IMG/VR virus record: IMGVR_UViG_3300020147_000065
Location: 157,109 to 221,108 of that record
Reading direction: 5' to 3' (one strand)
DNA length: 64,000 nucleotides
Shown here: one piece after another, positions 1 through 64,000 of the stretch
How the letters are laid out: each line of letters starts with the position of its first letter
Position numbering within the stretch: position 1 is the first letter of the stretch
Notes under the pieces: generated by a model
Told to the model about the DNA's origin: nothing
Seen by the model: the letters and a program-made list of their open reading frames with translations, nothing else
Database searches by the model: none
Translations under genes and position numbers: made by a program

Positions 1-169
1 CACTTGACGTTGTGTGCAAGCTGCCCACCCCCACCACGCAGCAGAAAACAACCCTGCTGCGTGGTGATCTGTTCCCTGGCGAACATTTATTATTTATACC
101 CTTGCACTTGCTATTGTGGCCTGATATACTGCTATGCAGTTGTTAAATTAAGCCATCCACGGAGATATT

Positions 170-382
170 ATGTTAGCCTACACAATGACCGACGAGACGA
201 CCTACACAGTGACCCGCAACGGTTCACCCGTTGGCACAATTCGCCTTGACGGTGCCTTCTATAGCGCCTATGGTGTGCGCGATAATTTTCTTGGTTCCAG
301 CAGCCGGAGCCTCGGAATTGAGAACGCGGTGCGTAATCAATTTGGCACCCGTCGCCCAAAGTGGGGCAGACGCGGACACTAA
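170..382 (+). CDS. hypothetical phage protein
   Basis: ORF with GGAG RBS downstream of a TTGCAC/TATACT-like promoter. Confidence 0.6.
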   Translation: MLAYTMTDETTYTVTRNGSPVGTIRLDGAFYSAYGVRDNFLGSSSRSLGIENAVRNQFGTRRPKWGRRGH

Positions 383-1104
383 AAATATTTCGGGCGCGAC
401 CTTGCACAGAGGTTGCGCCCCTGTTATACTATTGGTATAACCAATCAGGGAGAACGAAAATGTCCGACGGAAAAACGATCATCGAAGAAATTGACGAAAT
501 CGAAGAATTGGCAGCGATGGCCGACGAACACGACGCGCAAAACGAGTTCCACGATCAATTTGATGGACAGTGGAAAGTCTAACAAAACGGGCCGGCCCCT
601 ACGGGGAGCCGGCCCTCACTTTATCTGCCCCCCCCCCACTCATAAAATTTTCCATAAATTACTTGTATTTATATTCTGTTATGTTATACTTTCAGTATCA
701 CAATTAGGAGGTAGCAAAATGCTACTCGATTTATGGCCTTACTTAGTGGCCTCTTTTCCAATGACTGATATGCGGAATCGCATTGCACGTCAAATAATGA
801 AAAGGGCGATGCAACCAAAGGGTCTGGATGGCACAGTGTGGGGAACACTGACAGACAAATATGTTGATAAGTCGTTCGATAGCAACGCCCGGTATTAAAC
901 CGGGCGTTGTTGGTTTGTTTGCCCCCCCCACTCAAATTTAAGAAAATCTGCCCACCCCCGTGTTAATTTCTTCCCCTTTCGCTGCGCTATAATGGAAGAA
1001 GGAAAGTCAGGGAACTGGGTCAAAAATAAAAATAAATTTGACTTTCATTTGTCCCCGTGGTCTGCTATACTAATGTTAATTCTTTTAGGAGTGAGTTTAT
1101 CACC

Positions 1105-1605
1105 ATGAACACCACGTTAGTTAATCAGGCCGCCGCATTGAGCGCGAAACTCCGCAAAATCACCGGACGTTGCGGCGAAAACCATTCAGCCGACTATTTG
1201 AATCGCGCAGAACGCGCATATTCCCGCGCGTATGACCGCGCTATGCGTCGCGCGATGGCTGCGATGCCTTCGGCTGTTCCCGGTGTTATTCCCGTTGAGG
1301 CTATCAAATTGATGTCAGCAGCGACCTATTCTGTGCCCGTCGAATCGGTTAAAATCCTCAAAATTGAGCAGATTGCAGCCGACCATCCCGACCGCGTTAT
1401 TGACCGCGCGTGGAGTGTGCGACTGTTGGGCGAACGCACGGTTCGGGCGCGTGAACTTGATGGCGAAGATTACAGCCATGTTATCACGCATACCCACCTC
1501 GTAGAAACCCGTTATGGTCACGGTGTGCCAGAGTCCGGCAACGGTGCTTGGGGTTCGTTGTTCGGCATCACCGACAAAGGCGAATATCGCCTATGGTGTG
1601 ACTAA
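1105..1605 (+). CDS. hypothetical protein
   Basis: AGGAG RBS; start adjusted to MNTTLV. Confidence 0.7.
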   Translation: MNTTLVNQAAALSAKLRKITGRCGENHSADYLNRAERAYSRAYDRAMRRAMAAMPSAVPGVIPVEAIKLMSAATYSVPVESVKILKIEQIAADHPDRVIDRAWSVRLLGERTVRARELDGEDYSHVITHTHLVETRYGHGVPESGNGAWGSLFGITDKGEYRLWCD

Positions 1606-1709
1606 CACCACGCCTCACACCGCAAGGTGTGAGGTGCCCCCCCCCCACGCTTGCCATTTTATTTTGTTTGTGTCATACTATAGTTATCTTGATTGATGAG
1701 GTTAGTGAA

Positions 1710-2012
1710 ATGTATAAGACGGTCACTCTCGCAAAGTTACGCCGTTTGGTCGCAAACCACGGGGCAGACAGTGTTCACATTAAATTCGATGAATATGATG
1801 GGCCGGCCCGTTTGTCCATCCGAATCGGCACGACGATTTATCACACGCAATGGGTGGACTTATCAGTTCTTTGCGGTTCATTGCTCCGGTGGCGTAATTT
1901 GCGGGGTGTTAGTTGTTTCGCTAACAAAGGTCGCAATGTGGGACTCATTGGGCCTAAGAACTGGAAACTTCAAAAGGGACAGAAAAAAGAGTTCCACCCG
2001 GCTTATTTCTAA
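1710..2012 (+). CDS. hypothetical protein
   Basis: GAGG RBS, C-tract promoter, terminal hairpin. Confidence 0.65.
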   Translation: MYKTVTLAKLRRLVANHGADSVHIKFDEYDGPARLSIRIGTTIYHTQWVDLSVLCGSLLRWRNLRGVSCFANKGRNVGLIGPKNWKLQKGQKKEFHPAYF

Positions 2013-2183
2013 GCCGGGTTTGCCCCCCCCACCACGATTCAAACGCCAAAAATCGTGGTGGGGCAAGTGATCGCAATGGAAGAAGGAAAGCCAGGAAATC
2101 AGGTCAAAAATAAATTCCAAAATCACTTGTGTTTACTAAACTTTTGAGTTACACTAACACTATCTTGTTTGGAGGTTTTGGTT

Positions 2184-2495
2184 ATGTCTCTATTTGACCA
2201 CTCGATTAAAGGGCACCTGAATTGGAAAGAACAGCGCGTTGCTGTGGAATGGGCTTATCAGCGCCGCAAACAGAAAGTTCTTTTCCGTTCTCTTGAAGGC
2301 GAAGCTATCGCGTTAACAGGCGTGATATGTTTCAAAGAAACCAAGTCAGTAACCGTTGGCGGTGGTTATATGACTTTGAAGGGTCGTGACGGCCTCGCAT
2401 TACAAAATGCACCAAAGGTCGAACAATTTCCAGAGGCTCTCGTTGCGCTTGCTCGCAAAGTAATCGAACGATGGCCGGAAGAAGAAAGCGAGTGA
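2184..2495 (+). CDS. hypothetical protein
   Basis: GGAGG RBS. Confidence 0.7.
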   Translation: MSLFDHSIKGHLNWKEQRVAVEWAYQRRKQKVLFRSLEGEAIALTGVICFKETKSVTVGGGYMTLKGRDGLALQNAPKVEQFPEALVALARKVIERWPEEESE

Positions 2496-2772
2496 TTTTA
2501 CTTGCATTTGTTCTACTGGTAACAGCGCCCTTATTTATTGGCAAGCCTTATATTTTTTATGGTATCGTTATTCTGGTTGGTGTGCTTACCCTTTTAGGGT
2601 AGGCACATCGCCAGCGATGTGCCCCCCCCCTTGCATCACGATTGTAAAACTTCCTACTGGGGATCAAAATATGTGGAAGAAGGAAGGTCAGAAAATCAGG
2701 TCAAGAATAAAAAGATTTTTCACTTTGCCCCCCCCCCTTGTTGCCATCTTTATCATATGTAATAATTTAAGT

Positions 2773-3108
2773 ATGGAATTTAGCAACACGGACATCACCA
2801 AAGTTTTTGAGAACGTAAACGCTCCGGCTGTAAAGGCTCAGATTTCAACTCTTGGCGGTGCCGGTCGCCATAGTCTAATGATTACTATGTCATTGGACAA
2901 GCGCGAGGATTGGGTTGCTGGCATCCTTCACAATTCGCGCTATATGTTCTTTAGTTTATCACAGGGCGGTAAACTCGAACAATTCAACCGCGCCCACACA
3001 ATCGAGCCAAAGTTTCGCACTCGCACCGTTGGCAGTGTAGACGATGCCATTGCAAAGATTAACACATACATCGAAAAAGTTAAGGACGCCCCCGCTGCTG
3101 TCAAGTAG
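2773..3108 (+). CDS. hypothetical protein (leaderless)
   Basis: ATG 6 nt after the -10 of a C-tract promoter. Confidence 0.75.
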   Translation: MEFSNTDITKVFENVNAPAVKAQISTLGGAGRHSLMITMSLDKREDWVAGILHNSRYMFFSLSQGGKLEQFNRAHTIEPKFRTRTVGSVDDAIAKINTYIEKVKDAPAAVK

Positions 3109-3162
3109 CGGGGACGTGCCCCCCCCCCCTGCATCTTATTACAAATTTGATATACTCTGAAT

Positions 3163-3605
3163 ATGAAAATTCTTGTGGTGCATCATGTTGAAGAATCTTT
3201 TTGTGGTGACGAATGGCAACAAATGGATAATGCACAAAGTGTTGTCGCAAAATTTTACGTCATATCAACCGCACAAGTTATGATAAGATTATTCTGACCA
3301 CTATGGAGGCATCGAATAGTGGTTATCATGAACTCGATAAATATATCAGCGTGGTAGAAAATTGGTGGTTTGGTTATTCACCTGATGAAGTATCTGAATA
3401 TGATACCGAACCAATGGTTTATAATGAAGACCATGTTTATGAAGGTCACGAATGGCTGCGAGTTTATGACTGGATTAAAGAACTAAAAGGTCATCAAATT
3501 TCCGTTTGCGGTGGTTTTCGTAATGAGTGTTTCTTAGGTCTTACCTCTACACTTGACCATTTAGGTATCAAATATAAAACAATTGAGCAGTGCGTTTATG
3601 GTTGA
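3163..3605 (+). pseudogene. probably frameshifted gene, weakly isochorismatase-like
   Basis: Leaderless ATG 3163 (MKILVVHHVE) stops near 3297; a second frame continues KILRHINR...VCGGFRNEC to 3605. Confidence 0.45.
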
Positions 3606-3663
3606 TAACCATAAACGTGCCCCCCCCCCTTGTCGTGTCCCCGTGGTTTGTTAAAATAGAAGT

Positions 3664-3957
3664 ATGAATTTCTTACGCAACCCTCATTTTGTGGATTTTA
3701 TCATTGATTTCACACAATGCAAAGCAGACGAAAGCGAACGTTTTGCACTTGCTAAGGCTCAGGGTGTAGCCTTCGCAGACTGGCGAATGACCACCGACGC
3801 AGCCGACTTCGTTGTTGATTATTTCAACGCTTTACCCAAACAGGAACAGTTTCGGACGTTGGTTCGTGCCCGTCTCGATATGCGTCAACAGGCCGACGCA
3901 TTAAACGCAAGCGTTGCAGAGTTTACTCAGGTGATAAACGCAGCCCGGTCTATGTAG
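3664..3957 (+). CDS. hypothetical protein (leaderless)
   Basis: C-tract promoter; stop codon inside hairpin. Confidence 0.7.
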   Translation: MNFLRNPHFVDFIIDFTQCKADESERFALAKAQGVAFADWRMTTDAADFVVDYFNALPKQEQFRTLVRARLDMRQQADALNASVAEFTQVINAARSM

Positions 3958-4034
3958 ACCGGGCTTGCCCCCCCGCTTACAATCATTCTTTTTCGTGTTA
4001 TACTTGAATCAATTCAAGAGTTACGGAGAAAGCA

Positions 4035-4253
4035 ATGCGACACGCAAACCACGTAGTTTTACCAACGATCATCACTGAGACAGGAGATTATTTGACGCGC
4101 GGCGGTGAGGTCGTTAACATCACCTCGATTGTCCCTTACTCGGCTTATGGTGCTACCGGCACCTATCATTGTAATATCATAGACCATTGGGATGTTTCAG
4201 GTCGGCTTTATCCCAACATGATAAGTGATAATGATATTGTCGAACGGGTATAA
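4035..4253 (+). CDS. hypothetical protein
   Basis: GGAG RBS. Confidence 0.65.
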   Translation: MRHANHVVLPTIITETGDYLTRGGEVVNITSIVPYSAYGATGTYHCNIIDHWDVSGRLYPNMISDNDIVERV

Positions 4254-4360
4254 TGGACAGGGAACGAAAGTTCCCTGTCTGCCCCCCCCCCGCCGGCACC
4301 CCTTGCATTCTCCCCGTGGTTTGCTATACTCTCAGTATCTTTAGTTAGAGAGGTTACGAC

Positions 4361-4672
4361 ATGAACAACGATGTGAAGATTCGCGGAATCGAGACGCCCG
4401 AACTGTGCCTGTGCTGCGGCTGCCAGGCCGAAATCGAAATCACCACGCCTGATGGTGTGGAGAAAATGTGCTTTTCTGAGGCGTTGCGTCAGTATCCTGA
4501 CCATATGGCCGACTATGGCGAATCCATGTTTCGTGCTATGCAGGATGAGGCCGAAGTATTGGATGCGCAGTTGCAAGAGTTCCGCGCTGAGGCGTGGCAC
4601 GAAGAAAATACACCACCGGCATGGTTTATGGATGAGCCGAACCCTTATATGGGTATGGGCTGCGATTTTTAA
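4361..4672 (+). CDS. hypothetical acidic protein
   Basis: GAGG RBS, own promoter. Confidence 0.7.
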   Translation: MNNDVKIRGIETPELCLCCGCQAEIEITTPDGVEKMCFSEALRQYPDHMADYGESMFRAMQDEAEVLDAQLQEFRAEAWHEENTPPAWFMDEPNPYMGMGCDF

Positions 4673-4775
4673 AACCTGCGCACTTTCCTGTTGTTTGGGA
4701 AAGTGCTGCCCCCCCCCTTGCTCCCATCTTTCTTTTTGTTATACTTGTAGTATCTTAGTTAGAGAGGTTAGAGCA

Positions 4776-4994
4776 ATGACTGAAAGCTATAAGCAAGCCG
4801 CAGAATGGGCGCAACATGAGGCAGACGTAACCGGCGAACCGTTTGTCGTCGTTCGGATGCCCAACACAACCGCGTATGGTTGCGAAAGAATCAGCGATTA
4901 CGCAATGAAGATTCGCGGACGTGTCGCAGCAACAATTTATCTCGAAACGATTGTTCCGCAAGAGTGGCGGAAAGCAAGGAACGGTGAAAACTAA
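4776..4994 (+). CDS. hypothetical protein
   Basis: GAGG RBS; coupled to the next ORF. Confidence 0.6.
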   Translation: MTESYKQAAEWAQHEADVTGEPFVVVRMPNTTAYGCERISDYAMKIRGRVAATIYLETIVPQEWRKARNGEN

Positions 4995-5368
4995 TGGCTA
5001 TCTCACGCGGCGGTAAAATCCGCAATGGTTCCTATGACCATAAATCTTATGGCCGTCCTCAGTTCGGTGTTGGTGGTGGTAATCGTATTCTCACCAACGA
5101 TAACACGAAATGGGGAGAATGGAAACGGGGCCACAAATACTCCCTGCGTATTCAAGACGTATCGCAGCGCAAGAACGGGCAAGTTCATGTGCAAGTGAAA
5201 CCACACAAGGGCAACGGCGGCAGAGTCATTGAGAAAAAAGGTTTTGTGGAATTTTTAGACGGTGAACCACACATCACTGTAAATTGGCAGGGTAAACGCC
5301 TGACTATCGCTGAAATTCTCGCAATCGGCACACACTACGGAAATAAAGCGGCTCACTCTTCGGAGTGA
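4994..5368 (+). CDS. hypothetical protein
   Basis: TAATG overlap; UUCG hairpin at the stop. Confidence 0.7.
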   Translation: MAISRGGKIRNGSYDHKSYGRPQFGVGGGNRILTNDNTKWGEWKRGHKYSLRIQDVSQRKNGQVHVQVKPHKGNGGRVIEKKGFVEFLDGEPHITVNWQGKRLTIAEILAIGTHYGNKAAHSSE

Positions 5369-5840
5369 GCCTTGCCCCCCCCTTGCGCGATTTAAAGTTC
5401 TGCGTTATCCTTTATGTATCTTACGGAGGTTTATCATGTGTTCTGATTCTTTTGCGTCTGCTTGTGCTATTGCCGAAGAGAAATCAAAGGAAACACCAAA
5501 GTGTTTGCAGTGTGGTAAACCGATGGGGCCGGTTGAGGCCGCCATCAGCTCGACGTGTGGTAAATGTTGCCGTCTTAATCATCGTAAAGCGATGGGAAAA
5601 AATAATGCTCAGAAAAATTGCCTTTTGGCTTAATTACAATGATAAACGCGTCCCGCAATGGTTGCACAATCGCGTTTGTCGTGATCGTTGGACGTGTGAC
5701 GGGTGCTATCGTAAAATGGTGCCCCGTGGTGGAATGTATTTCGATAATGGCCCTTATTGTGGTCATTGCAACGGGAACTAATTAGTTCCCGTTGTGCCCC
5801 CCCCCTTGTGCTACTATTAATAGTGTGTAATAATTTAAGT

Positions 5841-6107
5841 ATGGCTAACCACTACGAACGCAATCGGACGTTTGCTCGGTTTCAACATAACGGAAAACAC
5901 TATACCATCCACGAGCGCAAACATAAACTCAGCGATGGAACATGGCACACAAGCCGTTTTATCTGTGATGCTGCCGGAGATTGGCAAGGATGGGCAAAAG
6001 GTGTAAAGGTTGCGCGTGAAGTGTTGGATGGCAAGCGCGATAAGCATACCGGCAAACTTCTTGACCCTGTCGCCGCAATTCACGAAGCTGTAGCAGCTCT
6101 CCCATAA
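5841..6107 (+). CDS. hypothetical protein (leaderless)
   Basis: C-tract promoter. Confidence 0.7.
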   Translation: MANHYERNRTFARFQHNGKHYTIHERKHKLSDGTWHTSRFICDAAGDWQGWAKGVKVAREVLDGKRDKHTGKLLDPVAAIHEAVAALP

Positions 6108-6187
6108 GGAGAGCTGCCCCCCCCCTTGCAGCTAACTACATTCTGAGGGATAATAGATATATCACCTTTAGTTACGGAGAGTTTATC

Positions 6188-6586
6188 ATGTCAGAAGTAA
6201 TCGCAAACGCCGACCTCGTGGGCCGCATCATGGAGATGGTGCAATGGGCCGTTGATAAAGATATGGGCATCCAAAAAGGTGCTTTTGGTCTTGTCATTCG
6301 CAATGGTCACTATGCCGTTGGCTCCTATGGCCACGTTTGCGCGTTGGGCGCGTGTATGCATGGTAAAGCTGTCACCGGCGGCAGTGTGCCCGATTCATTC
6401 GCAAAAGAATATGGTGTCACCGACACTTGGGCGTGGGAGTTTGCCTATGGGTTCGATAACCCGACTAATCCCTATGGCTACACGGTCACTGAGGCCGTAT
6501 TAACGGGCGCGGAAGTTCGCCGCCTATGCGATGAGCGCGGCATCGAAATAAAAGGCAGTCGAGACGTAAAAGACAAAGAGGATTAG
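6188..6586 (+). CDS. hypothetical protein
   Basis: GGAG RBS. Confidence 0.7.
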   Translation: MSEVIANADLVGRIMEMVQWAVDKDMGIQKGAFGLVIRNGHYAVGSYGHVCALGACMHGKAVTGGSVPDSFAKEYGVTDTWAWEFAYGFDNPTNPYGYTVTEAVLTGAEVRRLCDERGIEIKGSRDVKDKED

Positions 6587-7119
6587 CAACCCTCTGCCCC
6601 CCCCCTTGCTCTATTTACCATATTTGTTAGAATAGATATGTAAGTCCTGTAATCCGCAGTCCTGGGACATTAGGCAACCAACTTACCACGGGAGAATTAA
6701 ATGTCACTCAGAGAACGACCAATCCATCGCTATTCCTGCCTTGTTCGAATTCCCGGTTCTGCAATTGCTCATCGCTATTACTATGAGGATTACAATTCTC
6801 AAGGTGCGCGAGAAGCAATCAGACAGCAGGTAATCAATGCGTTTTCCCAAATTGATTCCCGTAAAATTAAAGTCAGCAAAGCTACAAGAGTCTAAGGATA
6901 AAATCATGCACAGATTTCGATTATTCAAAGACGGGGACATGTGGTGCGCGTTGACCGGGAGCAACATTCAAGAAGGGCGCGTTGGATTCGGAAAAACTCC
7001 ATCCGAAGCGGTTAAAAATTGGGAGAAGGACAAGCCCCTTCCATAGGGGCTTGTCGTTTTTAACCCCCCCTTGCGCTGATTCTCTACTTTGTTAAAATAT
7101 AAAGCGAGGAGAGAATTTC

Positions 7120-7359
7120 ATGCGTTATCCACTAATTTGTTTGCTGACTGCGTTTCTCGGATGGTTCCCAATGGCCGCGTTTGGTGTAGGGCTTTTCGTC
7201 CATGCGGTTATTCGTTCGGTTCAATTCTGGATGTATCCCACCGTGGGCGGTTTTCTGGTGACAGTCGTTTCGACTCTACTGATTGTCGCTTATATGAAAG
7301 TAACCGACCCCATCGCGGCATCGCTTTATAATCTGGAAACAGTAGCGAGTCTCTCTTGA
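7120..7359 (+). CDS. small membrane protein
   Basis: Two hydrophobic segments; AGGAG RBS. Confidence 0.65.
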   Translation: MRYPLICLLTAFLGWFPMAAFGVGLFVHAVIRSVQFWMYPTVGGFLVTVVSTLLIVAYMKVTDPIAASLYNLETVASLS

Positions 7360-7693
7360 GAGACTCGCCCCCCCCCCTTGCAGTTATTGAGCATCTGATA
7401 TAAAATATGTTATATGAAAAGTTTTTATGTTAAGCAGACAACAAGAAACTCCCGTCACGGAAGTTCAAGTTGGGGAACAGGTCACGTCTGCTCAACTTAT
7501 AGTGAACCAGTAGACTCCCTGTTTTTTGCAATTGTCCTTTATTTCGTCTATTTAATTACATTCGATACCGCGATCTGGAATTTGAGCATTAGATATGAAT
7601 GACGCCCCCCCCCCTTGGCAGTATTTAATTTCCGCAGTATAATCTAATTGTCGCTGAGAAATACGGCGAACAAAAAACAAGGTGAGGTTTACA

Positions 7694-7804
7694 ATGGGTG
7701 ATTTTCTTCTCGAAATGTTGGGCGAAGTGGACGAAGCGACGGTAGCGGCACAAGAGACACAATTAGCTGAAGTTGCGGAAACCAAAGACGCCGACGACGA
7801 CTAA
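7694..7804 (+). CDS. 36-aa acidic peptide MGDFLLEMLGEVDEATVAAQETQLAEVAETKDADDD
   Basis: GAGG RBS; similar to 8181..8312; too short for the ORF track. Confidence 0.65.
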   Translation: MGDFLLEMLGEVDEATVAAQETQLAEVAETKDADDD

Positions 7805-7938
7805 TTATAGTCACAAAGGGTAAAAACGATTCGCAATTATCGCGCGGGGGAATCCGAAAATTCTCCCGCTCCTTTGTGCCCCCCCCTTGCGTCAAGTGGT
7901 ATATTTGTTAAAATAAATGGTGAAAGTGAGGAAAACAA

Positions 7939-8079
7939 ATGGCTGCTTTGACTGATGAACAGAAGAAATTGGGTTGGGTCGAAGGCACTTCCGCAGAGTT
8001 TCTCGGACTCACACCCGAAGAAGAAGCTCAGGTGCTCGAAGAAATGGAAGGTAAACCAGAAGCAGAGGACTCGGAGTAA
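7939..8079 (+). CDS. 46-aa peptide resembling the N-terminus of XRE/HigA-type antitoxins
   Basis: MAALTDEQKKLGWVEGTSAEFLGLTPEEEAQVLEE...; GAGG RBS. Confidence 0.55.
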   Translation: MAALTDEQKKLGWVEGTSAEFLGLTPEEEAQVLEEMEGKPEAEDSE

Positions 8080-8180
8080 TCCGGGGACTCTGCCCCCCCC
8101 CTTGCGCAATATCTCAAAGAAGTTAAAATATATTATGTCAGTCAGCAATGACGACAAATCAAATCTTTGGAGAAGAAACC

Positions 8181-8312
8181 ATGTCCATGCTCGATTTTTT
8201 GGCCGATATGCTCGGCGGGGAAGCCACGATGAACGATGTCCAGGCCCAGGAAGCCGCTGTCCTTGCGGCTGCGCGAGAAAAAGACGCCGAAGATTACGAC
8301 GACGAGGATTAG
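8181..8312 (+). CDS. 43-aa acidic peptide MSMLDFLADMLGGEATMNDVQAQEAAVLAAAREKDAEDYDDED
   Basis: GGAG RBS; paralog of 7694..7804. Confidence 0.65.
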   Translation: MSMLDFLADMLGGEATMNDVQAQEAAVLAAAREKDAEDYDDED

Positions 8313-8682
8313 TTTATCACTAATCAGGGAAAGGGAAAGTCCGAAAGACTTTCCCTTTTCTTTTTTGTCTGCCCCCCCCCCTACCATCCCACTGATAAAA
8401 TCTCCCCGTGGGTGGCGATCATATGGAAGATGGAAGGCCAGTGAACCATGTCAAAAATAAAATCGAGAATCACTTTCACCTCCCCCTTGCAGCCATTGTC
8501 ACACCTTGTTAAAATTTAAGGTATGAAATGGCCCAAGATAATTATCACCACGCGGAAGTATATCTACGGTATCCAATCACAAACCCATTGTCAATGGTTG
8601 GTGATGTGCATAAACAGCATCTAAGGGAGTAGATGCTGCCCCCCCCCTTGCAGCACTTTCATAAATTGCGTATAATTTAATT

Positions 8683-8950
8683 GTGAGCGGCGGAGTGAGT
8701 AAGCAATAGGGCAGTGAGGTTGAGAGAGTAACGTATACGGCGCGGTGATGAGTGCGGAGCCAATCGGACATCGAGATGAGCAACTCCAAACAATACTCTA
8801 AGGCTATGGAACGAGGAAATCAAGATACATATACCTGCTGAGGCCCAAAGCTCCAACGTGAGCGTTTTCATAACAAGCAAAGATGCTGCGTAAGAAATTC
8901 CGCCCCGTGCGGTGAGATTCAAAGGCCACGAATCCTATATGCGTGGTATC
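8683..8950 (+). ncRNA. putative structured ncRNA module A
   Basis: C-tract promoter with no + strand ORF; GGCGGAGT(8689)/ATTCCGCC(8897) closing helix. Confidence 0.45.
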
Positions 8951-8999
8951 TTTGCCCCCCCCCCTTGCTCTATAATCCTTATCTGTTAAAATAGATTAT

Positions 9000-9233
9000 A
9001 TGAATTGCACAATCTGTGGAAAACCTGTCGTATTGGTGCCATCGGCTGAACATAGAGCCGCTAAAGATTGCACAGGTAAAACCGCTGCTTATTATCGTAG
9101 TTTGTTCACTACCCACGCGGATTGTGAACTCAAAAAGCGGCGCGAGGAATCATTGCCGCGTCCTCTCACAGATTTAGAACGTGTGCAGTATGCCGGTCGT
9201 GGTATCAATTTACCAAATAAAATAATCATATGA
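9000..9233 (+). CDS. small Cys/His protein
   Basis: CxxC...HxxC; leaderless. Confidence 0.7.
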   Translation: MNCTICGKPVVLVPSAEHRAAKDCTGKTAAYYRSLFTTHADCELKKRREESLPRPLTDLERVQYAGRGINLPNKIII

Positions 9234-9592
9234 CAAGAGTTTGGCGAGTAGAGAACTATCAAGGCTCCAGCCCGTTTGTGGAGCCTTATTTCGCTAATAA
9301 GCCACCCACGGGGTTACAGGTTGACCGACGTGATGATTTTGCTCATGTTAAAGAGTCCCTACCGTGGCGACGTGTTCGCTTCGGTATGACGACGCGTGAA
9401 AATCTCATCGAATGGTTTGGTTTCTCATTAGTGAAAGAGTTCTACAAAGAGGGTTATCGAATAGTTACCTATATTGTAGACGATAGATACGTGATGCACT
9501 CTAAGAGTCGTTATCAGTTAATGTTTGATTTAGACCACGCGAGATTAGATTATGAGGTAGAAGAAAATCAACTAATGTCAGTATGGCCTTAA
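9230..9592 (+). CDS. hypothetical protein
   Basis: ATGA overlap with the upstream gene. Confidence 0.7.
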   Translation: MTRVWRVENYQGSSPFVEPYFANKPPTGLQVDRRDDFAHVKESLPWRRVRFGMTTRENLIEWFGFSLVKEFYKEGYRIVTYIVDDRYVMHSKSRYQLMFDLDHARLDYEVEENQLMSVWP

Positions 9593-9640
9593 TGCCCCCC
9601 CCCCTTGACGTTCATCCCCGTGGATTGTAAAATAATTAAC

Positions 9641-9979
9641 ATGATTCAACCAGTAGCGGACGCATTACCCGGATTTATTAAAGCGGTCAACGAAAAAATG
9701 ACTGACTATTGGGCGCGGCATTATCCTAACTTAACTGCACGTCAAGTCAAAGTCGGTGGTGGTGAGAAGTATATCAAAATCGTTGAAGTCGAGCATGGCG
9801 AAGTGCGTAGCATCTACTGTTTTATTGATGCTTCCAATGGTGATGTGCTTATGCCAGCAAGTTTCAAAAAACCCGCAAAACACGCGCGGGGTAACATCCT
9901 GACCGGCGACCCTGTAAATGACGGGTGTTGTGGGCCTCATGGTGTGCGATACATGGGAACTACCTTCTCTTGGGAGTAG
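9641..9979 (+). CDS. conserved phage hypothetical protein
   Basis: KYIKIV...YCFID..NGDVL.PAS.KKPAKHARGNI motif; leaderless. Confidence 0.75.
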   Translation: MIQPVADALPGFIKAVNEKMTDYWARHYPNLTARQVKVGGGEKYIKIVEVEHGEVRSIYCFIDASNGDVLMPASFKKPAKHARGNILTGDPVNDGCCGPHGVRYMGTTFSWE

Positions 9980-10031
9980 GTAGTTGCCCCCCCCCCTTGT
10001 CAACAGAAATTATATGGATTAAAATATAAGC

Positions 10032-10715
10032 ATGGACAAAAAGATTGATGACGTTTTAAAGTTCGACCCGATTGACACCGCAGAAAAAATGATGGGCGGC
10101 GATAGAAGTGATGCTTCTATGTTTCTGGGCCTCGCTCTGGCAATGGAGAACAACGAACAAAAAGAGCGCGTTTTAAATGCGTCAGGCGATACGCATTTCA
10201 GCACCACGCTTGACCAATATATTTCTATTGTTCAGGGCATCGGTTTCGAGCAGGTTTTGTGCATCCCATTTGTCGGTGAAAAGTGGGGAAAAGAAACTGC
10301 CCCACAAGAGAAATTTTTCGTTTTCTTCGATAAGTCGCGCAGCATTTTGCTTACTTTCGACACCTATAACAGCGGCAAAGTCAACGGTGGCAAGTTTCTC
10401 TATAACATCAAGCCGAACAACGAAAAAAGTTTCTATAATGTTATTTCTTCCGGTGGCTACACGAAAGACAGTGACGGCAATTATGTTTGGGTTGGTGACC
10501 ATGACTGCCGCGAAGCCATCAAACACAAGATTGCACGTTTAGAAGAAAACGGGCAATTCTTAACCAAATGGTTAGAGCGCCCTTTTCTCTGGTTGCTTCA
10601 TTATATGGACACCAAAGACAAGAATTATGATTATCGCGCTATCAACGCGGAACGAATTGCAATGCTGCCGGATTACGTGCAAGAAGCAATCACACCGGCT
10701 CAGTCTTCGGACTGA
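10032..10715 (+). CDS. hypothetical protein
   Basis: 227-aa ORF, leaderless. Confidence 0.8.
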   Translation: MDKKIDDVLKFDPIDTAEKMMGGDRSDASMFLGLALAMENNEQKERVLNASGDTHFSTTLDQYISIVQGIGFEQVLCIPFVGEKWGKETAPQEKFFVFFDKSRSILLTFDTYNSGKVNGGKFLYNIKPNNEKSFYNVISSGGYTKDSDGNYVWVGDHDCREAIKHKIARLEENGQFLTKWLERPFLWLLHYMDTKDKNYDYRAINAERIAMLPDYVQEAITPAQSSD

Positions 10716-10765
10716 GCCTTGCCCCCCCCCTTGCTCTATGAAGTATTTATGGTAGAATATATTAC

Positions 10766-11155
10766 ATGACGACAGCCAAAGTTAATCTAATCGGACTCAT
10801 AACCTTTTCCGTTCGTATATCGTGGCAAGGCGACACACCAATAGAAACTTCACGTTTTCTTGATGAAGTAGAGAGTGCTATTCGGCGCTTCATCATCACA
10901 AAAAGGTTATATTTAACCGATGATTTAGCCTTGCGTGTCTCAAGCCGTCCGTTTGAAGGATGCACGGCTCTGCGTCGGATACATGATGTGGCTGATATTT
11001 ATGATGCTTTTGGTTATGTAGCTTATGAAGTAAATATGGACAATATAAGCAAACCTATTCCACTATGCAAACCATCATTGCGTAAAATATTTGGTCGCTT
11101 ACCAAATAACATCTATTTCGATATTTATAAGCGTTCGGCTGTCACCTCAGAGTGA
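10766..11155 (+). CDS. dispersed family B member 1
   Basis: C-terminal LCKPSLRKIFGRLPNNIYF. Confidence 0.7.
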   Translation: MTTAKVNLIGLITFSVRISWQGDTPIETSRFLDEVESAIRRFIITKRLYLTDDLALRVSSRPFEGCTALRRIHDVADIYDAFGYVAYEVNMDNISKPIPLCKPSLRKIFGRLPNNIYFDIYKRSAVTSE

Positions 11156-11206
11156 CAGCCTTGCCCCCCCCCTTGTGAACCTGCCCCGTGGTTGGTAAAA
11201 TATAAA

Positions 11207-11448
11207 GCGTTCGGTAGATAGCTTAGGAAAAAGGGAGTGACGACCCGAATAAACTTTGCGCTACTCACAATCTGACGGACTGTAAGAATAACTGCATACG
11301 TCGTGCAGGGTGTTCAAATGTCAGAGGGCCAGCAACGTGGCACAGTCCAACACAAAACAAGAGAGCCGGTGAGGAACCGGTGAGGTCGAAATTGAAATAA
11401 GTCGGGCCTCTAAAACCTGACAAAGATTCGGTGTAATGAGCCGAACGC
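11207..11448 (+). ncRNA. putative structured ncRNA module B
   Basis: Closing stem GCGTTCGG/CCGAACGC; internal pairs GGACTGT/ACAGTCC and TCTGAC/GTCAGA; no + strand ORF. Confidence 0.6.
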
Positions 11449-11532
11449 CTCTTACAAAAGTATCTGACTACAAAATCTCTTGAGTTGTGCCCCCCCCTTG
11501 TCTGATTCATAAATCTACGATAGAATTAAAGT

Positions 11533-11760
11533 ATGATTAAAACAGAAGAAATGGGCGAGTTTGAAATAGGTCAAACCCATCGTGGGTTTTATCTGTATGG
11601 AATACGGCAATCCACGGGGAAGAGTTTGTATTGGCAGGGTCGCAAACGTGGTTGGTGTAATGGAGCAATTCCTGACGGCTACTTTAAAAGTAAAGATCAT
11701 ATCTTTAACAGCGTCGGTGCAGTCCTTCAGCTTGTTGCTGACAAAACCTATCGAGTATAG
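11533..11760 (+). CDS. hypothetical protein
   Basis: Leaderless module. Confidence 0.65.
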   Translation: MIKTEEMGEFEIGQTHRGFYLYGIRQSTGKSLYWQGRKRGWCNGAIPDGYFKSKDHIFNSVGAVLQLVADKTYRV

Positions 11761-11812
11761 GTTTTGCCCCCCCCCCTTGCACCCTTTAAAACTTAGAGTT
11801 AGAATATATTAC

Positions 11813-12028
11813 ATGGAAACACAAGCGCCTGATTCGATTATCGTTTACCGTTCGCCAAGTGACAAGCTGATTGCCGAAACTCAATATGATATTATGATGG
11901 CAGTCGGCAACTTTTTCTGGGACAACTGGCTCGTGATTTTGGGTGGCCTCGGATTCGGAATCTTCCTTTTCGCTGTGCTGATTCCGTGGTTTCAAGACAG
12001 CGTAATTAAAGGTCGGGTTCGCCGCTAA
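11813..12028 (+). CDS. small membrane protein
   Basis: Leaderless; one transmembrane segment. Confidence 0.65.
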   Translation: METQAPDSIIVYRSPSDKLIAETQYDIMMAVGNFFWDNWLVILGGLGFGIFLFAVLIPWFQDSVIKGRVRR

Positions 12029-12099
12029 GCGGTGGGCCTTGCCCCCCCCCCTTGTGCAGCATAGTAAATTTGTTAAAATAAATAGTGAGGTTAATCATT

Positions 12100-12324
12100 A
12101 TGAAAATTGCTTCTGCTGCTCCGACAAACACTGGTGTAAATGTTCAGTTGTCCTCTCAGGTCGCCTACATTGGCCGCAATGCCAACATCGGGCGTCAGGC
12201 TAACATTGGCTGCAATGCCAACATCGGGCGTCAGGCTAACATTGGCCGCCCATTCAATGCTACCATGCAACAGGCCGCCGCGCATCGTCGCCGGATGATG
12301 CCCGTGCTGCGGCGCACGAAGTAA
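12100..12324 (+). CDS. small protein with five xANIGx hexapeptide repeats
   Basis: AYIGRNANIGRQANIGCNANIGRQANIGR; 36-nt tandem duplication at 12169-12240. Confidence 0.6.
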   Translation: MKIASAAPTNTGVNVQLSSQVAYIGRNANIGRQANIGCNANIGRQANIGRPFNATMQQAAAHRRRMMPVLRRTK

Positions 12325-12399
12325 GGAACGGGGAGCATAAAAGCTCCCCGTTCTGCCCCCCCCCTTGTCATAAATAACATATTTGATAAAATATATTAC

Positions 12400-12819
12400 A
12401 TGACAATCACAAGATTTCATCGCCCACCAAACGACAAGCCACTGCTCGCAATGTTAATTGTGGTATGCTTGATTCTCGGCATTGCCATCGCCCAAGCCTC
12501 AGAGCCACAAGTAACTCAACCTCAATTCAAACAAGAGTTTCGGTTCATGCCGTGGCAAGATCAGGGCGAACGAAATGTTCAGACGCAAATACCTCTCGCT
12601 AAATTCTTATGGGGAGAAGGCCCGACAGATCAAAACCTCGAAGATTTTGAAGATATGTGCCGACGCTTTGAGGAACCGGGCGGGTTTCAAAGTGAAGCTG
12701 AAATGGAAGCTGCCCGACGTGTTCTCGGTGTGCCGGAAGAACTTATGGATTTATACGTTGATGAAGGGTATGGAAAAGGGCACATTCCGATCAAATTACC
12801 AGCGACTCTCGATGTTTGA
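12400..12819 (+). CDS. membrane-anchored or secreted hypothetical protein
   Basis: N-terminal hydrophobic helix ending AQA. Confidence 0.7.
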   Translation: MTITRFHRPPNDKPLLAMLIVVCLILGIAIAQASEPQVTQPQFKQEFRFMPWQDQGERNVQTQIPLAKFLWGEGPTDQNLEDFEDMCRRFEEPGGFQSEAEMEAARRVLGVPEELMDLYVDEGYGKGHIPIKLPATLDV

Positions 12820-12870
12820 GAGTTTGCCCCCCCCTTGTTCAATAGTTTATTACGAGTTAAAATATATTAC

Positions 12871-13173
12871 ATGAAGAACGGTCATGTATATCCCGACGGT
12901 CATATTCTCATTGATGGACGGCAACACCAACTAATGCCACGCGCGGCATCTGTAGCAACCCGACTTGTGCGTGGTTTGGATAATCACACACTTGAAATTA
13001 CCACCGAAGAACCATCCTCATTTGATGTGTCACTACATAAGGTTGGTGGCCAAAATTGGATTAACTATCGTAGCCCGGTTTACGGTGATATGATGTTCTG
13101 TGACACAGGATTAATCAAGGTGTTCGGCACAATCCCTGAGAATATCTATGTGGCGGTAGTTCCTCAGCAATGA
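12871..13173 (+). CDS. dispersed family B member 2
   Basis: FCDTGLIKVFGTIPENIYV. Confidence 0.7.
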   Translation: MKNGHVYPDGHILIDGRQHQLMPRAASVATRLVRGLDNHTLEITTEEPSSFDVSLHKVGGQNWINYRSPVYGDMMFCDTGLIKVFGTIPENIYVAVVPQQ

Positions 13174-13224
13174 GGAATTGCCCCCCCCCTTGCAGCATCT
13201 ATTATCTAATGTTATCCTTTAATC

Positions 13225-13779
13225 ATGGAAAAGAACGACATCCTCGATATTTACCACAAAGGCGCTGCTGTTGGTATTGCTACTCCGTTTTCTGAACTGC
13301 CATTAGGCCGATATTTTTATGATGGTGGACAGGAATATAAAAAGGTCAGCGATGACACCGCATTCGGTAATCATTCGCGTCGTTTCAATCCTTCTTATTT
13401 GGTTGTAATTACGTTGGTTACACCGCTATTTAACTTTCATGATGTGGATAAAGTTTATCTGGCGATGTGTGACCATTTCGGCGTGTTTTTCCACAGACAG
13501 AACACCCGCGCAGACGTTGCCCGTGCCTTAATGAATTTGCCCGTGTTGGTGGTTACTGAGGTTGTAGCATGGGCAAAGATGAAATGGGCGCAAAAGATGT
13601 TCGAGGTCGAAACTCAGCGCGGCATCGGCAACCCCGAAAAGTTGGCCGAATTACAGCAGACGTGGAGTGCGCTTTATAATGCGATTGCAGCAAAGCATTA
13701 TCCGGCGGGGCGTTTCTACTGGGTGGAGTGTCGCGGCGATATTCGCCGCATTGACCCTTCGCGTTACCGTTCGCGGTAA
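13225..13779 (+). CDS. hypothetical protein
   Basis: Leaderless module. Confidence 0.75.
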   Translation: MEKNDILDIYHKGAAVGIATPFSELPLGRYFYDGGQEYKKVSDDTAFGNHSRRFNPSYLVVITLVTPLFNFHDVDKVYLAMCDHFGVFFHRQNTRADVARALMNLPVLVVTEVVAWAKMKWAQKMFEVETQRGIGNPEKLAELQQTWSALYNAIAAKHYPAGRFYWVECRGDIRRIDPSRYRSR

Positions 13780-13830
13780 CGCTTGCCCCCCCCCTTGTCA
13801 AAATCTATAAATGAGCGTATAATAATTATC

Positions 13831-14154
13831 ATGTTATTCTCGAAGCCAATCATTCTAACCGGACACTATAATGTGGGAGCAAAGTTCATTCGTTTAAACG
13901 GTAGAGCTTATGATTTGTTTGCTACTGCTGATTATGCAATTACAAATTTACTCCCCGCATATAAAGATGAAGCGGAAATTGCTCTTGTTCTATCGAATAG
14001 ACATATACAGGGCGGTTTAACCTTCAAACGAACCGTTGATGAGAACGGTGATATTTATTATGTCGGTTATGGTTATGAGGGGAGAGTTTGTAGACCCGCA
14101 TTAAAAGAGTTATTCGGCTATCTTCCACGCCGGTTATACCTAAAGTTCATTTAG
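13831..14154 (+). CDS. dispersed family B member 3
   Basis: VCRPALKELFGYLPRRLYL. Confidence 0.7.
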   Translation: MLFSKPIILTGHYNVGAKFIRLNGRAYDLFATADYAITNLLPAYKDEAEIALVLSNRHIQGGLTFKRTVDENGDIYYVGYGYEGRVCRPALKELFGYLPRRLYLKFI

Positions 14155-14201
14155 GTATTGCCCCCCCCTTGTTCCCCCGTGGTTTGCTTGATATAATTTA
14201 A

Positions 14202-14394
14202 TTGTCAGTGAGAGAGCGCATATAGTTTGATAAAGCGTAACGTGGCTCATGGTAGGACATAGGCCCCCTGCCAGTAAGGGTTCTTCGGAATCGTATAATG
14301 AGTTCCCCCGCCTAAATGGTGTCTATTCATTTCACTGGATAGGCCCAACATGAAAGCGCAGTGGTGAGTGAAAGCATCCTTCTCTCACTGACAA
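14202..14394 (+). ncRNA. putative structured ncRNA module C
   Basis: Perfect 14-bp closing stem TTGTCAGTGAGAGA/TCTCTCACTGACAA starting at the predicted TSS; no ORF. Confidence 0.65.
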
Positions 14395-14490
14395 GGTTTG
14401 GGCGTATGACCCAGTAATGAGGCGCACAGAGGCGTCTGCCCGTTGCCCCCCCCCCTTGCATTAACTAAAGAAAAGTAGGATAATAATAGT

Positions 14491-14811
14491 ATGGATAAAG
14501 TTAATGATGAACAACAACCCGCTGTTTCTATGGATTTGCAACTCGTTGCCTTCTCAAAAGACAATCAGGACGGCTCTGGCAGCGTTCACGTTTTCAACGA
14601 CACCGACGAACTTCGCAAACATTTTGATGAAGTTTACGACGCCGACATTGACGAAGAGTGCGCGAAAGAAGCAGAAGAAAAGTTCAACGTTGCCATCGCA
14701 GGTTCTCAACCCTACGAAGTTGGCACGGTTGAAACGAAAACCATCAAAGTGGTAGTCGAAAACGGCAAAGTGCGACTCGCTGAGTCCCTACACTTTAGCA
14801 CCGGACAATAG
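14491..14811 (+). CDS. acidic hypothetical protein
   Basis: Leaderless module. Confidence 0.7.
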   Translation: MDKVNDEQQPAVSMDLQLVAFSKDNQDGSGSVHVFNDTDELRKHFDEVYDADIDEECAKEAEEKFNVAIAGSQPYEVGTVETKTIKVVVENGKVRLAESLHFSTGQ

Positions 14812-15075
14812 TCCGGGGCTTGCCCCCCCCCTACCTTGACACCGGCTCCCTCATATGGTAGAATTTATATTAGGAGTCTCATATGTCTTTATTTATCGTG
14901 TTATTTGGGATAGCACTACTTTTTACGATGCCGGTTTTTGTGAATCTTAAACCACTTTATTACTTCTTATGGATGGTTGAAGCGATATTGATATTCACAA
15001 ACTAACTCGTAAGAGTTAGTGCCCCCCCCCTTGCGGCAAATATCGCAAACATATAAAATTTAATGTGGAAGTGCT

Positions 15076-15600
15076 ATGAGAAACATTGTTTTCAGAAACA
15101 GCCTCATAAGCGAGCATCGTGCAGGACAGTTGCTTCGCAGTTGGAAAAATCAGTTACGCGGCAAGTTAAGCCCTAAAAGACGTAAAGAAGTTAACGGTTT
15201 GCTTAACGATATGCGTAAAGCATTAAAGACCGTTGGCCCCTATGAGCGCGATGGTGTGTTTACTGTCGAAGAAGTTATGGCTTTAGTGGGAACAGGCCAC
15301 GGACACGTTAATCGTCGCCCTATTTCGTATGACACTAAACGTCTAAAAGTGTTCAAGCGAACGGGCACAGTATGTGTCGCGTGTGGTTTACCTGCCTCAC
15401 ACTTTGCTTTAGAGCGTTGCTGGGAACAAGATGGTGATTTGTGGCACTTCAATTTGTATGGTTTGAGAGACGGTAAAGAAATTCTCTTTACTCGTGACCA
15501 CATTAAACCACTTGCCAGGGGTGGAACCGATTGTCTCGATAATCAGGAAACAATGTGCTGCACTTGCAATTTCAAAAAGGGCGACAAGTGGGAAGAGTGA
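15076..15600 (+). CDS. HNH endonuclease
   Basis: CVAC...TRDHIKPLARGGTDCLDNQETMCCTCNFKKG. Confidence 0.9.
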   Translation: MRNIVFRNSLISEHRAGQLLRSWKNQLRGKLSPKRRKEVNGLLNDMRKALKTVGPYERDGVFTVEEVMALVGTGHGHVNRRPISYDTKRLKVFKRTGTVCVACGLPASHFALERCWEQDGDLWHFNLYGLRDGKEILFTRDHIKPLARGGTDCLDNQETMCCTCNFKKGDKWEE

Positions 15601-15658
15601 TCTTCCCCGTCTGCCCCCCCCCTTTGCACACATAGACAATTTTAAGTATCCTTTAAGT

Positions 15659-15994
15659 ATGGAAAGAACATTTAACGTAGAACTTCAGGGAACACTGTGG
15701 TATGTTGGTCATAATATGCTGATTCTCGAATCAGCACCGGCTCTGGATGAAATTCTGGGCGTAGAAGGAAAACGTAAACGCGTAACTGTCAGCGATAAGC
15801 ATTTCAAGGGTGCGACAAACACCCTGACAACCGTGCCAAAAGCAAAGCGCAATGACACCGTGCCGGAATTCCTCGCCTATTCGTTTCGCAAGGGCACCGA
15901 CAAATTCGTTTACATCTGTCCTAATGGCTTGATGTGTTACTTCCATGTGAACGAAAAGCCACCGCGCAGACTCTACATTAAAGTAGAAGATTAA
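15659..15994 (+). CDS. dispersed family B member 4
   Basis: ICPNGLMCYFHVNEKPPRRLYI. Confidence 0.65.
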   Translation: MERTFNVELQGTLWYVGHNMLILESAPALDEILGVEGKRKRVTVSDKHFKGATNTLTTVPKAKRNDTVPEFLAYSFRKGTDKFVYICPNGLMCYFHVNEKPPRRLYIKVED

Positions 15995-16058
15995 CCCGAA
16001 AGGGTTAATCTTGCCCCCCCCCTTGTCAACATTTAACTTTCGCAGTAAAATCTTAACC

Positions 16059-16490
16059 ATGAACAACATGAACGACGCTCTTTGCACGGCTGCCCGAATC
16101 AATCGCACGTATGGTTTGCAAATGGTTATCTGTCCCGCCATCGGTGGACGTTTCGACGTGACACAAGGCGTCAATCCTGAAACCGGAAACCCGCTGCGTA
16201 TGCTGGAAAGCGCAACACCGGCACAACTCGTTACGTGGCTTGACGGCTACGAAATGGCCCTGATTGGTGCCGAACTTCGCGCGGAAGATGCTAAGTCTTA
16301 CGACTTTCCCGGCGACAAAGGAGGGTTCGACTTTTCTTTCGATGAAATTTTCGGCTCACTAATGGAGCCGCAACCCGTCGCACAAATCGAAAGTATTAGT
16401 ATTGATTCCCGCATGGTTGCAGGGCCACAGGGTATCGAACGATTCACGATTATTGAGCGTGTTATTAACACGCTCTACACGATTCTCTAA
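16059..16490 (+). CDS. hypothetical protein
   Basis: Leaderless module. Confidence 0.7.
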   Translation: MNNMNDALCTAARINRTYGLQMVICPAIGGRFDVTQGVNPETGNPLRMLESATPAQLVTWLDGYEMALIGAELRAEDAKSYDFPGDKGGFDFSFDEIFGSLMEPQPVAQIESISIDSRMVAGPQGIERFTIIERVINTLYTIL

Positions 16491-16561
16491 GCGGCGGGGA
16501 GTTTCAAACTCCCCGCCTTGCCCCCCCTTGCGAGAATTAAGGAAATCGCTATACTATAACC

Positions 16562-16831
16562 ATGTCTAATCAAGAATGGCCGAAGTTTTGGCTTGAAACG
16601 AATCAGCGTTGGGGATGGGTAAGGTCGCGTGAAGAGTGGGAGGAAATGGTAAACGACACCATTCAGCCCAATTTGTGGGGATTTCGCACACGCGAAGAAA
16701 TTCTCGAATACTTCCTGACCTCACGACAGCACCGGGACGGAATCGCAAACTTCGGCCAATACACCTATGCCGAGCACACCGGGGAAAAGACCTTGCGAGA
16801 GTTCTTAGCGGAGCACGGTATCGAGCCGTGA
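16562..16831 (+). CDS. hypothetical protein
   Basis: Leaderless module. Confidence 0.7.
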   Translation: MSNQEWPKFWLETNQRWGWVRSREEWEEMVNDTIQPNLWGFRTREEILEYFLTSRQHRDGIANFGQYTYAEHTGEKTLREFLAEHGIEP

Positions 16832-17112
16832 TCTGCCCCCCCCCTTGCGTCTCCTAATAGAACTTGTTAGAATGTAATTCGTTAGTTCAATCGGGAGGGC
16901 GTTATGGATTCTGCGCTTGATTATGCGATTTACTTTGCTAACCGCTATCACATGATTATGATTATCGTGTTGATTGCTGCCAACGATTATCGGGCAATAC
17001 CTGAAGAGTGTAACGACTTAGGTTATCCCGTCATAGATAAGATTCTACCAAAGGATTAACAATGGCTAAAACCTTTGATTTCTTGTAGTTACCTTAAAGG
17101 AGGTTAACTACA

Positions 17113-17328
17113 ATGAAACACAATCACAGAACTGGTGATGTAAAGCGTCAGTGCCACAGCGGATGCTATTATGGAATGAAAGATTCTCTAAAACAGGACG
17201 AGAATTACCACCGTCGTGCAACCGAACGCCGTTTGATTTCCGACATTATGAAGGGTAAACTCGACCCTGATGAAGCCATCTTTCCTGTAAAGGGCATCCA
17301 TAGTTCCGATTGGTGGGATTGGGACTAA
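17113..17328 (+). CDS. hypothetical protein
   Basis: AAGGAGG RBS. Confidence 0.65.
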   Translation: MKHNHRTGDVKRQCHSGCYYGMKDSLKQDENYHRRATERRLISDIMKGKLDPDEAIFPVKGIHSSDWWDWD

Positions 17329-17417
17329 TAGATGCCCCCCCCCCTTGCTAATCAAATGACAAAAGCCTCTTCCTATGATATAATTCATCTGGAAGAGGCT
17401 TTAGTCCCGGAATTGGG

Positions 17418-18014
17418 TCATAAACTCAAGTCAAGTTTATCGTTAGCAGCCACACAATAGAATTGTGTGCCGTCAATGTTAGCAGTTCGATTAAAATGCC
17501 AATGACCAAATACCCATATTGCCGGACGGTGTATCTGTAACATGGTCATTAAAGCCAACGTGGTTTGCGTAGGCTTTACCGGCCCGTTTATCAGGCGAGG
17601 CATATTCATATGCTCGATTATACCAAACGGGGCATCGTGACTGATTACAATATCCGGCTTGGTGGCCTCATAGAGAGTAACAGCATTGGTTAAATCTTCC
17701 ATGCTTAATTGCTCATCTTTCCACCAACTTATACCCTCTCTACGACGGTATTGATCTATTGACCATGCACCGGATAGAAAGAATACGCCGTGCTTGTAAC
17801 CATAATCACCCAGATAAAGAGGATGGGCGCGGCACTCTTCGGGAGAATCATGATTACCACGTATGAAACCATCTATACCAGTAAAGACGGTTTCTCGATT
17901 GAAGTTACGAAAACCTAATCCCAAATCTCCCAAATGTAATGTCAAGTCTGCTTTTTCGGGATACCAAAAGCCAACCCGTTCTGCGTGAGAATCACCAAGA
18001 AATCTATAAATCAT
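17418..18014 (-). CDS. calcineurin-like metallophosphoesterase
   Basis: GDSH, LGD, GNHD, SHDAP and GHWH motifs. Confidence 0.9.
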   Translation of the reverse strand: MIYRFLGDSHAERVGFWYPEKADLTLHLGDLGLGFRNFNRETVFTGIDGFIRGNHDSPEECRAHPLYLGDYGYKHGVFFLSGAWSIDQYRRREGISWWKDEQLSMEDLTNAVTLYEATKPDIVISHDAPFGIIEHMNMPRLINGPVKPTQTTLALMTMLQIHRPAIWVFGHWHFNRTANIDGTQFYCVAANDKLDLSL

Positions 18015-19050
18015 AAATCTACTCCTAATGTGGCTTTAACCACCATTTTGTAAATATCCATTGAGTCTAACACACCTGCCAACCAATCTACAACCCTTTG
18101 AATGTGCTGAAACACACAAAAAGCGACATAAACCCCAACGAGTTTGTTCCTTATCCTACGTCTTAACCAACGGTAGTAAACATGGACTTTGCGACTCATG
18201 CTCTAAGTATACCAAAAAGCTATCCACGGGGCAAGGTCTGCCCCCCCCTTGCATTTAGATACGATTTAGAGTATCCTTTAATCATGGACGAACTAATCAG
18301 AGATAACGGGAAGCTGCGCCCGTGTAAAGGGAATTTCCAAAAGATGACAATTCCACAAATTATCTGGGAATTTCAAATCAAGCAGGGTCAGTTCTGGGAC
18401 GGTTTTACTTATGTTGATTACTGGGATATTCGTAACATTCTCTTAGTCGTCATCTTTGTTGCGCTGTTGCCCGTTTCTCTACCATTCTGCCTCTACATGA
18501 GAGCAAGGAGCCAAAAGAATTACTAATGACACCTGAAGAACAAGACCGTTTCGCTAAGGAATGGGCTGAATACATTAAAGCTGATACTGAGTATCAAGAC
18601 CGGAAATTTAAAGCATCAATCGCCCCGCAGTGGGCGGGGCTTATCGGTTCTGTTATACTCTGTGGTGTGTTTATTTGGTTGTTTTGGTTGACAACACCGA
18701 AAGGATAATATGAGCTTCCAACAAGATTTATACAACGACCAGCAGGAAATGTATCGCAGGATACATCGTGCGCGAATACACGGTTTCATTATCGGTATAA
18801 TTATAGCCGGACTAATTGTGGTTATCGTGGGTGCCCTCGTTGGCACCCACTAATGCCCCCCCCCCCTGACAAAGTAAATAATTATTTGTATAATAAAGAT
18901 ATGACAAAGAGAAGATTAGGGTTAATTATCACACTTTTGATATTGTGGATTATTGTCGGAATAAGCATTTTCTTATATCGGCAAAGTATGGGTATCCCTG
19001 TTTAATGCCCCCCCTTGTAGCAAAGTAAGAACTTTGTTACAATTTATTAT

Positions 19051-19206
19051 ATGAAAAGAAAAGGTTTTACCGTCATCGAACTGCTTGTCGTAATTGCTAT
19101 CTGCGCGATTCTCATTTCTGTCATCGTTACCGGCGTTCAACGTGCGCGTGGTGGAGCAACCCAAAGCCAGGAGCGCGTAGTCCCCCGTTTTCAGCCTCAA
19201 CGCTGA
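19051..19206 (+). CDS. 51-aa type IV pilin/pseudopilin-like peptide
   Basis: MKRKG|[28 protein letters not shown]: prepilin cleavage/N-methylation motif with E5; leaderless. Confidence 0.85.
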
Positions 19207-19265
19207 GCGGCGGGGCTTGCCCCCCCCCCTTGCTCCCTTACTAACTAATTCGTTATAATCTTAGT

Positions 19266-19649
19266 ATGTCACGATACAAGAAGTCAATGGGAACATGGAA
19301 AGAGATTTGTATTTGTATTAGAGGCGCATTTATCAATTTTGACGTTGTGCAAGCCACGGGACAAGTCTTTGATTTGTATTGTGATATTCATACTCACGTT
19401 GACGCTTACAGTGAAAAAATCGAGGGTGAAAAAGAACTGAACTGGAAAGTGGGTAAGAACTCATTATTCAAACACTGTCCAAAGAAGAAAATAGCGAAAC
19501 ACATCAAACGACTCTTTGAGTCCGATGATATTATGCTGTTTCCTTATCTCGATACAGATGATAAAGAAGCAGTTAAAGATGCAGCAGAAGATAGACAATT
19601 TCTCGAAAAGATGGCTCAGTTCTACGGGATTACACTCCCGGAGGACTGA
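19266..19649 (+). CDS. hypothetical protein
   Basis: Leaderless module. Confidence 0.7.
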   Translation: MSRYKKSMGTWKEICICIRGAFINFDVVQATGQVFDLYCDIHTHVDAYSEKIEGEKELNWKVGKNSLFKHCPKKKIAKHIKRLFESDDIMLFPYLDTDDKEAVKDAAEDRQFLEKMAQFYGITLPED

Positions 19650-19697
19650 TATGCCCCCCCCTTGCCCGTGGTTTGCTTTTTAGTTAGAATGTATTAC

Positions 19698-20015
19698 ATG
19701 AAATTAGATATTAACAAAGCGTTTATTTTGGTAACAGTCATTACCGAAAAGGGTAATTCTATTACCCTGCCGTGTCGCAAATATAGTTTCAGCAAACGAA
19801 ACGGCGAATCTGAACTGAATTTGAATAGTGCGATGGATGACGGTGTGACGCCATGTGAAGGCGTTAAAGAATATTACCGCAAAAATCCCACTGCTCCAGT
19901 CGGCACCGAAGTTCTTTTGAATATGTTGCTCGCGGAAGGTATTGCGTTGGTTTACAATACCGCGACGCTCATGTATAACGAACAAGGCGAGTTGTTCATT
20001 CCTGAGGAGGAATGA
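19698..20015 (+). CDS. hypothetical protein
   Basis: Leaderless module. Confidence 0.7.
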   Translation: MKLDINKAFILVTVITEKGNSITLPCRKYSFSKRNGESELNLNSAMDDGVTPCEGVKEYYRKNPTAPVGTEVLLNMLLAEGIALVYNTATLMYNEQGELFIPEEE

Positions 20016-20433
20016 GCCTTGCCCCCCCCTTGACTAATCCCCGTGGTGAGTTAAAATGTATTACATGAAAAAGAGCAAATCCAAACCTGAACACATGACG
20101 GTTGCCAACGCAGTTAAGGTCACAATGCCGCGTCAACACTGCCCAACGCGCACAATCGAACCTAAGCGTAACAAGTTGCGCGACAAGGTTTCCAAACGCG
20201 AATTTAAACGGGGTGATTATTGATGTTTGAAAAACTCATCGCCTTCGTTCTCGGTCTGGTGTGCTTAACATGCGCTTTTACAGTTATGACTATGTTTGTT
20301 AGCATAATCTGTAATCTCGGTTGGGATTGGCAACACGTTATGCGAACTTGGTTCTGGATTTTTATCGTTCTCGAAGTTCTGTTTTGGATTGGTGGCGGCC
20401 TTAGTCAATTCGACTAAGGTTTGCCCCCCCACC

Positions 20434-20673
20434 TCAGGGATAGGCCAGTGCCGGCGCTCCCTGAGTAAAGTAACGGAGTTTCTCTATTCCTTCAAACCTT
20501 ACTTCCAATACTTCTGCACCACTTTTACCGTCTTTACCGTATCGCTTGACAGAAACAATCTCGCCTGGTGTGTTTTCAGGGACTTCTACCGTCTTCATAT
20601 CGAGTCCCAATAACTCCATGCGAGCAACGATCTTATCACCCTGTTTGAAATTAACGTCCTCTGTAAATTGCAT
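20434..20673 (-). CDS. hypothetical protein
   Basis: Minus-strand TTGACT/TATACT promoter; leaderless MQFTEDV. Confidence 0.6.
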   Translation of the reverse strand: MQFTEDVNFKQGDKIVARMELLGLDMKTVEVPENTPGEIVSVKRYGKDGKSGAEVLEVRFEGIEKLRYFTQGAPALAYP

Positions 20674-20759
20674 GATATTAGTATATAGCCAACCACGGGG
20701 GTTAGTCAATGCCCCCCCCCCCATTGCACACTCTAAACAATAGCGGTAAAATATATTCC

Positions 20760-21182
20760 ATGAGCAAAACAAAAGTAACCCCGAACAGCGTAGCATTCAG
20801 CGCGTTGCAGGAAGTTGTCAAAGTTGGTAACACGAAACTGAAAGTTCTTTTCGTTGCCGAACGCGGCGTCCACGGTGCCGAAACCTACTGGAACGACGAA
20901 ATGCGCGGCAATGTCGGCAAAGAACTGACCGTGAGAGATTCCGACGCGAGCAGCAACGAATTTCAGCTTTCCGACGATTTCTGGTATCCTGCAATCTCCT
21001 TGTTTGCTGAACCCAAACAGCCGGTAGAAGTGTCGCTGCCTGATTACACGGCGACGGTGTATCCTACCCATCTCCAAGTTGGTTATCAGGAAATCACCAA
21101 AGAAATGGTTCTGGCAATCGTCAAGGGTGGACTGGATACGGGCTTCCTCTCCACATCAGATTTGGAGGGTCTGAATAAATAA
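20760..21182 (+). CDS. tandem family A paralog 1
   Basis: GVHG..W..M..WYPA..LPDY..VG.Q..TKEM.L.IV motif. Confidence 0.85.
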   Translation: MSKTKVTPNSVAFSALQEVVKVGNTKLKVLFVAERGVHGAETYWNDEMRGNVGKELTVRDSDASSNEFQLSDDFWYPAISLFAEPKQPVEVSLPDYTATVYPTHLQVGYQEITKEMVLAIVKGGLDTGFLSTSDLEGLNK

Positions 21183-21267
21183 GCCCCGGCTCCCTTCGGG
21201 GAGCTTTGCCCCCCCTTGCGCACAGCTCTAATCTTCTGTATAATTATTAGTAATAAGGAGGCCAACG

Positions 21268-21537
21268 ATGCCTAAATCAATGTTTCGTCCATCGGATGTA
21301 ATGGACAACGCGCATTTCAATGACCACACTAAGGTCTTGACTGTGACGTTTCAGAGTGGTTCGGTTTACGAGTATGAGAATGTGCCTGAGCGCGTTTTCA
21401 ATCGTTTAAACGCCGCTCCTTCTAAGGGACAGTTCTTTAATCAGAACATCCGTAATAAATACGCATTTAAGTGTGTGTTTAAACCCGCTAAGACAACTAC
21501 AGCGCCGCAGGTTCAGCCCGTGGCTGTCACTGTCTAA
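21268..21537 (+). CDS. KTSC domain protein
   Basis: LTVTFQSGSVYEYENVP..VF..L..A.SKGQFFNQNIR. Confidence 0.9.
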   Translation: MPKSMFRPSDVMDNAHFNDHTKVLTVTFQSGSVYEYENVPERVFNRLNAAPSKGQFFNQNIRNKYAFKCVFKPAKTTTAPQVQPVAVTV

Positions 21538-21634
21538 TGTTCCTCCTTACCGGGAAACGGAGGCTTCCGGGCCTCCGTTTCTTCGGTCTGCCCCCCCCTT
21601 GTCACAAGTAAATTAAAACGATATAATCTATTAC

Positions 21635-22051
21635 ATGAGTGAAACAAACAACGTGAACATTGCTGAACTGAGCCTGAACCAAATTGCATTCTTAAAGCTC
21701 GGCCTCAAAGAAGGCGACACCGTAAAGGTTGTTGCTAAAGTGCCAGAAGGCACACACGGTTCTGATATTTACTGGGAAACGAGTATGACCCGTAAAATCG
21801 GTAAAACCCAACGAGTAGTAGGTGCGCGGAACCATAGCCGAATCGAACTCGAAGATGGGTATTACTACCCTGCCCTCGCGCTGGAAAAAGTGAAAGTTGT
21901 CAAGGAAATTCGGCTCCCTGACTACACCGCTTTAGTCAGCGAAGATGGTGTATCCGTGGGTTGCCAAAACCTCACCAAAGAAATGGTGTTGGGTATCGTA
22001 AAAGCCGCAGTGGAAACGAACTTCATTTCACAGGAGGACTTGGAGTTCTAA
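21635..22051 (+). CDS. tandem family A paralog 2
   Basis: Same motif set. Confidence 0.85.
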   Translation: MSETNNVNIAELSLNQIAFLKLGLKEGDTVKVVAKVPEGTHGSDIYWETSMTRKIGKTQRVVGARNHSRIELEDGYYYPALALEKVKVVKEIRLPDYTALVSEDGVSVGCQNLTKEMVLGIVKAAVETNFISQEDLEF

Positions 22052-22125
22052 GCCGGGAGCCGTCGAAAGACGGCGACCTGCCCCCCCCCTTGTCACTACT
22101 CAAGAATAACAGTAAAATATATTCC

Positions 22126-22545
22126 ATGAGTGATAAAGTAAAGACAATGAATGATGTGGCTTTCGAGTTTCTCAATGAGAAATTCAAAGTTGGCGACAAA
22201 GTGCGAGTCACCATGCGGGTTGACTCTGGTGTGCAGGGTAATCGAATTGACTGGCTTGAGGGAATGGAAGAGGCTCTCAATTCGGGACTTCACACTATTC
22301 TGGATACCAACGAGTCGTATGGTGCGTTCCGACTGAGTTGTGGTTACTGGTTCCCGGCGTTGGCAATCAGCTCTGATGTTGGTAAAGTCACTGTCAAACT
22401 GCCCGACTACACAGCCGAAATCACCAAAGAAAAAGTCAACGTAGGTTGTCAAGTTCTGACAAAAGAGATGATTCTCAGTATCGTAAAGGCCGCAGTGGAC
22501 ACCGGCTTTTTAAATGAGGAGGATATTGCCTCACTTAAAGGTTAA
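22126..22545 (+). CDS. tandem family A paralog 3
   Basis: Same motif set; leaderless start. Confidence 0.85.
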   Translation: MSDKVKTMNDVAFEFLNEKFKVGDKVRVTMRVDSGVQGNRIDWLEGMEEALNSGLHTILDTNESYGAFRLSCGYWFPALAISSDVGKVTVKLPDYTAEITKEKVNVGCQVLTKEMILSIVKAAVDTGFLNEEDIASLKG

Positions 22546-22624
22546 GCGGCGGGGAGCTGCCTTCAGGCAGCGACCTCTTGCCCCCCCCTTGCACTAACCA
22601 ACTAAAAACGATAGAATATATTCC

Positions 22625-23050
22625 ATGAGTGATACAACAGCAAAGACGGTTAATGATGCAGCGTTTGAGATTCTCAGCGCAACGGTCAAAGAAGGCAGCA
22701 AGGTTCGCGTAATTCTTCGTATCCCAAAAGGTATGCATGGAAGCCGCATCTCATGGGTTGACTCGATGGACGGAAACGTGGGCGTCGGTATCCACACTGT
22801 AACCGATGTAAGCCCTCGCTACGGTGCTTTCGAGTTGGACAACGAAAAGTGGTATCCTGCGGTTGCTCTTTCGGCGGACGCGGAAACCGTTCGCGTCGCG
22901 CTCCCTGACTACGAAGCAGAAATTACCAAAGATGGTATCGTAGTCGCGGGGCAGAACCTCACCAAAGAGATGGTTCTCGGCATCGTGCAGGGTGCGCTCG
23001 ACACCGGATTCCTTGATAAAGGAGATGTAGCCACTATTAAGACTTCCTAA
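22625..23050 (+). CDS. tandem family A paralog 4
   Basis: Same motif set. Confidence 0.85.
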   Translation: MSDTTAKTVNDAAFEILSATVKEGSKVRVILRIPKGMHGSRISWVDSMDGNVGVGIHTVTDVSPRYGAFELDNEKWYPAVALSADAETVRVALPDYEAEITKDGIVVAGQNLTKEMVLGIVQGALDTGFLDKGDVATIKTS

Positions 23051-23130
23051 GCAACGGGGAGCCATCCACGGGTGGCGACCTTTTGCCCCCCCCCTTGCAC
23101 CAAAATAAGATAAGCGGTATAATTTATTAC

Positions 23131-23568
23131 ATGAGCGATACACAAACAACCCCCGAACTGACCGTGAACCAAGCCGCATTTAATGTTTTAAATGCGAAAG
23201 TGACCGAAGGCGACAAGATTCGCGTCGTCCTCAAAGTGCCTATTACCGTGCATGGTAGTGATGTGAACTGGGTCGAAGAGATGGACAACACCATCAACAA
23301 AACGCTTCGCGTTCGCCGCGTTGACGCAAGCAATGGTTCTTTCTATCTCAGCAACGGCTACTGGTATCCTGCCGTGGCACTCTCCACCGAAGTAGCAAAA
23401 ATCACCGTGCCGCTGCCGGATTACACGGCGGAAATCACCAAAGAACAGGTCAACGTCGGCTGCCAGATTTTGACCAAAGAAATGATTCTCGGCATCGTGC
23501 AAGGCGCGTTGGATGTAGGGTTTCTGAGCGAAGAGGATGTGAACCGCCTCGACACCAGAGAAGTATAA
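23131..23568 (+). CDS. tandem family A paralog 5
   Basis: Same motif set. Confidence 0.85.
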   Translation: MSDTQTTPELTVNQAAFNVLNAKVTEGDKIRVVLKVPITVHGSDVNWVEEMDNTINKTLRVRRVDASNGSFYLSNGYWYPAVALSTEVAKITVPLPDYTAEITKEQVNVGCQILTKEMILGIVQGALDVGFLSEEDVNRLDTREV

Positions 23569-23642
23569 CCGGGTGGACTCTTCGGAGTCCACCCTGCCCC
23601 CCCCCCTTGCGCTGATAGAATTTAAACAGTATAATTTATTCC

Positions 23643-24059
23643 ATGAGTGAAACAAGAAAGACGGTTAATGACGCGGCGTTTGAAATCCTCAACGCACAGT
23701 TGAACATTGGTGATAGAGTTCGTATTGTCGCCAAAATTGATGAGGGTGTCCACGGCAGCAAGACTGTTTGGACATCTCGCATGAATGATAGTGTGGGTCA
23801 GTTTATGACTATTCGCGGTGTTGAACCTGAGTATGGTGCTTTTCAGTTGGATAACTATTACTGGTATCCTGCCGTGGCACTCGATACTCAGGTGCATAAA
23901 GTGACGGTTAATCTGCCGGATTATTGCGCTGAAATCACCAAAGAAGGGGTGAACGTGGGTTGTCAGAACCTCACCAAAGAAATGATTCTGCAAATCGTGC
24001 AGGGCGCGTTAGACGTGGGTTTTCTCGATGCCGAGGACATCGAAAGTCTGAAAGTATAA
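23643..24059 (+). CDS. tandem family A paralog 6
   Basis: Same motif set. Confidence 0.85.
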   Translation: MSETRKTVNDAAFEILNAQLNIGDRVRIVAKIDEGVHGSKTVWTSRMNDSVGQFMTIRGVEPEYGAFQLDNYYWYPAVALDTQVHKVTVNLPDYCAEITKEGVNVGCQNLTKEMILQIVQGALDVGFLDAEDIESLKV

Positions 24060-24136
24060 GCGGCGGGGAGCTATCGAAAGATAGCGACCTTGCCCCCCCC
24101 TTGGCAACACTCAATATAAACAGTAAAATATAAGAC

Positions 24137-24535
24137 ATGAACATGAACCAAGCAGCATTCGAGACGTTGAAGGAAACGCGCGGCATCGGTGACAAAGTGA
24201 AGGTTGTCCTGCAAGTGGACAAAGGTGTGCATGGAAACCTCTTCCGTTGGGATTCCGGTATGACCGAACAAATCGGAAAAGTCTTGACAATCAAAGAGTT
24301 CGATTCTTCGGACAACACCATCCTGCTGTCAGATAGCCGTTATTATCCCGCACTCGCTTTGATGAGCGACAACGGCCCCATTATCGTGGAATTGCCCGAT
24401 TACAAGGCAGAAATCCACGCTGACCGTGTGCAAGTTGGTTGTCAGTGCCTCACCAAACAGATGGTGTTGGACATCGTGAAGGGTGCAGTATCTGTCGGGT
24501 TTATGAGCGAATCAGATTTGGAGGGTCTGCGATAA
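24137..24535 (+). CDS. tandem family A paralog 7
   Basis: Same motif set. Confidence 0.85.
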   Translation: MNMNQAAFETLKETRGIGDKVKVVLQVDKGVHGNLFRWDSGMTEQIGKVLTIKEFDSSDNTILLSDSRYYPALALMSDNGPIIVELPDYKAEIHADRVQVGCQCLTKQMVLDIVKGAVSVGFMSESDLEGLR

Positions 24536-24612
24536 GCCCCCGCGGACTCTTCGGAGTCCGCCTTGCCCCCCCCCCTTGCACAAGGTTCAAATTAAGGGGT
24601 ATAATTTATTCC

Positions 24613-25029
24613 ATGAGCAAACAAAAGACGTTACACGACATTGCATTTGAAGAACTGGGCATCGAAGAGGGCGACTTCGCTAAAGTCGTCCTTAAAGTGG
24701 ACGAAGACGTTCACGGTAACCCGCTCCGTTGGTCGCATGGTATGGAAGAAATGTTAGGTAAGACATTTCGCGTCACCAACATTGATACCAGCGACAACAC
24801 AATCGAACTGAACAACGGCGAATGGTTCTCGGCTATTTCGCTCGAAAAGGCAACCGGCGAAATCAAGGTGCAATTACCGGATTACACCGCAGTCGTAACC
24901 AAAGAAGGCATGGAAGTTGGTTGCCAGAAACTCGACAAAGACAAGGTTTTGGAAATCGTTCAGGCTGCAATCACCACCGGTATGATTGACCGCGATGATG
25001 TCGAAGACCTCGACTATCACGACGACTAA
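24613..25029 (+). CDS. tandem family A paralog 8
   Basis: Same motif set. Confidence 0.85.
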   Translation: MSKQKTLHDIAFEELGIEEGDFAKVVLKVDEDVHGNPLRWSHGMEEMLGKTFRVTNIDTSDNTIELNNGEWFSAISLEKATGEIKVQLPDYTAVVTKEGMEVGCQKLDKDKVLEIVQAAITTGMIDRDDVEDLDYHDD

Positions 25030-25104
25030 GCGGGGTGCTGCCTTCGGGCAGCACTCTTGCCCCCCCCCCTTGCCTTGTCCCCGTGGTTGGGTTATCCTTT
25101 ACAT

Positions 25105-25398
25105 ATGTCCGACGAATATCCTTTAACAGTTAAACAAGTAAACAAACTCATGGATGATGTTTTCAATACTGAGCCGCCAGAGCTTGTTCTTGCTCGTAAA
25201 CTTAAAGAAGCCGGTTTTACTGAGCATCAAGTATGGAGAATGTTTATTGCTCGTAATGATGAGCCGAAACCTTATGCCCCACACTTTGCAAGCTATATAA
25301 GTTCAAATGAAGCAATTCGTTTGAGAGTTTATAATTTTTTTCGTGACTTCGAACGTGGTGGAGTGTGTCGGCGGATAGATACCGGATTAATCAGTTAA
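25105..25398 (+). CDS. hypothetical protein
   Basis: Leaderless module. Confidence 0.65.
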   Translation: MSDEYPLTVKQVNKLMDDVFNTEPPELVLARKLKEAGFTEHQVWRMFIARNDEPKPYAPHFASYISSNEAIRLRVYNFFRDFERGGVCRRIDTGLIS

Positions 25399-25451
25399 TC
25401 CGGTTGCCCCCCCCCCTTGCATCGGTTAAATCTCTGAGTTATCCTTTATAT

Positions 25452-25961
25452 ATGATAACCGAACGCATCAACCATTCAGATATTGATTCTCGCCATGCTA
25501 ACGACTTCATTAACGCATGGTATAATGAAGTTGCCAAACGCGGCGAAATTTACGCCACAAACGCTGAAATTTTAGCGAAAGAAACCGCACTCGATTTGTT
25601 GTCAAAGGGTGCCGGTGAAATTGTTTACGGGCGCAAAAAGGACGATTTGTTGCGCGTTAACGATAAGGGTTTAATTCCCGAAAACAAAAAGTTGTTTTTT
25701 AAAGCCGTTGTCGGCTATGCTTATTTGTGGGGTATTGCTCTTAGTGTTGAAATATCGGAGCAGCTACCCACGGGCGCTAAAATCGAATATATTGCCGATG
25801 ACCTATGCCCCCATAAAGACCGGCAAGTGACGCAAGAATTTCAATGGAAATATCGCAAGCGTAGCGACGATGAAGAAATCGAAAAAGAGGCCGAAGCCGA
25901 CACACAAGACGAAGAAACGGCAGAAGTCGAACCCTGCCCCGCTGGGGAGGTGATCGAATAG
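25452..25961 (+). CDS. hypothetical protein with acidic tail
   Basis: Leaderless module. Confidence 0.7.
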   Translation: MITERINHSDIDSRHANDFINAWYNEVAKRGEIYATNAEILAKETALDLLSKGAGEIVYGRKKDDLLRVNDKGLIPENKKLFFKAVVGYAYLWGIALSVEISEQLPTGAKIEYIADDLCPHKDRQVTQEFQWKYRKRSDDEEIEKEAEADTQDEETAEVEPCPAGEVIE

Positions 25962-26014
25962 GGCGATTGCCCCCCCCCTTGGCAACTCATGAAAAAGGGA
26001 GTAAAATATTTAAC

Positions 26015-26293
26015 ATGAATCAAGAACATCAACAAATCGTTGTTTCTGCCGCTGAAAAACTCAATAAAATGGCGGGTATTGTTGGTGCAAGCACCATCCC
26101 ATTTCATCCTGCACTCAATGAAGATGAAGTGAACGACATTCTCAATGAGGCTCAAGCGTTCGGCTTGACTGCCGAACGCACTGATTTTCTGAATGACCAC
26201 GAGGGTCAGGACTTCACCAACATCACCTTTGAACTCGCCAACCGGCAGGGTGCCCATATGCTGGATGCTCTGCGTGGAGCCTCTCCTGTATAA
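26015..26293 (+). CDS. hypothetical protein
   Basis: Leaderless module. Confidence 0.7.
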   Translation: MNQEHQQIVVSAAEKLNKMAGIVGASTIPFHPALNEDEVNDILNEAQAFGLTAERTDFLNDHEGQDFTNITFELANRQGAHMLDALRGASPV

Positions 26294-26634
26294 GGAGAGT
26301 TTGCCCCCCCCTTGTAATACTCATAGAAATTGCGTATAATTTATTACATGACAAGCAACGGAATCATGAATCAGTTGGGCAAGTGCTACCGCGCCGTTTT
26401 CAATGGCAACGACAATTCTGCAACGTGGGCGAAAATTCATCGCCTCACCCGCCGTCACGAACGGGCGCTCGAAAAAGAGGCCGAGTCTGCGGAGCCTCAA
26501 ATCGAGGGAGCAGCCGAAGTAGACAATTAGTTGCTCTCTTGCTCATGCACCTCCGGCCACTACCTCAGTTTCGACTGGGGTAGTGTGCTGCCCCCCCCTT
26601 GTTCTATATTTGTTTGCTTGATATAATTATTATC

Positions 26635-27435
26635 ATGCTCTTAGAAAAAGAACAACCAAAACCAAAACCAAAGAAAAAGGTGCCGTCAAACTGTTATGAA
26701 GTTGTCATAACGGCCAACCACGGGGACGCAGACCATAGCGAAGAGAGAACAATTCGTATCCCTGACAGCCGCGAAGACCTCCTGAAGATGCTCTTGCATG
26801 ACATTGATGTAACAGAGCGTTATTATTCACATGACAATTTTGAAGAATCACCGTTTATGCGGAAATGGTGTGAAGACGGCGACGACGAATCTATCGTCAA
26901 TGAATGTCGAGAAATCAGCTTTACAGATTGGCCGCGCGACATCACTGCCGACCGGCAATTCCCCTGCACATTCTATTTTGGCCCTGATGTTTATTATTAT
27001 GATGAACAGGGTGAGCGTTTACACGTTACTGTAACTTATTCTGACGAAGAAAAAGCGACAGAAGAAGAGCGGTTAAAAGGGACGTGGGAAAAAACAAAGG
27101 CCGCAGTTATCGCAGAAGAAAAGGCCGAACGTGCCAATAAATCAGAGCAGAGATGCGCGGTTTGTGGGCAAACTCAGTGGTCGTATGGTGGGCCGCGCAA
27201 AACCTGTTCGAGTTGCGGTAGTGAACTGCTTTACACTCAGCGTCTTTTTGATGCTGACGGCGAAACGATTACTGATAATGACAATCCTTATCAGTCAATC
27301 GAAGACCTCCGCACTAAAATTCTGCCGGAATTGGATAAGTTGCGCGAAAACGACAATTCTCGCTATTTTCAGCGGTGGTGGTTCATAAACCGAAAAGTTG
27401 AGAACCACGACAAAGGTTTACCGGAAGACGCTTAG
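26635..27435 (+). CDS. hypothetical protein with Zn ribbon
   Basis: CAVC...CSSCG. Confidence 0.75.
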   Translation: MLLEKEQPKPKPKKKVPSNCYEVVITANHGDADHSEERTIRIPDSREDLLKMLLHDIDVTERYYSHDNFEESPFMRKWCEDGDDESIVNECREISFTDWPRDITADRQFPCTFYFGPDVYYYDEQGERLHVTVTYSDEEKATEEERLKGTWEKTKAAVIAEEKAERANKSEQRCAVCGQTQWSYGGPRKTCSSCGSELLYTQRLFDADGETITDNDNPYQSIEDLRTKILPELDKLRENDNSRYFQRWWFINRKVENHDKGLPEDA

Positions 27436-27493
27436 GCGTCTTCCTTGCCCCCCCCCTTGCGAACTTTCCCCGTGGTTGGTTAAAATCTATAAC

Positions 27494-28150
27494 ATGAATC
27501 GAGATTACCCACCGGCACCATATCGTTGCGAAATTGTTTGTTCTGATGATTTGCGCGTATCTGCTGAACTTGATAAAACTACAATCAATATCAGCTATCG
27601 TTTACATCACATCGCAACATATGAAAATGGGAGCCGTGATTTTTCTTTTATTCGCCGTGTGCCTACAATCGGTGAATTTATTGATATTATCCACGAATAC
27701 CCTTGCGAGTTACGAGATGATATTAACGACGGAAAACTCGCATCTCATGTGTTAGGTGGAATCTTTATATTTGAGAATCCACAAACTAAAGATTCTTTTG
27801 TATCATTCGCTCCCCTCAATGCCGAGACACTATATGAGCAAACAGCTAATGCTGTTCATTATGCTTCATTTGGTAGTGTAATTGAAGGTGAAGCTAATCG
27901 CGCATGGCGAGATAAGTTTGTGCAAGTAGCTGTCCTCGATCATAACGGCAACGGTTATAGCGTGTTAAGTAATAATCCTTTAGTTCCCGATGTTTGGTTT
28001 AATTCGGTTCGCCGCCGAACATTAAATCGCGCTGAGGCCGAAGAGCGTGTTCGCCGCATCTGTGCTGATAATCGTGATGTAGTTGTGCGCTGGTGCCCAA
28101 CTAATAACCTGCCACCGGACTGGTGTAATGAGCGCACGAAGATTATATAA
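27494..28150 (+). CDS. hypothetical protein
   Basis: Leaderless module. Confidence 0.75.
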   Translation: MNRDYPPAPYRCEIVCSDDLRVSAELDKTTINISYRLHHIATYENGSRDFSFIRRVPTIGEFIDIIHEYPCELRDDINDGKLASHVLGGIFIFENPQTKDSFVSFAPLNAETLYEQTANAVHYASFGSVIEGEANRAWRDKFVQVAVLDHNGNGYSVLSNNPLVPDVWFNSVRRRTLNRAEAEERVRRICADNRDVVVRWCPTNNLPPDWCNERTKII

Positions 28151-28641
28151 TCTTCGTGTTGCCCCCCCCCTTGCACCACCTAAACAACGGAGTTAAAATC
28201 TTTAGTGAAAGGAACAGACATGGCATCTGACATCACCAAAGAACAAAAACGGGCATATCGGCAAATGGGGCGCGAAGATGGACGCGCAGGGCGTTCCGCC
28301 TCAGAGTTCCACAACACACCACACGAATTGGTTCAAGCGTATAACTCCGGTCATAAATCCGGTAAACGCACACTGGAAAACGAAAAGGCACAGCGCGACT
28401 ATGAATTAAGCAAGTGGTAACGCCTTGACAGCACCTCTTAAACCTGTTATAATAAGAGTATGATATTCTTATGGGTAGGGGTGCTTTTCTTGGCTCCATT
28501 GTTTTGCATGGGGAATAAGACTGCCCTCGGTGTAATTTACGGTGCATTTGCCTTGTGGTTATTGTATAATGGAGTATGCTAACCACGGGGCAGGTGCCCC
28601 CCCCCCTTGATTAATGTAAAACAATTGATTAAAATAAAAGT

Positions 28642-29079
28642 ATGATTTCAGAAAAAGCGCGAGTGCTGAATTTACTTTTAGAACGTAATGAGGTATCAAA
28701 AATTGACTTTGAATTAGGTGGAGAAATCATTATAACTCTTTCCCCTAAGCTTACAAAGTTACAAGAACACAAAAAGATGCGAGAAAAGAAATATTCTGAA
28801 TCAGAAATTGGTGCATCGGTGGACGAGCGTGTTCGAGAAGTTTTATTGAAAGATAAACCAATGACTATACCTGAGATAACAGCAGCAGTAGGCTGCTGTT
28901 ATCAGAGGGCAAAAACCGCAATAGATGCGGCAACAATACACGGTGTTATTAATATCGTTGAATGTCGCACTGGTGAATTAAGAGGAAAACTCCCTCATCT
29001 TCATCAAATTACCGAAGACGGAAAGAAAAAATTAAACGAGGAAAGGTGGTGGATTTACCTCAAGAAACCTAAAAATTAG
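28642..29079 (+). CDS. putative winged-helix DNA-binding protein
   Basis: PMTIPEITAAVG...HQITEDGKKKL pattern. Confidence 0.55.
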   Translation: MISEKARVLNLLLERNEVSKIDFELGGEIIITLSPKLTKLQEHKKMREKKYSESEIGASVDERVREVLLKDKPMTIPEITAAVGCCYQRAKTAIDAATIHGVINIVECRTGELRGKLPHLHQITEDGKKKLNEERWWIYLKKPKN

Positions 29080-29132
29080 GTTTCTTGCCCCCCCCCTTGC
29101 ACGACCATAATAAAAGAGGTAGAATAATTACT

Positions 29133-29396
29133 ATGAATCCATTCAACACACGACTGTTCAGCGCAACCCGCGAGAAAATCAACGAATTTCTCTATGCTCG
29201 GCTATCGAATCCCGAAAATCCGAATAACGGCGAAGAAACACATCGTTACCACGGAAGCACCTTAAAACAGCGCAAGCGTCGCCTGTCTCACACAAATCCG
29301 GCATCGCATCACTATGCGAACTACACGAAGCGCAAGCGTCGCCAGAAACACGCGCGTAAGATGTTGGCAAAGCAACGCGCGGCGGCTGTTGCATAA
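29133..29396 (+). CDS. basic hypothetical protein
   Basis: Leaderless; K/R-rich. Confidence 0.6.
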   Translation: MNPFNTRLFSATREKINEFLYARLSNPENPNNGEETHRYHGSTLKQRKRRLSHTNPASHHYANYTKRKRRQKHARKMLAKQRAAAVA

Positions 29397-29468
29397 GTTC
29401 GCTCTCCGCTCCGGCGGAGAGCTTGCCCCCCCCTTGCATCCTTATAACTTCTGAGTTATATTTTAAGT

Positions 29469-30275
29469 ATGCAATTCAGAATCCTTGACCCTCAAACGGA
29501 CGGCGGCGGAGTCCTTCACATAACAGCGACCGGCACAGAAGAAATAAAGGCCGTGTTTGGTGTTTTTCATTGGCGGGACGAATCAACGGAAACCCTTAAA
29601 GCGCGTGTCACCGCTTTAGAATCCGGCCAATATAGCCTGATTTGCAACGATAAACGGAAATGGTATCGCAATGAAGTCGAATTGTCTGCCGATTGGGTTA
29701 GCCCATATATCGAAGAGTTGCAAAAACGAACGGGCTACAGTGGCGAACTTCCCGAACTCGATTTAATTGATTGTGTAAAGCGTATAACGCACACACATTT
29801 AATCGAATCTGTAAAACTCACAGACGGTAAATTGTCTGCGGTGATTTATGTAAAATCAGAAGATTACGCCGGTAAACCGGCTGTTGACCGTTCGCGCTGG
29901 TATTCGCGGGAATGTCTCGGAAACGACTTCGGGGCAACGCCTGTGCATAGTGAATATATCGAAACGAGCGCCGGAAACTACCGTAAAAATCCAGCGTGGG
30001 GACACTACCACAAACCGCGCCCCGCTTTAGCTAACGCGGCATTTTTCAACAAATTGTTTAAGTGGTGGCGGGATAACCACGCAACCGACTTACAAAAAGA
30101 CTTATTAGAACGCGGCCTAAAATATGGCCTCTATTCTAATAACTGGTTAATGACACAGGGGCACCAACAATGCGTGGATTTAGGGCACGGCGGTTTCCGA
30201 ATCACACCGAACGGCAACGGGCCTGACAGCTATAAATTTATGAGTTGGGAACAGTTCCGCGCGGTGGCTACGTAG
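29469..30275 (+). CDS. hypothetical protein
   Basis: 268-aa ORF. Confidence 0.8.
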   Translation: MQFRILDPQTDGGGVLHITATGTEEIKAVFGVFHWRDESTETLKARVTALESGQYSLICNDKRKWYRNEVELSADWVSPYIEELQKRTGYSGELPELDLIDCVKRITHTHLIESVKLTDGKLSAVIYVKSEDYAGKPAVDRSRWYSRECLGNDFGATPVHSEYIETSAGNYRKNPAWGHYHKPRPALANAAFFNKLFKWWRDNHATDLQKDLLERGLKYGLYSNNWLMTQGHQQCVDLGHGGFRITPNGNGPDSYKFMSWEQFRAVAT

Positions 30276-30329
30276 CCACCGCTTGCCCCCCCCTTGCAGA
30301 GATTAAACTAATTTGCGATAATATATTAC

Positions 30330-30917
30330 ATGAAATGGATTAAAGAGAAGTGGAAAGCCTTCCTCGCCCTGCTTAACGGTCAAGTTCACCGTTACCCCAA
30401 TGCCGACGCTCCCGCCAACATGGAAAAGAGCGACACCTGCCCTGCCGCAACTCTTGGTTGTAATTCGCGCGACTATGTAAGCGGCAAATCTTATCCGCCG
30501 CGTGGTAGTGTGGCCCGTTCTGCTGCCGAAAAGAAACCTCTACCACCTGAGCGCAAATTAAGTCAGACACCATACAGCGGTTATGTGGTTGATTCCGCGC
30601 CTCTCTCAATACCTTTCGTGCCTGAACCGACCTTTCAGCCATATCTTGACCCCATTGGCACCGAAAAGCTGTTGGAGGAAATTGATAAGATAATCTATCA
30701 GCCGACTGATTCAACTGCTGATGAAATGCGGGATAGTTATTCGCCACCCACGGTGGAAATACCGACTTATTCGGCTCCCGAACCTGTTTCGACACCAACT
30801 TTTGAATCCAGAAGCAGCGATTTTGGAGGCGGCGAATCCGGTGGAGGCGGAGCATCTGCTACATGGGACAGTTCACCTTCGGATAGTGGATCATGTGACA
30901 CTTCATCGAGTGACTAA
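30330..30917 (+). CDS. low-complexity protein with FGGGESGGGGAS..W tail
   Basis: Ser/Pro/Gly-rich ORF. Confidence 0.7.
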   Translation: MKWIKEKWKAFLALLNGQVHRYPNADAPANMEKSDTCPAATLGCNSRDYVSGKSYPPRGSVARSAAEKKPLPPERKLSQTPYSGYVVDSAPLSIPFVPEPTFQPYLDPIGTEKLLEEIDKIIYQPTDSTADEMRDSYSPPTVEIPTYSAPEPVSTPTFESRSSDFGGGESGGGGASATWDSSPSDSGSCDTSSSD

Positions 30918-30985
30918 CCGGTTTCCCTTCGGGGAAACCTGCCCCCCCCCTTGCTAAACAACATAATTAACAGTAAAATATAAGC

Positions 30986-31714
30986 ATGACTTCAATTCAG
31001 GAGCCACGTTATCTGCTCGGCATTGACCATAATCAAAAAACGATTAAGGGACAATCGCTCGGCTATCTTACTGGCATAATGTATATGGCACCTCATAGAG
31101 TGGCCGGGATTGGCAACGTCTGCCCGTTCGCTTCTACTGGTTGCGCGGCGGCTTGCCTTAATACTGCGGGGCGTGGAGTGTATAAAAAAGCACAGGACGC
31201 CCGAATTTTACGCACTCAGTTTTTCTATTCAAACCGTATTGCATTTTTAGAAAAACTCTATAAAGAAATTTCCGCGCTGATTCGTAAAGCAGAACGGGAC
31301 GAATTAACCCCAGTGGTTAGATTAAATGGCACTTCCGACCTCCCATTTGAGAATCTACCATTACGCGGCAAATCTCTAATAGAACACTTCCCAAACACAC
31401 AATTTTACGACTACACGAAAAACCCCCATCGTGCCGAAAAGTTTGCCAATGGAGAAATGCCCGACAATTACCATTTGACATTTTCACGCTCGGAATCAAA
31501 CGATAAACACGTCACAAAACTATTAGGGCGTGTTAATGTTGCTGTAGTGTTTGGTGGAACGATGCCGGAAAGTTGGCGGGGTGTGCCGGTTGTCAGTGGT
31601 GATAAAAACGACCTCAGATTTTTAGACGGCTCCGGTGTGGTAGTCGGCTTAAAAGCTAAGGGAAAGGGTAAGCGTGATAAATCCGGCTTTGTTATATATC
31701 CGCCGTCACCGTAA
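30986..31714 (+). CDS. GP88-like phage protein (CxxxxxxCxxxC), copy 1
   Basis: VCPFASTGCAAACL, RLNGTSD, FYDYTK, DLRFLD. Confidence 0.8.
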   Translation: MTSIQEPRYLLGIDHNQKTIKGQSLGYLTGIMYMAPHRVAGIGNVCPFASTGCAAACLNTAGRGVYKKAQDARILRTQFFYSNRIAFLEKLYKEISALIRKAERDELTPVVRLNGTSDLPFENLPLRGKSLIEHFPNTQFYDYTKNPHRAEKFANGEMPDNYHLTFSRSESNDKHVTKLLGRVNVAVVFGGTMPESWRGVPVVSGDKNDLRFLDGSGVVVGLKAKGKGKRDKSGFVIYPPSP

Positions 31715-31979
31715 GGTGACGGCTGCCCCCCCCCCTTGCGCTGATTAAATAAATGAAGGATAATAGATATATGCCAAATCAAGAGACGTTAGATTTACTT
31801 TATGAAGCACAACAGGCGATATTCAAAGCCGAACGTGCCATTGCCAAAGAAGAAAATCAGCGGGTTAATGAACCGATGTATAAAATGCGTATTGATTTAG
31901 CAGAAGTCATGCGCGTTTACATGGCTAATCAGCCAGTTTGCACACACGTCTTAGTTCGTGATTCAGTGGGGAAAAGATA

Positions 31980-32330
31980 ATGCCTAACGTAGAAGTAGAA
32001 GTCACTTCAGGGCGTGTAAGAATCGAGATGAAAAGTTATTCGCTCTTTTCAGACTATGCGGTTCTTTATGTTGACAATCAAAGATGTGGCTGGGGTGATA
32101 CAATCAGCACAGATAGGCGCGACCAATCTACTATTGAGAGAATGATTCGTATTGCTCTTGGTAGATATGAAGTTGACGTTGATCGCGCTTATTTAGATGA
32201 ACACGCTATCCCCGCTTATTATCATGCGTGGGATATGTTACAAGAAGCAAAAAAGAGAAAAGCTAAAAAATTAGCTGTTCCGCCACCTGATAACTTACCG
32301 CGCTGGGCATTACGTCTGTATAAGAGGTAA
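31980..32330 (+). CDS. hypothetical protein
   Basis: TAATG coupling to 31771..31980. Confidence 0.65.
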   Translation: MPNVEVEVTSGRVRIEMKSYSLFSDYAVLYVDNQRCGWGDTISTDRRDQSTIERMIRIALGRYEVDVDRAYLDEHAIPAYYHAWDMLQEAKKRKAKKLAVPPPDNLPRWALRLYKR

Positions 32331-32377
32331 CTGCCCCCCCCTTGTCATGATTAAACTTTAACGGTATAATTTATTAC

Positions 32378-32722
32378 ATGAACGCATTAATGACCATCGC
32401 ACCGTATTTCTCAAATGGCACTTGGGTATTCGATGACCCCGCTGCCGGTCTGACTCGTGAGCCGTTTGTTGCGGGTATTCCTGAAATGATTAACCTGCTC
32501 ACGGCGAACATTCCAGACGCAAAAGATGGTTTTCGCCTGACGTTCTCGGCTACGCCTTTTCCGGGTTACGACTTACACCTGAACTGGCAACGCGAAGAAC
32601 ACGGCGGAAACTGGTATTACGCCCAAACTCTCAAAATGGAGGGTTGGTTGTGCCCTGCGCTGTTTAAATACTTCCCCATCGCTCCAAGCGAAATCTACGT
32701 GAAAGCGGAGCCTCTGCATTAA
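32378..32722 (+). CDS. DUF6717-like protein
   Basis: WVFDD...L.REPFVAG...FSA.PFPG...GWLCPALFKYF. Confidence 0.75.
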   Translation: MNALMTIAPYFSNGTWVFDDPAAGLTREPFVAGIPEMINLLTANIPDAKDGFRLTFSATPFPGYDLHLNWQREEHGGNWYYAQTLKMEGWLCPALFKYFPIAPSEIYVKAEPLH

Positions 32723-32779
32723 TGCAGGGCTTTTGCCCCCCCCTTGCAGACTCTATAATTATTCGTTAGAATATAAGAC

Positions 32780-33202
32780 ATGAACACACAATTGCTTGGC
32801 TCTCTTATCGGTTTGGTTGCCTTTTTCGAGGCTATTCCAGGAATACACCACGATATGTATCGTAACGATGAATGGCTCATCGTTGACGAAACGCCTGATT
32901 ATTACTATGCTGTTCGCCTTAATGGTGCGGCAATCCACCGGCACCGCGAAACCTTTCCGAAGCGGGGCGAAGGTAAAAAGTGGCAAATTGCTCGCATCGA
33001 ACACAAACCGGATGCTGTTCGCGCAATGATTGCCGACAGTCGCGCGTGGTCACGCACTCCCAAAAAAGAGCGAACACAAATGGCACATTGCTACACCGAA
33101 GCGGCGCAACTCGCTAACAAGTGCGAAGAAGTTCTGAAACTGCGCGAACAAATCAATGGCTACCTGATTATTCAGGCGTTGGCAGCTTTTATCGTGAGAT
33201 AA
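32780..33202 (+). CDS. hypothetical protein
   Basis: Leaderless module. Confidence 0.7.
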   Translation: MNTQLLGSLIGLVAFFEAIPGIHHDMYRNDEWLIVDETPDYYYAVRLNGAAIHRHRETFPKRGEGKKWQIARIEHKPDAVRAMIADSRAWSRTPKKERTQMAHCYTEAAQLANKCEEVLKLREQINGYLIIQALAAFIVR

Positions 33203-33254
33203 GAGCTTTGCCCCCCCCCTTGCACTAACTAAAGTTTAGAGTTAGAATATAAAT

Positions 33255-33593
33255 ATGAAATCGTTTTATCGAGTTGGTAGCTTGACTGTAAAGCAAGGTC
33301 TATGGTATGACCCAAATGGAAATTTCACGGGGCACATTCACGGTAAATTTGATTTTTGCCTTAATCACACCTTGCGAATGGATTATGACCCTGAAATAGT
33401 AGGCTATCTATCGGCAACTGATAGCCTCGATGCTCTTTTCATGTGGTTTCCTAAAAATGATATTCTGCGTTTACAGCAGAATGATTACTTCATTTATCGT
33501 TATCTGGCAACCGATTGGAAATGGTATGCGCGTTTTAACCACTGGGTTATCAATCAAGAAACCTCGGTGCCTGTTGAGAGAATCCTTCTCTGA
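33255..33593 (+). CDS. hypothetical protein
   Basis: Leaderless module. Confidence 0.7.
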   Translation: MKSFYRVGSLTVKQGLWYDPNGNFTGHIHGKFDFCLNHTLRMDYDPEIVGYLSATDSLDALFMWFPKNDILRLQQNDYFIYRYLATDWKWYARFNHWVINQETSVPVERILL

Positions 33594-33643
33594 GCAGTGC
33601 CCCCCCCCTTGCTCATAATCAAATAAAGGGTTATAATTTAAGC

Positions 33644-33982
33644 ATGTTAGCAAATCAGTTATTCAATCAGACAATCAACCTGCGCAACCATGCTTTTGTG
33701 TATCAGCGTTCGGGGCCATACTTCCCAGTAATCTTAATTCCTTTTAGTCTTAATGATAGAAATTGGTTGTGTGATGCAACTTATCTTCATTTGACTCACC
33801 ACGGGGTAGTAACTGACATATTAAATGTAACGGCTGACCAGCTTTTCAGACTCGCACGGCCATTATGTGAGGATATGGAAGGTATTCATCAACTCAAAGT
33901 CGTAACGCGCGGCGAAGCGTTTGCTCTGGCAGCAGAAGTGATAGAGAATCGGAAAGCACAAAAAGGGAGCTATGATAGATAG
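33644..33982 (+). CDS. hypothetical protein
   Basis: Leaderless module. Confidence 0.7.
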   Translation: MLANQLFNQTINLRNHAFVYQRSGPYFPVILIPFSLNDRNWLCDATYLHLTHHGVVTDILNVTADQLFRLARPLCEDMEGIHQLKVVTRGEAFALAAEVIENRKAQKGSYDR

Positions 33983-33992
33983 CTCCCTTTTT
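33961..33992. terminator. bidirectional intrinsic terminator
   Basis: AAAAGGGAGCTA...TAGCTCCCTTTTT between convergent genes. Confidence 0.7.
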
Positions 33993-33995
33993 GGG

Positions 33996-34154
33996 TTATA
34001 ACACTCTTGTTCGACCGGCACTAAGCAGATCAATTAGAAATATAACAATAGCAGCCACAATCAAAATGTGGATGAAGGCTCCTACAGCATGTGTAAACCC
34101 GATAAATCCGAGTAACCACATAATCAATAGGATCAAAGCAATTGTACGTAACAT
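33996..34154 (-). CDS. lmo0937/DUF5670-like small membrane protein
   Basis: MLRTIALILLIMWLLGF...GAFIHILIVAAIV. Confidence 0.8.
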   Translation of the reverse strand: MLRTIALILLIMWLLGFIGFTHAVGAFIHILIVAAIVIFLIDLLSAGRTRVL

Positions 34155-34245
34155 GGCGACCACCTCTGTCTGGTAATGACGCAAATTCTGATCCAACGTG
34201 CCCCCCCCCCTTGCTCACTGAGTATTTTTAGGTTATCCTTTAATC

Positions 34246-34737
34246 ATGCTTAAAGAGTTAATCAATTGGATTAGGTTATTTTTCTGGCTCCGTAAAGAAA
34301 AAGAGTCAGTGGTAAAGGCGTGGAACTATTCATCTGAATTTGCCGACGTTTTACGCGGCTCCGTCGGCTATGAATCATTTGCAACCAATGATACTTTATG
34401 GAAACTCTGGGGTTTAACCCTTGAAGGTATCGAAGTATATCACCGATGGAATAATGAGAATCGTGCTAAAATGTATCATTTACAATTAGACATCCTTTCT
34501 CCACAAATCCAAAAGAAGGTCGAGAGATATGACGACGAGCCAGTTAATTATTGGGTGTTTAATCATTCACACTCACCCGAAGTCCCCGATAGAATTGTTG
34601 CTGGGCCTTATGGTCAAGAATTAACAGCACGAGCCAAGATTCACGAACTCGAACAACAGCCGTATAACTTCTTTACCTACTATTATATTCCATTTCCACA
34701 GGGTAAACGTCCGTTTGAGTTACCCCTCCCTGAGTAA
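34246..34737 (+). CDS. hypothetical protein
   Basis: Leaderless module. Confidence 0.7.
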   Translation: MLKELINWIRLFFWLRKEKESVVKAWNYSSEFADVLRGSVGYESFATNDTLWKLWGLTLEGIEVYHRWNNENRAKMYHLQLDILSPQIQKKVERYDDEPVNYWVFNHSHSPEVPDRIVAGPYGQELTARAKIHELEQQPYNFFTYYYIPFPQGKRPFELPLPE

Positions 34738-34869
34738 TCAGGGAGTTGCCCCCCCCTCGTCAAAAATGTGCGTAGGTGGTATAATACCTATTGGAAGAGG
34801 GATTGGTCGCACAATTTTGTCAGGAATAAAAACTTGACATACAATTAAAAGTGCGGTAAAATATATTGT

Positions 34870-35559
34870 ATGAAATTACTCTCACTTGACACAAACGCTA
34901 AGACAGTAAAGGGGCAAGCTAAAGGCTACATGACGGCCATTTTATATCTTGCGCCTGAAAAGCAAAGCGGTGTTATGAATGTTTGTGCTTTCGCTTCTAA
35001 TGGTTGCAAAAATGCTTGTTTATATACTGCCGGACGTGGACGCTTTACTAATGTGCAAGAGGCACGTATTGAGCGCACAAGGTTCTATAAACGTGATGCA
35101 CAAGCCTTTATCCAGCAACTAAAAGACGAAATAAGACGCTATAAAGCCTATGCTGAGAAAAAGGGTTATCAATTTTGTGTGCGATTGAACGGCACAAGTG
35201 ATATTCCCTGGGAAGCATACGGAATTATGCAAGAATTTCCTGATGTGAAATTTTACGATTACACAAAGAATGCTTTACGTGCTATCAAGTGGGCTAAGGG
35301 TGCTTTACCTGCTAACTATCATATCACGTTTAGCCGTTCCGAAGAAAACTGCACACAAGTTGACCAAGTTTTACACGCTGGCGGAAACGTCGCTGTAGTT
35401 TTTTCTAAGCCGTCATTCCCTGCTGAATATCTTGGTAAGCCGGTTGTGAATGGCGATGAAACGGACTTGCGTTTTCTTGACCCTAAGAATGTGATTGTAG
35501 GACTAAAGGCAAAAGGGGATGCGAAGAAAGACGAAAGCGGTTTCGTGGTTAAGGTTTAG
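34870..35559 (+). CDS. GP88-like phage protein, copy 2
   Basis: Paralog of 30986..31714 with the same motifs. Confidence 0.8.
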   Translation: MKLLSLDTNAKTVKGQAKGYMTAILYLAPEKQSGVMNVCAFASNGCKNACLYTAGRGRFTNVQEARIERTRFYKRDAQAFIQQLKDEIRRYKAYAEKKGYQFCVRLNGTSDIPWEAYGIMQEFPDVKFYDYTKNALRAIKWAKGALPANYHITFSRSEENCTQVDQVLHAGGNVAVVFSKPSFPAEYLGKPVVNGDETDLRFLDPKNVIVGLKAKGDAKKDESGFVVKV

Positions 35560-35621
35560 GCCAACCACGGGCTGCTGCCCCCCCCTTGTCAACTGTGTAA
35601 TAAAGAGTTAAAATATAAGAC

Positions 35622-35960
35622 ATGGAAACCTCAGAAGAATTAGTAACAGTGGGTAAATTTAATAGTGGAGATCAAGGTGGATGGGAAGTTGTAAAAGAAA
35701 TGGTTATGACTGTTCATCATGAAGCATTACCTACTTGGGTAATGGAGGGTTGTGCTGCTCAACGTTACATGAACGTATCAACTAATTATGTGATTTATAA
35801 TGGTGTGAAACGCAAAATTTATAAACACCAGCGACGTTGGGAACTACTGTTAGCATCTGATGAAGAAGCACCGGGAGAAAAAGAAAAGAAAATCCAAAAG
35901 CTACTCGAAGAACAACGTCAAATCAATGAAAAATTAGCAGAATTAGGTTATCATCCCTGA
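35622..35960 (+). CDS. hypothetical protein
   Basis: Leaderless module. Confidence 0.7.
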   Translation: METSEELVTVGKFNSGDQGGWEVVKEMVMTVHHEALPTWVMEGCAAQRYMNVSTNYVIYNGVKRKIYKHQRRWELLLASDEEAPGEKEKKIQKLLEEQRQINEKLAELGYHP

Positions 35961-36044
35961 TAACCTGCCCCCCCCCTTGACCCGAAACGCATTCTACTAT
36001 ATAATCTCTATGGAAGAAGAAATGGCCGATGAAAGGGAACAGAA

Positions 36045-36410
36045 ATGCAAGAAATAAATATCTCGACTCAAATTAAAACCGAAATTGACCTCAGCAACCT
36101 GACTGGTGGACAAGTAGCACAAGTGCTTTTTGATAGGCTCAACGAGCTACCAACCGCTGTAAACAATCATTTCGGGCCTGATTCAATGAATCCTGATAGC
36201 TCCATGCGAACATATGTAGTGCTCGAAAGACACGCTACCAGTGGTGCCCCGACAAAAACTCTCCATTTAACAAAAGCAAAAAGTCGGTGGCGAATCCATT
36301 GCATGATTAACAATGGACAGAATTATAAGTGGGGAAATCAGACCTCAAAGTTTGATTCAAAAATTAAGGCTTCTATTGAGGCTTTCATTGATAAAGATAT
36401 AGTACCATGA
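36045..36410 (+). CDS. hypothetical protein
   Basis: First of several coupled ORFs (36407, 36677, 36894). Confidence 0.65.
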   Translation: MQEINISTQIKTEIDLSNLTGGQVAQVLFDRLNELPTAVNNHFGPDSMNPDSSMRTYVVLERHATSGAPTKTLHLTKAKSRWRIHCMINNGQNYKWGNQTSKFDSKIKASIEAFIDKDIVP

Positions 36411-36893
36411 GTCAAGGTGATTTATTAACGGGTGAGTTTCCAGAAGAGCAACCCACGGGGACAATAAAAGCAGGGGCGCAGACAAAAGCGGCCCTGTTTT
36501 CTCGTATCTCAGGAGCAATCATCAGACACGTAAGGTCAGAGACAACCGACACAGAAGAACAAAAGAAAATGGCAGCGACAATGATAGCGCGAACCTTTCG
36601 GGAAGGTTCGCTATCATACACAGAATTACTTGAAAAGGTCTTGACAAACTTAAACAAAGACGGTAAAATATAATACATGGAAACGAAATTATCTCTCCGT
36701 GAATTTAACGACTTCTTGGCCGATTACCGTCGCAATCCAAACGGTTTACGATTGGGACAAATGTTCATCAATCGTTACATCAAAGGAACAAGCGAGTTAA
36801 TCAATAAACTCCATGCTGAAACCAACATGGACGTGGCGACACAGATTATCTACGATAACTTCGTAGATAAAAAAGAGAATCCGGTGGTTAGCC

Positions 36894-37250
36894 ATGAAGA
36901 GTAAACTATTCTTTAGTCACGAATTTCGTGGAAATCTGGAGCAAGATAATTCAGTGAAACAAACCATCGCTGATTTATTGTATCTGCGTACCGCATTAGT
37001 ATCTGCATTGGCTCACTTGCCACCCACTTACTATGATAAGGTCGTAACATCGGCAGAAATTGAGATTGCGCCTTATGTAGATTATCATAATCAAGGGGCC
37101 ATGGTTCATCTCAATGTTCAGAAGGAGAATAAACTGCGAGCAGTCTATGCTCTTGGCTGGGAACGTAAGACCAAAACCTACAGTGCAAAGAGACACGACA
37201 AGGCAATAGAGGATATAGAAACTTTTCAAAAAACTCTAAAATTCCCTTGA
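36894..37250 (+). CDS. hypothetical protein
   Basis: Overlaps the end of 36677..36904. Confidence 0.65.
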   Translation: MKSKLFFSHEFRGNLEQDNSVKQTIADLLYLRTALVSALAHLPPTYYDKVVTSAEIEIAPYVDYHNQGAMVHLNVQKENKLRAVYALGWERKTKTYSAKRHDKAIEDIETFQKTLKFP

Positions 37251-37293
37251 CGACTCCCCCGTGGTTTGGTATAATTTAATGTGAGGAAAAACA

Positions 37294-37680
37294 ATGAACA
37301 TTCAAAACGTAATCAATGAATTACAGAGCGCACGAGACTTATCCCTGCGCGAACGCGGCATCCTTGCCGCTTTAATCGAAATCCGCAATTCCGAACCAAA
37401 GCAAAGCGGACAGACGACCTCTGCCCCTGCACCTACCGTAAGAAGTGCTATTGCTCGGCCTGTTGATTATGCGGAGTTTCCTAATTCCACCAATTTGCGC
37501 GAAGCATCGTATGACCCAAATCAGCGTGAACTGGTTGTAACCTTTTTGTCCGGTTTGCGCTATGCTTACGAATCGGTTCCTGAGTATGTTTGGAACGGTT
37601 TAAAGAACGCGGCATCTGCCGGTGGTTATTACTCCCGCGAAATTCGTGGAAAGTATCAGTCGCAGCGTTTGGATGATTAA
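37294..37680 (+). CDS. KTSC domain protein
   Basis: STNLREASYD...LVVTFLSGLRYAYESVP..VW..L.NA.SAGGYY..EIR. Confidence 0.9.
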   Translation: MNIQNVINELQSARDLSLRERGILAALIEIRNSEPKQSGQTTSAPAPTVRSAIARPVDYAEFPNSTNLREASYDPNQRELVVTFLSGLRYAYESVPEYVWNGLKNAASAGGYYSREIRGKYQSQRLDD

Positions 37681-37731
37681 CTGTTTGTAAATTTCATGGA
37701 ACTCAGGTAGTAATCCTACTTCTTTAATTTC

Positions 37732-38262
37732 ATGAGAAAAGCCAAACAGCTAACCTGCGAAAACTGCGGAGAACCTTACTATACACAGGAGCGAGAAAGT
37801 AAATTCTGTTCTCGCTCCTGTGCTGGAAAGTTTAACAACAGAAATCGTGGGCCTCTCACAGAAGAACATAGAACAAAAATAAGTGAAAGTCTTCGTAAGT
37901 CTGATAAAGCTAATAAAAATCGGAGTGTAGGTGAAAAACACGTACAGGCTGTAGCAAAAGCTACCCGTGGTAAGTTTAATTCTCAATGTCCCGAAAGTTT
38001 GTTATCCTTATCTTCTCGAACGGTATCTAAGATATTATCGAGATTGGGAGCTTCTTGTTCCCGCTGTGGTTGGCATGAAGCAACTTGCGATATTCATCAT
38101 ATTAATGGTCGTAAGATTAAAGATGCTGATTCTCACACCAACCTAACTTTACTTTGTCCAAATTGTCACCGATTGGCTCATACAGGTAAAGTTAGAAAAG
38201 AGGAATTAATTCCTTTGTCAGTTTATATAGGTGATAAGTGGAAGCAATTCTACTTTGGTTAA
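37732..38262 (+). CDS. HNH endonuclease with Zn finger
   Basis: CENCG..FCSRSC; CSRCGW..DIHHI..NLTLLCPNCH. Confidence 0.9.
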   Translation: MRKAKQLTCENCGEPYYTQERESKFCSRSCAGKFNNRNRGPLTEEHRTKISESLRKSDKANKNRSVGEKHVQAVAKATRGKFNSQCPESLLSLSSRTVSKILSRLGASCSRCGWHEATCDIHHINGRKIKDADSHTNLTLLCPNCHRLAHTGKVRKEELIPLSVYIGDKWKQFYFG

Positions 38263-38265
38263 TAC

Positions 38266-38353
38266 GGGTCGGTAGGATAGCGGCGATTCCATGAGACTGT
38301 AAATCTCATACCCAAGCGGTTAAACAACGGCAGTTCGAGTCTGCCTCGGCCCT
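38266..38353 (+). tRNA. tRNA-Tyr(GTA)
   Basis: Cloverleaf, CTGTAAA loop, long variable arm. Confidence 0.9.
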
Positions 38354-38809
38354 TTATTATGGAAAGCAAAAGAAAAGCCTTTCTCTATAACGAAATAGTG
38401 AAAGCACTTGATAAAAAAGAACCTGTTACCGTTTTGTTCTATGGTCACGGAGCAAGAAGTGTTATAACAAATGTTCAACTTGCACCAGAGGGACTTCAGG
38501 TTACAATCAATAATGTTTTATTTACAATTTCCGAGAAAGACAGAGTTTTTGTCGAACGAATAATCGAATTGATTGAACCAGTTGAGGGCGAACATAGATT
38601 AGCAGCAAGCATAAAGAAAAGAGCAAAGACTAACTCCCAAAAGAGTTAGTCTTTTTGTTTGCCCCCCCCCCTCCTGCAACTGTAATGATGGTTTTACCAT
38701 TGTTATCATTACAGAAAAATACGAAGAAGTTTTTTGTAGGCACACGACAGTGCTATGGAAGAGGGATTGGTCGGGTAAACCGATCAGGAATAAAAATTAA
38801 AAGTCAAAA

Positions 38810-38880
38810 AGCCCGGTGCCGGGATTGAACCGACATCTTCTCTATACCACAGAGAAATCTTACCATTTAACGAACCGGGC
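38810..38880 (-). tRNA. tRNA-Thr(GGT), atypical G32
   Basis: TCTCT-GTGGTAT-AGAGA anticodon arm. Confidence 0.7.
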
Positions 38881-38884
38881 ACAA

Positions 38885-38957
38885 TAGGGGCAGAGGGATT
38901 TGAACCCCCGACCAAAGCATTATGAGTGCTGCGCACTAACCACCGTGCTATACCCCC
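38885..38957 (-). tRNA. tRNA-Ile2/Met(CAT)
   Basis: CTCATAA loop. Confidence 0.85.
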
Positions 38958-38965
38958 GTTTTTAA

Positions 38966-39040
38966 AGCCTGTGGAGGGATTTGAACCCCCGATTGTATGG
39001 ATTTGCAGTCCACTACCTTTGGCCACTCAGTCACACAGGC
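38966..39040 (-). tRNA. tRNA-Cys(GCA)
   Basis: CTGCAAA loop, U73. Confidence 0.9.
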
Positions 39041-39073
39041 GGAGCGAAGGAGGGGCTTTCACCCCTCGCTTCC

Positions 39074-39580
39074 TTACTGACTTCTCTTTCGCCAGTTGGT
39101 TGCCTTGCTTTTCTCGCGTCCTACTGCACGACGATAATCTGCATTGGCACGGTCAGCGCGAACTCGCTTGTCCCATTTCGCATCAGGAACTTCTAACGTC
39201 TGACGCAGGTTTGCTGCGTAGTTGTCAGGTAGCTGCCAGATTTCCTGCAAGTCTGCGTTGGGTAATTCCCAGTTGAAAAGATGGCGAGGATACTTCAACG
39301 AGGATTGGTCGCGCTGATAACGAGTATCACATTCGGGTAAATCGTGAGTGCGACGATGGATTGAAACGGCACCGGCTGAAACCCCTAACTTGGCCGCAAT
39401 GTCGGCGTTTCGCATATTCGCCCAATCTATACCATCCCATTTCGATTTGCGTGGTGCCCCATACTGCGCTCTTTTGTTAGCAACAGTTGGGCGGGAAAAA
39501 CCAGTTTCTCGCGCAATCTGCGCGTCCGTTTTGGTTTTCCAAGCAATACGTTTCCAGTTGACTGTTTGTTTTGTGCTCAT
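39074..39580 (-). CDS. repeated-HTH DNA-binding protein
   Basis: W...DAQIARETGFSRPTV; W...NADIAAKLGVSAGAV; a third degenerate repeat. Confidence 0.7.
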   Translation of the reverse strand: MSTKQTVNWKRIAWKTKTDAQIARETGFSRPTVANKRAQYGAPRKSKWDGIDWANMRNADIAAKLGVSAGAVSIHRRTHDLPECDTRYQRDQSSLKYPRHLFNWELPNADLQEIWQLPDNYAANLRQTLEVPDAKWDKRVRADRANADYRRAVGREKSKATNWRKRSQ

Positions 39581-39715
39581 GGTAATTATTATACTACCTC
39601 TCGTTACCCCTGTCAAGGGTAGTTTTAGTATATTTCTTCCAAACTTCCAAATCAAATTCTTGCGGTGTCTTCTCTGCTATGGTAGCATCGTAATGGTAAG
39701 GGTTAAATGGGTCTA

Positions 39716-39988
39716 TCATACAGGAATGTTTCCATGCCACTTTCGGGGAGGCGTGACAAACAAAAGATGTTCACCTCCACGATTGGTCAGGACGGTAGCA
39801 CGAAAGCCATGACGACGATAGAAACGGGCCGCAATGCAAAGAACTTCTTTATTGAAATTTGCACCATAATTGACCATTGTAGGCTCAGGTTTGGTGATTG
39901 GTTTTGCTAAAAGTTGTTCATTGTGCTCTTGAATCACATTGTAGGCATTCCGACACTTCACCTTCTTAATAAGTTGATTGATGTTCAT
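39716..39988 (-). CDS. hypothetical protein
   Basis: Inverted C-tract promoter; leaderless. Confidence 0.65.
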   Translation of the reverse strand: MNINQLIKKVKCRNAYNVIQEHNEQLLAKPITKPEPTMVNYGANFNKEVLCIAARFYRRHGFRATVLTNRGGEHLLFVTPPRKWHGNIPV

Positions 39989-40040
39989 GTAATAGATTAT
40001 ACAATTAACAGTAGGATTGTGCAAGGGGGGGGGGCAGAGG

Positions 40041-40727
40041 TCAATCGGGTTTATCCGATTGACTCAGTGCATAACGCATAAAATCAGGAAAGTATTCAGG
40101 TACGATAATCTTGAATCCATAGCGGTTAAGAATCCACCTAACCCACGCAGGTAATGAACTGTGTTTAAAAACAGTCAAAACAAGACACTGCTTTAATTCA
40201 TCGCGCTCATTGGACATTTTCTCATGTGCCAGATGTAACTTGGCGAGTTTAGCTTTGTGCGCGGCAGCCTGAACCTGTAAGGGGTCTGGCCCTTTAGGTT
40301 TAGATACCTTTGCTTCGTTTGCTGGCATCGGTGCCCCAGTCATACCCGCTTTGATTCGTTGTGCTTGCCAGTTTCTCCAAATATCACGTAATCCCTGTGG
40401 TAGTTGTGCTGGAATAACGCATGATTTATCCGGTCTGAAATCTATAATTAAATCACCTTTTAGCTCGTTACATCGTCGGCATAGCGGTTGTAAATTATCA
40501 ATCGAATTAGACGAAAGCGGATTGCTAACAGGAATGATGTGGTCGCGTGTGAGGTCGTCAATCTTCATGCCTTTATTACACGATAAGCAGCGAGAACCAT
40601 ATCTTTTGCATAGGTTTCGCCATTCGTTTGGCTGAGCCACGGCACCGGCACGTCCGAGGTTCTTATCTCGGTTAGTGTTAATGGGCGTGGTTTGAACGGG
40701 AGCCAACCCTTTCCATGATTTTGCCAT
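40041..40727 (-). CDS. HNH endonuclease
   Basis: CLSC..LTRDHIIP..NSIDNLQPLCRRCNELKG. Confidence 0.9.
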   Translation of the reverse strand: MAKSWKGLAPVQTTPINTNRDKNLGRAGAVAQPNEWRNLCKRYGSRCLSCNKGMKIDDLTRDHIIPVSNPLSSNSIDNLQPLCRRCNELKGDLIIDFRPDKSCVIPAQLPQGLRDIWRNWQAQRIKAGMTGAPMPANEAKVSKPKGPDPLQVQAAAHKAKLAKLHLAHEKMSNERDELKQCLVLTVFKHSSLPAWVRWILNRYGFKIIVPEYFPDFMRYALSQSDKPD

Positions 40728-40818
40728 ACTTAGATAATACTAAATAAATGGAGATGAAGCAAGGGGGGGGGGCAGATAAGAAAAAGCCCAGCAAGGTCGG
40801 AGGCCCTTGCTGGGTGCG

Positions 40819-40889
40819 TATGCGATAAAAGATTTGAACTCTTTCTTGGGCGTTCGAAGCACCCCGTGCATCCACTACACTAATCGCAC
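40819..40889 (-). tRNA. tRNA-Arg(TCG)
   Basis: CTTCGAA loop. Confidence 0.85.
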
Positions 40890-40891
40890 AT

Positions 40892-40943
40892 TGGTGGAGG
40901 ACTCTATTCTGATCTATTGGTATAGACCGTCGCCGTGTCCCCC
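40892..40943 (-). ncRNA. 52-nt armless tRNA-like RNA with Ala identity elements
   Basis: GGGGGAC/GTCCTCC-ACCA, G3:U70, single central hairpin. Confidence 0.5.
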
Positions 40944-41024
40944 AATCAGCGACCTTACTACGTAGCGTTCTAAAGCAGGGAAGTTCTTGCGAGAGTTTGC
41001 AACCTCTCGTTTTTCCTGCTTAGA

Positions 41025-41417
41025 TGGAGATGTGGGTAATTGAAACCCAGTCTTGAAGTAGTAACAAAGTAGTTTATAGGCTTAGACTGTCTTTTAGTTT
41101 AGCTTTCCACGGGGCGCAGTCGTTCTAATCGTATCGGAAAGCGAGTCACTAATTCATACCGACTAATGACTGTCGTTTGGTGCTTACATTAATTACCTCT
41201 ATCTTACATCGTAAGCAATTCAGTAGAGGTTTGCTTAAACTAAATTAAGCTGCGAGACGGGCCATCTGAGCCTTAGGAGCCATAACTCCACCGAACAAAG
41301 AAACACCCTGATTAAAAACGTTGCCGTTTATAGCATGTCAGCCGTTTAAGGTGTCTGCCAACGAACACCGCCTAAATTCCTTTGATAACAAATCTTCAAT
41401 CGAAACCTGTCATCCCC
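41025..41417 (-). ncRNA. ssrA: tmRNA
   Basis: 5' GGGGATGACAGGTTTCGA; 3' T-arm plus CATCTCCA with G3:U70; tag frame 41325..41245 GNVFNQGVSLFGGVMAPKAQMARLAA*. Confidence 0.93.
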
Positions 41418-41602
41418 AAATTAACGTCGTTTCTGTGCTGCTTTTACTGCATCGTTACACTCTTTGCAAATGCGTTTAGCGTAAGTCTTATGCGGTGGAA
41501 ATATATCCTCGAAATAAAGTAGTTTGCTACCCTTTCGTGGTTCCTTGTGCCAGCAGAAGTAACAACGTATTTTCATAACTTAATTATACTACAGCCGTTC
41601 CC

Positions 41603-42127
41603 TTATGTCAAGGGTTTTGGTTCCCCTGTCAAAAACTTCTTTGTTTTATGTAAGACTGAGAAATAACGCTCTATCTCAGGTAAATACCATTCCAGCGATT
41701 GATTATTCTGCCAACCGGCCTTTGTAGGGGCCGGTTGTCCTGTGCCGTTGCCAGTGTAAATTGACACGTATAACTTGCCTTGCGGGTCAATATATCTCTG
41801 AGCAAGTTGTAGCACTTCTTCTCTAATGTGTTGTTCTTTGATAACACACAGCACGTTGGATATTGTAACCGTCATTGGCCGGAATGTAAGCGCAAGTTCT
41901 AACGATGCGAGATTCATTTGCTGAGGCACGTTATAAGGGTCATAAGGTAAGTTAATAACCTGACGCTCACGTAACACCGCACTCATTAGTTGATAATACT
42001 TTCCTGCCCCAATATCGAGATTCCACTTCAAAGGAATCCACCCATCTTGTTTATCAATGTAACTGACAATAGCCGGAACATGGTTAATGCTGGTATTGGC
42101 AGATGTGTATTCTTGACCTTCAAACAT
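41603..42127 (-). CDS. SAM-dependent methyltransferase-like protein
   Basis: LDIGAGKY, YDPYN, SNVLCVI. Confidence 0.75.
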   Translation of the reverse strand: MFEGQEYTSANTSINHVPAIVSYIDKQDGWIPLKWNLDIGAGKYYQLMSAVLRERQVINLPYDPYNVPQQMNLASLELALTFRPMTVTISNVLCVIKEQHIREEVLQLAQRYIDPQGKLYVSIYTGNGTGQPAPTKAGWQNNQSLEWYLPEIERYFSVLHKTKKFLTGEPKPLT

Positions 42128-42140
42128 GGTATTTATTTTA

Positions 42141-42527
42141 TCACTTTCCACGGGTGCTGTCAAGCTCTATTACTTTCGCTTTTAGTTCATCAACAGCAGT
42201 TCGCCATTTGTGCCCCGGCTTAACTTCATCGGTGACCGGTGTGCATTCATGAGTAGCTGTTTGACCACTCCATGACATACGCCGACCTAAGAATTTAAAT
42301 ACCCGTGGTTTGTCCATCTTTTTAACCTCAACGATAAAGAATTGAGTAGGAAAGTATTCGGGGCCGATTGAACCCGGTAAAGTGCAGCTATGACCTGGAA
42401 CCTTCCAAAGCTCATACTTTCCTTTACGATACACAACTACGGGGTCTACTCCGTAATCAATGCCTATCGTTTCGATCTTTTTCTTATTGTCAAGGTAAGC
42501 CATGCTATACCAGTATCCCTGTGTCAT
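42141..42527 (-). CDS. hypothetical protein
   Basis: AAGGA RBS. Confidence 0.6.
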   Translation of the reverse strand: MTQGYWYSMAYLDNKKKIETIGIDYGVDPVVVYRKGKYELWKVPGHSCTLPGSIGPEYFPTQFFIVEVKKMDKPRVFKFLGRRMSWSGQTATHECTPVTDEVKPGHKWRTAVDELKAKVIELDSTRGK

Positions 42528-43026
42528 GTTATCCTTTCATCATCAGCGTAGATGCTGTAATCAATACGGCAGCAAACCAGTAGAGGGCATGAGCATAATC
42601 TTTGGCTAACAGATAACCAATGAAGCTGATGGCTTGAAGAAAGGTTATCAGCATAACCATCTTTGGTGCCCATAACGTCATAAATTCTTGCATTAGTATT
42701 TCTTCAACTCCTGAACCAAAGAGCCTTTGTCATTTTCAAGGGTGAGAATGAGATTATAACCAATAATTACATCATGAAACTCGATATGTGGAGCAGCCAG
42801 AAGTAAATTGAATACCTGATGTGCAAAAGAACCATCTTCTGTCACAAGAAGGGTAAACACTTCATCACTAATCCACTGCTTTTCAGCTTTTGCTTTGATT
42901 GTGAACATACATAGATTATACTGAATCGTGTGAGGCAGAGCAAGGGGGGGGGCAGACAAATAACTACGACCAGCCTTTTTGGGGCTGGTCGCGTTGCTCT
43001 ACCATCGAAACGATAGAGGGGTAATA

Positions 43027-43107
43027 TGGCACGGGCGGAGGGACTCGAACCCCCGTGTAGAATATTAGTTTTGGAGACTAACGCTGTCGCCGCTGAGCCA
43101 CGCCCGT
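43027..43107 (-). tRNA. tRNA-Trp(CCA)
   Basis: CTCCAAA loop, encoded CCA. Confidence 0.9.
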
Positions 43108-43118
43108 GTATAAAGAGA

Positions 43119-43230
43119 TCGGGTACCTTTCGTCGGAGAAGACGGAGGCTATTCGAGTGCCTGTTGTCCCTTCCTCTGGTAAGCCCAGAGGGCGCGGCGG
43201 CTCTCCCCTTCAAGGATTTCTCCTACCCGA
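43119..43230 (-). ncRNA. putative structured RNA between tRNAs
   Basis: TCGGGTA/TACCCGA closing stem; GC-rich inner hairpin. Confidence 0.4.
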
Positions 43231-43233
43231 AAT

Positions 43234-43308
43234 TGGTGCAACGAAAGGGAATCGAACCCTTATATCGTGCTTGGCAAGCACGTATCCTAACCGTTGAATG
43301 ACCGTTGC
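43234..43308 (-). tRNA. tRNA-Gly(GCC)
   Basis: TTGCCAA loop. Confidence 0.88.
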
Positions 43309-43379
43309 ATTTGTTCTTCCGTTTCTGCTGACCAGTTTCTTTCGAAACAATCATCGGCTGAGAGCAGTGGCGAGAACTA

Positions 43380-43451
43380 TGCGGCATATCAGAATCGAAC
43401 TGATAACTCAGGCTTGGAAGGCGCGTATTATAACCATTTAACTAATGCCGC
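43380..43451 (-). tRNA. tRNA-Gly(TCC)
   Basis: CTTCCAA loop. Confidence 0.85.
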
Positions 43452-43490
43452 AAGTGTGGATTTATACGGCTATCCACGGGCCGTGTTCCC

Positions 43491-43844
43491 TTAAATCGGG
43501 ATTACACACTTGATTTCAATATAATTCTCTGCGGGGCCATTATCTATGGCCCCTTTAAGCTGACTCATCACGTCTGCAAGACCCATTGACATAACGGACG
43601 CGTCATCCAACTTAATGATATTTTGTGGTTTTGCAATACGAGTGTTCCAGAAATCAATATCAATAGGTTTACCGTCATTCTCGATATAATCTGTGTCACC
43701 CATATAACCAGTATAACCACTGGGAGTTTTCTTAGTGATTACTCCTAATCTTAAACCTGCTGAGCGAGATTCAGGCTTAGCGTAAAATACCACGTCTCCG
43801 ACCTCTACAGGACGACCAAGAGCGTCTTTATGCCCGAAAGCCAT
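43491..43844 (-). CDS. hypothetical protein (DALGR..VGD.V type)
   Basis: N-terminus similar to 49708..50001. Confidence 0.7.
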   Translation of the reverse strand: MAFGHKDALGRPVEVGDVVFYAKPESRSAGLRLGVITKKTPSGYTGYMGDTDYIENDGKPIDIDFWNTRIAKPQNIIKLDDASVMSMGLADVMSQLKGAIDNGPAENYIEIKCVIPI

Positions 43845-44133
43845 TGCGAACCTCCTGAAGTTTATCGAAAATCACACGCGCTACTTCCTGACGTTCGTAA
43901 AAACCCTTATCGTGAAGGTCTGCCTTGATTTCAGCCTTTTGAAATTCACGAAGAAGAACCAGTTCACGAGAATCACACGACGTTGAAGCATTCGGTAACT
44001 TCGAGACATTGATTGGTTCTGGTCTCTCCATACTCATAGTTTCATCGTAGTAATACCGAAACAGAGCTTCAGTATTACGCAGCATCACCAGTTCTTTCAC
44101 ATCAACAATTGTCCACACAATATAATCCTCCAT
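43828..44133 (-). CDS. hypothetical protein
   Basis: ORF directly downstream of tRNA-Leu. Confidence 0.6.
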   Translation of the reverse strand: MEDYIVWTIVDVKELVMLRNTEALFRYYYDETMSMERPEPINVSKLPNASTSCDSRELVLLREFQKAEIKADLHDKGFYERQEVARVIFDKLQEVRNGFRA

Positions 44134-44207
44134 GTTGATGGCGGGACTCGAACCCGCAAAACTTACCCTCTCAAGATAAGGTGTCTGCCAAATTGCACCA
44201 CATCAAC
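44133..44207 (-). tRNA. tRNA-Leu(GAG), short variable loop
   Basis: TTGAGAG loop, Leu-type D-loop. Confidence 0.8.
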
Positions 44208-44409
44208 GAACAACTAATATTTTACACCATTCCGCGGCCCTTGTCAAGGTCTACAGAGCACTATTTTTAGGACCATAAATATGGCCACCAGAAAGTTAGC
44301 TCCACCTATCCATTGGGTATCGAATGAGGTATAATAAATTCCGCTGCAAACGTTTAATACGTATAGCACGATACCGAAGCTAATCTTATTCATGATGTCT
44401 TCTTTCAAG

Positions 44410-44483
44410 CGTGGAGTGAGGGATTCGAACCCCCGACCAAGAACTTAGAAGATTCCTGCTCTATTCCACTGAGCTAACCCCAC
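44410..44483 (-). tRNA. tRNA-Arg(TCT)
   Basis: CTTCTAA loop. Confidence 0.92.
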
Positions 44484-44590
44484 ATGAGAGACGGTAGAGG
44501 CAATCAACCTTAATAGCTAAAAGACATTCGGAAGGGTATGCGCTTTTAAACTACCGTCTCATCTGAGTATACAAACGTAGATGACTGTTG

Positions 44591-44896
44591 TCAAGCTCCC
44601 TGTGGTGCAAGAAAAACTCCATCTGGTGTATGGACAGCGAACGTGCTATGAACTTCCGAAGCAACTAAGGCAACAATAAGAGTGTGATTGCTTAGCTCGA
44701 AGGTTCTTAGGTCTACTAATCCTGTGCCGCTCGAATGCGGTTCGTATTCCCCAAACTGCTTAATAGCTTGCTGCTTCAGCTCTGTCAGTGTGTTATGTAT
44801 CAGCCTTTTGGCGAATAACGGATGACAGCCTCGTGGTAGATGAGGAACCGAACACCAGGGAATTTGATCTACTGTAACCACCGGTAATATTTGCAT
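44591..44896 (-). CDS. hypothetical protein
   Basis: TTGACA promoter; leaderless. Confidence 0.6.
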   Translation of the reverse strand: MQILPVVTVDQIPWCSVPHLPRGCHPLFAKRLIHNTLTELKQQAIKQFGEYEPHSSGTGLVDLRTFELSNHTLIVALVASEVHSTFAVHTPDGVFLAPQGA

Positions 44897-45038
44897 ACTT
44901 CAATCATATCGCAAACCACGGGGTTTGTCAAGGGTTCTCCAAAACTTTACCAATTAGTCACATGGTTGGGTAATGAGTGTGCAAGTAATGGAGAACAAGT
45001 TGACATTTGCAATCAAATTTGCTATAATCTTTCTATAT

Positions 45039-45109
45039 GCCTCAGTAGTTCAATGGTAGAACGACTCTTTCGTACAGAGTAAACGCGGATTCGATTTCTG
45101 TCTGGGGCT
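45039..45109 (+). tRNA. tRNA-Thr(CGT)
   Basis: TTCGTAC loop. Confidence 0.85.
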
Positions 45110-45146
45110 TGGAGGGTACCACTAATGATGATCGCAGAAAGAAACC

Positions 45147-45512
45147 ATGCATCCATCTTTTTTTGAACACTTGCACCCGTTTATCCAGAAACCAGTTGAG
45201 GTTTCTGTAGTAGTGAATGACAAACACATCGCCAGCGGCAAGCGTGGCGATGCCAGTAATTGCCCGTTATGTTTAGCAATAAAAGAACATCTTCTTAGTG
45301 GAGATGCGTTAGTTACTTCTAAACATGTCATGTTTTATGACAGGACGTTTGATCGTTCTGATATAGACATGATTCTGGGTAAAGGTCGAATTGCAATGGT
45401 ATTACTACCACCTGCAATAGCTGAACTAATCAAAGAGTACGAAGAAGGGGAGCACTTTGTCCCATTCAAGATAGAACTCAATTTTCCAGCACAACTCTTG
45501 ACATCTGGCTAA
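45147..45512 (+). CDS. hypothetical protein
   Basis: G.RGD...CP..LAI motif. Confidence 0.65.
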   Translation: MHPSFFEHLHPFIQKPVEVSVVVNDKHIASGKRGDASNCPLCLAIKEHLLSGDALVTSKHVMFYDRTFDRSDIDMILGKGRIAMVLLPPAIAELIKEYEEGEHFVPFKIELNFPAQLLTSG

Positions 45513-45545
45513 AGTGTTGCTATAATCAGATTCAGGAGACATAAG

Positions 45546-45884
45546 ATGTCATTTGAATCAAATTGGCGAGAATTTCTCGTAGAACATAAAGAACTTAATT
45601 ACGCAAACGTGCCCACTACCGACGAAGACTATTTTGTTAATAGTCGGGAGCTTCTTCACGAAGACTTGAAACAGATGGAAGACGAAGGTTCTATTGTCTT
45701 TCGCTTCTATCCGCCTCAAGATAAAGGCGCACTTCTGAATTATGATGAAAATCGGAGAATCCCCAGGTATTATGATATGCGTTTTCAGGCTTACGCACAC
45801 TACTTAGGGCAACAAGGAAAGACCTTAAATAAAGCGGAGAGATGGGTTGGGGAAACCCTTCACGTAGAGGTTTCCATAAGATAA
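45546..45884 (+). CDS. hypothetical protein
   Basis: TTGACA/TATAAT promoter; AGGAG RBS. Confidence 0.7.
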   Translation: MSFESNWREFLVEHKELNYANVPTTDEDYFVNSRELLHEDLKQMEDEGSIVFRFYPPQDKGALLNYDENRRIPRYYDMRFQAYAHYLGQQGKTLNKAERWVGETLHVEVSIR

Positions 45885-45961
45885 TGAGCCTCGCTAAGTC
45901 CATTTAATATCACTCCTAACTTAAAGATCGCCCAGCCCTGCGAGGGGGCTGGGCTTCTTAT

Positions 45962-46369
45962 TTACTTGTTCTTGCGCTTTGTTTCCACGCCTTTAGGCTT
46001 TCGTCCTTCGGCTACCCATACTTCGGCAGCTTCTTTAGCTTTTTCGAGGTCGTGAAGAACAAAGGTTTTGGAGTTCTTTCCATCAAGTTCAAGGGCAACG
46101 TGGTAGGTGCTGCGTCCAACGCTGATAAAAGCATCTCGCTTATTATCTTCGCAGACGGGCGTATAACCAATCATGGAGCCACTATCTACGACGCGCATAA
46201 CGCAGTCTCGTATTACCTGCACGTCTTTGTCTTTCTTTAGTGATACAGCTTCACTAAGAACACTGACTTCTTTTTGTGCTGCCGCCAACTGTGTGTTACT
46301 AAGGCTTAACGCAGCTTCCAAATGACTTGTTGTTTGGTTCAACAGATTAACTAAGATTTTGTTTTCCAT
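45962..46369 (-). CDS. hypothetical protein
   Basis: TTGACA/TATAAT promoter; leaderless. Confidence 0.7.
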   Translation of the reverse strand: MENKILVNLLNQTTSHLEAALSLSNTQLAAAQKEVSVLSEAVSLKKDKDVQVIRDCVMRVVDSGSMIGYTPVCEDNKRDAFISVGRSTYHVALELDGKNSKTFVLHDLEKAKEAAEVWVAEGRKPKGVETKRKNK

Positions 46370-46564
46370 GTAGTAAATTATACTAACTTACGTAGAATAT
46401 GTCAAGTGCGCTACCGCACAAAAATATTTTCTTTGGAACCTTGACAAGTGGTTGGTAGTTCAGTATAATCTATTATGTTCCTCTCCGAGATACGTGGTGT
46501 GCAAGTCAGGACTCTGCGCGGATAGAAGGCTGGGAAGGTGACTGGTCCCAGAAGGAACATCTTT

Positions 46565-46638
46565 TGCCCGGTGGTGCAGTGGTAGTTTCACGTCTGACTC
46601 TGGATCAGAAGACAGAGGTTCGAATCCTCTCTGGGCAG
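46565..46638 (+). tRNA. tRNA-Gln(CTG)
   Basis: CTCTGGA loop. Confidence 0.9.
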
Positions 46639-46684
46639 TAGACTTGACAAACTCCGTCAAGTGTAGTAAGATTAGTATCGTTAT

Positions 46685-46756
46685 TGAGGATTCGCCAAGT
46701 GGTAAGGCATCTGATTTTGGATCAGACATTCGGAGGTTCGAACCCTTCATCCTCAA
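46685..46756 (+). tRNA. tRNA-Gln(TTG)
   Basis: TTTTGGA loop. Confidence 0.9.
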
Positions 46757-46820
46757 TCGGTTTAGTTAGTTGTGCGCTATTGCAGACACAGCGGTAATCA
46801 CTCCGCCGACTAAACCTAAT

Positions 46821-46895
46821 GCCGGAGAAGCTAAGTGGCAAAGCACCACCTTTGTAACGTGGATTAAGTGGGTTCGATTCCCATCTCCGGCCCCA
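46821..46895 (+). tRNA. tRNA-Thr(TGT)
   Basis: TTTGTAA loop. Confidence 0.85.
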
Positions 46896-46962
46896 ATTCC
46901 CGTGGGTAGTAAAGGGTAATGTATGAGAGTATGTTACAAAGGGCTATCCACGGGGTTATAAC

Positions 46963-47056
46963 GGATGGTTGTCCGAGCGGTTTATGGAATGCGTTTGGAA
47001 AACGTATGAGGCATTTCATAGTGTCTCCGCAGGTTCGAATCCTGCACTATCCGCCA
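46963..47056 (+). tRNA. tRNA-Ser(GGA)
   Basis: TTGGAAA loop, long variable arm, GCCA. Confidence 0.9.
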
Positions 47057-47057
47057 A

Positions 47058-47110
47058 GAGAAGCTAACAGCATTAAAATGATTCAGCTTATATCAAAAAC
47101 AATGCTTCTC
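47058..47110 (+). ncRNA. ACAGCAA-stem RNA copy 1
   Basis: GAGAAGC-TA-ACAGCA...GCTTCTC directly after the tRNA-Ser CCA. Confidence 0.6.
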
Positions 47111-47156
47111 GACCTTGACAATTCAATAAAAGTGTAGTAAAATCTACTACATATCT

Positions 47157-47232
47157 GGTGGCGTAGAATAGCGGCTAATTCGCTTGTCTGTCGAACAAGT
47201 TATCGCGGGTTCGAGTCCCGTCGTCACCGCCA
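47157..47232 (+). tRNA. tRNA-Asp(GTC)
   Basis: CTGTCGA loop, GCCA. Confidence 0.9.
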
Positions 47233-47233
47233 G

Positions 47234-47384
47234 AAGAAGCGCACAGCAATCTGCAAAATAAAGCATTTGTGTGAAAAACAAAACAATGTAGGTTCGAATC
47301 CTACCCTGCCCACCAATTAGTGGCAACTACTATCTTAGTTGTATTCAACTGGGCAGGTAGCTAAACTGGAAAACAACGCTTCTT
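47234..47384 (+). ncRNA. ACAGCAA-stem RNA copy 2 enclosing a circularly permuted tRNA-Phe(GAA)-like domain
   Basis: AAGAAGCG/CGCTTCTT stem; 3' tRNA part 47261-47315 precedes 5' part 47351-47371. Confidence 0.75.
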
Positions 47385-47389
47385 GTCTT

Positions 47390-47463
47390 CGGGACGTGGG
47401 CCAAAGGTAGGCCGCAACATTTGGGATGTTGACATCGGGCGAGTTCGATTCTCGCCGTCCCGA
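47390..47463 (+). tRNA. tRNA-Pro(TGG)
   Basis: TTTGGGA loop. Confidence 0.88.
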
Positions 47464-47613
47464 TTTGCAGTAAATTAGACTTGTGGTGGCCGAGCGGAAT
47501 GGGACATTTGTAGCATAGCCGTTAACTGCTACTTGTCGTAAGGACATAAACCACTTCGACTTCCGACGGGAAGCGTTTTTCGAGAATTGGACGGTGTTCC
47601 GCAACTGCATATT

Positions 47614-47687
47614 GTCTCCGTAGTTCAGATGGACAGAACGACAACCTCCTAAGTTGTATGTCGCAGGTTCGAATCCTGCCGGGGTCA
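47614..47687 (+). tRNA. tRNA-Arg(CCT)
   Basis: CTCCTAA loop. Confidence 0.9.
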
Positions 47688-47699
47688 TTGGAGATTATA

Positions 47700-47963
47700 A
47701 TGTTTGGTGTAGCGAAAGAAAGATTAGTCAATGTCTTAGCTCTATTGCAACATAGTCGTTGCGCCTATGGTTCAAGTGTTAAAGAACCTACTCAGCGATG
47801 CGATTGCAAGTATGTAGCTAAAGACGCCGAAACGCTCGGACGTTTCGGCTCAGAGAGTGGGTCAACCTGTCCTGAGTTGTCTATGGCTTACGCGATCATC
47901 AATTCAATGACTGATCGAGAATACGAAAGATTTTGTAAACGGGCTGGAATTAGCTTGACATAG
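47700..47963 (+). CDS. Cys-rich hypothetical protein
   Basis: GGAG RBS; CDCKY...CPEL. Confidence 0.65.
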   Translation: MFGVAKERLVNVLALLQHSRCAYGSSVKEPTQRCDCKYVAKDAETLGRFGSESGSTCPELSMAYAIINSMTDREYERFCKRAGISLT

Positions 47964-47994
47964 CCCGTGGAAAGTGATATAATTTAAAGTAATT

Positions 47995-48070
47995 GGGGGC
48001 ACATGTTCCAAGGGGGCGAGGAACCTTTGCAAGGTTCATGTGAAGAGTTCGATTCTCTTTGTCTCCACCA
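47995..48070 (+). tRNA. tRNA-Ala(TGC)
   Basis: TTTGCAA loop, G3:U70. Confidence 0.85.
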
Positions 48071-48182
48071 ATTCAGATTCGCTGACTGCACTGGCCTGAA
48101 ATATCGGTTATCACGCGAATGAGGTTAAGGTAGGCGCCTATACTTAACGCTAAGGGGTAAGTTAATAAACTCCCTTACATTT

Positions 48183-48253
48183 GGGGCTTTCGTTCAAGGG
48201 GAGGACGGGAGTATGGCATACTCTCAATCTGGGTTCGAGTCCCAGTTGCTCCA
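48183..48253 (+). tRNA. tRNA-Ala(GGC)
   Basis: ATGGCAT loop, G3:U70. Confidence 0.8.
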
Positions 48254-48257
48254 TTTT

Positions 48258-48332
48258 GGAAGGCAGGGCAAATGGTCAGCCGTCTTCGTGACAAGAAGAA
48301 TATAGCAGGTTCGATTCCTGTGCCGTCCACCA
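48258..48332 (+). tRNA. tRNA-Val(GAC)
   Basis: GTGACAA loop, ACCA. Confidence 0.8.
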
Positions 48333-48528
48333 ATCCGACCAGTGAACTGAATCCCACTTCGGCTGTACAGCGAGGCGTGAAAGGTGGGTAAAGGATAGCC
48401 AAAGTTCACCCTGAATAAAACAGGACAAATTGATACTGAGAGTTCTATACAGGCTTTGAAGCGTGAACGACCCGCACCATCTTAGAAGGTAGGCAATCCT
48501 GTAAAGGTACTATAGAGGCTCTCATTAT

Positions 48529-48601
48529 GTCCGCGTAGTGAAACTGGACATCACGCAACTCTACGAAAGTTGTAATGTAGGTTCGAATCCTGCCGTGGAT
48601 A
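48529..48601 (+). tRNA. tRNA-Arg(ACG)
   Basis: CTACGAA loop. Confidence 0.9.
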
Positions 48602-48751
48602 TTTTAGCGTGGCCCTTGACAGGCCACGCGGAACGTAGTATAATCTATTGCGTTGTAAACAAAGTCATGGGAAAAAGCAGAAGTCCTTTTCAACAGAAAT
48701 GTTGGGATTTGAAAGTTAGGTATGGAGAGAAATCTTCCGACAATTTGGAAT

Positions 48752-48826
48752 AGCAGGGTACCGTTCACGGTGAGCCGGACTTGACTGTTAATCAAGGATA
48801 GATGGGTTCGATCCCCATCCCTGCTG
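48752..48826 (+). tRNA. tRNA-Asn(GTT)
   Basis: CTGTTAA loop; atypical D-arm. Confidence 0.8.
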
Positions 48827-48834
48827 TAAAACAT

Positions 48835-48911
48835 GGTGGATGAAGCTAACCGGTCAGGCGCTTGATTGTGGCTCAAGTACATAGGGAGTTCAATTCTCCT
48901 CATTCACCCCA
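48835..48911 (+). tRNA. tRNA-His(GTG)
   Basis: G-1:C73, TTGTGGC loop. Confidence 0.9.
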
Positions 48912-48915
48912 TTAT

Positions 48916-48988
48916 GCTCCGGTAGCTGAGATGGTTCAAGCATCCGCCTGAAAAGCGGAGGACGAGGTTTCGAGCACCTCTCGGAGTA
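48916..48988 (+). tRNA. tRNA-Phe(GAA)
   Basis: CTGAAAA loop. Confidence 0.85.
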
Positions 48989-49153
48989 CTTAGCAGATAA
49001 TGAGCGCGATTGGCCACCGTGGTGAGTTATCTGTAGGGATAGAAAACTTCTGTCAGCCCCTAACCATAAGACAGATAATGGCTGTGAGAGAGTGCCCCGA
49101 CGCTGGGTGAAGCAAACGGAGAAAGACACTTCCCTGCTGCTCTCACATTTTAT

Positions 49154-49222
49154 CGCAGGGAGGCAAGGCGCCCAACGTGGCTCATAACCATGTTCTTGTC
49201 GGTTCGATTCCGACCTCTGCAA
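49154..49222 (+). tRNA. tRNA-fMet-like (CAT)
   Basis: C1:A72 mismatch, CTCATAA loop, reduced D-arm. Confidence 0.7.
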
Positions 49223-49298
49223 TGGCCCTTAATGCAGACTAACGACCTGCTCGACGTGTAACCCACGCCGATCCTCTAAGTGTAGGAGACGGGACACT

Positions 49299-49372
49299 CG
49301 GAATGTGGCTCAGCTTGGTAGAGCACACGCATGGGGTGCGTGAGGTCGAAGGTTCAAATCCTTTCATTCCGA
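49299..49372 (+). tRNA. tRNA-Pro(GGG)
   Basis: ATGGGGT loop. Confidence 0.88.
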
Positions 49373-49441
49373 CGGTATCTCAGGCCACTTGCACATCAGT
49401 GTAGGTACGGGGAAGGCTTCAAGGCCTTCCCCTTTAAATTT

Positions 49442-49509
49442 GGCGGCTGCATAGGATGCGATCAGGAATCATAATCCAGATTTTAACAGTTCGAGTCTGT
49501 TAGCCGCTA
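49442..49509 (+). tRNA. atypical tRNA-Met(CAT), reduced D-arm
   Basis: GGCGGCT/AGCCGCT acceptor, ATCATAA loop. Confidence 0.55.
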
Positions 49510-49707
49510 TGTGGATAAAGAAACTATACAAGCCATATTAGTGACAGTTTTCTACGGAGTGTTATTTATATGGTTGTTCTGGTCAATTGGTCAGTCATTG
49601 AAGGATTGTGATTTTGGGCAGGGGCCTGATCCAAAAGGGAATAACGACTGGTGGTGATCTGCCCCCCCCCCTTGCAGAACCTTGAAAATCGGAGTATAAT
49701 TTAATAC

Positions 49708-50001
49708 ATGAAGCCACCATTAGATGCAACTGGAAGAGAAATCTCCGTGGGTAGCAAATTGATGTACTGTATTGATGATGTATGGTCTTTCGGTGAAGTC
49801 GTAGAACTCAAGGAAAGAAAAAGATGTTATCAAGAATACATCGGTGTCGTTGTGAGCAAATGTTCTGTTAATCCTTACTGGTCAGAAATAAAAGCCGGTA
49901 AATCTGAGTTAATGTTTCCTCAAAAAGCAATCATTGTAGAGAATTTTCTATTTCTTCCAAATGATTTCTTAAAAAGACTTGACGAGGCCCGTGAAAAGTG
50001 A
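49708..50001 (+). CDS. hypothetical protein
   Basis: C-tract promoter; leaderless. Confidence 0.7.
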   Translation: MKPPLDATGREISVGSKLMYCIDDVWSFGEVVELKERKRCYQEYIGVVVSKCSVNPYWSEIKAGKSELMFPQKAIIVENFLFLPNDFLKRLDEAREK

Positions 50002-50026
50002 TATAATCTTTAGTGGTGATGAAATT

Positions 50027-50191
50027 ATGATGGGTTTAGGTGGACAAGAACTTTGGATAGTATTAATAATTGTGATGGTTCTCTTTGGTGGCTCGAAAGT
50101 TCCACAGTTAATGAAGGGAATCGGTGAAGGTATCCGAGAATTACGTAAGGGTGCAGAATACGACCCTGAAACACAAAAGACCGGCATCTAA
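50027..50191 (+). CDS. tatA: twin-arginine translocase TatA/E family subunit
   Basis: MGLGGQELWIVLIIVMVLFGGSKVPQLMKGIGEGIRELRK. Confidence 0.92.
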   Translation: MMGLGGQELWIVLIIVMVLFGGSKVPQLMKGIGEGIRELRKGAEYDPETQKTGI

Positions 50192-50202
50192 GGATGCCAC
50201 AA

Positions 50203-50279
50203 CACGGCGTACTCAAGCGGTCTAAGAGGCAGGACTTTCAATCCTGTAATCACGGGTTCAAATCCCGTCGCCGTGACCA
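50203..50279 (+). tRNA. tRNA-Glu(TTC)
   Basis: CTTTCAA loop. Confidence 0.9.
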
Positions 50280-50358
50280 ATGGGAGATAAGCCTGTACCA
50301 CGCTTTGCTTAATGGTTGGTACCCATTATGTAAGGTGAGGTGATGCTCCCCTCAAAAT

Positions 50359-50432
50359 GGCCCTGTCGTCTAATTGGAACAGGATAACACCCTCTCAAGG
50401 TGTAGAACCGGGTTCGAAACCCGGTGGGGCTA
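50359..50432 (+). tRNA. tRNA-Glu(CTC)
   Basis: CTCTCAA loop. Confidence 0.88.
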
Positions 50433-50437
50433 TTGTT

Positions 50438-50512
50438 GGCCGGATAGCGCAATTGGCAGGAGGCGTTGGACTCAAAATCCAAACAGTGCGGGTTCGAATC
50501 CCGCTCCGGCTA
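50438..50512 (+). tRNA. tRNA-Leu(CAA), short variable loop
   Basis: CTCAAAA loop. Confidence 0.85.
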
Positions 50513-50600
50513 TGGGATGTTTCTCGATTCATCCATCCTACGAGTAGTGTCGAGGAAAATAAAATCTTTCCGAGTAGTGTCGAAAGATAAAAATCGTATT

Positions 50601-50672
50601 GCTCGGTATGTCAAATGGCGCGACAGCAGTTTTACACACTGTTCCAAGGGGGTTCGATTCCCTCACTGAGCA
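50601..50672 (+). tRNA. tRNA-Val(TAC), irregular anticodon loop
   Basis: GCAGT-TTACAC-ACTGT. Confidence 0.6.
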
Positions 50673-50726
50673 TTATTTTTCTGAAAGGGGTTGACAAAGC
50701 CATCCACGGGTGGTAAAATAAACACC

Positions 50727-51014
50727 ATGAAATTAGTTCTTATCGGAGAAACCAGTTCTGGGAACGAGGATGTACTTGGAGGCGTTTTCAACATCGAAAC
50801 AAAGTATCCTCAACTGGCCACGGATGGATTTCAACAACAGGCTTTGCTTGAAGAACTTCTCACAAACTTAGCGGAAGCTAAGATAATCAAAGATAAAATC
50901 GGCATGATTCTTCCGAGTCTTACCGAAGAAGAGCATGAAGCTCTTATTGAGAGTCCTTTCGAGGACAATATAGGTGGTCCACAAGACCCTTGCCGAGGAC
51001 GGACACTCGGATAA
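50727..51014 (+). CDS. hypothetical protein
   Basis: TTGACA promoter; leaderless. Confidence 0.65.
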   Translation: MKLVLIGETSSGNEDVLGGVFNIETKYPQLATDGFQQQALLEELLTNLAEAKIIKDKIGMILPSLTEEEHEALIESPFEDNIGGPQDPCRGRTLG

Positions 51015-51020
51015 ACAATT

Positions 51021-51093
51021 GCCGTCGTAACTCAGCGGTTAGAGTGGTTGACTCTTAATCAATTGGTCGTAGGTTCGAATCCTACCGGCGGTA
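51021..51093 (+). tRNA. tRNA-Lys(CTT)
   Basis: CTCTTAA loop. Confidence 0.92.
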
Positions 51094-51200
51094 TCAAACT
51101 GGCAAGCAGGTGCGTTCTAAGGTATACGGGTTCAGGGTATACACTGGATGCCTATAAGGTAACTTAGAATTGGGGGTTCGAGTCTCCCAGTGCGAGGCAA

Positions 51201-51381
51201 AAGGTAGACACAGCAAACTTTTCACATTACATAAATTGCTAAACTTTTGGTGCTTAGCGCACCTCCGTGAGAGCGGGGCCTCTGAAACCAGTGTGGTGGA
51301 TGAGGGAAACAACTCCGAGGACTCGGCCTCGTTAATCCAGGGCGTAGTAACGAGCTACGATAAAAGCGGAAAAGCTACCTT
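51201..51381 (+). ncRNA. ACAGCAA-stem RNA copy 3 (multi-hairpin cargo)
   Basis: AAGGTAG-AC-ACAGCAA...CTACCTT; follows a T-arm-bearing element at 51101-51199. Confidence 0.6.
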
Positions 51382-51449
51382 GATTTAAATTCTTTGGAGG
51401 ATTGGTAACGATGAAACGAAAACAAACTGAAGACCCAGCCAAAATTTAC

Positions 51450-51535
51450 GCCGTCGTTGTCAAGAGGCCGAAGATAGCAGACTTTTAATCTGACGAGCGA
51501 AAGCTCCACCGGGGGTTCGAATCCCTCCGACGGCA
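51450..51535 (+). tRNA. tRNA-Lys(TTT) with long variable arm
   Basis: CTTTTAA loop; GAGC-GAAA-GCTC variable arm. Confidence 0.8.
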
Positions 51536-51537
51536 AT

Positions 51538-51807
51538 ATGCAAAGAATCAAAGAGACAAACCAGTGGGAACACATTCAAGTCTTCATTGGTAAACGCAAG
51601 GTTGTTGACGGGGATAAAGTCAGATTACAATTCCCCAACGGAAGCACTGAAGTGTTCGTAGTTAAGATTAAACACAGAAATGCGACCGTCCACGATATGG
51701 GACATCGGTATGATGTCACTCAAGAGATTCCAACTGTAGTCATAGATTACAATGGTCTTAAAGTCGAACTGAAAGTCTCAGATTTCAAATTGGGAGAGTT
51801 CGTATAA
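51538..51807 (+). CDS. hypothetical protein
   Basis: ORF starts 2 nt after the tRNA end. Confidence 0.65.
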   Translation: MQRIKETNQWEHIQVFIGKRKVVDGDKVRLQFPNGSTEVFVVKIKHRNATVHDMGHRYDVTQEIPTVVIDYNGLKVELKVSDFKLGEFV

Positions 51808-51817
51808 TCTCCTTATT

Positions 51818-51889
51818 GCGCTTGTAGTTCAGTGGTAGAACACCGACTTCTAGATTCGGGTGTGGCGGGTTCGAATCCTGCCGAGCGCA
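51818..51889 (+). tRNA. amber suppressor tRNA (CTA)
   Basis: CCGAC-TTCTAGA-TTCGG arm in a canonical body. Confidence 0.7.
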
Positions 51890-52020
51890 CTTCATCTTAA
51901 TTAAGGAGCCTACAATGAGCAAGTAGATTGACTTCATGTAGCTGTGTTCAAATAAATCACCACCCGTGGTTAGCCAGATTTCACAAACAACTGACTGACA
52001 ACAAACGGAGATTTAATACA

Positions 52021-52395
52021 ATGAACACCTTAGGAACAGCGATCACGTCGCAATTTTACGTGAACCCTGAAACCGGCTATGCCGACATTACTGCTGCTTG
52101 GAAACAAGCTCTGGCTGACAAGACACCGATGAACGCAGGTTCGTATATGCTTTATGCTATCCTGCGCGGCAAGGATTGGAGAAAGGGAATTAGTCCCATC
52201 ACCAATCATAACAAAATCGCAAACGGCGGTTATTATAACTCTGCTATGTATAATATAGGTTATCCTACCAGGATTCCTGAGTACTTTGCAGAACACGTTA
52301 AACCCGAAGCTCTAGCAATCATCAAGCAGATGATTCCTTCCTTCGGTTTGGATCTGCCCTCCGAAGCGTATTGCGTCAAGGAGGCAGTGAGATGA
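52021..52395 (+). CDS. hypothetical protein
   Basis: GGAG RBS; YAILRGK motif. Confidence 0.7.
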   Translation: MNTLGTAITSQFYVNPETGYADITAAWKQALADKTPMNAGSYMLYAILRGKDWRKGISPITNHNKIANGGYYNSAMYNIGYPTRIPEYFAEHVKPEALAIIKQMIPSFGLDLPSEAYCVKEAVR

Positions 52396-52409
52396 CGTAG
52401 TGGGTTTAT

Positions 52410-52697
52410 GTGATAGTAAGAACTGATATTCCGGTGGAGAATCAATTCGCGCAGATGGGACATGCGTGTATCGAAGCTGGGAGAAAATGGCCGCAAGCCA
52501 CGGGTGCAAACATCGTTATCCTTCAAGCTAAGGATCAAAAAGAATTTGATAAATTCCAAAGCCGATGTGAGCGAGACGGTATTCAGTTCGTAACATTTGA
52601 GGAAACAGAACACCCTGTGGGGACATGGGCTGCTTGCAGCGAACCAGTTACCGCAGATCAGAGAAGAACCTTCCGTTGTTTTCTCCTTCATAAGTGA
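52410..52697 (+). CDS. peptidyl-tRNA hydrolase Pth2-like protein
   Basis: IVRTDI....AQMGHACIE...IVILQAKDQ..F. Confidence 0.7.
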   Translation: MIVRTDIPVENQFAQMGHACIEAGRKWPQATGANIVILQAKDQKEFDKFQSRCERDGIQFVTFEETEHPVGTWAACSEPVTADQRRTFRCFLLHK

Positions 52698-52788
52698 CGA
52701 AAAGGACACCTTTCGGGGTGTCCTTTTCTTTCTAAAAATCTTTCAATTGACCTTGACAAACCCCGTGGTTTGCAGTAAAATAAATACC

Positions 52789-53073
52789 ATGAAGCCATAC
52801 ATCTTACTTGATTTAATATGTCCTGACCGTGGTGCATTGATGCAGTGGGAGATTGCGGCTTTTCTAATGTTTCCAGAGCATCCACACCAAGCGCAGGTAG
52901 ATATGCCAAGTTCTTTACTTCAAGTGGCACCTGCTCCACTGGTAGACGTTAGTTACCAAGAAGCACATGCGTTCGGCACAGAAATGTTAGGCCGAGCGAG
53001 ACAATTAGGGATTGAATTATTTTTCAGTCCTGAGTGTAAGAGAACCTTTGACCAGTTATATAACTGGAAATAA
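52789..53073 (+). CDS. hypothetical protein
   Basis: TTGACA promoter; leaderless. Confidence 0.6.
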   Translation: MKPYILLDLICPDRGALMQWEIAAFLMFPEHPHQAQVDMPSSLLQVAPAPLVDVSYQEAHAFGTEMLGRARQLGIELFFSPECKRTFDQLYNWK

Positions 53074-53080
53074 GGTAATT

Positions 53081-53154
53081 GGCCACGTAGCGCAATTGGT
53101 AGAGGCGTTTGATTTAGGATCAAAATGTTGGGGGTTCGAATCCCTCCGTGGCTA
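53081..53154 (+). tRNA. tRNA-Leu(TAG), short variable loop
   Basis: TTTAGGA loop. Confidence 0.85.
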
Positions 53155-53159
53155 TTTAT

Positions 53160-53231
53160 GGAGCGGTCGCCAAGTGGTAAGGCATCAGTCTGATATGCTG
53201 ATATACGGGAGTTCGATTCTCTCTCGCTCTA
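53160..53231 (+). tRNA. tRNA-Ile(GAT)
   Basis: CTGATAT loop. Confidence 0.88.
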
Positions 53232-53236
53232 TTTTC

Positions 53237-53326
53237 GGAAGGTGGTTGTCACGGAGACAAACCAGCCTCGAACGCTGGGACGCGGTCCTTTATTGGATTG
53301 GGGTTCGATTCCTCTACCTTCCGCCA
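53237..53326 (+). tRNA. tRNA-Ser(CGA)
   Basis: CTCGAAC loop, variable arm, GCCA. Confidence 0.8.
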
Positions 53327-53330
53327 ATTC

Positions 53331-53420
53331 GGAGAGTAACTCAGCCAGGGTTGCTGAACTTGTTTGCTAAACATGTGGCTCGTCTTAAAAACGGGTGAGG
53401 TTCAAGTCCTCTGCTCTCCA
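53331..53420 (+). tRNA. tRNA-Ser(GCT)
   Basis: TTGCTAA loop, variable arm. Confidence 0.78.
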
Positions 53421-53674
53421 CTTGCCCCCCCCCCTTGCACCTTCTCCTCTTTTTCAGTATAATCTTGGTATGGAAAATCATACCTACACAATAAATGGTA
53501 ATCCCGACTTCATATTGAAGGTGAGGGATGAAGCCGCTAAAATGCACGTTCACTTATGTATTGACGACAACCTACGAAGTGTTAAGGTTGTTTGTGGTCA
53601 CAAGACCTATAAGAACATAATGTGCGCTGCCGAACAAGCCATTCTCGATTATAAGAAAGCAGAGGAAAAGACAG

Positions 53675-54199
53675 ATGAGCATGAAACCCTTCCTGATTGA
53701 AGAAGCAGAAGCGATGGAGTTTGTTCAAGAACGACACAATCCTAAACAGAAGTATGGTAAATATCCTTATTTCTTCCACCTCTATCAAGTCAATTCTGTT
53801 GCTAAAGAATTTAACTTAAACGACCGTGTTATCCTTCTTTCTACGTGGCTGCATGATGCGTTGGAAGATACTGCAACAAACCCAAGTGACCTATCACAAG
53901 CATTCGGTGAAGACGTAGCCAGGACAGTTTATTATGTTACCGATCATAAGGGTTGGAATAGGGCTGAGAGGCATGAAAGGCTTTATAGAGAGATGGTAAG
54001 CCATCCACGGGCTGTAGCAGTTAAGCTCTGTGACCGCTTGGCAAATGTTCGCTTCGGTAACACTGCTAAGGATGGCTGTTCTCCAAATTATAAACGCGAA
54101 TATGCTGACTTCAAAGGTTACCTGTGGGGTAAAGGTGGAGAATTTGAAGGACGGCTGGGAAAAATTTGGAATGAACTTGATTTACTTTTACTTCGATAA
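53675..54199 (+). CDS. HD-domain (p)ppGpp hydrolase-like (Mesh1/SAH)
   Basis: H..QKYG..PY..HL; LHDALEDT; VKLCDRLANVR. Confidence 0.85.
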   Translation: MSMKPFLIEEAEAMEFVQERHNPKQKYGKYPYFFHLYQVNSVAKEFNLNDRVILLSTWLHDALEDTATNPSDLSQAFGEDVARTVYYVTDHKGWNRAERHERLYREMVSHPRAVAVKLCDRLANVRFGNTAKDGCSPNYKREYADFKGYLWGKGGEFEGRLGKIWNELDLLLLR

Positions 54200-54604
54200 C
54201 GGGGAGGCTTTACGGCCTCCCCTTTTCTTTTGGGATCATGCCCCCCCCTTGCCATAAACCAAATAGAATAGTATAATCTATACCATGAAGCCACTACATG
54301 AACGATTCCCCTTCTTCTTTCCTACAGACATTAAAGAAGAAAACAAATACCTTCGGCATCCTAACATGGGATACGTCCATTGTTCCCGCGTGGTTGGCCC
54401 GTATCGTGTCTATAAATACGAATCGCATTATAGAACGGGAACAGGGCGTTATACTCGCATCAATGCTGCATTCATCTTCGTTTCTGATACACGAACAAAT
54501 GAAGTATGTATGCTCAATCCTGTAGCACAAGATGCTAACAAATTTATTGAAGTTCTTACAGAAAACCCTTGACGTGATTCAACGAAAGTGATATAATTTA
54601 TTCC

Positions 54605-55774
54605 ATGACAGCAATCCAACTCCCAACACTTTATTGTCGCCGTCAGGACGGCGGAATCAACCAGTGGACTATCGAAGTTGATGGTAGCCGCAAAAGAACT
54701 ATCTCAGGTAAGGTTGGCGGAAAACTCGTCGAATCTGCATGGGAACAATGTGTAGTAAAGAACGAAGGTCGCTCTAATGCGACCACACCCGAATCACAGG
54801 CTTTAGCACAGGCTCAGTCTGACTGGAATAAGAAAAAGGCACGAAAGTATTCGGAGAGTCCCGATACCGTTGATACTGATAAAATTTATCAGTGTATGTT
54901 AGCGAAAGACGTTCGCGGTGAATGGGATAAGAAAACCGAAACGTGGAAGAAACCCCACTGGCCGAAGATTGAGAAGGCATTGAATGAGGGGCAGAAAATC
55001 TTTGTTCAAGCTAAACTTGATGGTATTCGTTGTATCGCCAATAAAGATGGTTTATGGTCGCGTGAAGGAAAGAGATTCGTTTCTTGTCCTCACATCGAAG
55101 AAGCACTCAAACCTTTGTTTGCTGGACAACCCGATTTGATTCTCGACGGTGAGCTATTCAACTTTGAACTGCGTAACGACTTCAATAAAATCGCTTCGCT
55201 TATCAAGCGTCAGAAACCAACAGCAGAGGATATTGCTGAAACTGCTGAAAATGTGCAGTATCATATTTACGACGTTCCTTCTGTGGATGAATTGTTTGAG
55301 AAGCGGTGTCGTGGCTATAATGCGCTCTGCCGTGTTGCTGATAAACCTTTCATCGTTCCAGTCGAAACTTACGAAGTTAGCTCTCTGCAAGAGATTCACG
55401 ACCTCTACGACCTCTTTGCTGAGACACACAAACAGGAAGGCGCGATTATTCGCTTCAACGTGAAGTATCTGAATAAGCGCACCGACCAACTTCTGAAATA
55501 CAAGGTTTTCGTGGACGAAGAATTTGTAATTGTGGACGTTCACAGCGGAGTAGGTAAAGCCGCTGACCTCGCTTGTAAAATGTCCTTCGTGAATGAGGAC
55601 GGTAATCCTTTTGAGGCGACAACAACAGGTAGTGCAGAAACCCGACAGGGTTATCTAAAAGACCGCAATAATTTAATCGGTAAACGTGCAACGGTGCGTT
55701 ACGGAAATCGAACTCCTGATAAGAATGTCCCGCGTTGGGGAAGAATAATCGCTATACGTGATTACGAAAGTTAG
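54605..55774 (+). CDS. ATP-dependent DNA ligase
   Basis: QAKLDGIRC, LDGELF, YHIYDV, EGAIIR, LLKYK. Confidence 0.95.
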   Translation: MTAIQLPTLYCRRQDGGINQWTIEVDGSRKRTISGKVGGKLVESAWEQCVVKNEGRSNATTPESQALAQAQSDWNKKKARKYSESPDTVDTDKIYQCMLAKDVRGEWDKKTETWKKPHWPKIEKALNEGQKIFVQAKLDGIRCIANKDGLWSREGKRFVSCPHIEEALKPLFAGQPDLILDGELFNFELRNDFNKIASLIKRQKPTAEDIAETAENVQYHIYDVPSVDELFEKRCRGYNALCRVADKPFIVPVETYEVSSLQEIHDLYDLFAETHKQEGAIIRFNVKYLNKRTDQLLKYKVFVDEEFVIVDVHSGVGKAADLACKMSFVNEDGNPFEATTTGSAETRQGYLKDRNNLIGKRATVRYGNRTPDKNVPRWGRIIAIRDYES

Positions 55775-56503
55775 TTAGATGGCGAGAGATGTTAAGGCAT
55801 CTCTCGCCTCTTCTGGTGTAGAAAATCCGGTCTTTGCGTATCTTATTCCGTTAATTTTCTTTGCATATAACCATTTATCTCTCTTGTTATAATACACATT
55901 CGGATAAACATGTTGCTTTTTAACAGGAAGAGAAAAACCATCTTTTATTTCTTTCATGTAATTTTCTCGATTACTTGGAAAATTTAATCTTGCTTCTTTA
56001 CCGTAAAGTAATAGTGCTAATTTATCATAATGTTCTGCGGCTTCTTCCTCTGATAAGAAATCACAACGATAATATTCTTTTCCGTTTTTATCTCTTATAA
56101 ATGCTCTCCATTTTTCACTGGATGCATTATGTAAACAAACCCCCACATATCTTTTATTTGAGTTTTTCTTTACTCCTTGTTGACTGGTGGTAGAATTACC
56201 AAAACGAACATCTGCTGGGTTTCTAATTAAGTTATATCCGAATCTTCTGTCCCAAGACTTTAGCTCATTTATCCAGAAATACTCTCTGTCTTTTGCTTTA
56301 TCAAAATCTACAGTTTCTATAGGCTCAATCATAAAATTGTTTATACCATGAGAAGCCATTGCTTTATGTATAATTGTCTTAGCTCTATGACGAGCAAAAC
56401 TTTTGTGACCATTAAATCTAATATTAATTGGTTGGGTTGTTGAACCAATATAAATTTTCCCATTGAGTAGATTTGTGATCTTGTAGATATTGATCTGTTT
56501 CAT
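55775..56503 (-). CDS. GIY-YIG homing endonuclease with AP2 domains
   Basis: IYKITNLLNGKIYIGST; YVGV...WRAFI...EEEAAEHYD...LNFP. Confidence 0.9.
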   Translation of the reverse strand: MKQINIYKITNLLNGKIYIGSTTQPINIRFNGHKSFARHRAKTIIHKAMASHGINNFMIEPIETVDFDKAKDREYFWINELKSWDRRFGYNLIRNPADVRFGNSTTSQQGVKKNSNKRYVGVCLHNASSEKWRAFIRDKNGKEYYRCDFLSEEEAAEHYDKLALLLYGKEARLNFPSNRENYMKEIKDGFSLPVKKQHVYPNVYYNKRDKWLYAKKINGIRYAKTGFSTPEEARDALTSLAI

Positions 56504-56573
56504 ATAAATCCATACGGTTTACACTTGACATTGGTTCCGAAGTTTAGTAAAATAGTATATACAGGAGAAGAAA

Positions 56574-57887
56574 ATGCCACAAATAATTGATGAAGCGCGT
56601 CTGATATGTGCTAAATTCAAAGACGGGAAGTTAGTACATAATAAATTTTACAACATGACATTATACGACGACAACCGAGTGCGAATTTGGTATGGGCGAT
56701 ATGTTGAGGATGGCAGCGGTGGACTGAAAACACAGAGCGACGAAACGGTTCCTGGCGGTCGCGCTTTGTTTGATTCAAAATATCGTGAAAAGACCGGCCC
56801 AAGAAAAGGTTACAAGCCGCTCCCAGTCGTAGCGAACACAACTTCAGATAGTAAAATAGTTGTGGCTAAAGGCACACTTGCTGAGATTGCAGCAAAGCAA
56901 ATCAAGACTAACTCCGATGAAGTGTTTATGCTTATCAAACATCTCGCAGATGTTAATGTGCATCAAATTACTTCACAAACCTCTATCAAGTATGACGCAG
57001 CAACGGGTAGCTTTTCAACACCTTATGGTCTTGTTACTTCTAATGGTATTGATAAGGGGCGGACACTTTTAGGTGAGATTCATAGTCTGCTAACCACGGG
57101 CACCTTCGATAAGCGTTTTGAGACACTTGTTGAAGAATATATGACAATCATTCCACAAAGTGTTGGTCGCCGTTCAATCGGCCCGAAAGAAGTCTTTCCT
57201 AATCTTGATAAAGTCAAGTCACAAAACGACGTGCTTGATGCTCTTGAAGCATCTTTAACCGAGGCCAATAAACCTAAGAAGGAAGAAAAGAGCGACGAAG
57301 CGCAGGAAGTTGAGAAGTTGTTCGACTGCGTATTAGAGATTGTCACAGACCCCGCAGAATATAACCGCGTGGAAAGCCTTTATACTTCTTCTCGTAAAGA
57401 AATGCACGTAGCAGCACGTTTAAAACTACGTAAGGTTTACCGTGTTGTTATTAACCACATGACGCAAGCCTACAATAACCGTAAGGTTAAAGGTAATGAG
57501 CAAGAGTTATGGCATGGAACATCACCGGCTAACGTGCTTTCGATTCTTAAATCAGGCTTCATGATTTCGCCGCCTTCAACGGCGGCAATCGCGGGTAAAA
57601 ACTTTGGTTACGGTGTTTATTTCGCTAATGCCTCAACCAAGAGTTTAAACTACGCACACGGTTATTGGTCAGGCACTTATGCTCGGAAATGCTTCTTGTT
57701 TTTAAACAACGTGGCTCTTGGTAACTATTATGTTCCTGAGAACACCACGCGAAGCAATCCACCAAAAGGCTACGATTCATACTGGGCACAGGCGGGTAAA
57801 TCCTCCTGGTTACAGAATGATGAGATTGTGATTTTCGACACAACTCAGATTGAGCCTACTTACTTGCTGGAATTTGAGGACAACTAA
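56574..57887 (+). CDS. PARP-like ADP-ribosyltransferase (WGR + helical + catalytic)
   Basis: NKFY..WYGR; LWHGT; FGYGVYFA; NDEIVIF (H-Y-E triad). Confidence 0.92.
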   Translation: MPQIIDEARLICAKFKDGKLVHNKFYNMTLYDDNRVRIWYGRYVEDGSGGLKTQSDETVPGGRALFDSKYREKTGPRKGYKPLPVVANTTSDSKIVVAKGTLAEIAAKQIKTNSDEVFMLIKHLADVNVHQITSQTSIKYDAATGSFSTPYGLVTSNGIDKGRTLLGEIHSLLTTGTFDKRFETLVEEYMTIIPQSVGRRSIGPKEVFPNLDKVKSQNDVLDALEASLTEANKPKKEEKSDEAQEVEKLFDCVLEIVTDPAEYNRVESLYTSSRKEMHVAARLKLRKVYRVVINHMTQAYNNRKVKGNEQELWHGTSPANVLSILKSGFMISPPSTAAIAGKNFGYGVYFANASTKSLNYAHGYWSGTYARKCFLFLNNVALGNYYVPENTTRSNPPKGYDSYWAQAGKSSWLQNDEIVIFDTTQIEPTYLLEFEDN

Positions 57888-57952
57888 CCTTCGGGTTAGT
57901 TGTCTGCCCCCCCCCCTTGGCAACGACTCCATAATACTATATAATTTATTCC

Positions 57953-59077
57953 ATGAGCACAGAATATCACCATCCAGACGACAAAGCACTTATGGATTTA
58001 CAGGCAGGGGAAATCAAGATTATCAAACCTGATGAACCTCCCTTCTTAGTTGAACTCGATGAACTTGAAAGAGCAGCCGAACCCTTCTTTTTCGATATGA
58101 AATTCATCTTTCCTTACCAACATCACTTGAATGATGTTGAGGGACATATATTAGGGATTCAATACGATGGAGTTACCATTGCAAAATTCCAACAAGTTCA
58201 TGGTGGATTCTTTCGCCTCGCATGGACTAACGACCAACGACAGGAAGATATTCCGTGGGAAGTTCACGGTCTTTGTGTTGGCTGTGTAATCAGTTTCGAC
58301 CAACTTCTATTTGCAGTGAAATGGGCTTCATTCGCTAACAAATTGAAGTATAAACGCGGAACACGTTTCCTTAGTGATGGTGACGTGAAAAATCAATTAA
58401 ATAATCCAGAAAAGGGGTTGACACCACCCACGGAAAGTGGTAAAATAAATGGTGTTAAAGGAGAAAATATGTGTTTGGTAAATCCTCTGCAAAATGATGT
58501 GCAGACAGTTGTGAACGAGTTTGTTTCTCAGGGTAAATCTTTTACCGCTTTCGATGTGACCGTAGAAGTAGGCAACCGTGTAGGAATGAAGGTGCCTCAT
58601 CGCTACGTGAAGCCAGAGGTTGTCAATGCTCTGGAAACGCTACCCACGGGGTATGATGTGCGAATCCGCACCGACATTAACGGACAACCGCGCGAGTGGT
58701 ATAAGACGCAACCGGCAGCAGTAGCTACTCCGGCAACCGCTGCTGTTAAAGCGCCCGTGGCAAGCACAAATGTTGGTGTCGCAAAGAATGAAGATGGCAC
58801 TCGCCTTCGCGTTTTTCGTGACGCCCTTGAATCCGTTGGCTTCAAACCAGGTGAGAAAGTTCGTGCTGTATTCTCGCCTTCCATGAAAGCAGTATTTGTC
58901 ATTCCGACAACTTCTGTGTTTTCAACCAATGACCCTGACAAGAAGGATGCAGAGTATTCTGTGGACGTTCGACAGAATCTTCGCCTTCAACTGTCAACAC
59001 TTGGAATCCCTTCTGCCTCACAGGTAAGCGGTGTTTCTAAGGTTCAAGATAAAGTTTTGCAAATTTCTTTGCAATAA
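57953..59077 (+). CDS. hypothetical protein; probable internal gene start at 58469
   Basis: Internal TTGACA/TAAAAT promoter at ~58418 and AAGGAG RBS in frame. Confidence 0.65.
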   Translation: MSTEYHHPDDKALMDLQAGEIKIIKPDEPPFLVELDELERAAEPFFFDMKFIFPYQHHLNDVEGHILGIQYDGVTIAKFQQVHGGFFRLAWTNDQRQEDIPWEVHGLCVGCVISFDQLLFAVKWASFANKLKYKRGTRFLSDGDVKNQLNNPEKGLTPPTESGKINGVKGENMCLVNPLQNDVQTVVNEFVSQGKSFTAFDVTVEVGNRVGMKVPHRYVKPEVVNALETLPTGYDVRIRTDINGQPREWYKTQPAAVATPATAAVKAPVASTNVGVAKNEDGTRLRVFRDALESVGFKPGEKVRAVFSPSMKAVFVIPTTSVFSTNDPDKKDAEYSVDVRQNLRLQLSTLGIPSASQVSGVSKVQDKVLQISLQ

Positions 59078-59141
59078 CCCCTTGACAAACTTGCAGGAAC
59101 CACGTATAATATCTTACGTGCTAATGCATACATGATAAAAA

Positions 59142-59215
59142 GCTAAGACGTATGCGACAGGTAAAGCAGCTAAAAGCGGTGTGTTTTGCGGGTTCGATTC
59201 CCGCCGTCTTAGTCA
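59142..59215 (+). ncRNA. tRNA-like unit lacking a normal anticodon arm
   Basis: CTAAGACG/CGTCTTAG acceptor-like stem plus GCGGG-TTCGATT-CCCGC T-arm. Confidence 0.55.
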
Positions 59216-59216
59216 T

Positions 59217-59279
59217 AAGGTTCTAACAGCAAACAATCAAAATTGTTTACCATTTAATCAAACAAATCAAATGAACCTT
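59217..59279 (+). ncRNA. ACAGCAA-stem RNA copy 4
   Basis: AAGGTTC-TA-ACAGCAA...GAACCTT. Confidence 0.7.
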
Positions 59280-59285
59280 GAATTT

Positions 59286-59353
59286 AGGGGAGTAGCTCAC
59301 CGTTAGAGCGTCCGTCTGGAAGGTAGCAGGTTAAATTCCTGCCTCCCCTACCA
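59286..59353 (+). ncRNA. tRNA-like unit with truncated anticodon arm and CCA end
   Basis: AGGGGAG/CTCCCCT-ACCA; D and T arms intact; anticodon arm only TCC-GTCT-GGA. Confidence 0.7.
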
Positions 59354-59354
59354 A

Positions 59355-59455
59355 AAGATAGTTACAGCAATCTTTACAGCATAGCTTAATGGATAAGCAA
59401 AAGTCTTCAAAACTTTAGATTGCGGGTTCGACTCCCGCTGCAATAAAACTATCTT
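59355..59455 (+). ncRNA. ACAGCAA-stem RNA copy 5 carrying an acceptor-less tRNA(UCA) mimic
   Basis: AAGATAGTT/AACTATCTT stem; D-arm, AAAGT-CTTCAAA-ACTTT and T-arm inside. Confidence 0.75.
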
Positions 59456-59461
59456 GTAAAT

Positions 59462-59542
59462 TGGGATGAAGTTCTGAGGTGTTCGGAATATAGGCTCTCC
59501 GCGGAGTCGAAGGGGTAGGTTAAACTCCTACCGTCCCAGCCA
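59462..59542 (+). ncRNA. tRNA-like unit with 6-nt anticodon loop and CCA end
   Basis: TGGGATG/CGTCCCA-GCCA; GGCTC-TCCGCG-GAGTC. Confidence 0.6.
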
Positions 59543-59543
59543 A

Positions 59544-59613
59544 AAGGTCGAGACAGCAACTTAAAACGCATTTCACTGTTAATGAACGACGACGGGTTCG
59601 ACTCCCCTTACCA
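59544..59613 (+). ncRNA. ACAGCAA RNA copy 6 with the 3' part of a tRNA-Asn(GTT)-like unit
   Basis: AAGGTCG-AG-ACAGCAA, TTCA-CTGTTAA-TGAA, GGG-TTCGACT-CCC, ACCA; closing strand not found. Confidence 0.5.
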
Positions 59614-59665
59614 CCCCTTGACAACCCCCCGCGGTTAGTAGTATAATTACTTTGGTTTTGAAAGA

Positions 59666-59699
59666 AAGGTGCGAACAACAACAATACCAATAGCACCTT
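59666..59699 (+). promoter_or_regulatory. ACA(A)CAA-stem copy 7 in the 5' UTR, abutting the RBS of the DUF2828 gene
   Basis: AAGGTGC-GA-ACAACAA...GCACCTT-GGAGG-AATTATG. Confidence 0.65.
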
Positions 59700-59708
59700 G
59701 GAGGAATT

Positions 59709-61190
59709 ATGGCACGAATGAATAGCCTTGTGGCTGCGCTCAACACGACTGTAACTGAGAAGGGCGCTCTCACCAACCGCTCAAGCGGTTCTGCAATGTT
59801 GGATTTCTACGGACAGATGGGCGCTATGCGCGGTCAGTCTGACTCCAACGTAAACTCTACGTTCTCCGCGGCTTTTGCTGCTGAGCGAGCACTTGCTCTC
59901 CGTTCTCTCTTCTATCTCCGTGACGTTCGCGGTGGTAAGGGTGAGCGAAAGACCTTCCGCACCATCCTTGATTGGTTGGTAAAGAATGACCCACAGGTTG
60001 TAATCAATAACCTCGATAACATCTCGTTCTATGGTCGTTACGACGACCTTGCCCGTTTGATTAACTGCGGAAACACTAAGGTGAAGAACGCAGTGGTCGC
60101 AAAGGTCAAGGCTCAGCTTGCGGCTGACAAGAACGACGAACACCCTTCGCTCTTGGCTAAGTGGATGCCCTCCATTAACGCCTCGTCCACAGAGTCTAAG
60201 TCTCTGGCGAAGAAGTGGATTCGTGCTCTCGGTATGTCCGAGGCCGAATATCGTAAGACTCTTTCTGCGCTTCGTGCTCAGATTAAGGTTGTCGAGCGTT
60301 ATATGTGCGCCCGTGATTGGGATTCGATTAACTTCGAGCACGTCCCATCGAACGCTGCAAAGCTGTATCGTAAGGCGTTTAAGACCCGCGCACCTGAGCG
60401 TTACTCTGAGTATCTCGGTGCCGTAGAGAAGGGTGAGAAGACCATCAAGGCTTCTACTCTTTACCCCTACGACCTCGTTCGTCCTTACTTGAAGGCCGGT
60501 GGCTATTACGGTGGACGTGTAAGCGTTGACCGCACTATCGAAGCACAGTGGAAGGCTCTGCCTAACTACCTCGCTGACGATGACACCGACTTCTTGGTAA
60601 TCGCGGACACTTCGGGTTCGATGTTCGACCACTCGTTGGATTTCTTGCCCATCTGCGTATCAGTGTCTTTGGCACTATACTCGGCTGAGCGTAACCGTGG
60701 AGCCTTCAAGGGCTTCTGGATGAACTTCTCAACTTCTCCTACTTTCCAGCAGGTTCGTGGTGAGACTTTGGCTGACAAGATTAGCAACATGGACTACTCT
60801 AACTGGTGTGGTTCTACCAACGTTGACAAGGCTTTCGAGTTGATTCTTTCTCGCGCTCGCGCGGCGAATGTTCCAGCCGACGAAATGCCTAAGATGTTGA
60901 TGGTCATTAGTGATATGCAGTTTGACGGTCACTGCACCGTGACGAACCTTGAGACTTGGAAGAAGAAGTTCGCAACCTACGGTTACGAGGCTCCAACCAT
61001 CGTCTTCTGGAACGTAAACGCACGTCCTGGCCAGTCGCCAATTACTGTAAACGACAAGGGTGTAATGCTTGTTAGCGGTGCGTCCGCAGAGACATTCCGC
61101 GCTGTCCTTTCCGGTAAGAACTTGTCGGCTTACGACGCAATGGTTAATACTCTCAGCAATGAGCGTTACGACCGTGTTGTTGTAGACTAA
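59709..61190 (+). CDS. DUF2828 / TROVE-like vWA domain protein (Ro60-like architecture)
   Basis: TEKGA..SSG..LDF; LFYLRDVRGGKGER; LAKWMPS; LYPYDLV; ADTSGSM; SDMQFD; FWNV. Confidence 0.9.
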   Translation: MARMNSLVAALNTTVTEKGALTNRSSGSAMLDFYGQMGAMRGQSDSNVNSTFSAAFAAERALALRSLFYLRDVRGGKGERKTFRTILDWLVKNDPQVVINNLDNISFYGRYDDLARLINCGNTKVKNAVVAKVKAQLAADKNDEHPSLLAKWMPSINASSTESKSLAKKWIRALGMSEAEYRKTLSALRAQIKVVERYMCARDWDSINFEHVPSNAAKLYRKAFKTRAPERYSEYLGAVEKGEKTIKASTLYPYDLVRPYLKAGGYYGGRVSVDRTIEAQWKALPNYLADDDTDFLVIADTSGSMFDHSLDFLPICVSVSLALYSAERNRGAFKGFWMNFSTSPTFQQVRGETLADKISNMDYSNWCGSTNVDKAFELILSRARAANVPADEMPKMLMVISDMQFDGHCTVTNLETWKKKFATYGYEAPTIVFWNVNARPGQSPITVNDKGVMLVSGASAETFRAVLSGKNLSAYDAMVNTLSNERYDRVVVD

Positions 61191-61207
61191 TCCGGTGTTG
61201 GGCGGGG

Positions 61208-61242
61208 AAAGGGGCAGCTTTCGGGCTGCCCCTTTTCTTTTT
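61208..61242 (+). terminator. intrinsic terminator
   Basis: GGGGCAGC-TTTCGG-GCTGCCCC followed by a T-tract. Confidence 0.8.
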
Positions 61243-61316
61243 GTGATCCTGCCCCCCCCCCTTGCACTAAGTCACCAAAGACGGTATAATTTATTACATG
61301 AGAGGGAGACACTATA

Positions 61317-61661
61317 ATGCACAACGATCAAGAACCGCAGAATGCTCAAGAAACCAGAGTGCATCTCGAATCGGCTAAAAAGCGAGTAGAGCAACTCGAA
61401 GCCCGGCTTCGGGGCTTCGAGCAGAGATGTAACAACGGAAATCATAATTGGGGTCAACCTAAGTATGATCCAATTCATCACGAAGCTTATACTAGTCCCG
61501 GCGACCGGCCCGGCACAATGGGTGTAGACTGGCGAGGCCCAACATACGTCCCTGCTCGAACAGAAGACAGATGGGTTCGAGAATGCCGCGACTGTGGACT
61601 CAAACAAACAACAAAGTATTCGACCAAGAAAGTTACTGAAACCAAGATACCGAGCTTCTAA
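61317..61661 (+). CDS. hypothetical protein
   Basis: GGAG RBS; C..H.W...W.RECRDCG. Confidence 0.7.
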   Translation: MHNDQEPQNAQETRVHLESAKKRVEQLEARLRGFEQRCNNGNHNWGQPKYDPIHHEAYTSPGDRPGTMGVDWRGPTYVPARTEDRWVRECRDCGLKQTTKYSTKKVTETKIPSF

Positions 61662-61987
61662 TGGAACTATGGGAAATTTTAGTCCCCACAGAAATGGAGC
61701 GGGACGGGCTTGTAAAGCCCATCAAAACGCGGTATCATAAGGTGTGGGATTCCAAGGTTCGAGAGATCGCCGGAGGATTAACAATTTCCCCTCCGCATAA
61801 AGGTCAGTGGTTATCCCCCAGTGGTGAGCTATTCGCAGAGCGAATGATTCCAGTGAGGATAGCTTGTACAGAAGAACAGATGGAGAAGATAATGGACTTC
61901 ACCATGACCTACTATAACCAACTTGCAGTGTTAGCATATAGAGTATCGGATAAGGTATTATATAAAGAGAAAGGAGCTATAAAATGA
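61661..61987 (+). CDS. conserved phage hypothetical protein
   Basis: TAATG coupling; GGLTI...GQW.SP.GE...ERMIPVRI. Confidence 0.75.
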   Translation: MELWEILVPTEMERDGLVKPIKTRYHKVWDSKVREIAGGLTISPPHKGQWLSPSGELFAERMIPVRIACTEEQMEKIMDFTMTYYNQLAVLAYRVSDKVLYKEKGAIK

Positions 61988-62463
61988 AAGCTATCCACGG
62001 GTGTTATTACGTCCATCGGTCTGCATGGACACAATTACCAAACAAAGCGGCAATCGTAAGCGCATGGCAACAGACACCTTTTGATTTTATATTTGAGATG
62101 ATTAAATATAACTCTGTTACTGGAGCTGTTACGTTTTCAGAATGTCATGATTGGGACACCGCGTGGGAACCGACACAAGGCGATTCATGGTTAATCCGTT
62201 CCGATGGTAGCACGAAGTTCATAAAACAACCGAAAGACCCTTTCGTTTATCATCACAAACATCTGTTTGTTGATTCAACATATACAGGCTTTGATATAGA
62301 CAAAAGCAAAGCCCGTTCTGAAGCAATGTCAGAGGTTATATTGAAACTCGATAAACCCTACATTGGCCGTAAGTCGTGGTGGGAGACTTTACTGGGAGCC
62401 GAAGTCTGGCGAAATAAAAAGCCCGTAAAAGTCCGTGAAATACTTGACGCCGCTACTCAGTAG
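61984..62463 (+). CDS. hypothetical protein resembling the accessory domain of DNA-phosphorothioation-associated methyltransferases
   Basis: YVHRSA...D.A.EP...YHHKHLFV..Y (recognised by eye). Confidence 0.5.
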   Translation: MKAIHGCYYVHRSAWTQLPNKAAIVSAWQQTPFDFIFEMIKYNSVTGAVTFSECHDWDTAWEPTQGDSWLIRSDGSTKFIKQPKDPFVYHHKHLFVDSTYTGFDIDKSKARSEAMSEVILKLDKPYIGRKSWWETLLGAEVWRNKKPVKVREILDAATQ

Positions 62464-62489
62464 TGGTAAAATATATTGTGAGGAAAATA

Positions 62490-62786
62490 ATGATACGAAC
62501 AAACACAAACACAGGCGCATTTGTCGCCCGATTCAATCACGAATCACCAAACGAACAGCACCGTGGCAAGTCCACCTTTGAACTGGAACAAGAGTTCGGT
62601 GAAGGTAACGCTCTCCAACTCTCCAAAGTAGAAGTAAATGTCCATGAAGGCGACCAGTTCTGTCGTCGAACAGGCCGACGAATCGCTTTCCGTCATGCGA
62701 TGCGAACGCTACGGCACAACAAAGTGCTTGGCCGACCAGAGCGAAAAGCTATTGGTGATGCCATTCGACAGAAAGTTAAGTTGTAA
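62490..62786 (+). CDS. hypothetical protein
   Basis: DQFCRRTGRRIAF motif; GAGG RBS. Confidence 0.7.
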   Translation: MIRTNTNTGAFVARFNHESPNEQHRGKSTFELEQEFGEGNALQLSKVEVNVHEGDQFCRRTGRRIAFRHAMRTLRHNKVLGRPERKAIGDAIRQKVKL

Positions 62787-62871
62787 GGAAAAAGGGCACC
62801 TTTCGGGGTGCCCTTTTCTGCGCTGCCCCCCCCCCTTGCAGGTATCTAACTTCTAAGGTATAATATATTCC

Positions 62872-63447
62872 ATGACACACATCACAAAAGACGTTAATGG
62901 ACTTCCTTTCACTGTTGTTCATGCTTCTGCTCTCGATATTCCTGCTGACTCTATAGTAAACGCGGCCAATTCTGGTCTAAGAGCCGGTAGCGGTATCTGT
63001 GGGGCGATTTATAAAGCCGCAGGTGCCGAAATCCTGAATCGTTATGTCCAAACTCGATTCCCTAATGGGAGTAATACCGGACAATCTGTTATTACCCCTG
63101 CTTTTGGACTTCAAAATCACAGGCGTATTATCCACTCTGTCGGCCCACGATACGATGACCATACTCCACAGGAAGCGGCGCATTATCTGACAATGGCTTA
63201 TTCCTCTGCTATCTATGCTGCTAATTTGGTTGGTAATTCCGTAACGTTCTGTGGGCTATCCACGGGGATTTACGGATACCCTCTTGATGAAGCCGCGTGG
63301 GTTGCTATAAACACTGTAGCCTCACACCTTTATGGTATTGGCTCAAATATGGTTGTGAACTTTGCTCTATTTCAACCAGAAGAGTATCAGGCTTTTGCTA
63401 CTGCTCTCATAAACTGTCAATTTGGTGGGATTACAAGTAATGCCTGA
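62872..63447 (+). CDS. macrodomain ADP-ribose hydrolase
   Basis: IVNAANSGL..GSGICGAIYKAAG; IIHSVGP; LSTGIYGYP. Confidence 0.93.
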   Translation: MTHITKDVNGLPFTVVHASALDIPADSIVNAANSGLRAGSGICGAIYKAAGAEILNRYVQTRFPNGSNTGQSVITPAFGLQNHRRIIHSVGPRYDDHTPQEAAHYLTMAYSSAIYAANLVGNSVTFCGLSTGIYGYPLDEAAWVAINTVASHLYGIGSNMVVNFALFQPEEYQAFATALINCQFGGITSNA

Positions 63448-63871
63448 CCCTAAGCGCGATAGTAAATTCATGGATTTGGCGTTTAAATACGCTGCTGATA
63501 CGCCTCAATTCGCATGTGCGCGAGTTGGGGCTATCCTCGTTATTCGTAATGAGGTGATCGCTTATGGTTTTAATACTGATAAGAAGCATCCTCTTGCTGT
63601 TAAACACCAGAAATGCGAAGGTGCGATTTATCCTCATGCAGAAGTAATGGCGGTTTATAATGCAGCTAAGAGACTTACATGGAGAGAATTTCAAAAGAGC
63701 ACTCTCTATGTGGCAAGGGCTAAACAAACCATCCACGGGGAAACAATTAAAGGTCTTGCAAAACCTTGTGTGGGTTGTCAGGGTTTGATTGAGCAGTTTA
63801 GAATAAAACGTGTCGTCTGGACGGACGACACTATTTTCTGCGATTGGTCGCGCGGTGACCCGTGGGACTAA
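63440..63871 (+). CDS. cytidine/dCMP deaminase family protein
   Basis: HAE...PCVGC. Confidence 0.9.
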   Translation: MPDPKRDSKFMDLAFKYAADTPQFACARVGAILVIRNEVIAYGFNTDKKHPLAVKHQKCEGAIYPHAEVMAVYNAAKRLTWREFQKSTLYVARAKQTIHGETIKGLAKPCVGCQGLIEQFRIKRVVWTDDTIFCDWSRGDPWD

Positions 63872-63934
63872 TTGCCCCCCCCCCTCGGACAACACTTGAC
63901 ACGATAGGTAAAAAACGATAAAATATATATTGCT

Positions 63935-64000
63935 ATGATTTTCGACAAGATGATTGGACAAGAACAAGCCAAAGATTTACTCCAATTCTATCTTGAGGCG
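63935..64000 (+). CDS. partial ORF, possible AAA+ ATPase N-terminus
   Basis: MIFDKMIGQEQAKDLL; truncated by the window end. Confidence 0.45.
   Translation, partial: MIFDKMIGQEQAKDLLQFYLEA

What the first reader, a model, noticed from the sequence alone, without database searches (positions are those of the whole stretch)
47234..47384. Circularly permuted tRNA-Phe(GAA)-like gene broken in the D-loop
Seen: the 3' part AAGC-A-TTTGT-GTGAAAA-ACAAA-ACAAT-GTAGG-TTCGAAT-CCTAC-CCTGCCC-ACCA (47261-47315) comes before the 5' part GGGCAGG-TA-GCTA-AACTGG (47351-47369). GGGCAGG pairs perfectly with CCTGCCC, and the ACAGCAA stem clamps the broken D-loop. Established: permuted tRNA genes are known from some algae and archaea; YrlA is permuted at a different position. 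Inference: RNase P and 3' trimming of the 35-nt linker would give a two-piece, chargeable tRNA with a protein-binding handle on its D-loop, or a precursor for ligation.
Basis: partly seen in the sequence, partly recalled or inferred. Interest (0 to 1): 0.85.

Follow-up and report, generated by a model that had tools for sequence, protein, structure and literature searches.

The report
Permuted tRNA-like Y RNA in phage
A soil jumbo phage carries a back-to-front tRNA look-alike held shut by a short helix; it is most likely not a decoding tRNA but a partner RNA for the phage's own Ro60-like protein, one member of a widespread phage RNA family that seems not to have been described.

Summary
The sequence is as described. 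At 47260-47315 a tRNA 3' part (D-stem strand, anticodon-type hairpin, T arm, acceptor strand, ACCA) comes before the matching 5' part (47351-47369), with a 35-nt linker between them. Rejoined, ARAGORN calls it tRNA-Phe(GAA), and it outscores 24 of the phage's 36 tRNAs. A second assembly shows the same order.

Two corrections. The body derives from tRNA-Tyr. The clamp is AAGAAGCG/CGCUUCUU (47234-41/47377-84), and ACAGCAA (47243-49) is an unpaired conserved motif.

This helix-plus-ACAGCAA module occurs five times in the window, always 10 nt after a tRNA CCA. It also lies beside DUF2828 genes in unrelated phages (30 copies against 4.4 expected; the helix covaries). Long forms elsewhere carry T arm, acceptor hairpin and D arm in the YrlA order, as here. 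The window's DUF2828 protein folds like Ro60. A normal-order homologue in phage LR756511 has a helix at the same D-loop site, with 4 compensatory changes and none disruptive.

Best reading: a Y-RNA-like tRNA mimic of a Ro60-like system, probably cut by RNase P into a two-piece RNA ending in CCA. A decoding tRNA is unlikely. This is a new variant of a known kind.

The parts
47115..47143 (+). sigma-70-type promoter-like site (TTGACA, 17 nt, TAAAAT) in front of tRNA-Asp, the element and tRNA-Pro
   Evidence: 11 of 12 matches
47157..47232 (+). tRNA-Asp(GTC) with encoded CCA; its 3' end lies 1 nt before the clamp
47234..47241 (+). 5' strand of the terminal helix (clamp), AAGAAGCG
   Evidence: homologous to the strand UUGAAGC of the D-loop arm in LR756511
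47243..47249 (+). conserved unpaired motif ACAGCAA, 10 nt after the CCA of tRNA-Asp
47261..47264 (+). AAGC, D-stem 3' strand; 3 pairs with 47360-47362
47266..47282 (+). 5-bp hairpin with 7-nt loop GUGAAAA (anticodon arm of the rejoined tRNA; sits where YrlA has its 'V' arm)
47288..47304 (+). T arm GUAGG-UUCGAAU-CCUAC
47305..47315 (+). acceptor 3' strand CCUGCCC plus ACCA
47316..47350 (+). 35-nt linker closing the acceptor stem. It starts AUU like the trailers of the phage's other CCA-encoding tRNAs and holds a small hairpin 47323-47342
47351..47369 (+). acceptor 5' strand GGGCAGG, U8 A9, D-stem 5' strand GCUA, D-loop AACUGG (A14, G18, G19)
47370..47376 (+). A-rich joiner AAAACAA before the 3' strand of the helix, as in the family consensus
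47377..47385 (+). 3' strand of the terminal helix CGCUUCUU, followed by the family's near-invariant G
47390..47464 (+). tRNA-Pro(TGG); RNase P cutting at its 5' end would free the 3' end of the element
47057..47112 (+). paralogous short form right after tRNA-Ser: helix GAGAAGC/GCUUCUC, ACAGCAU, no tRNA-like cargo
   Evidence: 41.5 bits
59216..59282 (+). short-form copy (helix UAAGGUUC/GAACCUUG, ACAGCAA) between two aberrant tRNA-like genes
   Evidence: 38 bits
59354..59457 (+). long-form copy: helix of 8-9 bp, ACAGCAA, cargo is a normal-order tRNA(UCA)-like gene
59709..61190 (+). DUF2828 + DUF7788 protein, a structural homologue of Ro60 (HEAT ring plus vWA domain with D-x-S-x-S)

Best explanation
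The 156-nt stretch 47233-47388 is a Y-RNA-like noncoding RNA of the YrlA type. It has a terminal helix made by its two ends, with a conserved single-stranded ACAGCAA beside that helix. This module carries a tRNA mimic derived from tRNA-Tyr, whose acceptor stem is closed by a linker. The gene therefore reads as a circularly permuted tRNA.

Inferred steps:
1. It is transcribed from the promoter at 47115 together with tRNA-Asp and tRNA-Pro.
2. It is freed when those two tRNAs are processed.
3. The helix-plus-ACAGCAA module is the handle for the phage's Ro60-like DUF2828 protein (59709-61190).
4. The tRNA-like domain presents a tRNA shape to some tRNA-binding partner, such as a nuclease, a repair or modification enzyme, or a host defence.
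5. The domain has a 7-bp acceptor stem, a canonical T arm and an encoded ACCA followed by the phage's usual AUU trailer. RNase P probably cuts 5' of G47351, and the linker is then trimmed back to CCA. The result is two pieces (about 83 and 39 nt) held together by the acceptor stem, the D stem and the terminal helix.

Shown here: the anatomy, the repeated module, its covariation, its linkage to DUF2828 genes, the Ro60 fold of DUF2828, and a homologue with compensatory changes. Not shown: expression, processing, binding and function.
For: 1. tRNA-like quality and correct assembly.
2. The module 'helix, 1-2 nt, ACAGCAA ... A-rich, helix, G' occurs 5 times in the window, each exactly 10 nt after a tRNA CCA/UCA end (5 of 12 motif copies against 0.34 expected). 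It occurs 4 times in the syntenic relative L157 (4 of 9 against 0.23 expected).
3. The same module lies on the coding strand beside DUF2828 genes in Mycobacterium, Bacillus, Escherichia, Listeria, Klebsiella, Ralstonia and Enterococcus phages: 30 copies against 4.4 expected, 30 on the + strand against 2 on the - strand.
4. In 13 short forms, 96.7% of helix cells are paired, all 7 pairs change on both sides, 0 of 500 shuffles reach this, and slid registers give 46% or less.
5. A covariance model built from them finds untrained copies. It finds none in 215 kb of control tRNA-bearing loci.
6. Long forms in Krypton555, Tsamsa, EC6, RSP15 and Enterococcus A2 have the order helix, ACAGCAA, spacer hairpin, T arm, acceptor hairpin, U(A/G), D arm, helix, as here.
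7. NCCA follows the acceptor 3' strand in the window element, in RSP15 and in both L093 RNAs; Krypton555 has CCA there.
8. The 11 best PDB fold matches of the DUF2828 model (pLDDT 87) are all Ro60/TROVE structures, E 4e-8 to 3e-5. The vWA D-x-S-x-S is invariant.
9. A normal-order homologue in LR756511 has a helix inserted at the same D-loop place. Over 28 pairs there are 4 compensatory changes, 1 one-sided change and 0 disruptive ones. The base of the helix, GCUU/AAGC, is identical.
10. Precedents: YrlA cut by RNase P with CCA addition (PMC4201824); phage Ro60 binding phage Y-like RNAs (PMC12135203).
Against: - No expression, processing or binding data exist. No RNA run was found.
- The element is a singleton. 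No second copy of this permuted order turned up in viral, metagenome or genome collections.
- It lies 12.3 kb from the DUF2828 gene. Chen et al. required 4 kb for YrlA.
- Rfam's YrlA model does not match it, and it lacks the GNCGAA-type Ro-binding motif.
- My covariance model cannot span the 127-nt cargo, so membership of the ACAGCAA family rests on shared parts, not on a score.
- The motif's linkage to DUF2828 is confounded with linkage to tRNA arrays, because DUF2828 genes sit inside such arrays.
- The energy model prefers an alternative in which CACA pairs with UGUG over the weak A/U hairpin: -39.6 against -32.0 kcal/mol for the two-piece form.
- Only two sequences support the covariation of the tRNA-like part.
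Confidence: 0.55

Rival explanations
1. A working decoding tRNA made in two pieces, or joined by a ligase after the ends are cut. It would be charged with Phe, or another amino acid, and used on the ribosome.
For: - The rejoined cloverleaf is of high quality, with U8, A14, G18 G19, U33, a GAA anticodon, A73 and an encoded CCA.
- The trailer after CCA looks like those of the phage's real tRNAs.
- Two-piece tmRNA and cleaved YrlA show that bacteria can process permuted tRNA-like genes.
- RNA ligases occur in relatives: PF09414 in L157, and RtcB near DUF2828 in Listeria phage LP-064.
Against: - The body is of the tRNA-Tyr type with the long variable arm lost.
- It has G32. In the homologue the loop differs at 3 of 7 positions, has A33 and carries another anticodon, while every stem is kept.
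- A normal tRNA-Phe(GAA) already exists at 48916-48989.
- An 8-bp helix plus 19- and 7-nt joiners would protrude at the elbow.
- The D stem has 3 pairs.
- Sister RNAs of the same architecture have closed acceptor loops and cannot be charged.
Confidence: 0.12
2. Evolutionary debris. A tRNA gene was duplicated in tandem inside a spacer hairpin, and the outer halves have decayed or been deleted. The transcript is simply degraded.
For: - The stretch 47244-47270 resembles the 5' part plus its tail at 47358-47386 (22 of 28 positions, p about 0.03-0.05).
- The paralogue at 47057-47112 looks like the same unit with its core deleted.
- The phage carries several aberrant tRNA-like genes.
- No second example of this exact order is known.
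Against: - The decay would be oddly one-sided. Every feature needed for the permuted fold is intact, and the rejoined RNA scores above most of the phage's own tRNAs.
- All disruptive differences lie in the parts that are not needed.
- The helix and all the stems are kept by compensatory changes against a homologue in a very different 595-kb phage.
- The clamp belongs to a family with strong covariation.
- The architecture matches long forms in five other phages.
Confidence: 0.2
3. The helix-plus-ACAGCAA unit is only a processing or punctuation signal of phage tRNA arrays, for example a nuclease site that sets the 3' end of the tRNA upstream. The tRNA-like cargo has no role of its own, and DUF2828 is linked only because it lies in tRNA arrays.
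For: - The fixed distance of 10 nt from the CCA of the upstream tRNA holds in 9 copies in two phages.
- Other spacers of the array also form end-to-end helices without the motif: 46759-46820 and 46896-46962.
- The short forms have no cargo.
Against: - In Listeria, Mycobacterium and Enterococcus phages the hairpins stand in tandem next to the DUF2828 gene with no tRNA between them.
- tRNA-like cargo in the same order recurs in at least six phages.
- Control tRNA arrays give no match.
Confidence: 0.1

Closest known systems
YrlA (Y RNA-like A; Rfam RF02553), the tRNA-mimicking partner RNA of bacterial and phage Ro60/Rsr
   Same: - A terminal helix is formed by the two ends.
- The tRNA-like domain reads T arm, then acceptor-type hairpin, then U8-A9 and the D region.
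- It is encoded on the same strand as a Ro60-type protein, in a phage rich in tRNA genes.
- A 7-bp acceptor stem makes RNase P cutting plausible. This was shown for M. smegmatis YrlA, with CCA addition (PMC4201824).
   Different: - There is no match to the Rfam model.
- The motif is ACAGCAA, not GNCGAA.
- The partner protein is DUF2828/DUF7788, not Pfam TROVE.
- The D stem is closed from the far side of the terminal helix, so the opening lies in the D loop rather than in the anticodon stem.
- A full 5-bp/7-nt anticodon-type hairpin is present.
- ACCA is encoded, followed by a 35-nt linker.
- It lies 12 kb from the protein gene.
[quoted passage not shown] 2007; review PMC3978253)
   Same: The 3' part lies upstream of the 5' part. 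An intervening sequence joins the acceptor ends. The leader and trailer pair with each other. The rejoined sequence is a good cloverleaf.
   Different: Those genes use a bulge-helix-bulge motif, the tRNA splicing endonuclease and a ligase. They pass through a circular intermediate and give ordinary decoding tRNAs. Here the ends form a plain 8-bp helix, the setting is a bacteriophage, and decoding does not seem to be the conserved role.
Two-piece (permuted) tmRNA of alpha-proteobacteria, cyanobacteria and others (Rfam RF04321)
   Same: A permuted gene in bacteria. T arm, acceptor 3' strand and CCA come first, then a spacer, then the acceptor 5' strand. The spacer is removed to leave two base-paired pieces. 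The element gives a weak match to this part of the model (17.5 bits).
   Different: There is no tag reading frame and no pseudoknots, and the score is far below the gathering score of 47. The phage has an ordinary one-piece tmRNA at 41022-41417.
Interrupted tRNA-Tyr-like gene of uncultured phage LR756511.1 (291,311-291,437, minus strand; L087 8312-8438)
   Same: This is the nearest relative of both halves. It has the same acceptor stem, the same T-arm stem, the same 3-bp D stem with a 13:22 mismatch and a 5-nt variable loop. A helix with the same base (GCUU/AAGC) leaves the D loop after a 7-nt joiner, and an A/C-rich motif follows the GAAGC strand.
   Different: The gene order is normal, with open acceptor ends. 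The D-loop helix is capped by a hairpin that is repeated elsewhere in that genome. No CCA is encoded. The loop is CAGUAAA, and the motif is UACAAAC rather than ACAGCAA.

Membership tests
Circularly permuted tRNA gene (algal/archaeal kind) | 3' half encoded upstream of the 5' half, joined across the acceptor ends by an intervening sequence | tested here: met
   47260-47315, then a 35-nt linker, then 47351-47369
Circularly permuted tRNA gene (algal/archaeal kind) | Rejoined sequence forms a canonical cloverleaf | tested here: met
   ARAGORN calls tRNA-Phe(gaa), 75 nt; threshold rank above 24 of 36 tRNAs
Circularly permuted tRNA gene (algal/archaeal kind) | Bulge-helix-bulge motif where leader and trailer meet | tested here: not met
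   The ends form an uninterrupted 8-bp helix flanked by joiners of 19 and 7 nt. No 3-nt bulges 4 bp apart
Circularly permuted tRNA gene (algal/archaeal kind) | Circular RNA intermediate, then a contiguous mature tRNA | not testable with these tools
   No RNA run holds the region
YrlA / bacterial Y RNA | Terminal stem formed by the 5' and 3' ends | tested here: met
   47234-41 with 47377-84; homologous helices covary
YrlA / bacterial Y RNA | tRNA-like domain in the order T arm, acceptor-like hairpin, D arm | tested here: inconclusive
   The T arm, the closed acceptor stem and U8-A9 plus the D 5' strand and loop come in that order. However, the D 3' strand lies upstream of the hairpin, not directly after the D loop
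YrlA / bacterial Y RNA | Match to the Rfam RF02553 covariance model | tested here: not met
   No YrlA hit at E up to 10 in 47200-47620
YrlA / bacterial Y RNA | GNCGAA(N)G motif near the 5' end (PMC4201824) | tested here: not met
   The 5' region reads GAAGAAGCGCACAGCAA; ACAGCAA stands in that position
YrlA / bacterial Y RNA | Encoded within about 4 kb of a Ro60 orthologue, on the same strand | tested here: inconclusive
   The strand is the same, but the distance is 12.3 kb. Sister copies lie 0.15-0.5 kb upstream of the gene. The protein is Ro60-like by fold, not by Pfam TROVE
YrlA / bacterial Y RNA | Bound by the Ro60-type protein | not testable with these tools
   Needs pull-down or gel-shift experiments
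ACAGCAA hairpin RNAs beside DUF2828 genes (family defined here) | Helix of 7-9 bp whose 5' strand is followed after 1-2 nt by ACAGCAA | tested here: met
   8 bp, gap of 1 nt
ACAGCAA hairpin RNAs beside DUF2828 genes (family defined here) | A-rich run before the 3' strand and a G after it | tested here: met
   AAAACAA at 47370-76 and G at 47385, compared with the consensus
ACAGCAA hairpin RNAs beside DUF2828 genes (family defined here) | Starts right after a tRNA 3' end (CCA, 10 nt, motif in this phage lineage) | tested here: met
ACAGCAA hairpin RNAs beside DUF2828 genes (family defined here) | Significant score with the covariance model R1 | tested here: inconclusive
   Only 9.6 bits, with a wrong pairing. 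The model was built from short forms and cannot span the 127-nt cargo. The paralogue at 47056-47112 scores 41.5 bits
Two-piece tmRNA | Gathering-score match and a tag reading frame | tested here: not met
   17.5 bits against 47; only 39 nt follow the acceptor 5' strand before tRNA-Pro
Canonical tRNA-Phe | Contiguous gene recognised by tRNA finders, with a usual anticodon loop | tested here: not met
   Not called by ARAGORN in the genomic order; G32; the 3' end is that of tRNA-Tyr

The most novel reading that the evidence does not exclude
After RNase P cutting, the two-piece RNA is aminoacylated at its ACCA end. A Ro60-like phage protein would then be tethered through a charged tRNA mimic to EF-Tu, the ribosome or an aminoacyl-tRNA-sensing host defence. 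In the extreme form it is a true D-loop-split decoding tRNA, the first split or permuted tRNA outside algae and archaea. The encoded NCCA after the acceptor strand in several independent sister RNAs suggests that a free CCA end matters.
Probability: 0.12. Interest if true: 0.9.

Novelty: new variant of a known kind. Interest (0 to 1): 0.62.

Why it matters
Ro60 and its Y RNAs are known from animals, about 5% of bacteria and a few phages with TROVE-domain proteins. This work suggests a second, much wider phage branch. It consists of a DUF2828 protein with the Ro60 fold plus small RNAs marked by a covarying helix and the motif ACAGCAA.

That branch is present in well-studied phage groups: Felixounavirus, the Listeria P100 group, Bacillus Tsamsa, Mycobacterium phage Krypton555 (Lumosvirus), Enterococcus and Klebsiella phages. 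Some of these RNAs carry tRNA mimics.

The element examined here is the most tRNA-like of them. It keeps an anticodon-type arm and an encoded ACCA, and it is opened in the D loop. It therefore links ordinary tRNA-Tyr genes, a D-loop-interrupted tRNA in a 595-kb phage, and YrlA-type mimics.

Because cultured phages carry the system, direct tests are possible. One can ask what a phage Ro60-like particle does, whether in RNA repair, tRNA surveillance or counter-defence, and whether permuted tRNA mimics are cut and charged.

Tried and rejected
1. Searches for near relatives of the element: exact and degenerate pattern scans of viral contigs, metagenome contigs and genome contigs. They returned only the source contig and chance matches (L084 is coding sequence). 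One scan was wasted on a miscounted spacer.
2. Megablast of the region against GenBank phages gave nothing useful.
3. The ligase as a handle for syntenic relatives: the closest hits sit on tiny contigs. The DUF2828 protein later gave the syntenic relative L157. L157 lacks the Asp-Pro segment and has no permuted copy.
4. Misassembly: rejected.
5. Recent copy of the phage's own tRNA-Phe: rejected, since the acceptor and T arm are unrelated.
6. Phage attachment site carrying a tRNA 3' fragment: rejected, because a matching 5' part follows and no integrase is nearby.
7. Second tmRNA: rejected.
8. Self-cleaving ribozyme or HDV-like fold for the LR756511 insert: considered because of apparent crossing pairs, but RNAfold gives a simple nested arm and Rfam gives no hit. 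I left this open.
9. General rule that all spacers of the array form end-to-end helices: true for only 4 or 5 of about 20 spacers.
10. Scoring the element with model R1: fails because of the long cargo.
11. Sequence search of DUF2828 against PDB: no hit. Only the fold comparison shows the Ro60 relation.
Full report
SETTING. The window is the last 64 kb of a 221,108-bp soil viral contig (IMGVR_UViG_3300020147_000065 = Ga0196976_1000013). It carries 36 tRNA genes and a tmRNA, along with many perfect sigma-70-type promoters. The finding lies between tRNA-Asp (47157-47232) and tRNA-Pro (47390-47464), downstream of a promoter-like site at 47115-47143.

OBSERVATION.
- Rfam's tRNA model aligns 47253-47304 to model positions 10-63 (29.7 bits).
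- The permuted-tmRNA model weakly aligns the T arm, acceptor strand, ACCA, spacer and acceptor 5' strand (17.5 bits).
- When the 5' part (47351-47369) is joined to the 3' part (47260-47315), ARAGORN calls a 75-nt tRNA-Phe(gaa) with 7-, 3-, 5- and 5-bp stems.
- That call survives a threshold of 116% of default, better than 24 of the phage's 36 tRNAs, including its normal tRNA-Phe.
- A separately assembled 51.7-kb contig from the public run covers 45000-50500 without a difference, and a second soil sample holds identical fragments. The order is therefore real.
- One correction: ACAGCAA (47243-49) pairs with nothing. The clamp is AAGAAGCG (47234-41) with CGCUUCUU (47377-84).

ORIGIN OF THE tRNA-LIKE BODY. 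The 28 nt from the T arm to ACCA are identical to the 3' end of tRNA-Tyr(GUA) in 24 bacterial genomes of many phyla and in several phage tRNA-Tyr genes. All of these start GGGCAGG or GGGUAGG. The element is thus a tRNA-Tyr derivative. It has lost the long variable arm, and its loop has changed from CUGUAAA to GUGAAAA. It is unrelated to the phage's own tRNA-Phe.

A HOMOLOGUE IN NORMAL ORDER.
- The best phage match to the 3' part is in the 595-kb uncultured phage LR756511.1. There Rfam finds a tRNA (50.6 bits) with 55 extra nt in the D loop.
- RNAfold draws the extra piece as an arm: a 7-bp helix, an internal loop and a GNRA-capped hairpin.
- The arm leaves the D loop 7 nt after G19. In the window, the clamp strand CGCUUCUU likewise starts 7 nt after G19, so the clamp occupies the same site.
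- The base of the arm, GCUU/AAGC, is identical to the inner part of the clamp.
- Over 28 comparable pairs (acceptor, D, arm/clamp, anticodon-type and T stems) the two RNAs show 4 compensatory double changes, 1 one-sided change that keeps pairing, and none that breaks a pair. The 13:22 mismatch is shared.
- The loop of the anticodon-type hairpin is the least conserved part. It differs at 3 of 7 positions, with G32 in one RNA and A33 in the other.
- The window element is therefore the circular permutation of this interrupted tRNA-like RNA: opened where LR756511 has the cap of the arm, and closed where LR756511 has its free acceptor ends.

THE CLAMP IS A REPEATED, CONSERVED MODULE.
- In the window the string 'CCA, 10 nt, ACAGCA(A/U)' occurs five times: at 47067, 47243, 59226, 59364 and 59553. 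Only 0.34 are expected.
- In four of the five, the 10 nt are the 5' strand of a clean 7-8-bp helix whose partner lies 30-127 nt downstream. For the 59553 copy only a helix with three G-U pairs was found, and its 3' strand is uncertain. Each unit ends 4-7 nt before the next tRNA-like gene or promoter.
- The copy at 47057-47112 is a close paralogue of the finding's two ends without the tRNA-like core. It keeps the helix through a G-C to A-U exchange.
- Three or four copies sit just upstream of a 493-aa DUF2828/DUF7788 gene (59709-61190), among four aberrant tRNA-like genes.
- Phage annotators call this protein 'Ro-like RNA binding protein'.

THE MODULE IN OTHER PHAGES.
- I fetched the DUF2828 neighbourhood from ten diverse GenBank phages. 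ACAGCAA occurs 30 times on the gene's strand against 2 on the other and 4.4 expected.
- It lies mostly in non-coding gaps beside the gene or in the adjoining tRNA array, and almost always has the same helix arrangement.
- Thirteen short forms align without help from structure. The helix columns are 96.7% paired, all seven pairs change on both sides, no shuffle out of 500 reaches this, and slid registers give at most 46%.
- I picked these helices by searching for complementarity, which favours pairing. The common register, the shared flanks (an A-rich run before the 3' strand and a G after it) and the slid-register control argue that the signal is real.
- Model R1, built from these forms, finds further untrained copies, including in Synechococcus phage B3 and in the syntenic relative L157. 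It finds none in 215 kb of 24 control loci that hold tRNA genes of other phages and bacteria.
- L157 has the gene order HD, ligase, PARP, DUF2828 of the window, with DUF2828 at about 53% identity. It also shows four 'CCA, 10 nt, ACAGCAA' units, one following a normal-order tRNA-Tyr-like gene with the same acceptor stem.

LONG FORMS AND THE YrlA ARCHITECTURE.
- In Krypton555, Tsamsa, EC6, RSP15 and Enterococcus phage A2 one copy is long. It reads helix, ACAGCAA, a spacer with a small hairpin, T arm, acceptor-type hairpin, U(A/G), D arm, A-rich joiner, helix.
- This is the order of YrlA, the tRNA-mimicking Y RNA of bacterial Ro60. The window element has the same order.
- It differs in three ways. 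The D stem is closed by AAGC lying before the hairpin. The hairpin is a full 5-bp/7-nt anticodon-type arm. The acceptor loop is long and begins with ACCA.
- NCCA at that place is also seen in RSP15 (GCCA) and in two tandem YrlA-like RNAs of contig L093 (ACCA, UCCA); Krypton555 has CCA there. The first L093 RNA shares the 28-nt tRNA-Tyr end.

THE PROTEIN. DUF2828 has no sequence match in PDB. One DUF2828 cluster in the ESM Atlas partly carries Pfam TROVE. An AlphaFold model from 42 homologues (pLDDT 87.4, pTM 0.84) has all of its 11 best PDB matches in Ro60/TROVE structures: Xenopus, human, Deinococcus Rsr and Thermus phage phiLo (E 4e-8 to 3e-5, TM up to 0.59). The vWA D-x-S-x-S motif is invariant. 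Phage Ro60 is known to bind phage-encoded Y-like RNAs and host PNPase (PMC12135203). Jumbo-phage surveys note TROVE proteins with a tRNA-like partner among RNA-repair genes (PMC7824862). I found no paper on the role of DUF2828.

MECHANISM (INFERRED). Co-transcription with tRNA-Asp and tRNA-Pro, followed by their processing, would release a 156-nt RNA with paired ends.
- The helix plus ACAGCAA would bind the Ro60-like protein, and the tRNA mimic would engage a tRNA-binding partner.
- The acceptor stem has 7 bp, the T arm is canonical, and ACCA is followed by AUU as in seven other CCA-encoding tRNA genes of the phage. RNase P cutting 5' of G47351 and trimming to CCA are therefore likely, as shown for M. 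smegmatis YrlA.
- The two pieces would gain about -17 kcal/mol by pairing.
- The energy model favours an alternative to the weak A/U hairpin by about 7.6 kcal/mol, so the anticodon-type arm is the least secure part of the fold.

WEIGHING.
- For function: intact tRNA features, compensatory changes against a distant homologue, membership of a covarying module family, and the shared architecture.
- Against: a single occurrence of this exact order, 12 kb from the protein gene, no RNA data, and a possible confound between linkage to DUF2828 and linkage to tRNA arrays.
- Estimated probabilities: Y-RNA-like tRNA mimic about 0.55; debris about 0.2; a decoding or ligated tRNA about 0.12; a mere array-processing signal about 0.1.

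NOVELTY. Permuted tRNA-like Y RNAs next to Ro60 are known, so the kind is known. Three things appear new: the ACAGCAA/DUF2828 branch, the D-loop opening with a retained anticodon-type arm and encoded ACCA, and the link to a D-loop-interrupted tRNA-like gene. I could not exclude that the mycobacteriophage members were already counted among the 22 phage YrlA RNAs of Chen et al. 2014.

Noticed in passing
window 47997-48070 (+): An atypical tRNA-Ala(UGC)-like gene right after a perfect promoter (47955-47983). It has G3-U70, a C-C mismatch in the acceptor stem, an odd D arm and an encoded ACCA. Rfam tRNA gives 32.9 bits; ARAGORN does not call it.
   Followed up: partly
window 59144-59215, 59286-59353, 59375-59447, 59463-59542 (+): Four aberrant tRNA-like genes in a row upstream of the DUF2828 gene. 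One has a 7-bp acceptor stem and T arm but no normal anticodon arm. One has a 3-bp/4-nt stump in place of the anticodon arm. One has a UCA anticodon and two acceptor mismatches. One is found by neither tool. Each is followed by an ACAGCAA unit.
   Followed up: partly
window 41022-41417 (-): Phage-encoded one-piece tmRNA (Rfam 89.4 bits).
   Followed up: no
window 51818-51890 and 59374-59447 (+): tRNA genes with anticodons CTA (amber) and TCA (opal), that is, possible stop-codon suppressors in the phage.
   Followed up: no
window 46759-46820 and 46896-46962 (+): Two other inter-tRNA spacers fold end to end (9-bp and 13-bp helices, p 0.014 and <0.002 against shuffles) without the ACAGCAA motif. 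Spacer hairpins seem to be a habit of this tRNA array.
   Followed up: partly
window 47465-47612 (+): A 148-nt spacer between tRNA-Pro and tRNA-Arg. It holds a class-II-tRNA-like 5' fragment (GGUGGCCGAGCGG) and a terminator-like hairpin at 47560-47573, and its ends can pair (UGCAGU/ACUGCA).
   Followed up: no
window 53675-54199, 54605-55774, 56574-57887, 62872-63447 (+): An HD phosphohydrolase, an ATP-dependent ligase, a PARP-type ADP-ribosyltransferase with regulatory domain, and a Macro domain protein surround the Ro60-like gene. The relative L157 has the same set plus an RNA ligase (PF09414). This looks like an RNA-repair or ADP-ribosylation neighbourhood.
   Followed up: partly
L087 (LR756511.1 283000-299000), minus strand: 4269-4284, 6360-6460, 7924-7939, 8183-8198, 8384-8399: Six copies of a conserved hairpin ACUUGGAURCGAAAGYGUCCCC, with covarying A-U/G-C pairs. 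In most copies it is flanked by a variable helix and followed by UACAAAC. Copies are inserted in several tRNA-like genes and also lie between genes, and the same UACAAAC precedes ordinary tRNA 5' ends. A relative, IMGVR_UViG_3300003310_000099 (L088), has it too. Whether it is an intron, a processing signal or a protein site is unknown.
   Followed up: partly
L087 7700-7830, minus strand: A second kind of permuted tRNA-like RNA in LR756511: T arm, a 7-bp acceptor stem closed by a GCAA tetraloop, UA, D arm, then an anticodon arm with loop CUUUUAA (Lys UUU). It gives weak Rfam YrlA and tRNA hits.
   Followed up: no
L093 (IMGVR_UViG_3300020577_004312) 6493-6606 and about 6640-6860, minus strand: Two tandem YrlA-like RNAs in front of a phage tRNA array (Rfam YrlA 38.1 bits for the second). 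Both have NCCA followed by a 13-16-nt loop in the acceptor hairpin. No Ro60-type gene lies on the 8.7-kb contig.
   Followed up: partly
L147 (Listeria phage LP-064) 5843-7054: An RtcB-type RNA ligase is annotated 1.3 kb downstream of the DUF2828 gene. This echoes the bacterial rsr-yrlA-rtcBA operon.
   Followed up: no

What the first reader, a model, noticed from the sequence alone, without database searches (positions are those of the whole stretch)
59142..59613. Alternating array of anticodon-defective tRNA shells and ACAGCAA RNAs
Seen: three tRNA-like units (59142, 59286, 59462) keep acceptor and T arms, two with an encoded CCA, but have missing, 4-nt or 6-nt anticodon loops. Each is followed immediately by an ACAGCAA element, downstream of a TTGACA/TATAAT promoter at ~59082. 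Inference: the shells work as RNase P/3'-processing punctuation that cuts one precursor into separate small RNAs, rather than as decoders.
Basis: partly seen in the sequence, partly recalled or inferred. Interest (0 to 1): 0.78.

Follow-up and report, generated by a model that had tools for sequence, protein, structure and literature searches.

The report
Y-RNA-like array beside phage Ro-like gene
A giant phage carries, just upstream of a Ro60-like RNA-binding protein gene, a row of small hairpin RNAs (motif ACAGCAA) interleaved with tRNA look-alikes that cannot decode. The hairpins belong to a large phage RNA family I could not find described, which is probably that protein's partner RNA and closely resembles an orphan RNA class of social amoebae.

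Summary
Window 59142-59612 holds three tRNA-shaped units with intact acceptor and T arms and crippled anticodon arms. Each is followed within 1-3 nt by a hairpin of the form AAG-stem, 1-3 nt, ACAGCAA, variable loop, stem-CUUG.

The ACAGCAA hairpin is a large RNA family absent from Rfam 15. A covariance model gave 112 hits, all on the gene strand, in 870 kb around 80 phage DUF2828 genes. It gave none at the same cut-off (E<=0.01) in 291 kb of control DNA or in the T4 tRNA region. Salmonella phage Felix O1 carries four copies.

Hits cluster beside the DUF2828/DUF7788 gene, which follows the array here (59709-61190). Its model matches Ro60 (TROVE+vWA) over its full length. Many members carry a tRNA-like domain, either nested (YrlA-like) or as a tRNA body with the module in the anticodon position.

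Best reading: an operon of Y-RNA-like partner RNAs of a Ro60-like protein, with the shells as its tRNA-mimic parts. Cutting by RNase P at shell boundaries is plausible but untested, and punctuation alone is too narrow. The family matches Dictyostelium Class I RNAs feature for feature.

The parts
59082..59110 (+). Promoter P1 (TTGACA-17-TATAAT) at the head of the RNA array
   Evidence: 12 of 12 consensus matches. No terminator-like site before 61204.
59142..59215 (+). Shell U1: tRNA-like unit with acceptor helix, D-like arm and canonical T arm. The anticodon arm is replaced by an A-rich mini-hairpin and there is no CCA (GUCA).
   Evidence: Not called by ARAGORN.
59216..59280 (+). Hairpin A: ACAGCAA RNA, simple type (8-bp closing stem, ACAGCAA at 59226-59232)
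   Evidence: Model R1 47.2 bits, E 1.9e-6. Fold. Its 18-nt 5' part is identical in L003. Rfam Dicty_Class_I_RNA 16.3 bits.
59286..59353 (+). Shell U2: cloverleaf with a 3 bp + 4 nt anticodon arm and encoded ACCA
   Evidence: Rfam tRNA 47.1 bits with a truncated anticodon arm. The minimum-energy fold is the cloverleaf, z = -2.5.
59355..59455 (+). Hairpin B: ACAGCAA RNA whose 9-bp closing stem (59355-59363 with 59447-59455) encloses a whole tRNA
   Evidence: z = -2.6. ACAGCAA at 59364-59370.
59375..59446 (+). tRNA(UCA) nested inside hairpin B. It has a canonical 7-nt anticodon loop, 1-2 acceptor mismatches and no CCA. It is either an opal-suppressor tRNA or the tRNA-like module of RNA B.
   Evidence: 60.8 bits.
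59462..59542 (+). Shell U3: cloverleaf with a 4- or 6-nt anticodon loop and encoded GCCA
   Evidence: No tRNA call.
59543..59610 (+). Hairpin C: divergent or truncated ACAGCAA element (motif at 59553-59559, T-loop-like GGGTTCGACTCCC inside, closing helix imperfect)
   Evidence: R1 13.8 bits, E 2.7. Fold not better than shuffles.
59618..59647 (+). Promoter P2 (TTGACA-18-TATAAT) in front of the protein gene. It is conserved in L002.
59666..59699 (+). Mini-hairpin of the same design in the 5' UTR (ACAACAA variant). Its 3' arm runs straight into the Shine-Dalgarno GGAGGA (59700-59705). Candidate autoregulatory site.
   Evidence: R1 20.4 bits, E 0.16. Fold z = -2.4. Equivalent elements in L002, L003, L185 and others.
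59709..61190 (+). Gene for a DUF2828 + DUF7788 protein with a Ro60-like fold (TROVE-type helical domain plus vWA)
   Evidence: Pfam. AlphaFold model pLDDT 80. Best PDB and Swiss-Prot matches are Ro60 proteins, E about 1e-7, TM 0.45-0.57.
61204..61239 (+). Strong intrinsic terminator that closes the unit
   Evidence: 16-bp stem followed by a T run.
47058..47110 (+). Further family member (ACAGCAT variant) directly after tRNA-Ser
   Evidence: R1 29.8 bits, E 0.003..
47234..47384 (+). Further member directly after tRNA-Asp. The closing stem and ACAGCAA enclose a circularly permuted tRNA-like domain (T arm, loop-closed acceptor helix, U8A9 plus D region), which is the YrlA architecture.
   Evidence: Partial Rfam tRNA hit at 47253-47304.
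51096..51381 (+). tRNA-like element (about 51096-51198) followed by a long ACAGCAA RNA (51201-51381, 7-bp closing stem, structured interior)

Best explanation
The region is the RNA part of an operon that runs P1, small RNAs, (P2), Ro60-like protein gene, terminator.

The ACAGCAA hairpins are the phage counterpart of Y RNAs. Their conserved unit is a helix closed by invariant A-U and G-C pairs (5' NAG..., 3' ...CUN'G), followed 1-3 nt later by single-stranded ACAGCAA. I infer that this unit is the binding site of the DUF2828/DUF7788 protein encoded next to them.

As in bacterial YrlA, the family is built from two modules, a protein-binding module and a tRNA mimic. Across phages the two are joined in four ways:
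- a hairpin alone;
- a tRNA-like domain (permuted or not) inside the hairpin loop;
- a tRNA body with the module in place of the anticodon arm;
- in this phage and in L003, an acceptor-closed, non-decoding tRNA shell placed immediately 5' of a free-standing hairpin.

Inferred steps: host RNase P cuts 5' of each shell, and tRNA 3'-end maturation cuts after the (R)CCA. This releases shells of about 65-80 nt and hairpin RNAs of about 65-105 nt. The hairpins load onto the Ro60-like protein. The UTR mini-hairpin, which overlaps the Shine-Dalgarno sequence, lets the protein repress its own translation.

The biological role of the particle is unknown. By analogy with Ro60/Y RNA, and given the setting (35 tRNAs, a tmRNA, PARP-like and Macro genes), it probably serves tRNA or small-RNA surveillance or repair during infection.

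Shown here: the anatomy, family membership, stem covariation, gene linkage and the protein fold. Inferred: binding, processing, autoregulation and role.
For: Family and structure:
- In 80 loci around phage DUF2828 genes, ACAGCAA occurs 220 times in non-coding DNA on the gene strand (17.4 expected) and 11 times on the other strand.
- 125 of those 220 have a closing stem of at least 7 bp, against 82 of 1100 after shuffling.
- In an alignment of 90 simple hairpins the stem pairs covary. Examples: AU 35, UA 33, GC 8 at one pair; AU 54, GC 27 at another. The covariation score is 0.533 against 0.212 in shuffles, reached by 0 of 500 shuffles.
- Model R1 gives 112 hits at E<=0.01 in 870 kb, all on the gene strand.
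- At the same cut-off it gives none in 291 kb of unrelated viral DNA, and no hit at all up to E 10 in 18 kb around the T4 tRNA cluster.

Linkage to the gene:
- 59 of 167 motifs lie within 500 nt upstream of the gene, and 19 lie within 500 nt after it.
- 62 of 80 loci have at least one hairpin.
- The closer relatives L185 and L186 have hairpin arrays directly upstream of the gene under one promoter.
- Felix O1 has four hairpins right after its gene.
- A hairpin of the same design abuts the Shine-Dalgarno sequence of the gene in the window and in L002, L003, L185 and others.

Protein:
- The fold matches Ro60 over the full length.
- One Atlas cluster carries both the DUF2828 and the TROVE Pfam hits.
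- Phage annotators call homologues 'Ro-like RNA binding protein'.

tRNA-like modules as integral parts:
- Permuted, nested tRNA-like domains occur at window 47234-47384, L116 5336-5460, L117 7077-7201, L107, L060, L074, L185 and Felix O1 9442-9566.
- tRNA bodies carrying the module in the anticodon position occur in about ten loci.

Shells under constraint:
- The same kinds of defect are seen in L003.
Against: - There is no expression or end-mapping data for this phage or any relative. No RNA run holding the array was listed.
- Protein-RNA binding is inferred from genetic linkage only.
- The nearest DUF2828 relative (L002, 73% identical) has no array in the 590 nt upstream of its gene, so the array is not obligatorily adjacent.
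- 18 of the 80 loci show no hairpin within +/-5 kb.
- Hairpin C lacks a convincing closing stem.
- Orthology of the shells between the window and L003 rests on shared structural oddities. Sequence identity is uninformative, about 70% for every pairing.
- The rows of alignment A2 were chosen with a stem filter, so its percentage of paired cells is inflated. One search is the unbiased test.
- The Rfam YrlA model does not recognise these RNAs (17-19 bits against a threshold of 69).
Confidence: 0.6

Rival explanations
1. Pure punctuation. The shells have no role of their own. They only recruit RNase P and the tRNA 3'-end enzymes, so that one transcript is cut into separate ACAGCAA RNAs.
For: - The shells keep exactly the RNase P determinants and lose the decoding part.
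- The linkers are short: 1-3 nt after CCA and 5-6 nt before the next shell.
- In other phages genuine tRNAs directly precede hairpins, 24 cases.
- A Y RNA with a 7-bp acceptor stem is cut by RNase P (PMC4201824).
Against: - 31 hairpins follow another hairpin and 94 follow neither a tRNA nor a hairpin, so the family does not need tRNA punctuation.
- tRNA-like bodies are covalently built into many members, in two circularly permuted forms. This points to a function for the tRNA shape itself.
- D arms, which RNase P does not need, are also kept in U2, U3 and their L003 counterparts.
Confidence: 0.2
2. Decoys. The shells are stand-alone tRNA mimics that soak up or mislead host factors recognising the acceptor/T-arm side of tRNA (defence nucleases, modifying toxins). 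They act independently of the Ro60-like protein. Their position next to the hairpins only reflects a shared tRNA-type operon.
For: - The phage invests heavily in tRNA supply: 35 tRNAs and a tmRNA.
- The shells keep an L-shape-compatible fold and a CCA end.
Against: - No defence-related partner was identified.
- The systematic physical fusion of tRNA-like domains to the ACAGCAA module in other phages argues for joint function.
Confidence: 0.1
3. The hairpins act at the DNA level or only in cis. They could be homing-endonuclease or mobile-element sites, tRNA trailer or terminator structures, or a leader that regulates the DUF2828 gene, rather than free RNAs.
For: - Homing endonuclease genes sit in these tRNA clusters (window 55775-56503; three HNH genes in Felix O1).
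- Many hairpins lie in the leader of the gene, and one overlaps its Shine-Dalgarno sequence.
Against: - Strand specificity is absolute (112 of 112 hits), and the compensatory changes preserve RNA pairing, including G-U.
- Members also lie downstream of the gene and kilobases away inside tRNA clusters.
- No T run follows the stems.
Confidence: 0.07
4. Decay. The shells are dying tRNA genes and the ACAGCAA copies are chance or relics.
For: The ACAGCAA count in the whole window is at chance level. Hairpin C looks degenerate.
Against: - L003 keeps perfectly paired acceptor and T stems with entirely different sequences, and shows the same kinds of anticodon-arm defect.
- The family-wide statistics argue against chance.
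Confidence: 0.03

Closest known systems
Ro60 (Rsr) with YrlA-type Y RNAs of bacteria and cluster C mycobacteriophages (Chen et al. 2014, PMC4201824; Rfam RF02553)
   Same: - A ring-type TROVE + vWA protein gene has several small RNAs on the same strand within a few kb.
- The RNAs are built from a terminal stem with a short conserved motif plus a tRNA-like domain: T arm, loop-closed acceptor helix and D arm, in permuted order.
- At least some are RNase P substrates.
   Different: - The protein belongs to another sequence family (DUF2828/DUF7788). It gets no Pfam TROVE hit and is about 13% identical to Ro60 in the structural alignments.
- The RNA motif is AAG-helix plus ACAGCAA, not GNCGAAN0-1G.
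- The YrlA model scores only 17-19 bits.
- Most members are short hairpins without a tRNA domain, in tandem arrays or interleaved with tRNAs.
- Additional topologies exist: the module inside a tRNA body, and free shells.
Class I RNAs of dictyostelid social amoebae (Rfam RF01414; Kjellin et al. 2021, PMC7919456)
   Same: - Length is about 42-65 nt.
[quoted passage not shown]
- Conserved 5' (A)AG and 3' CUG flank the stem.
- ACAGCAA lies 2-3 nt after the 5' stem strand. Hairpins A and B match 9 of the 11 motif positions, including all five invariant ones.
- The loop is variable and A/U-rich, and is A-rich before the 3' stem.
- The Rfam model gives eight matches on the phage hairpins, five of them spanning the full model.
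   Different: - Class I RNAs are eukaryotic, with their own DUSE promoter, and were reported as unique to Dictyostelia.
- Their known direct binder is an RRM protein (Rnp1A/CIBP).
- All scores here (16-24 bits) are below the curated threshold of 41.5.
- No tRNA-like modules have been described for them.
- A DUF2828 protein in Dictyostelium was not verified here.
Phage T4 species 1 and 2 RNAs (rnaC, rnaD)
   Same: They are stable small RNAs encoded at the end of a phage tRNA cluster (record annotation). From my own knowledge, not checked here: they are released from the tRNA precursor by the tRNA-processing enzymes, and their function is still unknown.
   Different: They have no ACAGCAA hairpin: R1 gives no hit up to E 10 and the Class I model gives none. 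No DUF2828 homologue of T4 appeared among the phage hits shown.
tRNA-like processing signals of non-coding RNAs: mascRNA of MALAT1, and the tRNA-miRNA units (TMERs) of murine gammaherpesvirus 68. This comparison rests on my own knowledge and was not tested here.
   Same: tRNA-shaped elements that do not decode mark where RNase P or RNase Z cut a longer transcript.
   Different: They occur in eukaryotic or herpesviral settings. There the tRNA-like part is not combined with a Ro-type protein-binding module.

Membership tests
tRNA (Rfam RF00005) | Score at or above the curated threshold (29 bits) on the tRNA covariance model | tested here: inconclusive
   U2 scores 47.1 bits. For U1 only the T arm is matched (17 bits). 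U3 has no match up to E 10. ARAGORN calls none of the three.
tRNA (Rfam RF00005) | 5-bp anticodon stem with a 7-nt loop (U33, anticodon, R37) | tested here: not met
   U1 has no such arm. U2 has 3 bp + 4 nt. U3 has a 4- or 6-nt loop. The nested tRNA(UCA) does meet this feature.
YrlA / bacterial Y RNA (Rfam RF02553) | Score at or above the curated threshold (69 bits) | tested here: not met
   17.4 bits on the window and 19.4 bits on L057. No YrlA match at threshold in 13 DUF2828 loci, 132 kb.
YrlA / bacterial Y RNA (Rfam RF02553) | GNCGAAN0-1G motif near the 5' end, in the Ro60-binding stem (PMC4201824) | tested here: not met
   The consensus of 90 hairpins is NAGRCRC-NN-ACAGCAA, with no such motif.
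YrlA / bacterial Y RNA (Rfam RF02553) | Encoded within a few kb of a Ro60-type (TROVE + vWA) gene, on the same strand | tested here: met
   Met at the level of fold. The protein model matches Ro60. 112 of 112 model hits are on the gene strand and are concentrated within 500 nt of the gene.
YrlA / bacterial Y RNA (Rfam RF02553) | tRNA-like domain (T arm, loop-closed acceptor helix, D arm) enclosed by the terminal stem | tested here: inconclusive
   Present in some members: window 47234-47384, Felix O1 9442-9566, L116, L117, L185. It is absent from most members, and in the array under study the tRNA-like units stand beside the hairpins, not inside them.
Y RNA (functional definition) | Physically bound by the Ro60-type protein | not testable with these tools
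   This needs immunoprecipitation or gel-shift assays.
Dictyostelium Class I RNA (Rfam RF01414) | Score at or above the curated threshold (41.5 bits) | tested here: not met
   Eight matches of 16-24 bits on the hairpins in four loci, five of them spanning the full model. None in a T4 control of the same size.
Dictyostelium Class I RNA (Rfam RF01414) | Short stem joining the 5' and 3' ends, 5' AAG, 3' CUG(U), 11-nt motif CCUUACAGCAA next to the 5' strand, about 60 nt in length | tested here: met
   Phage consensus: N-A-G stem, 1-3 nt, ACAGCAA, then stem C-U-N-G. Median length 66 nt. Hairpins A and B match 9 of 11 motif positions, including T3, C6, C9, A10 and A11. Felix O1 copies read AAG...CUGG.
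Dictyostelium Class I RNA (Rfam RF01414) | Dictyostelid gene with a DUSE promoter, expressed as an abundant cytoplasmic RNA | tested here: not met
   These are phage sequences behind sigma-70-type promoters. Their expression is unknown.
TROVE / Ro60 protein family (Pfam PF05731) | Match to the TROVE profile | tested here: not met
   No TROVE hit up to E 10; only DUF2828 and DUF7788. No Ro60 chain by sequence profile against PDB.
TROVE / Ro60 protein family (Pfam PF05731) | Ro60 fold: helical-repeat ring domain followed by a vWA domain | tested here: met
   Foldseek probability 1.00, E 1e-7 to 3e-6, TM 0.43-0.57, aligned over about 460 of 493 residues to 9kop, 9l5y, 2nvo, 1yvp and to Ro60 of five species.

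The most novel reading that the evidence does not exclude
The phage ACAGCAA hairpins and the Class I RNAs of Dictyostelium are one RNA family, and its members are the cognate ligands of DUF2828/DUF7788 proteins. These proteins form a second Ro60-like lineage, found in hundreds of phages and in many eukaryotes. If so, this is a second Ro/Y-type ribonucleoprotein system that spans viruses and eukaryotes. It would give the orphan Class I RNAs a protein partner and an evolutionary origin. [quoted passage not shown]
Probability: 0.35. Interest if true: 0.92.

Novelty: new variant of a known kind. Interest (0 to 1): 0.82.

Why it matters
- DUF2828/DUF7788 proteins are encoded by at least 704 sequenced phages, including Felix O1, Listeria A511-like phages, cluster L mycobacteriophages, Campylobacter, Vibrio and Bacillus phages, and by many eukaryotes. 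No RNA partner is known for them.
- This finding supplies a candidate partner. It has a simple, testable recognition element and a ready experimental system in Felix O1 on laboratory Salmonella.
- It extends the link between Ro60/Y RNA particles and tRNA mimicry to a second protein lineage.
- The same two RNA modules are joined in four different ways. That is a natural experiment on which connections matter.
- It explains many of the unannotated gaps in phage tRNA clusters.
- It raises a concrete hypothesis for Dictyostelium Class I RNAs. These are abundant, developmentally regulated, conserved for some 600 million years and mechanistically unexplained.

Tried and rejected
1. DNA similarity to known phages found nothing. 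The window is IMG/VR contig 3300020147_000065 itself.
2. An exact 16-mer shared with L003 was scanned in viral contigs. It gave 33 loci; all except the window itself were chance matches in coding DNA, as expected for a 16-mer.
3. A gapped junction pattern (T loop, CCA, CAGCAA) was scanned.
 - In viral contigs it found one real extra locus, L038. Its contig is the same length as Aeromonas phage LAh_8, which does encode DUF2828.
 - In metagenomes it gave 65 loci, mostly chance. About six were real tRNA+hairpin junctions. None was a further relative of this array.
4. RNA evidence. No RNA run held the array. The one run labelled RNA covered only a conserved piece of the protein gene and is probably DNA.
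5. The idea that the units are one long YrlA spanning two shells was dropped, because each shell closes its own 7-bp acceptor stem.
6. T4 rnaC and rnaD were tested as homologues. Neither model gave a match.
7. Sequence-level orthology of the shells between the window and L003 is uninformative.
8. Sequence-profile search of PDB and Pfam for TROVE found nothing. Only the fold comparison shows the relationship.
9. I tried to find out whether Dictyostelium has a DUF2828 protein, or whether DDB_G0281243 is one. The AlphaFold cluster search hides organisms. No Dictyostelium entry is among the Swiss-Prot matches. The motif and accession searches of the paper's supplements and the accession search of the paper library found nothing. 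This stays unresolved.
10. Literature searches for DUF2828, Ro-like phage proteins and the motif found no description of these RNAs.
Full report
**Setting.** The window is part of a 221-kb phage contig from a soil metagenome (IMG/VR 3300020147_000065). It has no DNA-level relative among 50,697 phage records. It carries 35 tRNA genes and a tmRNA between about 38 and 53 kb. The finding lies in the 630-nt gap between an ORF without Pfam hits (57953-59077) and a DUF2828+DUF7788 gene (59709-61190). A PARP-like gene lies upstream and a Macro-domain gene downstream.

**The observation.**
- A perfect sigma-70-type promoter sits at 59082-59110. A second one sits at 59618-59647, in front of the protein gene. 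The first terminator-like site follows that gene at 61204-61239.
- Three units have 7-bp acceptor helices and canonical T arms but abnormal anticodon arms.
- U1 (59142-59215) has an A-rich mini-hairpin in place of the anticodon arm and no CCA.
- U2 (59286-59353) folds as a cloverleaf with a 3 bp + 4 nt arm and ends in ACCA. Rfam's tRNA model accepts it at 47 bits, with 11 model positions replaced by 4 nt.
- U3 (59462-59542) has a 4- or 6-nt loop and ends in GCCA.
- ARAGORN calls none of the three.
- ACAGCAA follows each unit by 11-14 nt. Over the whole window the heptamer count is at chance level, but five of the seven plus-strand copies sit at the same distance after a tRNA or tRNA-like 3' end.

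- Each ACAGCAA element is a closed hairpin. A 5' arm begins with AAG 1-3 nt after the CCA. It pairs with a 3' arm ending in CUUG, 5-6 nt before the next unit.
- The second hairpin (59355-59455) encloses a complete tRNA with anticodon UCA (60.8 bits).
- The third hairpin has only an imperfect helix and no thermodynamic support.
- Further members follow tRNA-Ser (47058-47110), tRNA-Asp (47234-47384) and a tRNA-like element (51201-51381).

**Relatives.**
- The DUF2828 protein has thousands of homologues.
- The 73%-identical relative L002 keeps the second promoter and the leader but has another gene upstream and no array.
- The 53%-identical relative L003 has a comparable array: four tRNA-like units, each followed by a hairpin of the same design. 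Its first hairpin shares 18 identical nucleotides with hairpin A.
- The L003 units show the same kinds of defect. One has an A-rich mini-hairpin. One has a 6-nt loop, which ARAGORN reads as a two-base anticodon. One has a 4-nt loop. One has a 7-nt loop lacking U33 and R37.
- Their acceptor and T stems differ in sequence from those of the window but are fully paired. This argues against simple decay. Strict one-to-one orthology cannot be shown from sequence.

**The hairpin is a large family.** I fetched 80 loci around DUF2828 genes from viral contigs.
- In their non-coding DNA, ACAGCAA occurs 220 times on the gene strand against 17 expected, and 11 times on the other strand.
- 57% of the gene-strand copies have a closing stem of at least 7 bp, against 7.5% after shuffling the downstream sequence.
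- The copies pile up within 500 nt upstream of the gene (59 of 167) and just downstream of it.
- Ninety simple members align to NAGRCRC, 1-3 nt, ACAGCAA, an A/U-rich loop, then GYGYCUN'G. The CAGCA core is invariant, and the final A of the motif and the basal A-U and G-C pairs nearly so. The other pairs covary freely. Those rows were picked with a stem filter, so one search is the unbiased test.
- A covariance model built from the alignment (R1) finds 112 matches at E<=0.01 in 870 kb, every one on the gene strand.
- At the same cut-off it finds none in 291 kb of unrelated viral loci, and nothing at all up to E 10 in 18 kb around the T4 tRNA cluster.
- No Rfam 15 family reaches its threshold on these RNAs.

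**Cultured phages.**
- tblastn finds DUF2828 homologues in 704 phage records.
- In Salmonella phage Felix O1 the gene heads the tRNA cluster. Four hairpins lie between the first tRNAs (locus L119 8734-8800, 8901-8958, 9355-9422, 9442-9566). All start AGAAGACC and end GGUCUGG.
- Closer metagenomic relatives (L185, L186) have three or four hairpins between a promoter and the gene. In L185 the last hairpin abuts the ribosome-binding site.

**tRNA-like domains belong to the family.**
- Of 173 hairpins, 33 contain a T-loop motif.
- In many of these the loop holds a T arm, an acceptor helix closed by a loop, U8A9 and a D arm. This is the circularly permuted arrangement known from YrlA. Examples are window 47234-47384, Felix O1 9442-9566, L116 5336-5460, L117, L107, L060, L074 and L185.
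- In others an ordinary, unpermuted tRNA sits in the loop: window hairpin B, L116 4671-4786 and L100 7370-7481.
- In about ten loci the arrangement is the reverse. A tRNA body of 112-130 nt, with normal ends, carries in place of its anticodon stem-loop a local helix (nnnUCUU-tetraloop-AAGAnnn) followed by ACAGCAA.
- That form is the circular permutation of the nested form. What is conserved is therefore the helix plus single-stranded ACAGCAA, joined to a tRNA shape.
- The tandem 'shell then hairpin' layout of the window and L003 is a fourth way of combining the same two modules.
- Overall, 24 hairpins directly follow a genuine tRNA, 24 follow a T-loop element that ARAGORN does not call, 31 follow another hairpin and 94 follow none of these.

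**The protein.**
- Sequence profiles do not connect it to TROVE.
- The AlphaFold model (pLDDT 80) has Ro60 proteins as its best PDB matches, over the full length. They include the Ro60 of Thermus phage phiLo, Deinococcus Rsr and Xenopus Ro, with E about 1e-7 and TM 0.45-0.57.
- Its best Swiss-Prot matches are Ro60 of five species and telomerase p80.
- One Atlas cluster carries both DUF2828 and TROVE profile hits.
- Actinophage annotators already label homologues 'Ro-like RNA binding protein'.

**Interpretation.** The locus is best read as a Ro60-like protein gene together with its Y-RNA-like partners.
- The conserved helix plus ACAGCAA is the likely protein-binding site.
- A miniature hairpin of the same design lies in the leader of the gene. 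Its 3' arm runs into the Shine-Dalgarno sequence (window 59666-59699; also L002, L003, L185 and several others). This fits translational autoregulation by the same protein. It is the most direct sequence hint of binding, but it is an inference.
- The shells are the tRNA-mimic modules of this system.
- Cleavage at their borders is likely. They keep the RNase P determinants. Genuine tRNAs occupy the same position in other phages. A Y RNA with a 7-bp acceptor stem is an RNase P substrate (PMC4201824).
It is not a general requirement of the family, and it probably is not the only role of the shells.
- No RNA data exist to test it.

**Resemblance to Dictyostelium Class I RNAs.**
- The only non-tRNA Rfam family that repeatedly matched the hairpins was RF01414: eight matches of 16-24 bits in four loci, five of them spanning the full model. 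A T4 control of the same size gave none.
- The reported E-values of about 0.1-9 (about 1 on Felix O1) are multiplied by 4227 families. For this one family, tested afterwards on Felix O1 and L057, the five full-model matches correspond to about 1e-4 to 1e-3; the weakest partial match is about 2e-3.
- The published definition fits point for point. It specifies 42-65 nt, a 6-bp terminal stem that varies by compensatory change, conserved 5' AAG and 3' CUGU, and the motif CCUUACAGCAA next to the 5' strand with T3, C6, C9, A10 and A11 invariant (PMC7919456). The curated D. discoideum sequences read GUUGAC-CUU-ACAGCAA...GUCAAC-UG.
- All scores are below the curated threshold, so I do not file the phage RNAs as Class I RNAs.
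- The authors found the class nowhere outside Dictyostelia, and only an RRM protein is known to bind it directly. A protein of unknown function, DDB_G0281243, was also pulled down (preprint 10.1101/2020.04.05.026054).
- DUF2828 proteins occur in several eukaryotic phyla. I could not establish whether Dictyostelium has one.

**Novelty and verdict.**
- The kind of system, a Ro60-type protein with tRNA-mimicking partner RNAs, is known.
- Four things appear undescribed in Rfam 15 and in the searchable literature: this protein lineage's RNA family, its recognition motif, its four topologies, and the shell-plus-hairpin arrays.
- I rate it a new variant of a known kind.
- It is of high interest because it is widespread, easy to test in Felix O1, and may explain an orphan eukaryotic RNA class.

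Noticed in passing
window 59375-59446: A tRNA with anticodon UCA (opal-suppressor type) has a canonical anticodon loop, 1-2 acceptor mismatches and no CCA. It sits entirely inside the closing stem of an ACAGCAA hairpin. Whole tRNAs are nested in the same way in L116 4671-4786, L100 7370-7481 and L156. It is unclear whether it decodes UGA or is only the tRNA-like module.
   Followed up: partly
window 51818-51890; L108/L109 about 1680-1755: A tRNA with anticodon CUA (amber-suppressor type; ARAGORN labels it 'Pyl'). In L108 and L109 such a tRNA is directly followed by a hairpin. Together with tRNA(UCA), this hints at stop-codon suppression or recoding in these phages.
   Followed up: no
window 59666-59705; L002 about 541-590; L003 about 5929-5980; L185 553-612: A mini ACAGCAA-type hairpin lies in the 5' UTR of the DUF2828 gene. 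Its 3' CUUG or CUAG runs straight into the Shine-Dalgarno sequence. This is a candidate site for translational autoregulation.
   Followed up: partly
window about 40740-40800 (-), about 42950-43010 (-), about 53330-53360 (+), about 13180-13230 (+); L003 5545-5600: A run of 8-14 C followed by TTGC or TTGAC and a -10-like box recurs after tRNA genes and before genes, in the window and in L003. It looks like a phage-specific promoter class with a poly-C upstream element.
   Followed up: no
window 56574-57887 and 62872-63447; L003 1737-3035: A PARP-like gene (WGR, PARP regulatory and catalytic domains) and a Macro-domain gene flank the locus. The PARP-like gene also lies upstream of the array in L003. 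This may point to an ADP-ribosylation theme linked to the RNA system.
   Followed up: no
L044 8172-8460, L049 6662-6950, L054 5271-5392, L057 4013-4145, L066 6581-6696 and 6983-7100, L069 6533-6648, L075 6963-7080, L076 4618-4738, L083 3293-3420, L100 4438-4564: tRNA-shaped RNAs of 112-130 nt in which the anticodon stem-loop is replaced by a tetraloop-closed helix plus ACAGCAA. Rfam scores them as tRNAs with a long insertion. They could be mis-annotated as intron-containing tRNAs.
   Followed up: partly
window 41022-41417 (-): A phage-encoded tmRNA (89 bits). L003 also has one (11783-12190).
   Followed up: no
window 55775-56503 (-): A GIY-YIG plus AP2-domain homing-endonuclease-like gene lies just upstream of the PARP-like gene. 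Felix O1 has three HNH endonuclease genes inside its tRNA cluster.
   Followed up: no
L187 8909-9172 (-) (phage T4 rnaC, rnaD): T4's stable species 1 RNA carries a T-arm-like CCGGGTTCGAATCCCGG near its 3' end, but it matches neither the R1 model nor the Class I model. It is a different kind of small RNA from a tRNA operon.
   Followed up: partly
L066 10063-10159: A wcaG RNA motif (67 bits, above threshold) lies in a DUF2828 phage locus.
   Followed up: no

What the first reader, a model, noticed from the sequence alone, without database searches (positions are those of the whole stretch)
59618..59711. Handle motif against the DUF2828 RBS suggests translational autoregulation
Seen: after its own TTGACA promoter, the 5' UTR holds a minimal one-mismatch copy (ACAACAA) whose stem ends directly at GGAGG. 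Inference: free protein binds this weaker site and represses its own translation, matching protein level to RNA ligands. This is the best in-window evidence that the protein recognises the motif.
Basis: inference. Interest (0 to 1): 0.68.

Follow-up and report, generated by a model that had tools for sequence, protein, structure and literature searches.

The report
Leader hairpin mimicking Ro-like protein's RNA
The hairpin in front of this jumbo phage's Ro60-like (DUF2828) gene is a stripped-down copy of a conserved, previously undescribed RNA module that lies beside such genes in many phages, and its position against the ribosome-binding site fits, but does not prove, self-regulation of the protein's synthesis.

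Summary
A perfect TTGACA-18-TATAAT promoter (59618-59647) precedes a 7-bp hairpin (AAGGTGC 59666-72 / GCACCTT 59693-99). Its 20-nt loop starts GA-ACAACAA, and its 3' arm runs straight into GGAGG (59700-04) and the ATG (59709).

Neither the 7-mer nor the fold energy is significant on its own. Comparison supplies the significance. DUF2828 genes in 66 of 74 phage loci are flanked by a module: a covarying 7-bp stem, 0-3 nt, NCAGCAA, an A/C-rich loop, the 3' arm, then G.
- All 158 covariance-model hits lie on the gene's strand and none inside the gene.
- In six whole DUF2828-carrying phage genomes every hit lies near the gene; four phages without DUF2828 give only noise.
- A model built without this clade's leader hairpins ranks the window's hairpin third in the window (19.4 bits, E 0.02).
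- The 73% and 53% orthologues keep promoter, hairpin and SD contact, with a compensatory pair change.
- In 8 of about 35 clades a module abuts the SD.

The protein folds like Ro60. Rfam has no such family.

Binding and repression remain inference. The one mismatch falls on the G that is invariant in 149 of 150 modules. "Weaker site" is not a general rule. Verdict: real conserved leader element; autoregulation plausible (about 0.4).

The parts
59618..59647 (+). Promoter P2: -35 TTGACA (59618-23), 18-nt spacer, -10 TATAAT (59642-47). Predicted start near 59654, which gives a leader of about 54 nt.
   Evidence: 12 of 12 matches to the consensus. (CCTTGACA-N15-19-TATAAT 7 times against 0.01 expected). 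The hexamers are conserved in L003 and L004 while the spacer diverges.
59666..59672 (+). 5' arm of the leader hairpin, AAGGTGC. The family's conserved AG lies at the stem base.
   Evidence: Model alignments. L003 has AAGATGC, the compensatory partner change.
59673..59692 (+). 20-nt loop: GA spacer, core variant ACAACAA (59675-81; the family consensus is NCAGCAA), then the A/C-rich tail CAATACCAATA.
   Evidence: The loop is nearly identical in L003 (GATCAACAACCAATACCAAATA).
59693..59699 (+). 3' arm of the leader hairpin, GCACCTT.
59700..59704 (+). Shine-Dalgarno GGAGG. Its first G is the family's conserved G that follows the 3' arm (CT[T/A]G).
   Evidence: The same CTTGGAGG junction is found in L003 and L004, and the same stem-to-SD abutment recurs in further clades with other junction sequences, such as CTTGGAG in L015/L033/L040/L041 and CTAGAGGAG in L101.
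59709..61190 (+). Gene for the Ro60-like protein (DUF2828 + DUF7788, 493 aa).
   Evidence: Pfam. AF2 model with pLDDT 82.7. Foldseek top hits are TROVE/Ro60 structures, E 1.8e-8 to 1e-4.
61204..61239 (+). Terminator-like hairpin with a T-run after the gene.
59082..59110 (+). Promoter P1 (TTGACA-17-TATAAT) in front of the ncRNA cluster.
59214..59283 (+). Canonical module M1: AAGGTTC TA ACAGCAA ... GAACCTT G. It directly follows a tRNA-like unit (59144-59213).
   Evidence: 34.7 bits with R1 (E 1.7e-6) and 40.1 bits with R2. Weak YrlA-like hit over 59159-59255.
59352..59459 (+). Canonical module M2: AAGATAG TT ACAGCAA [whole tRNA with anticodon UCA, 59374-59447] CTATCTT G.
   Evidence: 31.5 bits with R2, E 7.5e-5. 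tRNA.
59544..59623 (+). Possible degenerate module M3: AAGGTCG AG ACAGCAA, with no clean 3' arm. The only pairing found overlaps the -35 of P2. Not detected by the models.
47055..47114 (+). Remote canonical module in the tRNA array, directly after tRNA-Ser.
   Evidence: 28.7 bits with R1 and 28.9 with R2. tRNA.
47231..47388 (+). Remote module with a 127-nt insert that holds a partial tRNA-like unit, between tRNA-Asp and tRNA-Pro.
   Evidence: 20.8 bits with R2..
51198..51385 (+). Remote module with a 158-nt insert in the tRNA array.
   Evidence: 21.7 bits with R2..

Best explanation
The 59666-59699 hairpin is a minimal, leader-embedded copy of a conserved RNA module. The module is a 7-bp stem, a short spacer, NCAGCAA and an A/C-rich loop, and it accompanies DUF2828 genes in phages. 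It otherwise occurs as non-coding units scattered through their tRNA arrays.

The DUF2828/DUF7788 protein is a distant structural relative of Ro60 (a helical-repeat ring plus a vWA domain). It most likely binds these modules as its RNA partners.

The leader copy ends at the base before GGAGG. Protein bound there would keep the 30S subunit off the SD and lower translation of its own mRNA. When free modules are abundant they would titrate the protein and relieve the block.

Shown: the anatomy; the hairpin's homology to the module; stem covariation; strand and neighbourhood specificity; conservation of the promoter-hairpin-SD arrangement in orthologues; the Ro60-like fold.

Inferred: protein-module binding, binding to this G-to-A variant, and repression.
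For: (1) A model built from 41 modules of other phages, none of them from the window or L003 and none a leader hairpin, ranks the hairpin third in the window: 19.4 bits, E 0.024. R2 gives 21.3 bits, above all hits in T4, T5, Bxz1 and P-SSM2.

(2) Orthologous leaders keep the arrangement. L003 (73% protein identity) has ccccTTGACA..TATAAT..AAGATGC-loop-GCATCTT-GGAGG, with a G:C to A:T compensatory change and a near-identical loop. L004 (53%) has AGATAG-CAACAGCAG..-CTATCT-TGGAGG. In both, the hairpin is separated from any ncRNA array by protein-coding genes, so it is a leader element in its own right.

(3) The family signal is strong.
- 50 of 56 non-redundant upstream regions hold NCAGCA. Own-arm stems have a median of 8 bp against 5.5 in the arm-swap control.
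- Covariation: 87% of cells paired against 60% shuffled, 300 against 109 double changes, 0 of 500 shuffles as high, slid controls 45% or less.
- All 158 hits are on the gene strand (p 5e-48) and none is inside the gene.
- G-U pairs are tolerated, which points to an RNA on the + strand.

(4) Whole-genome scans are specific.
- All 11 hits in Felix O1, LeBron, Synechococcus phage B3, Bacillus phage PK-3 and Campylobacter phage F336 lie within about 2 kb of the gene (p about 1e-18).
- KVP40, which carries DUF2828, has two hits. The four DUF2828-less phages give only noise.

(5) In 15 of 45 loci the nearest module ends 10 nt or less from the ATG. That is 7 of 32 clades at 60% identity, plus L101.

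(6) SD-abutting copies are more often off-consensus: 7 of 16 against 19 of 135, p 0.008. The loci are not phylogenetically independent.

(7) The fold is Ro60-like: Foldseek hits to 9kop, 9l5y, 2i91, 1yvp and 2nvo over the full length.

(8) Bas63 gp130 is described by its authors as Ro60-like, sits next to tRNA genes and is a functional counter-defence gene, and they guessed at RNA partners (10.1101/2024.10.10.617714).
Against: There is no binding or expression data. No RNA reads are available.

The mismatch replaces the one base (G4 of the core) that is invariant in 149 of 150 modules. The only other exception is the orthologue L003. The protein may therefore not recognise this copy.

In 25 or more of about 35 clades no module touches the SD. 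Felix O1, LeBron and EfV12 have none in the leader. Feedback is thus not a family-wide property.

Abutment can arise from simple packing of a module array against the gene.

In-locus comparison of model scores shows no consistent 'weaker leader copy'. For example, the abutting copies of L033 and L031 score highest in their loci, and L101's has the canonical core.

The hairpin leaves most of the SD single-stranded without protein, so the hairpin alone is no repressor.

The score of 19-21 bits is at the upper edge of genome-wide noise. Its weight comes from position and orthology.
Confidence: 0.4

Rival explanations
1. The hairpin is a genuine module copy, but its role is not feedback. One option is that it is the last unit of a processed precursor: P1 has no terminator before the gene, so the ncRNAs and the mRNA may be one transcript. 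In that case it would mark a processing site, a 5' stabiliser, or a loading site that places the protein on its RNA partners. Contact with the SD would then be a by-product of compaction.
For: No terminator lies between P1 and the gene. Modules form tandem arrays that run up to the gene, at all distances from 0 to several hundred nt, and also lie downstream of it (34 hits). Modules are interspersed with tRNAs, and about 15 of 74 start 20 nt or less after a tRNA end. This suggests a link to tRNA-precursor processing. Most clades lack SD contact.
Against: In the window, L003 and L004 the hairpin has its own conserved promoter. In L003 and L004 it is also separated from any array by protein-coding genes. 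The distance distribution has a peak at 4-10 nt from the ATG rather than a smooth decay. The SD's first G coincides with the module's conserved 3' G in several independent clades.
Confidence: 0.3
2. The element works without the phage protein. The loop (AAC)3-AAU is an unstructured A/C-rich tract presented on a stem. It could act as a translational enhancer or ribosome standby site. It could also be a binding site for a host factor that reads A-R-N repeats, such as the Hfq distal face or Crc/Hfq 'CA motifs', which repress translation when they lie next to an SD. This comparison rests on my own knowledge of those systems.
For: The loop reads AAC AAC AAC AAU by inspection. A/C-rich tails (AAAACAA) are a general feature of the module loops. 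The G-to-A change makes the leader copy a purer A-R-N/CAA repeat. The SD is largely unpaired in the predicted ensemble.
Against: The host is unknown (soil metagenome) and its Hfq status cannot be tested. The stem, the spacer, the 3' G and the position all match the DUF2828-specific module. That module is absent from phages without the gene. L004's orthologous leader keeps CAGCAG, not a CAA repeat.
Confidence: 0.15
3. Chance resemblance: an ordinary leader hairpin that happens to carry a common A/C-rich heptamer.
For: ACAACAA is not enriched in the window (11 against 12.5 expected). The fold z-score is -1.43. The model score lies close to the noise ceiling of whole genomes (19.9 bits).
Against: The hit lies on the right strand and in the roughly 90-nt leader of the one gene to which the family is tied. 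By my estimate from the noise rate, the chance of that is about 2e-4. Two orthologous leaders score 21.9 and 28.0 bits at the same place, with a compensatory change.
Confidence: 0.03

Closest known systems
Ro60 / Rsr with Y RNAs (YrlA, Rfam RF02553), including phage Ro60-Yrl pairs (Chen et al. 2014, PMC4201824; Thermus phage phiLo, PMC12135203)
   Same: A ring-plus-vWA protein has small structured RNAs encoded within a few kb on the same strand, often several per locus, and linked to tRNA-like domains. In the window M2 encloses a whole tRNA, and other inserts carry T-arm-like or anticodon-loop-like hairpins. Chen et al. used the same argument of localisation and strand.
   Different: The protein does not match Pfam TROVE and has no sequence hit to solved Ro60 structures. 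The similarity is structural only. The RNA signature is NCAGCAA at the 5' side of a loop closed by a 7-bp stem. It is not the GNCGAAN0-1G / CGAA bulged helix of Y RNAs. Rfam's YrlA model gives only a sub-threshold 17.4 bits on a neighbouring unit and nothing on the hairpin. I found no leader copy or autoregulation described for Ro60 in the papers read.
Autogenous translational operators that mimic the protein's main RNA ligand: E. coli thrS operator (tRNA-Thr anticodon-arm mimic next to the SD), ribosomal-protein leaders (L1, S8, S15, L20), T4 gene 43 and gene 32 operators, MS2 coat/replicase hairpin (from my own knowledge)
   Same: A reduced copy of the ligand's recognition element is placed in the protein's own leader, directly against the SD. 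Such copies are often of lower affinity than the main ligand, so that synthesis is repressed only when the ligand is saturated.
   Different: Here neither binding nor repression has been shown. The leader copy lacks the family's invariant G. The arrangement is present in only about a quarter of the clades.
Bas63 (Felixounavirus) gp130, a Ro60-like counter-defence protein against Ppl (PhageMaP preprint 10.1101/2024.10.10.617714)
   Same: Its authors describe gp130 as structurally like Ro60 and as lying directly upstream of a run of tRNA genes. Felix O1's DUF2828 gene lies in the same position. The gene-plus-tRNA region is more than 95% identical in many Felixounaviruses. The authors guessed that Y-like RNAs lie among the tRNAs. 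The models find ACAGCAA modules between exactly those tRNAs in Felix O1.
   Different: No RNA partner was identified there. Felix O1 has no module in the gene's leader, so the feedback idea cannot be transferred to it. That gp130 belongs to the DUF2828 family is my inference from position and description; it was not tested here.
Hfq/Crc A-R-N ('CA') motifs next to ribosome-binding sites (from my own knowledge)
   Same: An AAC/AAU repeat lies directly upstream of an SD, and such motifs are associated with translational repression.
   Different: Those motifs are single-stranded host-factor sites without a closing stem. They show no linkage to a particular phage gene.

Membership tests
DUF2828-associated NCAGCAA stem module (defined here; models R1 and R2) | 7-bp closing stem with covarying arms and an AG...CU base | tested here: met
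   AAGGTGC/GCACCTT, all seven pairs standard. Family covariation.
DUF2828-associated NCAGCAA stem module (defined here; models R1 and R2) | Core NCAGCAA 0-3 nt after the 5' arm, with G4 invariant (149 of 150) | tested here: not met
   The spacer GA and the positions C2, A3, C5, A6 and A7 fit. G4 is A (ACAACAA), as it is only in the orthologue L003.
DUF2828-associated NCAGCAA stem module (defined here; models R1 and R2) | A/C-rich 3' half of the loop, and a conserved G right after the 3' arm | tested here: met
   The loop tail is CAATACCAATA, and G59700 follows the arm.
DUF2828-associated NCAGCAA stem module (defined here; models R1 and R2) | Same strand as a DUF2828 gene and near it | tested here: met
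   The 3' arm ends 9 nt before the ATG, on the + strand. All 158 family hits are co-oriented with the gene.
DUF2828-associated NCAGCAA stem module (defined here; models R1 and R2) | Significant score with a model that did not see the sequence | tested here: inconclusive
   R1 gives 19.4 bits, E 0.024, third of 128 kb. Noise in other genomes reaches 19.9 bits with R2. The hit is convincing only together with its position and the orthologues.
Y RNA / YrlA (Rfam RF02553) | Ro-binding helix with GNCGAAN0-1G, plus a tRNA-like domain, reaching Rfam's gathering score | tested here: not met
   There is no hit on the hairpin. The best YrlA match in the region is 17.4 bits against a gathering score of 69, at 59159-59255.
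Autogenous translational operator (ligand mimic at the SD) | The element resembles the protein's main RNA ligand | tested here: inconclusive
   Resemblance to the module is shown. That the module is the protein's ligand is inferred from co-localisation only.
Autogenous translational operator (ligand mimic at the SD) | The element overlaps or abuts the ribosome-binding site | tested here: met
   The stem ends at 59699 and GGAGG starts at 59700. This is conserved in L003 and L004.
Autogenous translational operator (ligand mimic at the SD) | The protein binds the leader and lowers its own translation | not testable with these tools
   This needs binding assays and reporters. No RNA data exist for this phage.
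Ro60 / TROVE protein family (for the protein) | Sequence match to TROVE (Pfam) or to solved Ro60 chains | tested here: not met
   Pfam gives only DUF2828 and DUF7788. A profile search of PDB sequences finds no Ro60.
Ro60 / TROVE protein family (for the protein) | Helical-repeat ring followed by a vWA/MIDAS domain | tested here: met
   AF2 model with pLDDT 82.7. The top 13 Foldseek hits are all Ro60/TROVE structures over about 500-600 aligned columns, E 1.8e-8 to 1.2e-4, TM 0.30-0.53 normalised by the model. vWA/MIDAS domains follow.
Hfq/Crc A-R-N motif | At least three A-R-N triplets, single-stranded, next to the SD, and a host Hfq that reads them | not tested
   The triplets AAC AAC AAC AAU are seen by eye. 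The host is unknown.

The most novel reading that the evidence does not exclude
DUF2828/DUF7788 proteins and the NCAGCAA stem modules form a widespread phage ribonucleoprotein system that has not been described. It would be a second, Y-RNA-independent branch of the Ro60 world. It is built into phage tRNA arrays, in Felix O1-like, Listeria LP-125-like, cluster-L mycobacteriophage, cyanophage, Campylobacter and KVP40-like phages and in many jumbo phages. In some lineages, including this one, the system has placed a minimal copy of its RNA handle on the protein's own ribosome-binding site, so that protein synthesis is tied to the supply of RNA partners.
Probability: 0.35. Interest if true: 0.85.

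Novelty: new variant of a known kind. Interest (0 to 1): 0.72.

Why it matters
DUF2828 proteins occur in more than 700 sequenced phages, several of them used as models or in biocontrol. One member has been reported to defeat a bacterial defence system. Their RNA partners were only guessed at.

The analysis gives a concrete, searchable RNA signature for those partners. It is absent from Rfam 15.

It also gives a simple, testable regulatory hypothesis: a leader hairpin that mimics the ligand. If confirmed, this would be, as far as I could find, the first case of feedback control in the Ro60 superfamily. It would also be a new example of regulation by RNA mimicry in a virus.

The leader pair also offers a natural experiment on recognition. 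The window and L003 carry A at core position 4, whereas L004 and all other modules carry G.

Tried and rejected
- Motif counts alone: ACAGCAA and ACAACAA are not enriched in the window, so they were rejected as evidence.
- Fold energy of the leader: z = -1.43, not informative.
- Megablast against phages and peptide-pattern scans of viral and metagenome contigs with the single protein found no close relative other than the window's own contig.
- The closest homologue, P0002 (73%), has no retrievable DNA.
- Profile search of PDB sequences found no Ro60 hit. Only the fold search showed the relation.
- Rfam, at gathering and at E-value thresholds, has no family for the module.
- Sequencing runs: the only holders are DNA contigs of soil metagenomes, identical in sequence.
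- A simple regex-plus-stem search is too permissive, giving many 6-bp chance stems. It was replaced by covariance models.
- 'Leader copies score lower than distal copies': checked by eye on the scores and found inconsistent, so it is not claimed as a rule.
- M3 (59544-) could not be given a convincing 3' arm, and neither model detects it.
- A small ORF behind the module at 51198-51385 overlaps a tRNA and was not pursued.
- An outer helix in the MFE fold (59653-59 with 59703-09) is made only of A-U and G-U pairs and is not evidently conserved, so it is not claimed.
- The big representative-protein search, complex prediction and other genetic codes were not used, since none was needed.
Full report
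**1. What is at 59618-59711**

The window is the last 64 kb of a 221,108-bp virus record from a soil metagenome. It carries 36 tRNA genes and a tmRNA gene.

- TTGACA at 59618-23, 18 nt, TATAAT at 59642-47.
- AAGGTGC at 59666-72.
- The loop GAACAACAACAATACCAATA.
- GCACCTT at 59693-99.
- GGAGG at 59700-04 and ATG at 59709.

The promoter matches the consensus 12 of 12. The extended form CCTTGACA-N15-19-TATAAT occurs seven times in the window against 0.01 expected, including in front of tRNA arrays and the tmRNA gene. It is therefore a real promoter class, and the hairpin lies in a leader of about 54 nt.

The ORF 59709-61190 is a DUF2828 + DUF7788 protein.

**2. Is the observation more than chance?**

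Not on its own.
- ACAACAA occurs 11 times in the window against 12.5 expected.
- The canonical ACAGCAA occurs 10 times against 9.05.
- The leader's fold energy has z = -1.43.

The case rests on comparison with other phages.

**3. Orthologous leaders**

The protein has thousands of relatives and matches in 704 sequenced phages. Only two relatives are close.

*L003 (73% identity).* The locus has the same ccccTTGACA / TATAAT promoter. Its hairpin is AAGATGC - GATCAACAACCAATACCAAATA - GCATCTT, followed at once by GGAGG. Compared with the window, the stem has changed G:C to A:T on both sides. The loop is almost unchanged, whereas the promoter spacer and the stretch between the -10 box and the hairpin have diverged.

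*L004 (53% identity).* The locus again has the promoter, then AGATAG - CAACAGCAGTTAATTTATTAAAGA - CTATCT - TGGAGG.

In both loci protein-coding genes lie directly upstream. The hairpin is therefore a leader element in its own right and not the tail of an RNA array.

**4. A module family around DUF2828 genes**

I printed the 110 nt upstream of the start codon for 80 IMG/VR loci. The same design recurs:
- an (A/T)AG-based stem whose arms differ from phage to phage but stay complementary;
- 0-3 nt of spacer;
- (A/T/G)CAGCA(A);
- a loop of 13-90 nt with an A/C-rich 3' half;
- the 3' arm, and then G.

In 56 non-redundant upstream regions, 50 hold NCAGCA. The stem anchored next to it has a median of 8 bp with its own downstream sequence, against 5.5 bp with that of other loci.

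An alignment of 41 modules from other phages (A2) shows covariation well above shuffled and slid controls. I built model R1 from it. R1 finds 158 hits (E 0.1 or less) in 74 loci. All are on the strand of the DUF2828 gene (p 5e-48). Of the 118 hits among the 150 aligned ones whose locus has a mapped gene start, 84 lie upstream, 34 downstream and none inside the gene.

On the 150-sequence alignment A3:
- 87% of cells pair, against 60% when shuffled;
- there are 300 double-sided changes, against 109;
- none of 500 shuffles reaches these values;
- G-U pairs are common, which fits an RNA read from the + strand.

Because A3 was fitted to the model, it leans towards the structure. The unfitted alignment A2 gives the same answer.

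**5. Specificity**

| Genome | DUF2828 | Model hits |
|---|---|---|
| Felix O1, LeBron, Synechococcus phage B3, Bacillus phage PK-3, Campylobacter phage F336 (678 kb in all) | yes | 11 hits at E 0.1 or less, all within about 2 kb of the gene and on its strand (p about 1e-18) |
| KVP40 | yes | 28.5 and 24 bits, on the gene's strand |
| T4, T5, Bxz1, P-SSM2 | no PF11443 | nothing above 19.9 bits, E 0.09-0.6 |

Rfam 15 matches only tRNAs in 14 such loci. It matches nothing relevant in the window, apart from a sub-threshold YrlA match on a neighbouring tRNA-like unit.

**6. Where the window's hairpin stands in the family**

R1 was built without any sequence from the window or L003, and without any leader hairpin. 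Scanning the 64 kb on both strands with filters off, it gives:
- M1 (59214-59283): 34.7 bits;
- 47055-47114: 28.7 bits;
- the leader hairpin 59663-59703: 19.4 bits, E 0.024;
- M2 (59354-59459): 15.6 bits, penalised for the tRNA inside its loop;
- everything else is noise.

R2, built from A3, gives six + strand hits at E below 0.03, among them the leader at 21.3 bits.

The hairpin fits the stem, the spacer (GA), five of the six conserved core positions, the A/C-rich tail and the 3' G. It fails at core position 4, where it has A. That position is G in 149 of 150 modules, and the single exception is the orthologous hairpin of L003.

With 13 nt after the core, it is among the shortest of the family, together with L003 and L010. 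'Minimal one-mismatch copy' is therefore accurate. However, the mismatch is at the most conserved base.

**7. Contact with the SD**

In 15 of 45 loci with a mapped start, the nearest upstream module ends 10 nt or less from the ATG, measured from the model's 3' end. There is a peak at 4-10 nt. By protein clustering at 60% identity this concerns 7 of 32 clades.

A further relative fetched afterwards, L101 (51% identity), has GTGCCTAG-AGGAG-aagaac-ATG with a canonical core.

In several of these clades the module's conserved 3' G is the first G of the SD, for example CTTGGAG(G).

SD-abutting copies carry an off-consensus core more often: 7 of 16 against 19 of 135, p 0.008. The loci are not independent, however. 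In several clades the abutting copy is canonical and scores as high as the distal ones. A 'weaker leader site' holds for the window and L004 but is not a rule.

**8. The protein**

AlphaFold2 with the 38-sequence alignment gives pLDDT 82.7 and pTM 0.74. Foldseek's best 13 PDB matches are all Ro60/TROVE structures:
- Thermus phage phiLo, 9kop and 9l5y;
- Xenopus, 1yvp and 2i91;
- Deinococcus Rsr, 2nvo;
- human Ro60.

These matches span the whole chain, with E from 1.8e-8 to 1e-4. vWA/MIDAS domains follow.

Sequence methods do not see this relation. The annotation 'Ro-like RNA binding protein' used for the mycobacteriophage homologues is thus structurally justified.

**9. Literature**

- No paper on the function of DUF2828 turned up.
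- Chen et al. 2014 (PMC4201824) found YrlA RNAs, with the motif GNCGAAN0-1G, within 4 kb and on the strand of TROVE-annotated Ro60 genes, including 22 phages.
- The phiLo study (PMC12135203) found two Y-like RNAs with a CGAA motif upstream of its Ro60.
- The PhageMaP preprint (10.1101/2024.10.10.617714) reports Bas63 gp130 as Ro60-like, lying directly upstream of tRNA genes and countering the Ppl defence system. It guesses that some of the 'tRNAs' are Y RNAs.

Felix O1's DUF2828 gene lies in just that position. The models place ACAGCAA modules between its tRNAs. None of these papers describes the NCAGCAA module or a leader copy.

**10. Mechanism**

The best-supported reading has three steps.
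- The Ro60-like protein binds the stem-plus-NCAGCAA handle of the modules.
- The leader carries a bare handle whose 3' arm touches the SD.
- Bound protein would exclude the 30S subunit, and excess free modules would relieve the block.

This is the logic of the thrS, ribosomal-protein and T4 gene 43 operators (my own knowledge).

What is shown is homology, conservation and geometry. Binding and repression are inferred. Without protein the SD is predicted to be mostly open, so the hairpin by itself should not repress.

The rivals are:
- a processing, stability or loading role without feedback;
- a protein-independent A/C-rich enhancer or host-factor (Hfq-type A-R-N) site;
- chance.

I rate autoregulation at about 0.4, the first rival at 0.3, the second at 0.15 and chance at 0.03. 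The remainder, about 0.12, is unassigned.

**11. Limits**

- There is no transcript data. The only runs that hold the sequence are DNA contigs from soil, and they are identical to the window.
- Only two close orthologous leaders could be read. The contig of P0002 gave no DNA.
- E-values from the models are rough, because the calibration is shortened.
- No other genetic code was used, although the window encodes tRNAs with UCA and CUA anticodons.

Noticed in passing
window 59144-59617: The cluster between P1 and P2 alternates tRNA-like units with modules. The tRNA-like units are 59144-59213 (with a perfect T-arm), 59286-59350 (with a shortened anticodon arm) and about 59470-59541. The modules are M1, M2 and M3. 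M2's loop encloses a complete tRNA with anticodon UCA (59374-59447), whose acceptor strand itself starts with ACAGCA.
   Followed up: partly
window 51818-51890 and 59374-59447: Two suppressor-type tRNAs are predicted, with anticodon CUA (amber) and UCA (opal). I did not check whether the phage reads through stops, and I did not use another genetic code.
   Followed up: no
window 59570-59590; L061, L064, L066, L069 and others: Many module inserts hold a mini hairpin with a 7-nt loop CUGUUAA, CUUUUAA or CUGCUAA. This is shaped like an anticodon loop (GUU for CUGUUAA). 16 of 147 distinct inserts carry one of these three loops. It hints at mimicry of an anticodon arm.
   Followed up: partly
G000:C1:133763-133823 (- strand), outside the window: A further strong module hit (32.2 bits) lies about 83 kb from the DUF2828 gene and on the opposite strand. 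It is the only strong hit found away from the gene or the tRNA region in this genome.
   Followed up: no
window 54605-57887 and 62872-63447; L004 1-35: The DUF2828 gene is flanked by an ATP-dependent DNA ligase-like gene, a GIY-YIG endonuclease, a WGR-PARP gene (56574-57887) and a Macro-domain gene (62872-63447). A PARP gene also lies upstream in L004. This may be a linked ADP-ribose / nucleic-acid-repair gene set.
   Followed up: no
window 41022-41417 (- strand): A phage-encoded tmRNA (89.4 bits) with one of the CCTTGACA...TATAAT promoters in front of it (41583-41613, - strand).
   Followed up: no
L086 (Felix O1) 3731-4426; L089 (LeBron) 3446-3506 and 3648-3700; L088 (Listeria LP-125) 1650-1799; L087 (Synechococcus phage B3): Well-known phages carry unannotated NCAGCAA modules next to their DUF2828 gene. 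In Felix O1 they lie between the annotated tRNAs. In LeBron they lie just downstream of gp53. In Listeria phage LP-125 the locus also holds an RtcB-like ligase.
   Followed up: partly
window 56380-56455 (- strand): A weak model hit (17.2 bits, E 0.21) with UCAACAACC, resembling L003's leader loop, lies inside the 5' part of the GIY-YIG ORF. It is probably noise.
   Followed up: no
62 loci with modules: DUF2828 genes sit inside tRNA arrays: 283 predicted tRNAs in 62 loci of about 7 kb, 279 of them on the gene's strand. About a fifth of the modules start within 20 nt of a tRNA 3' end.
   Followed up: partly
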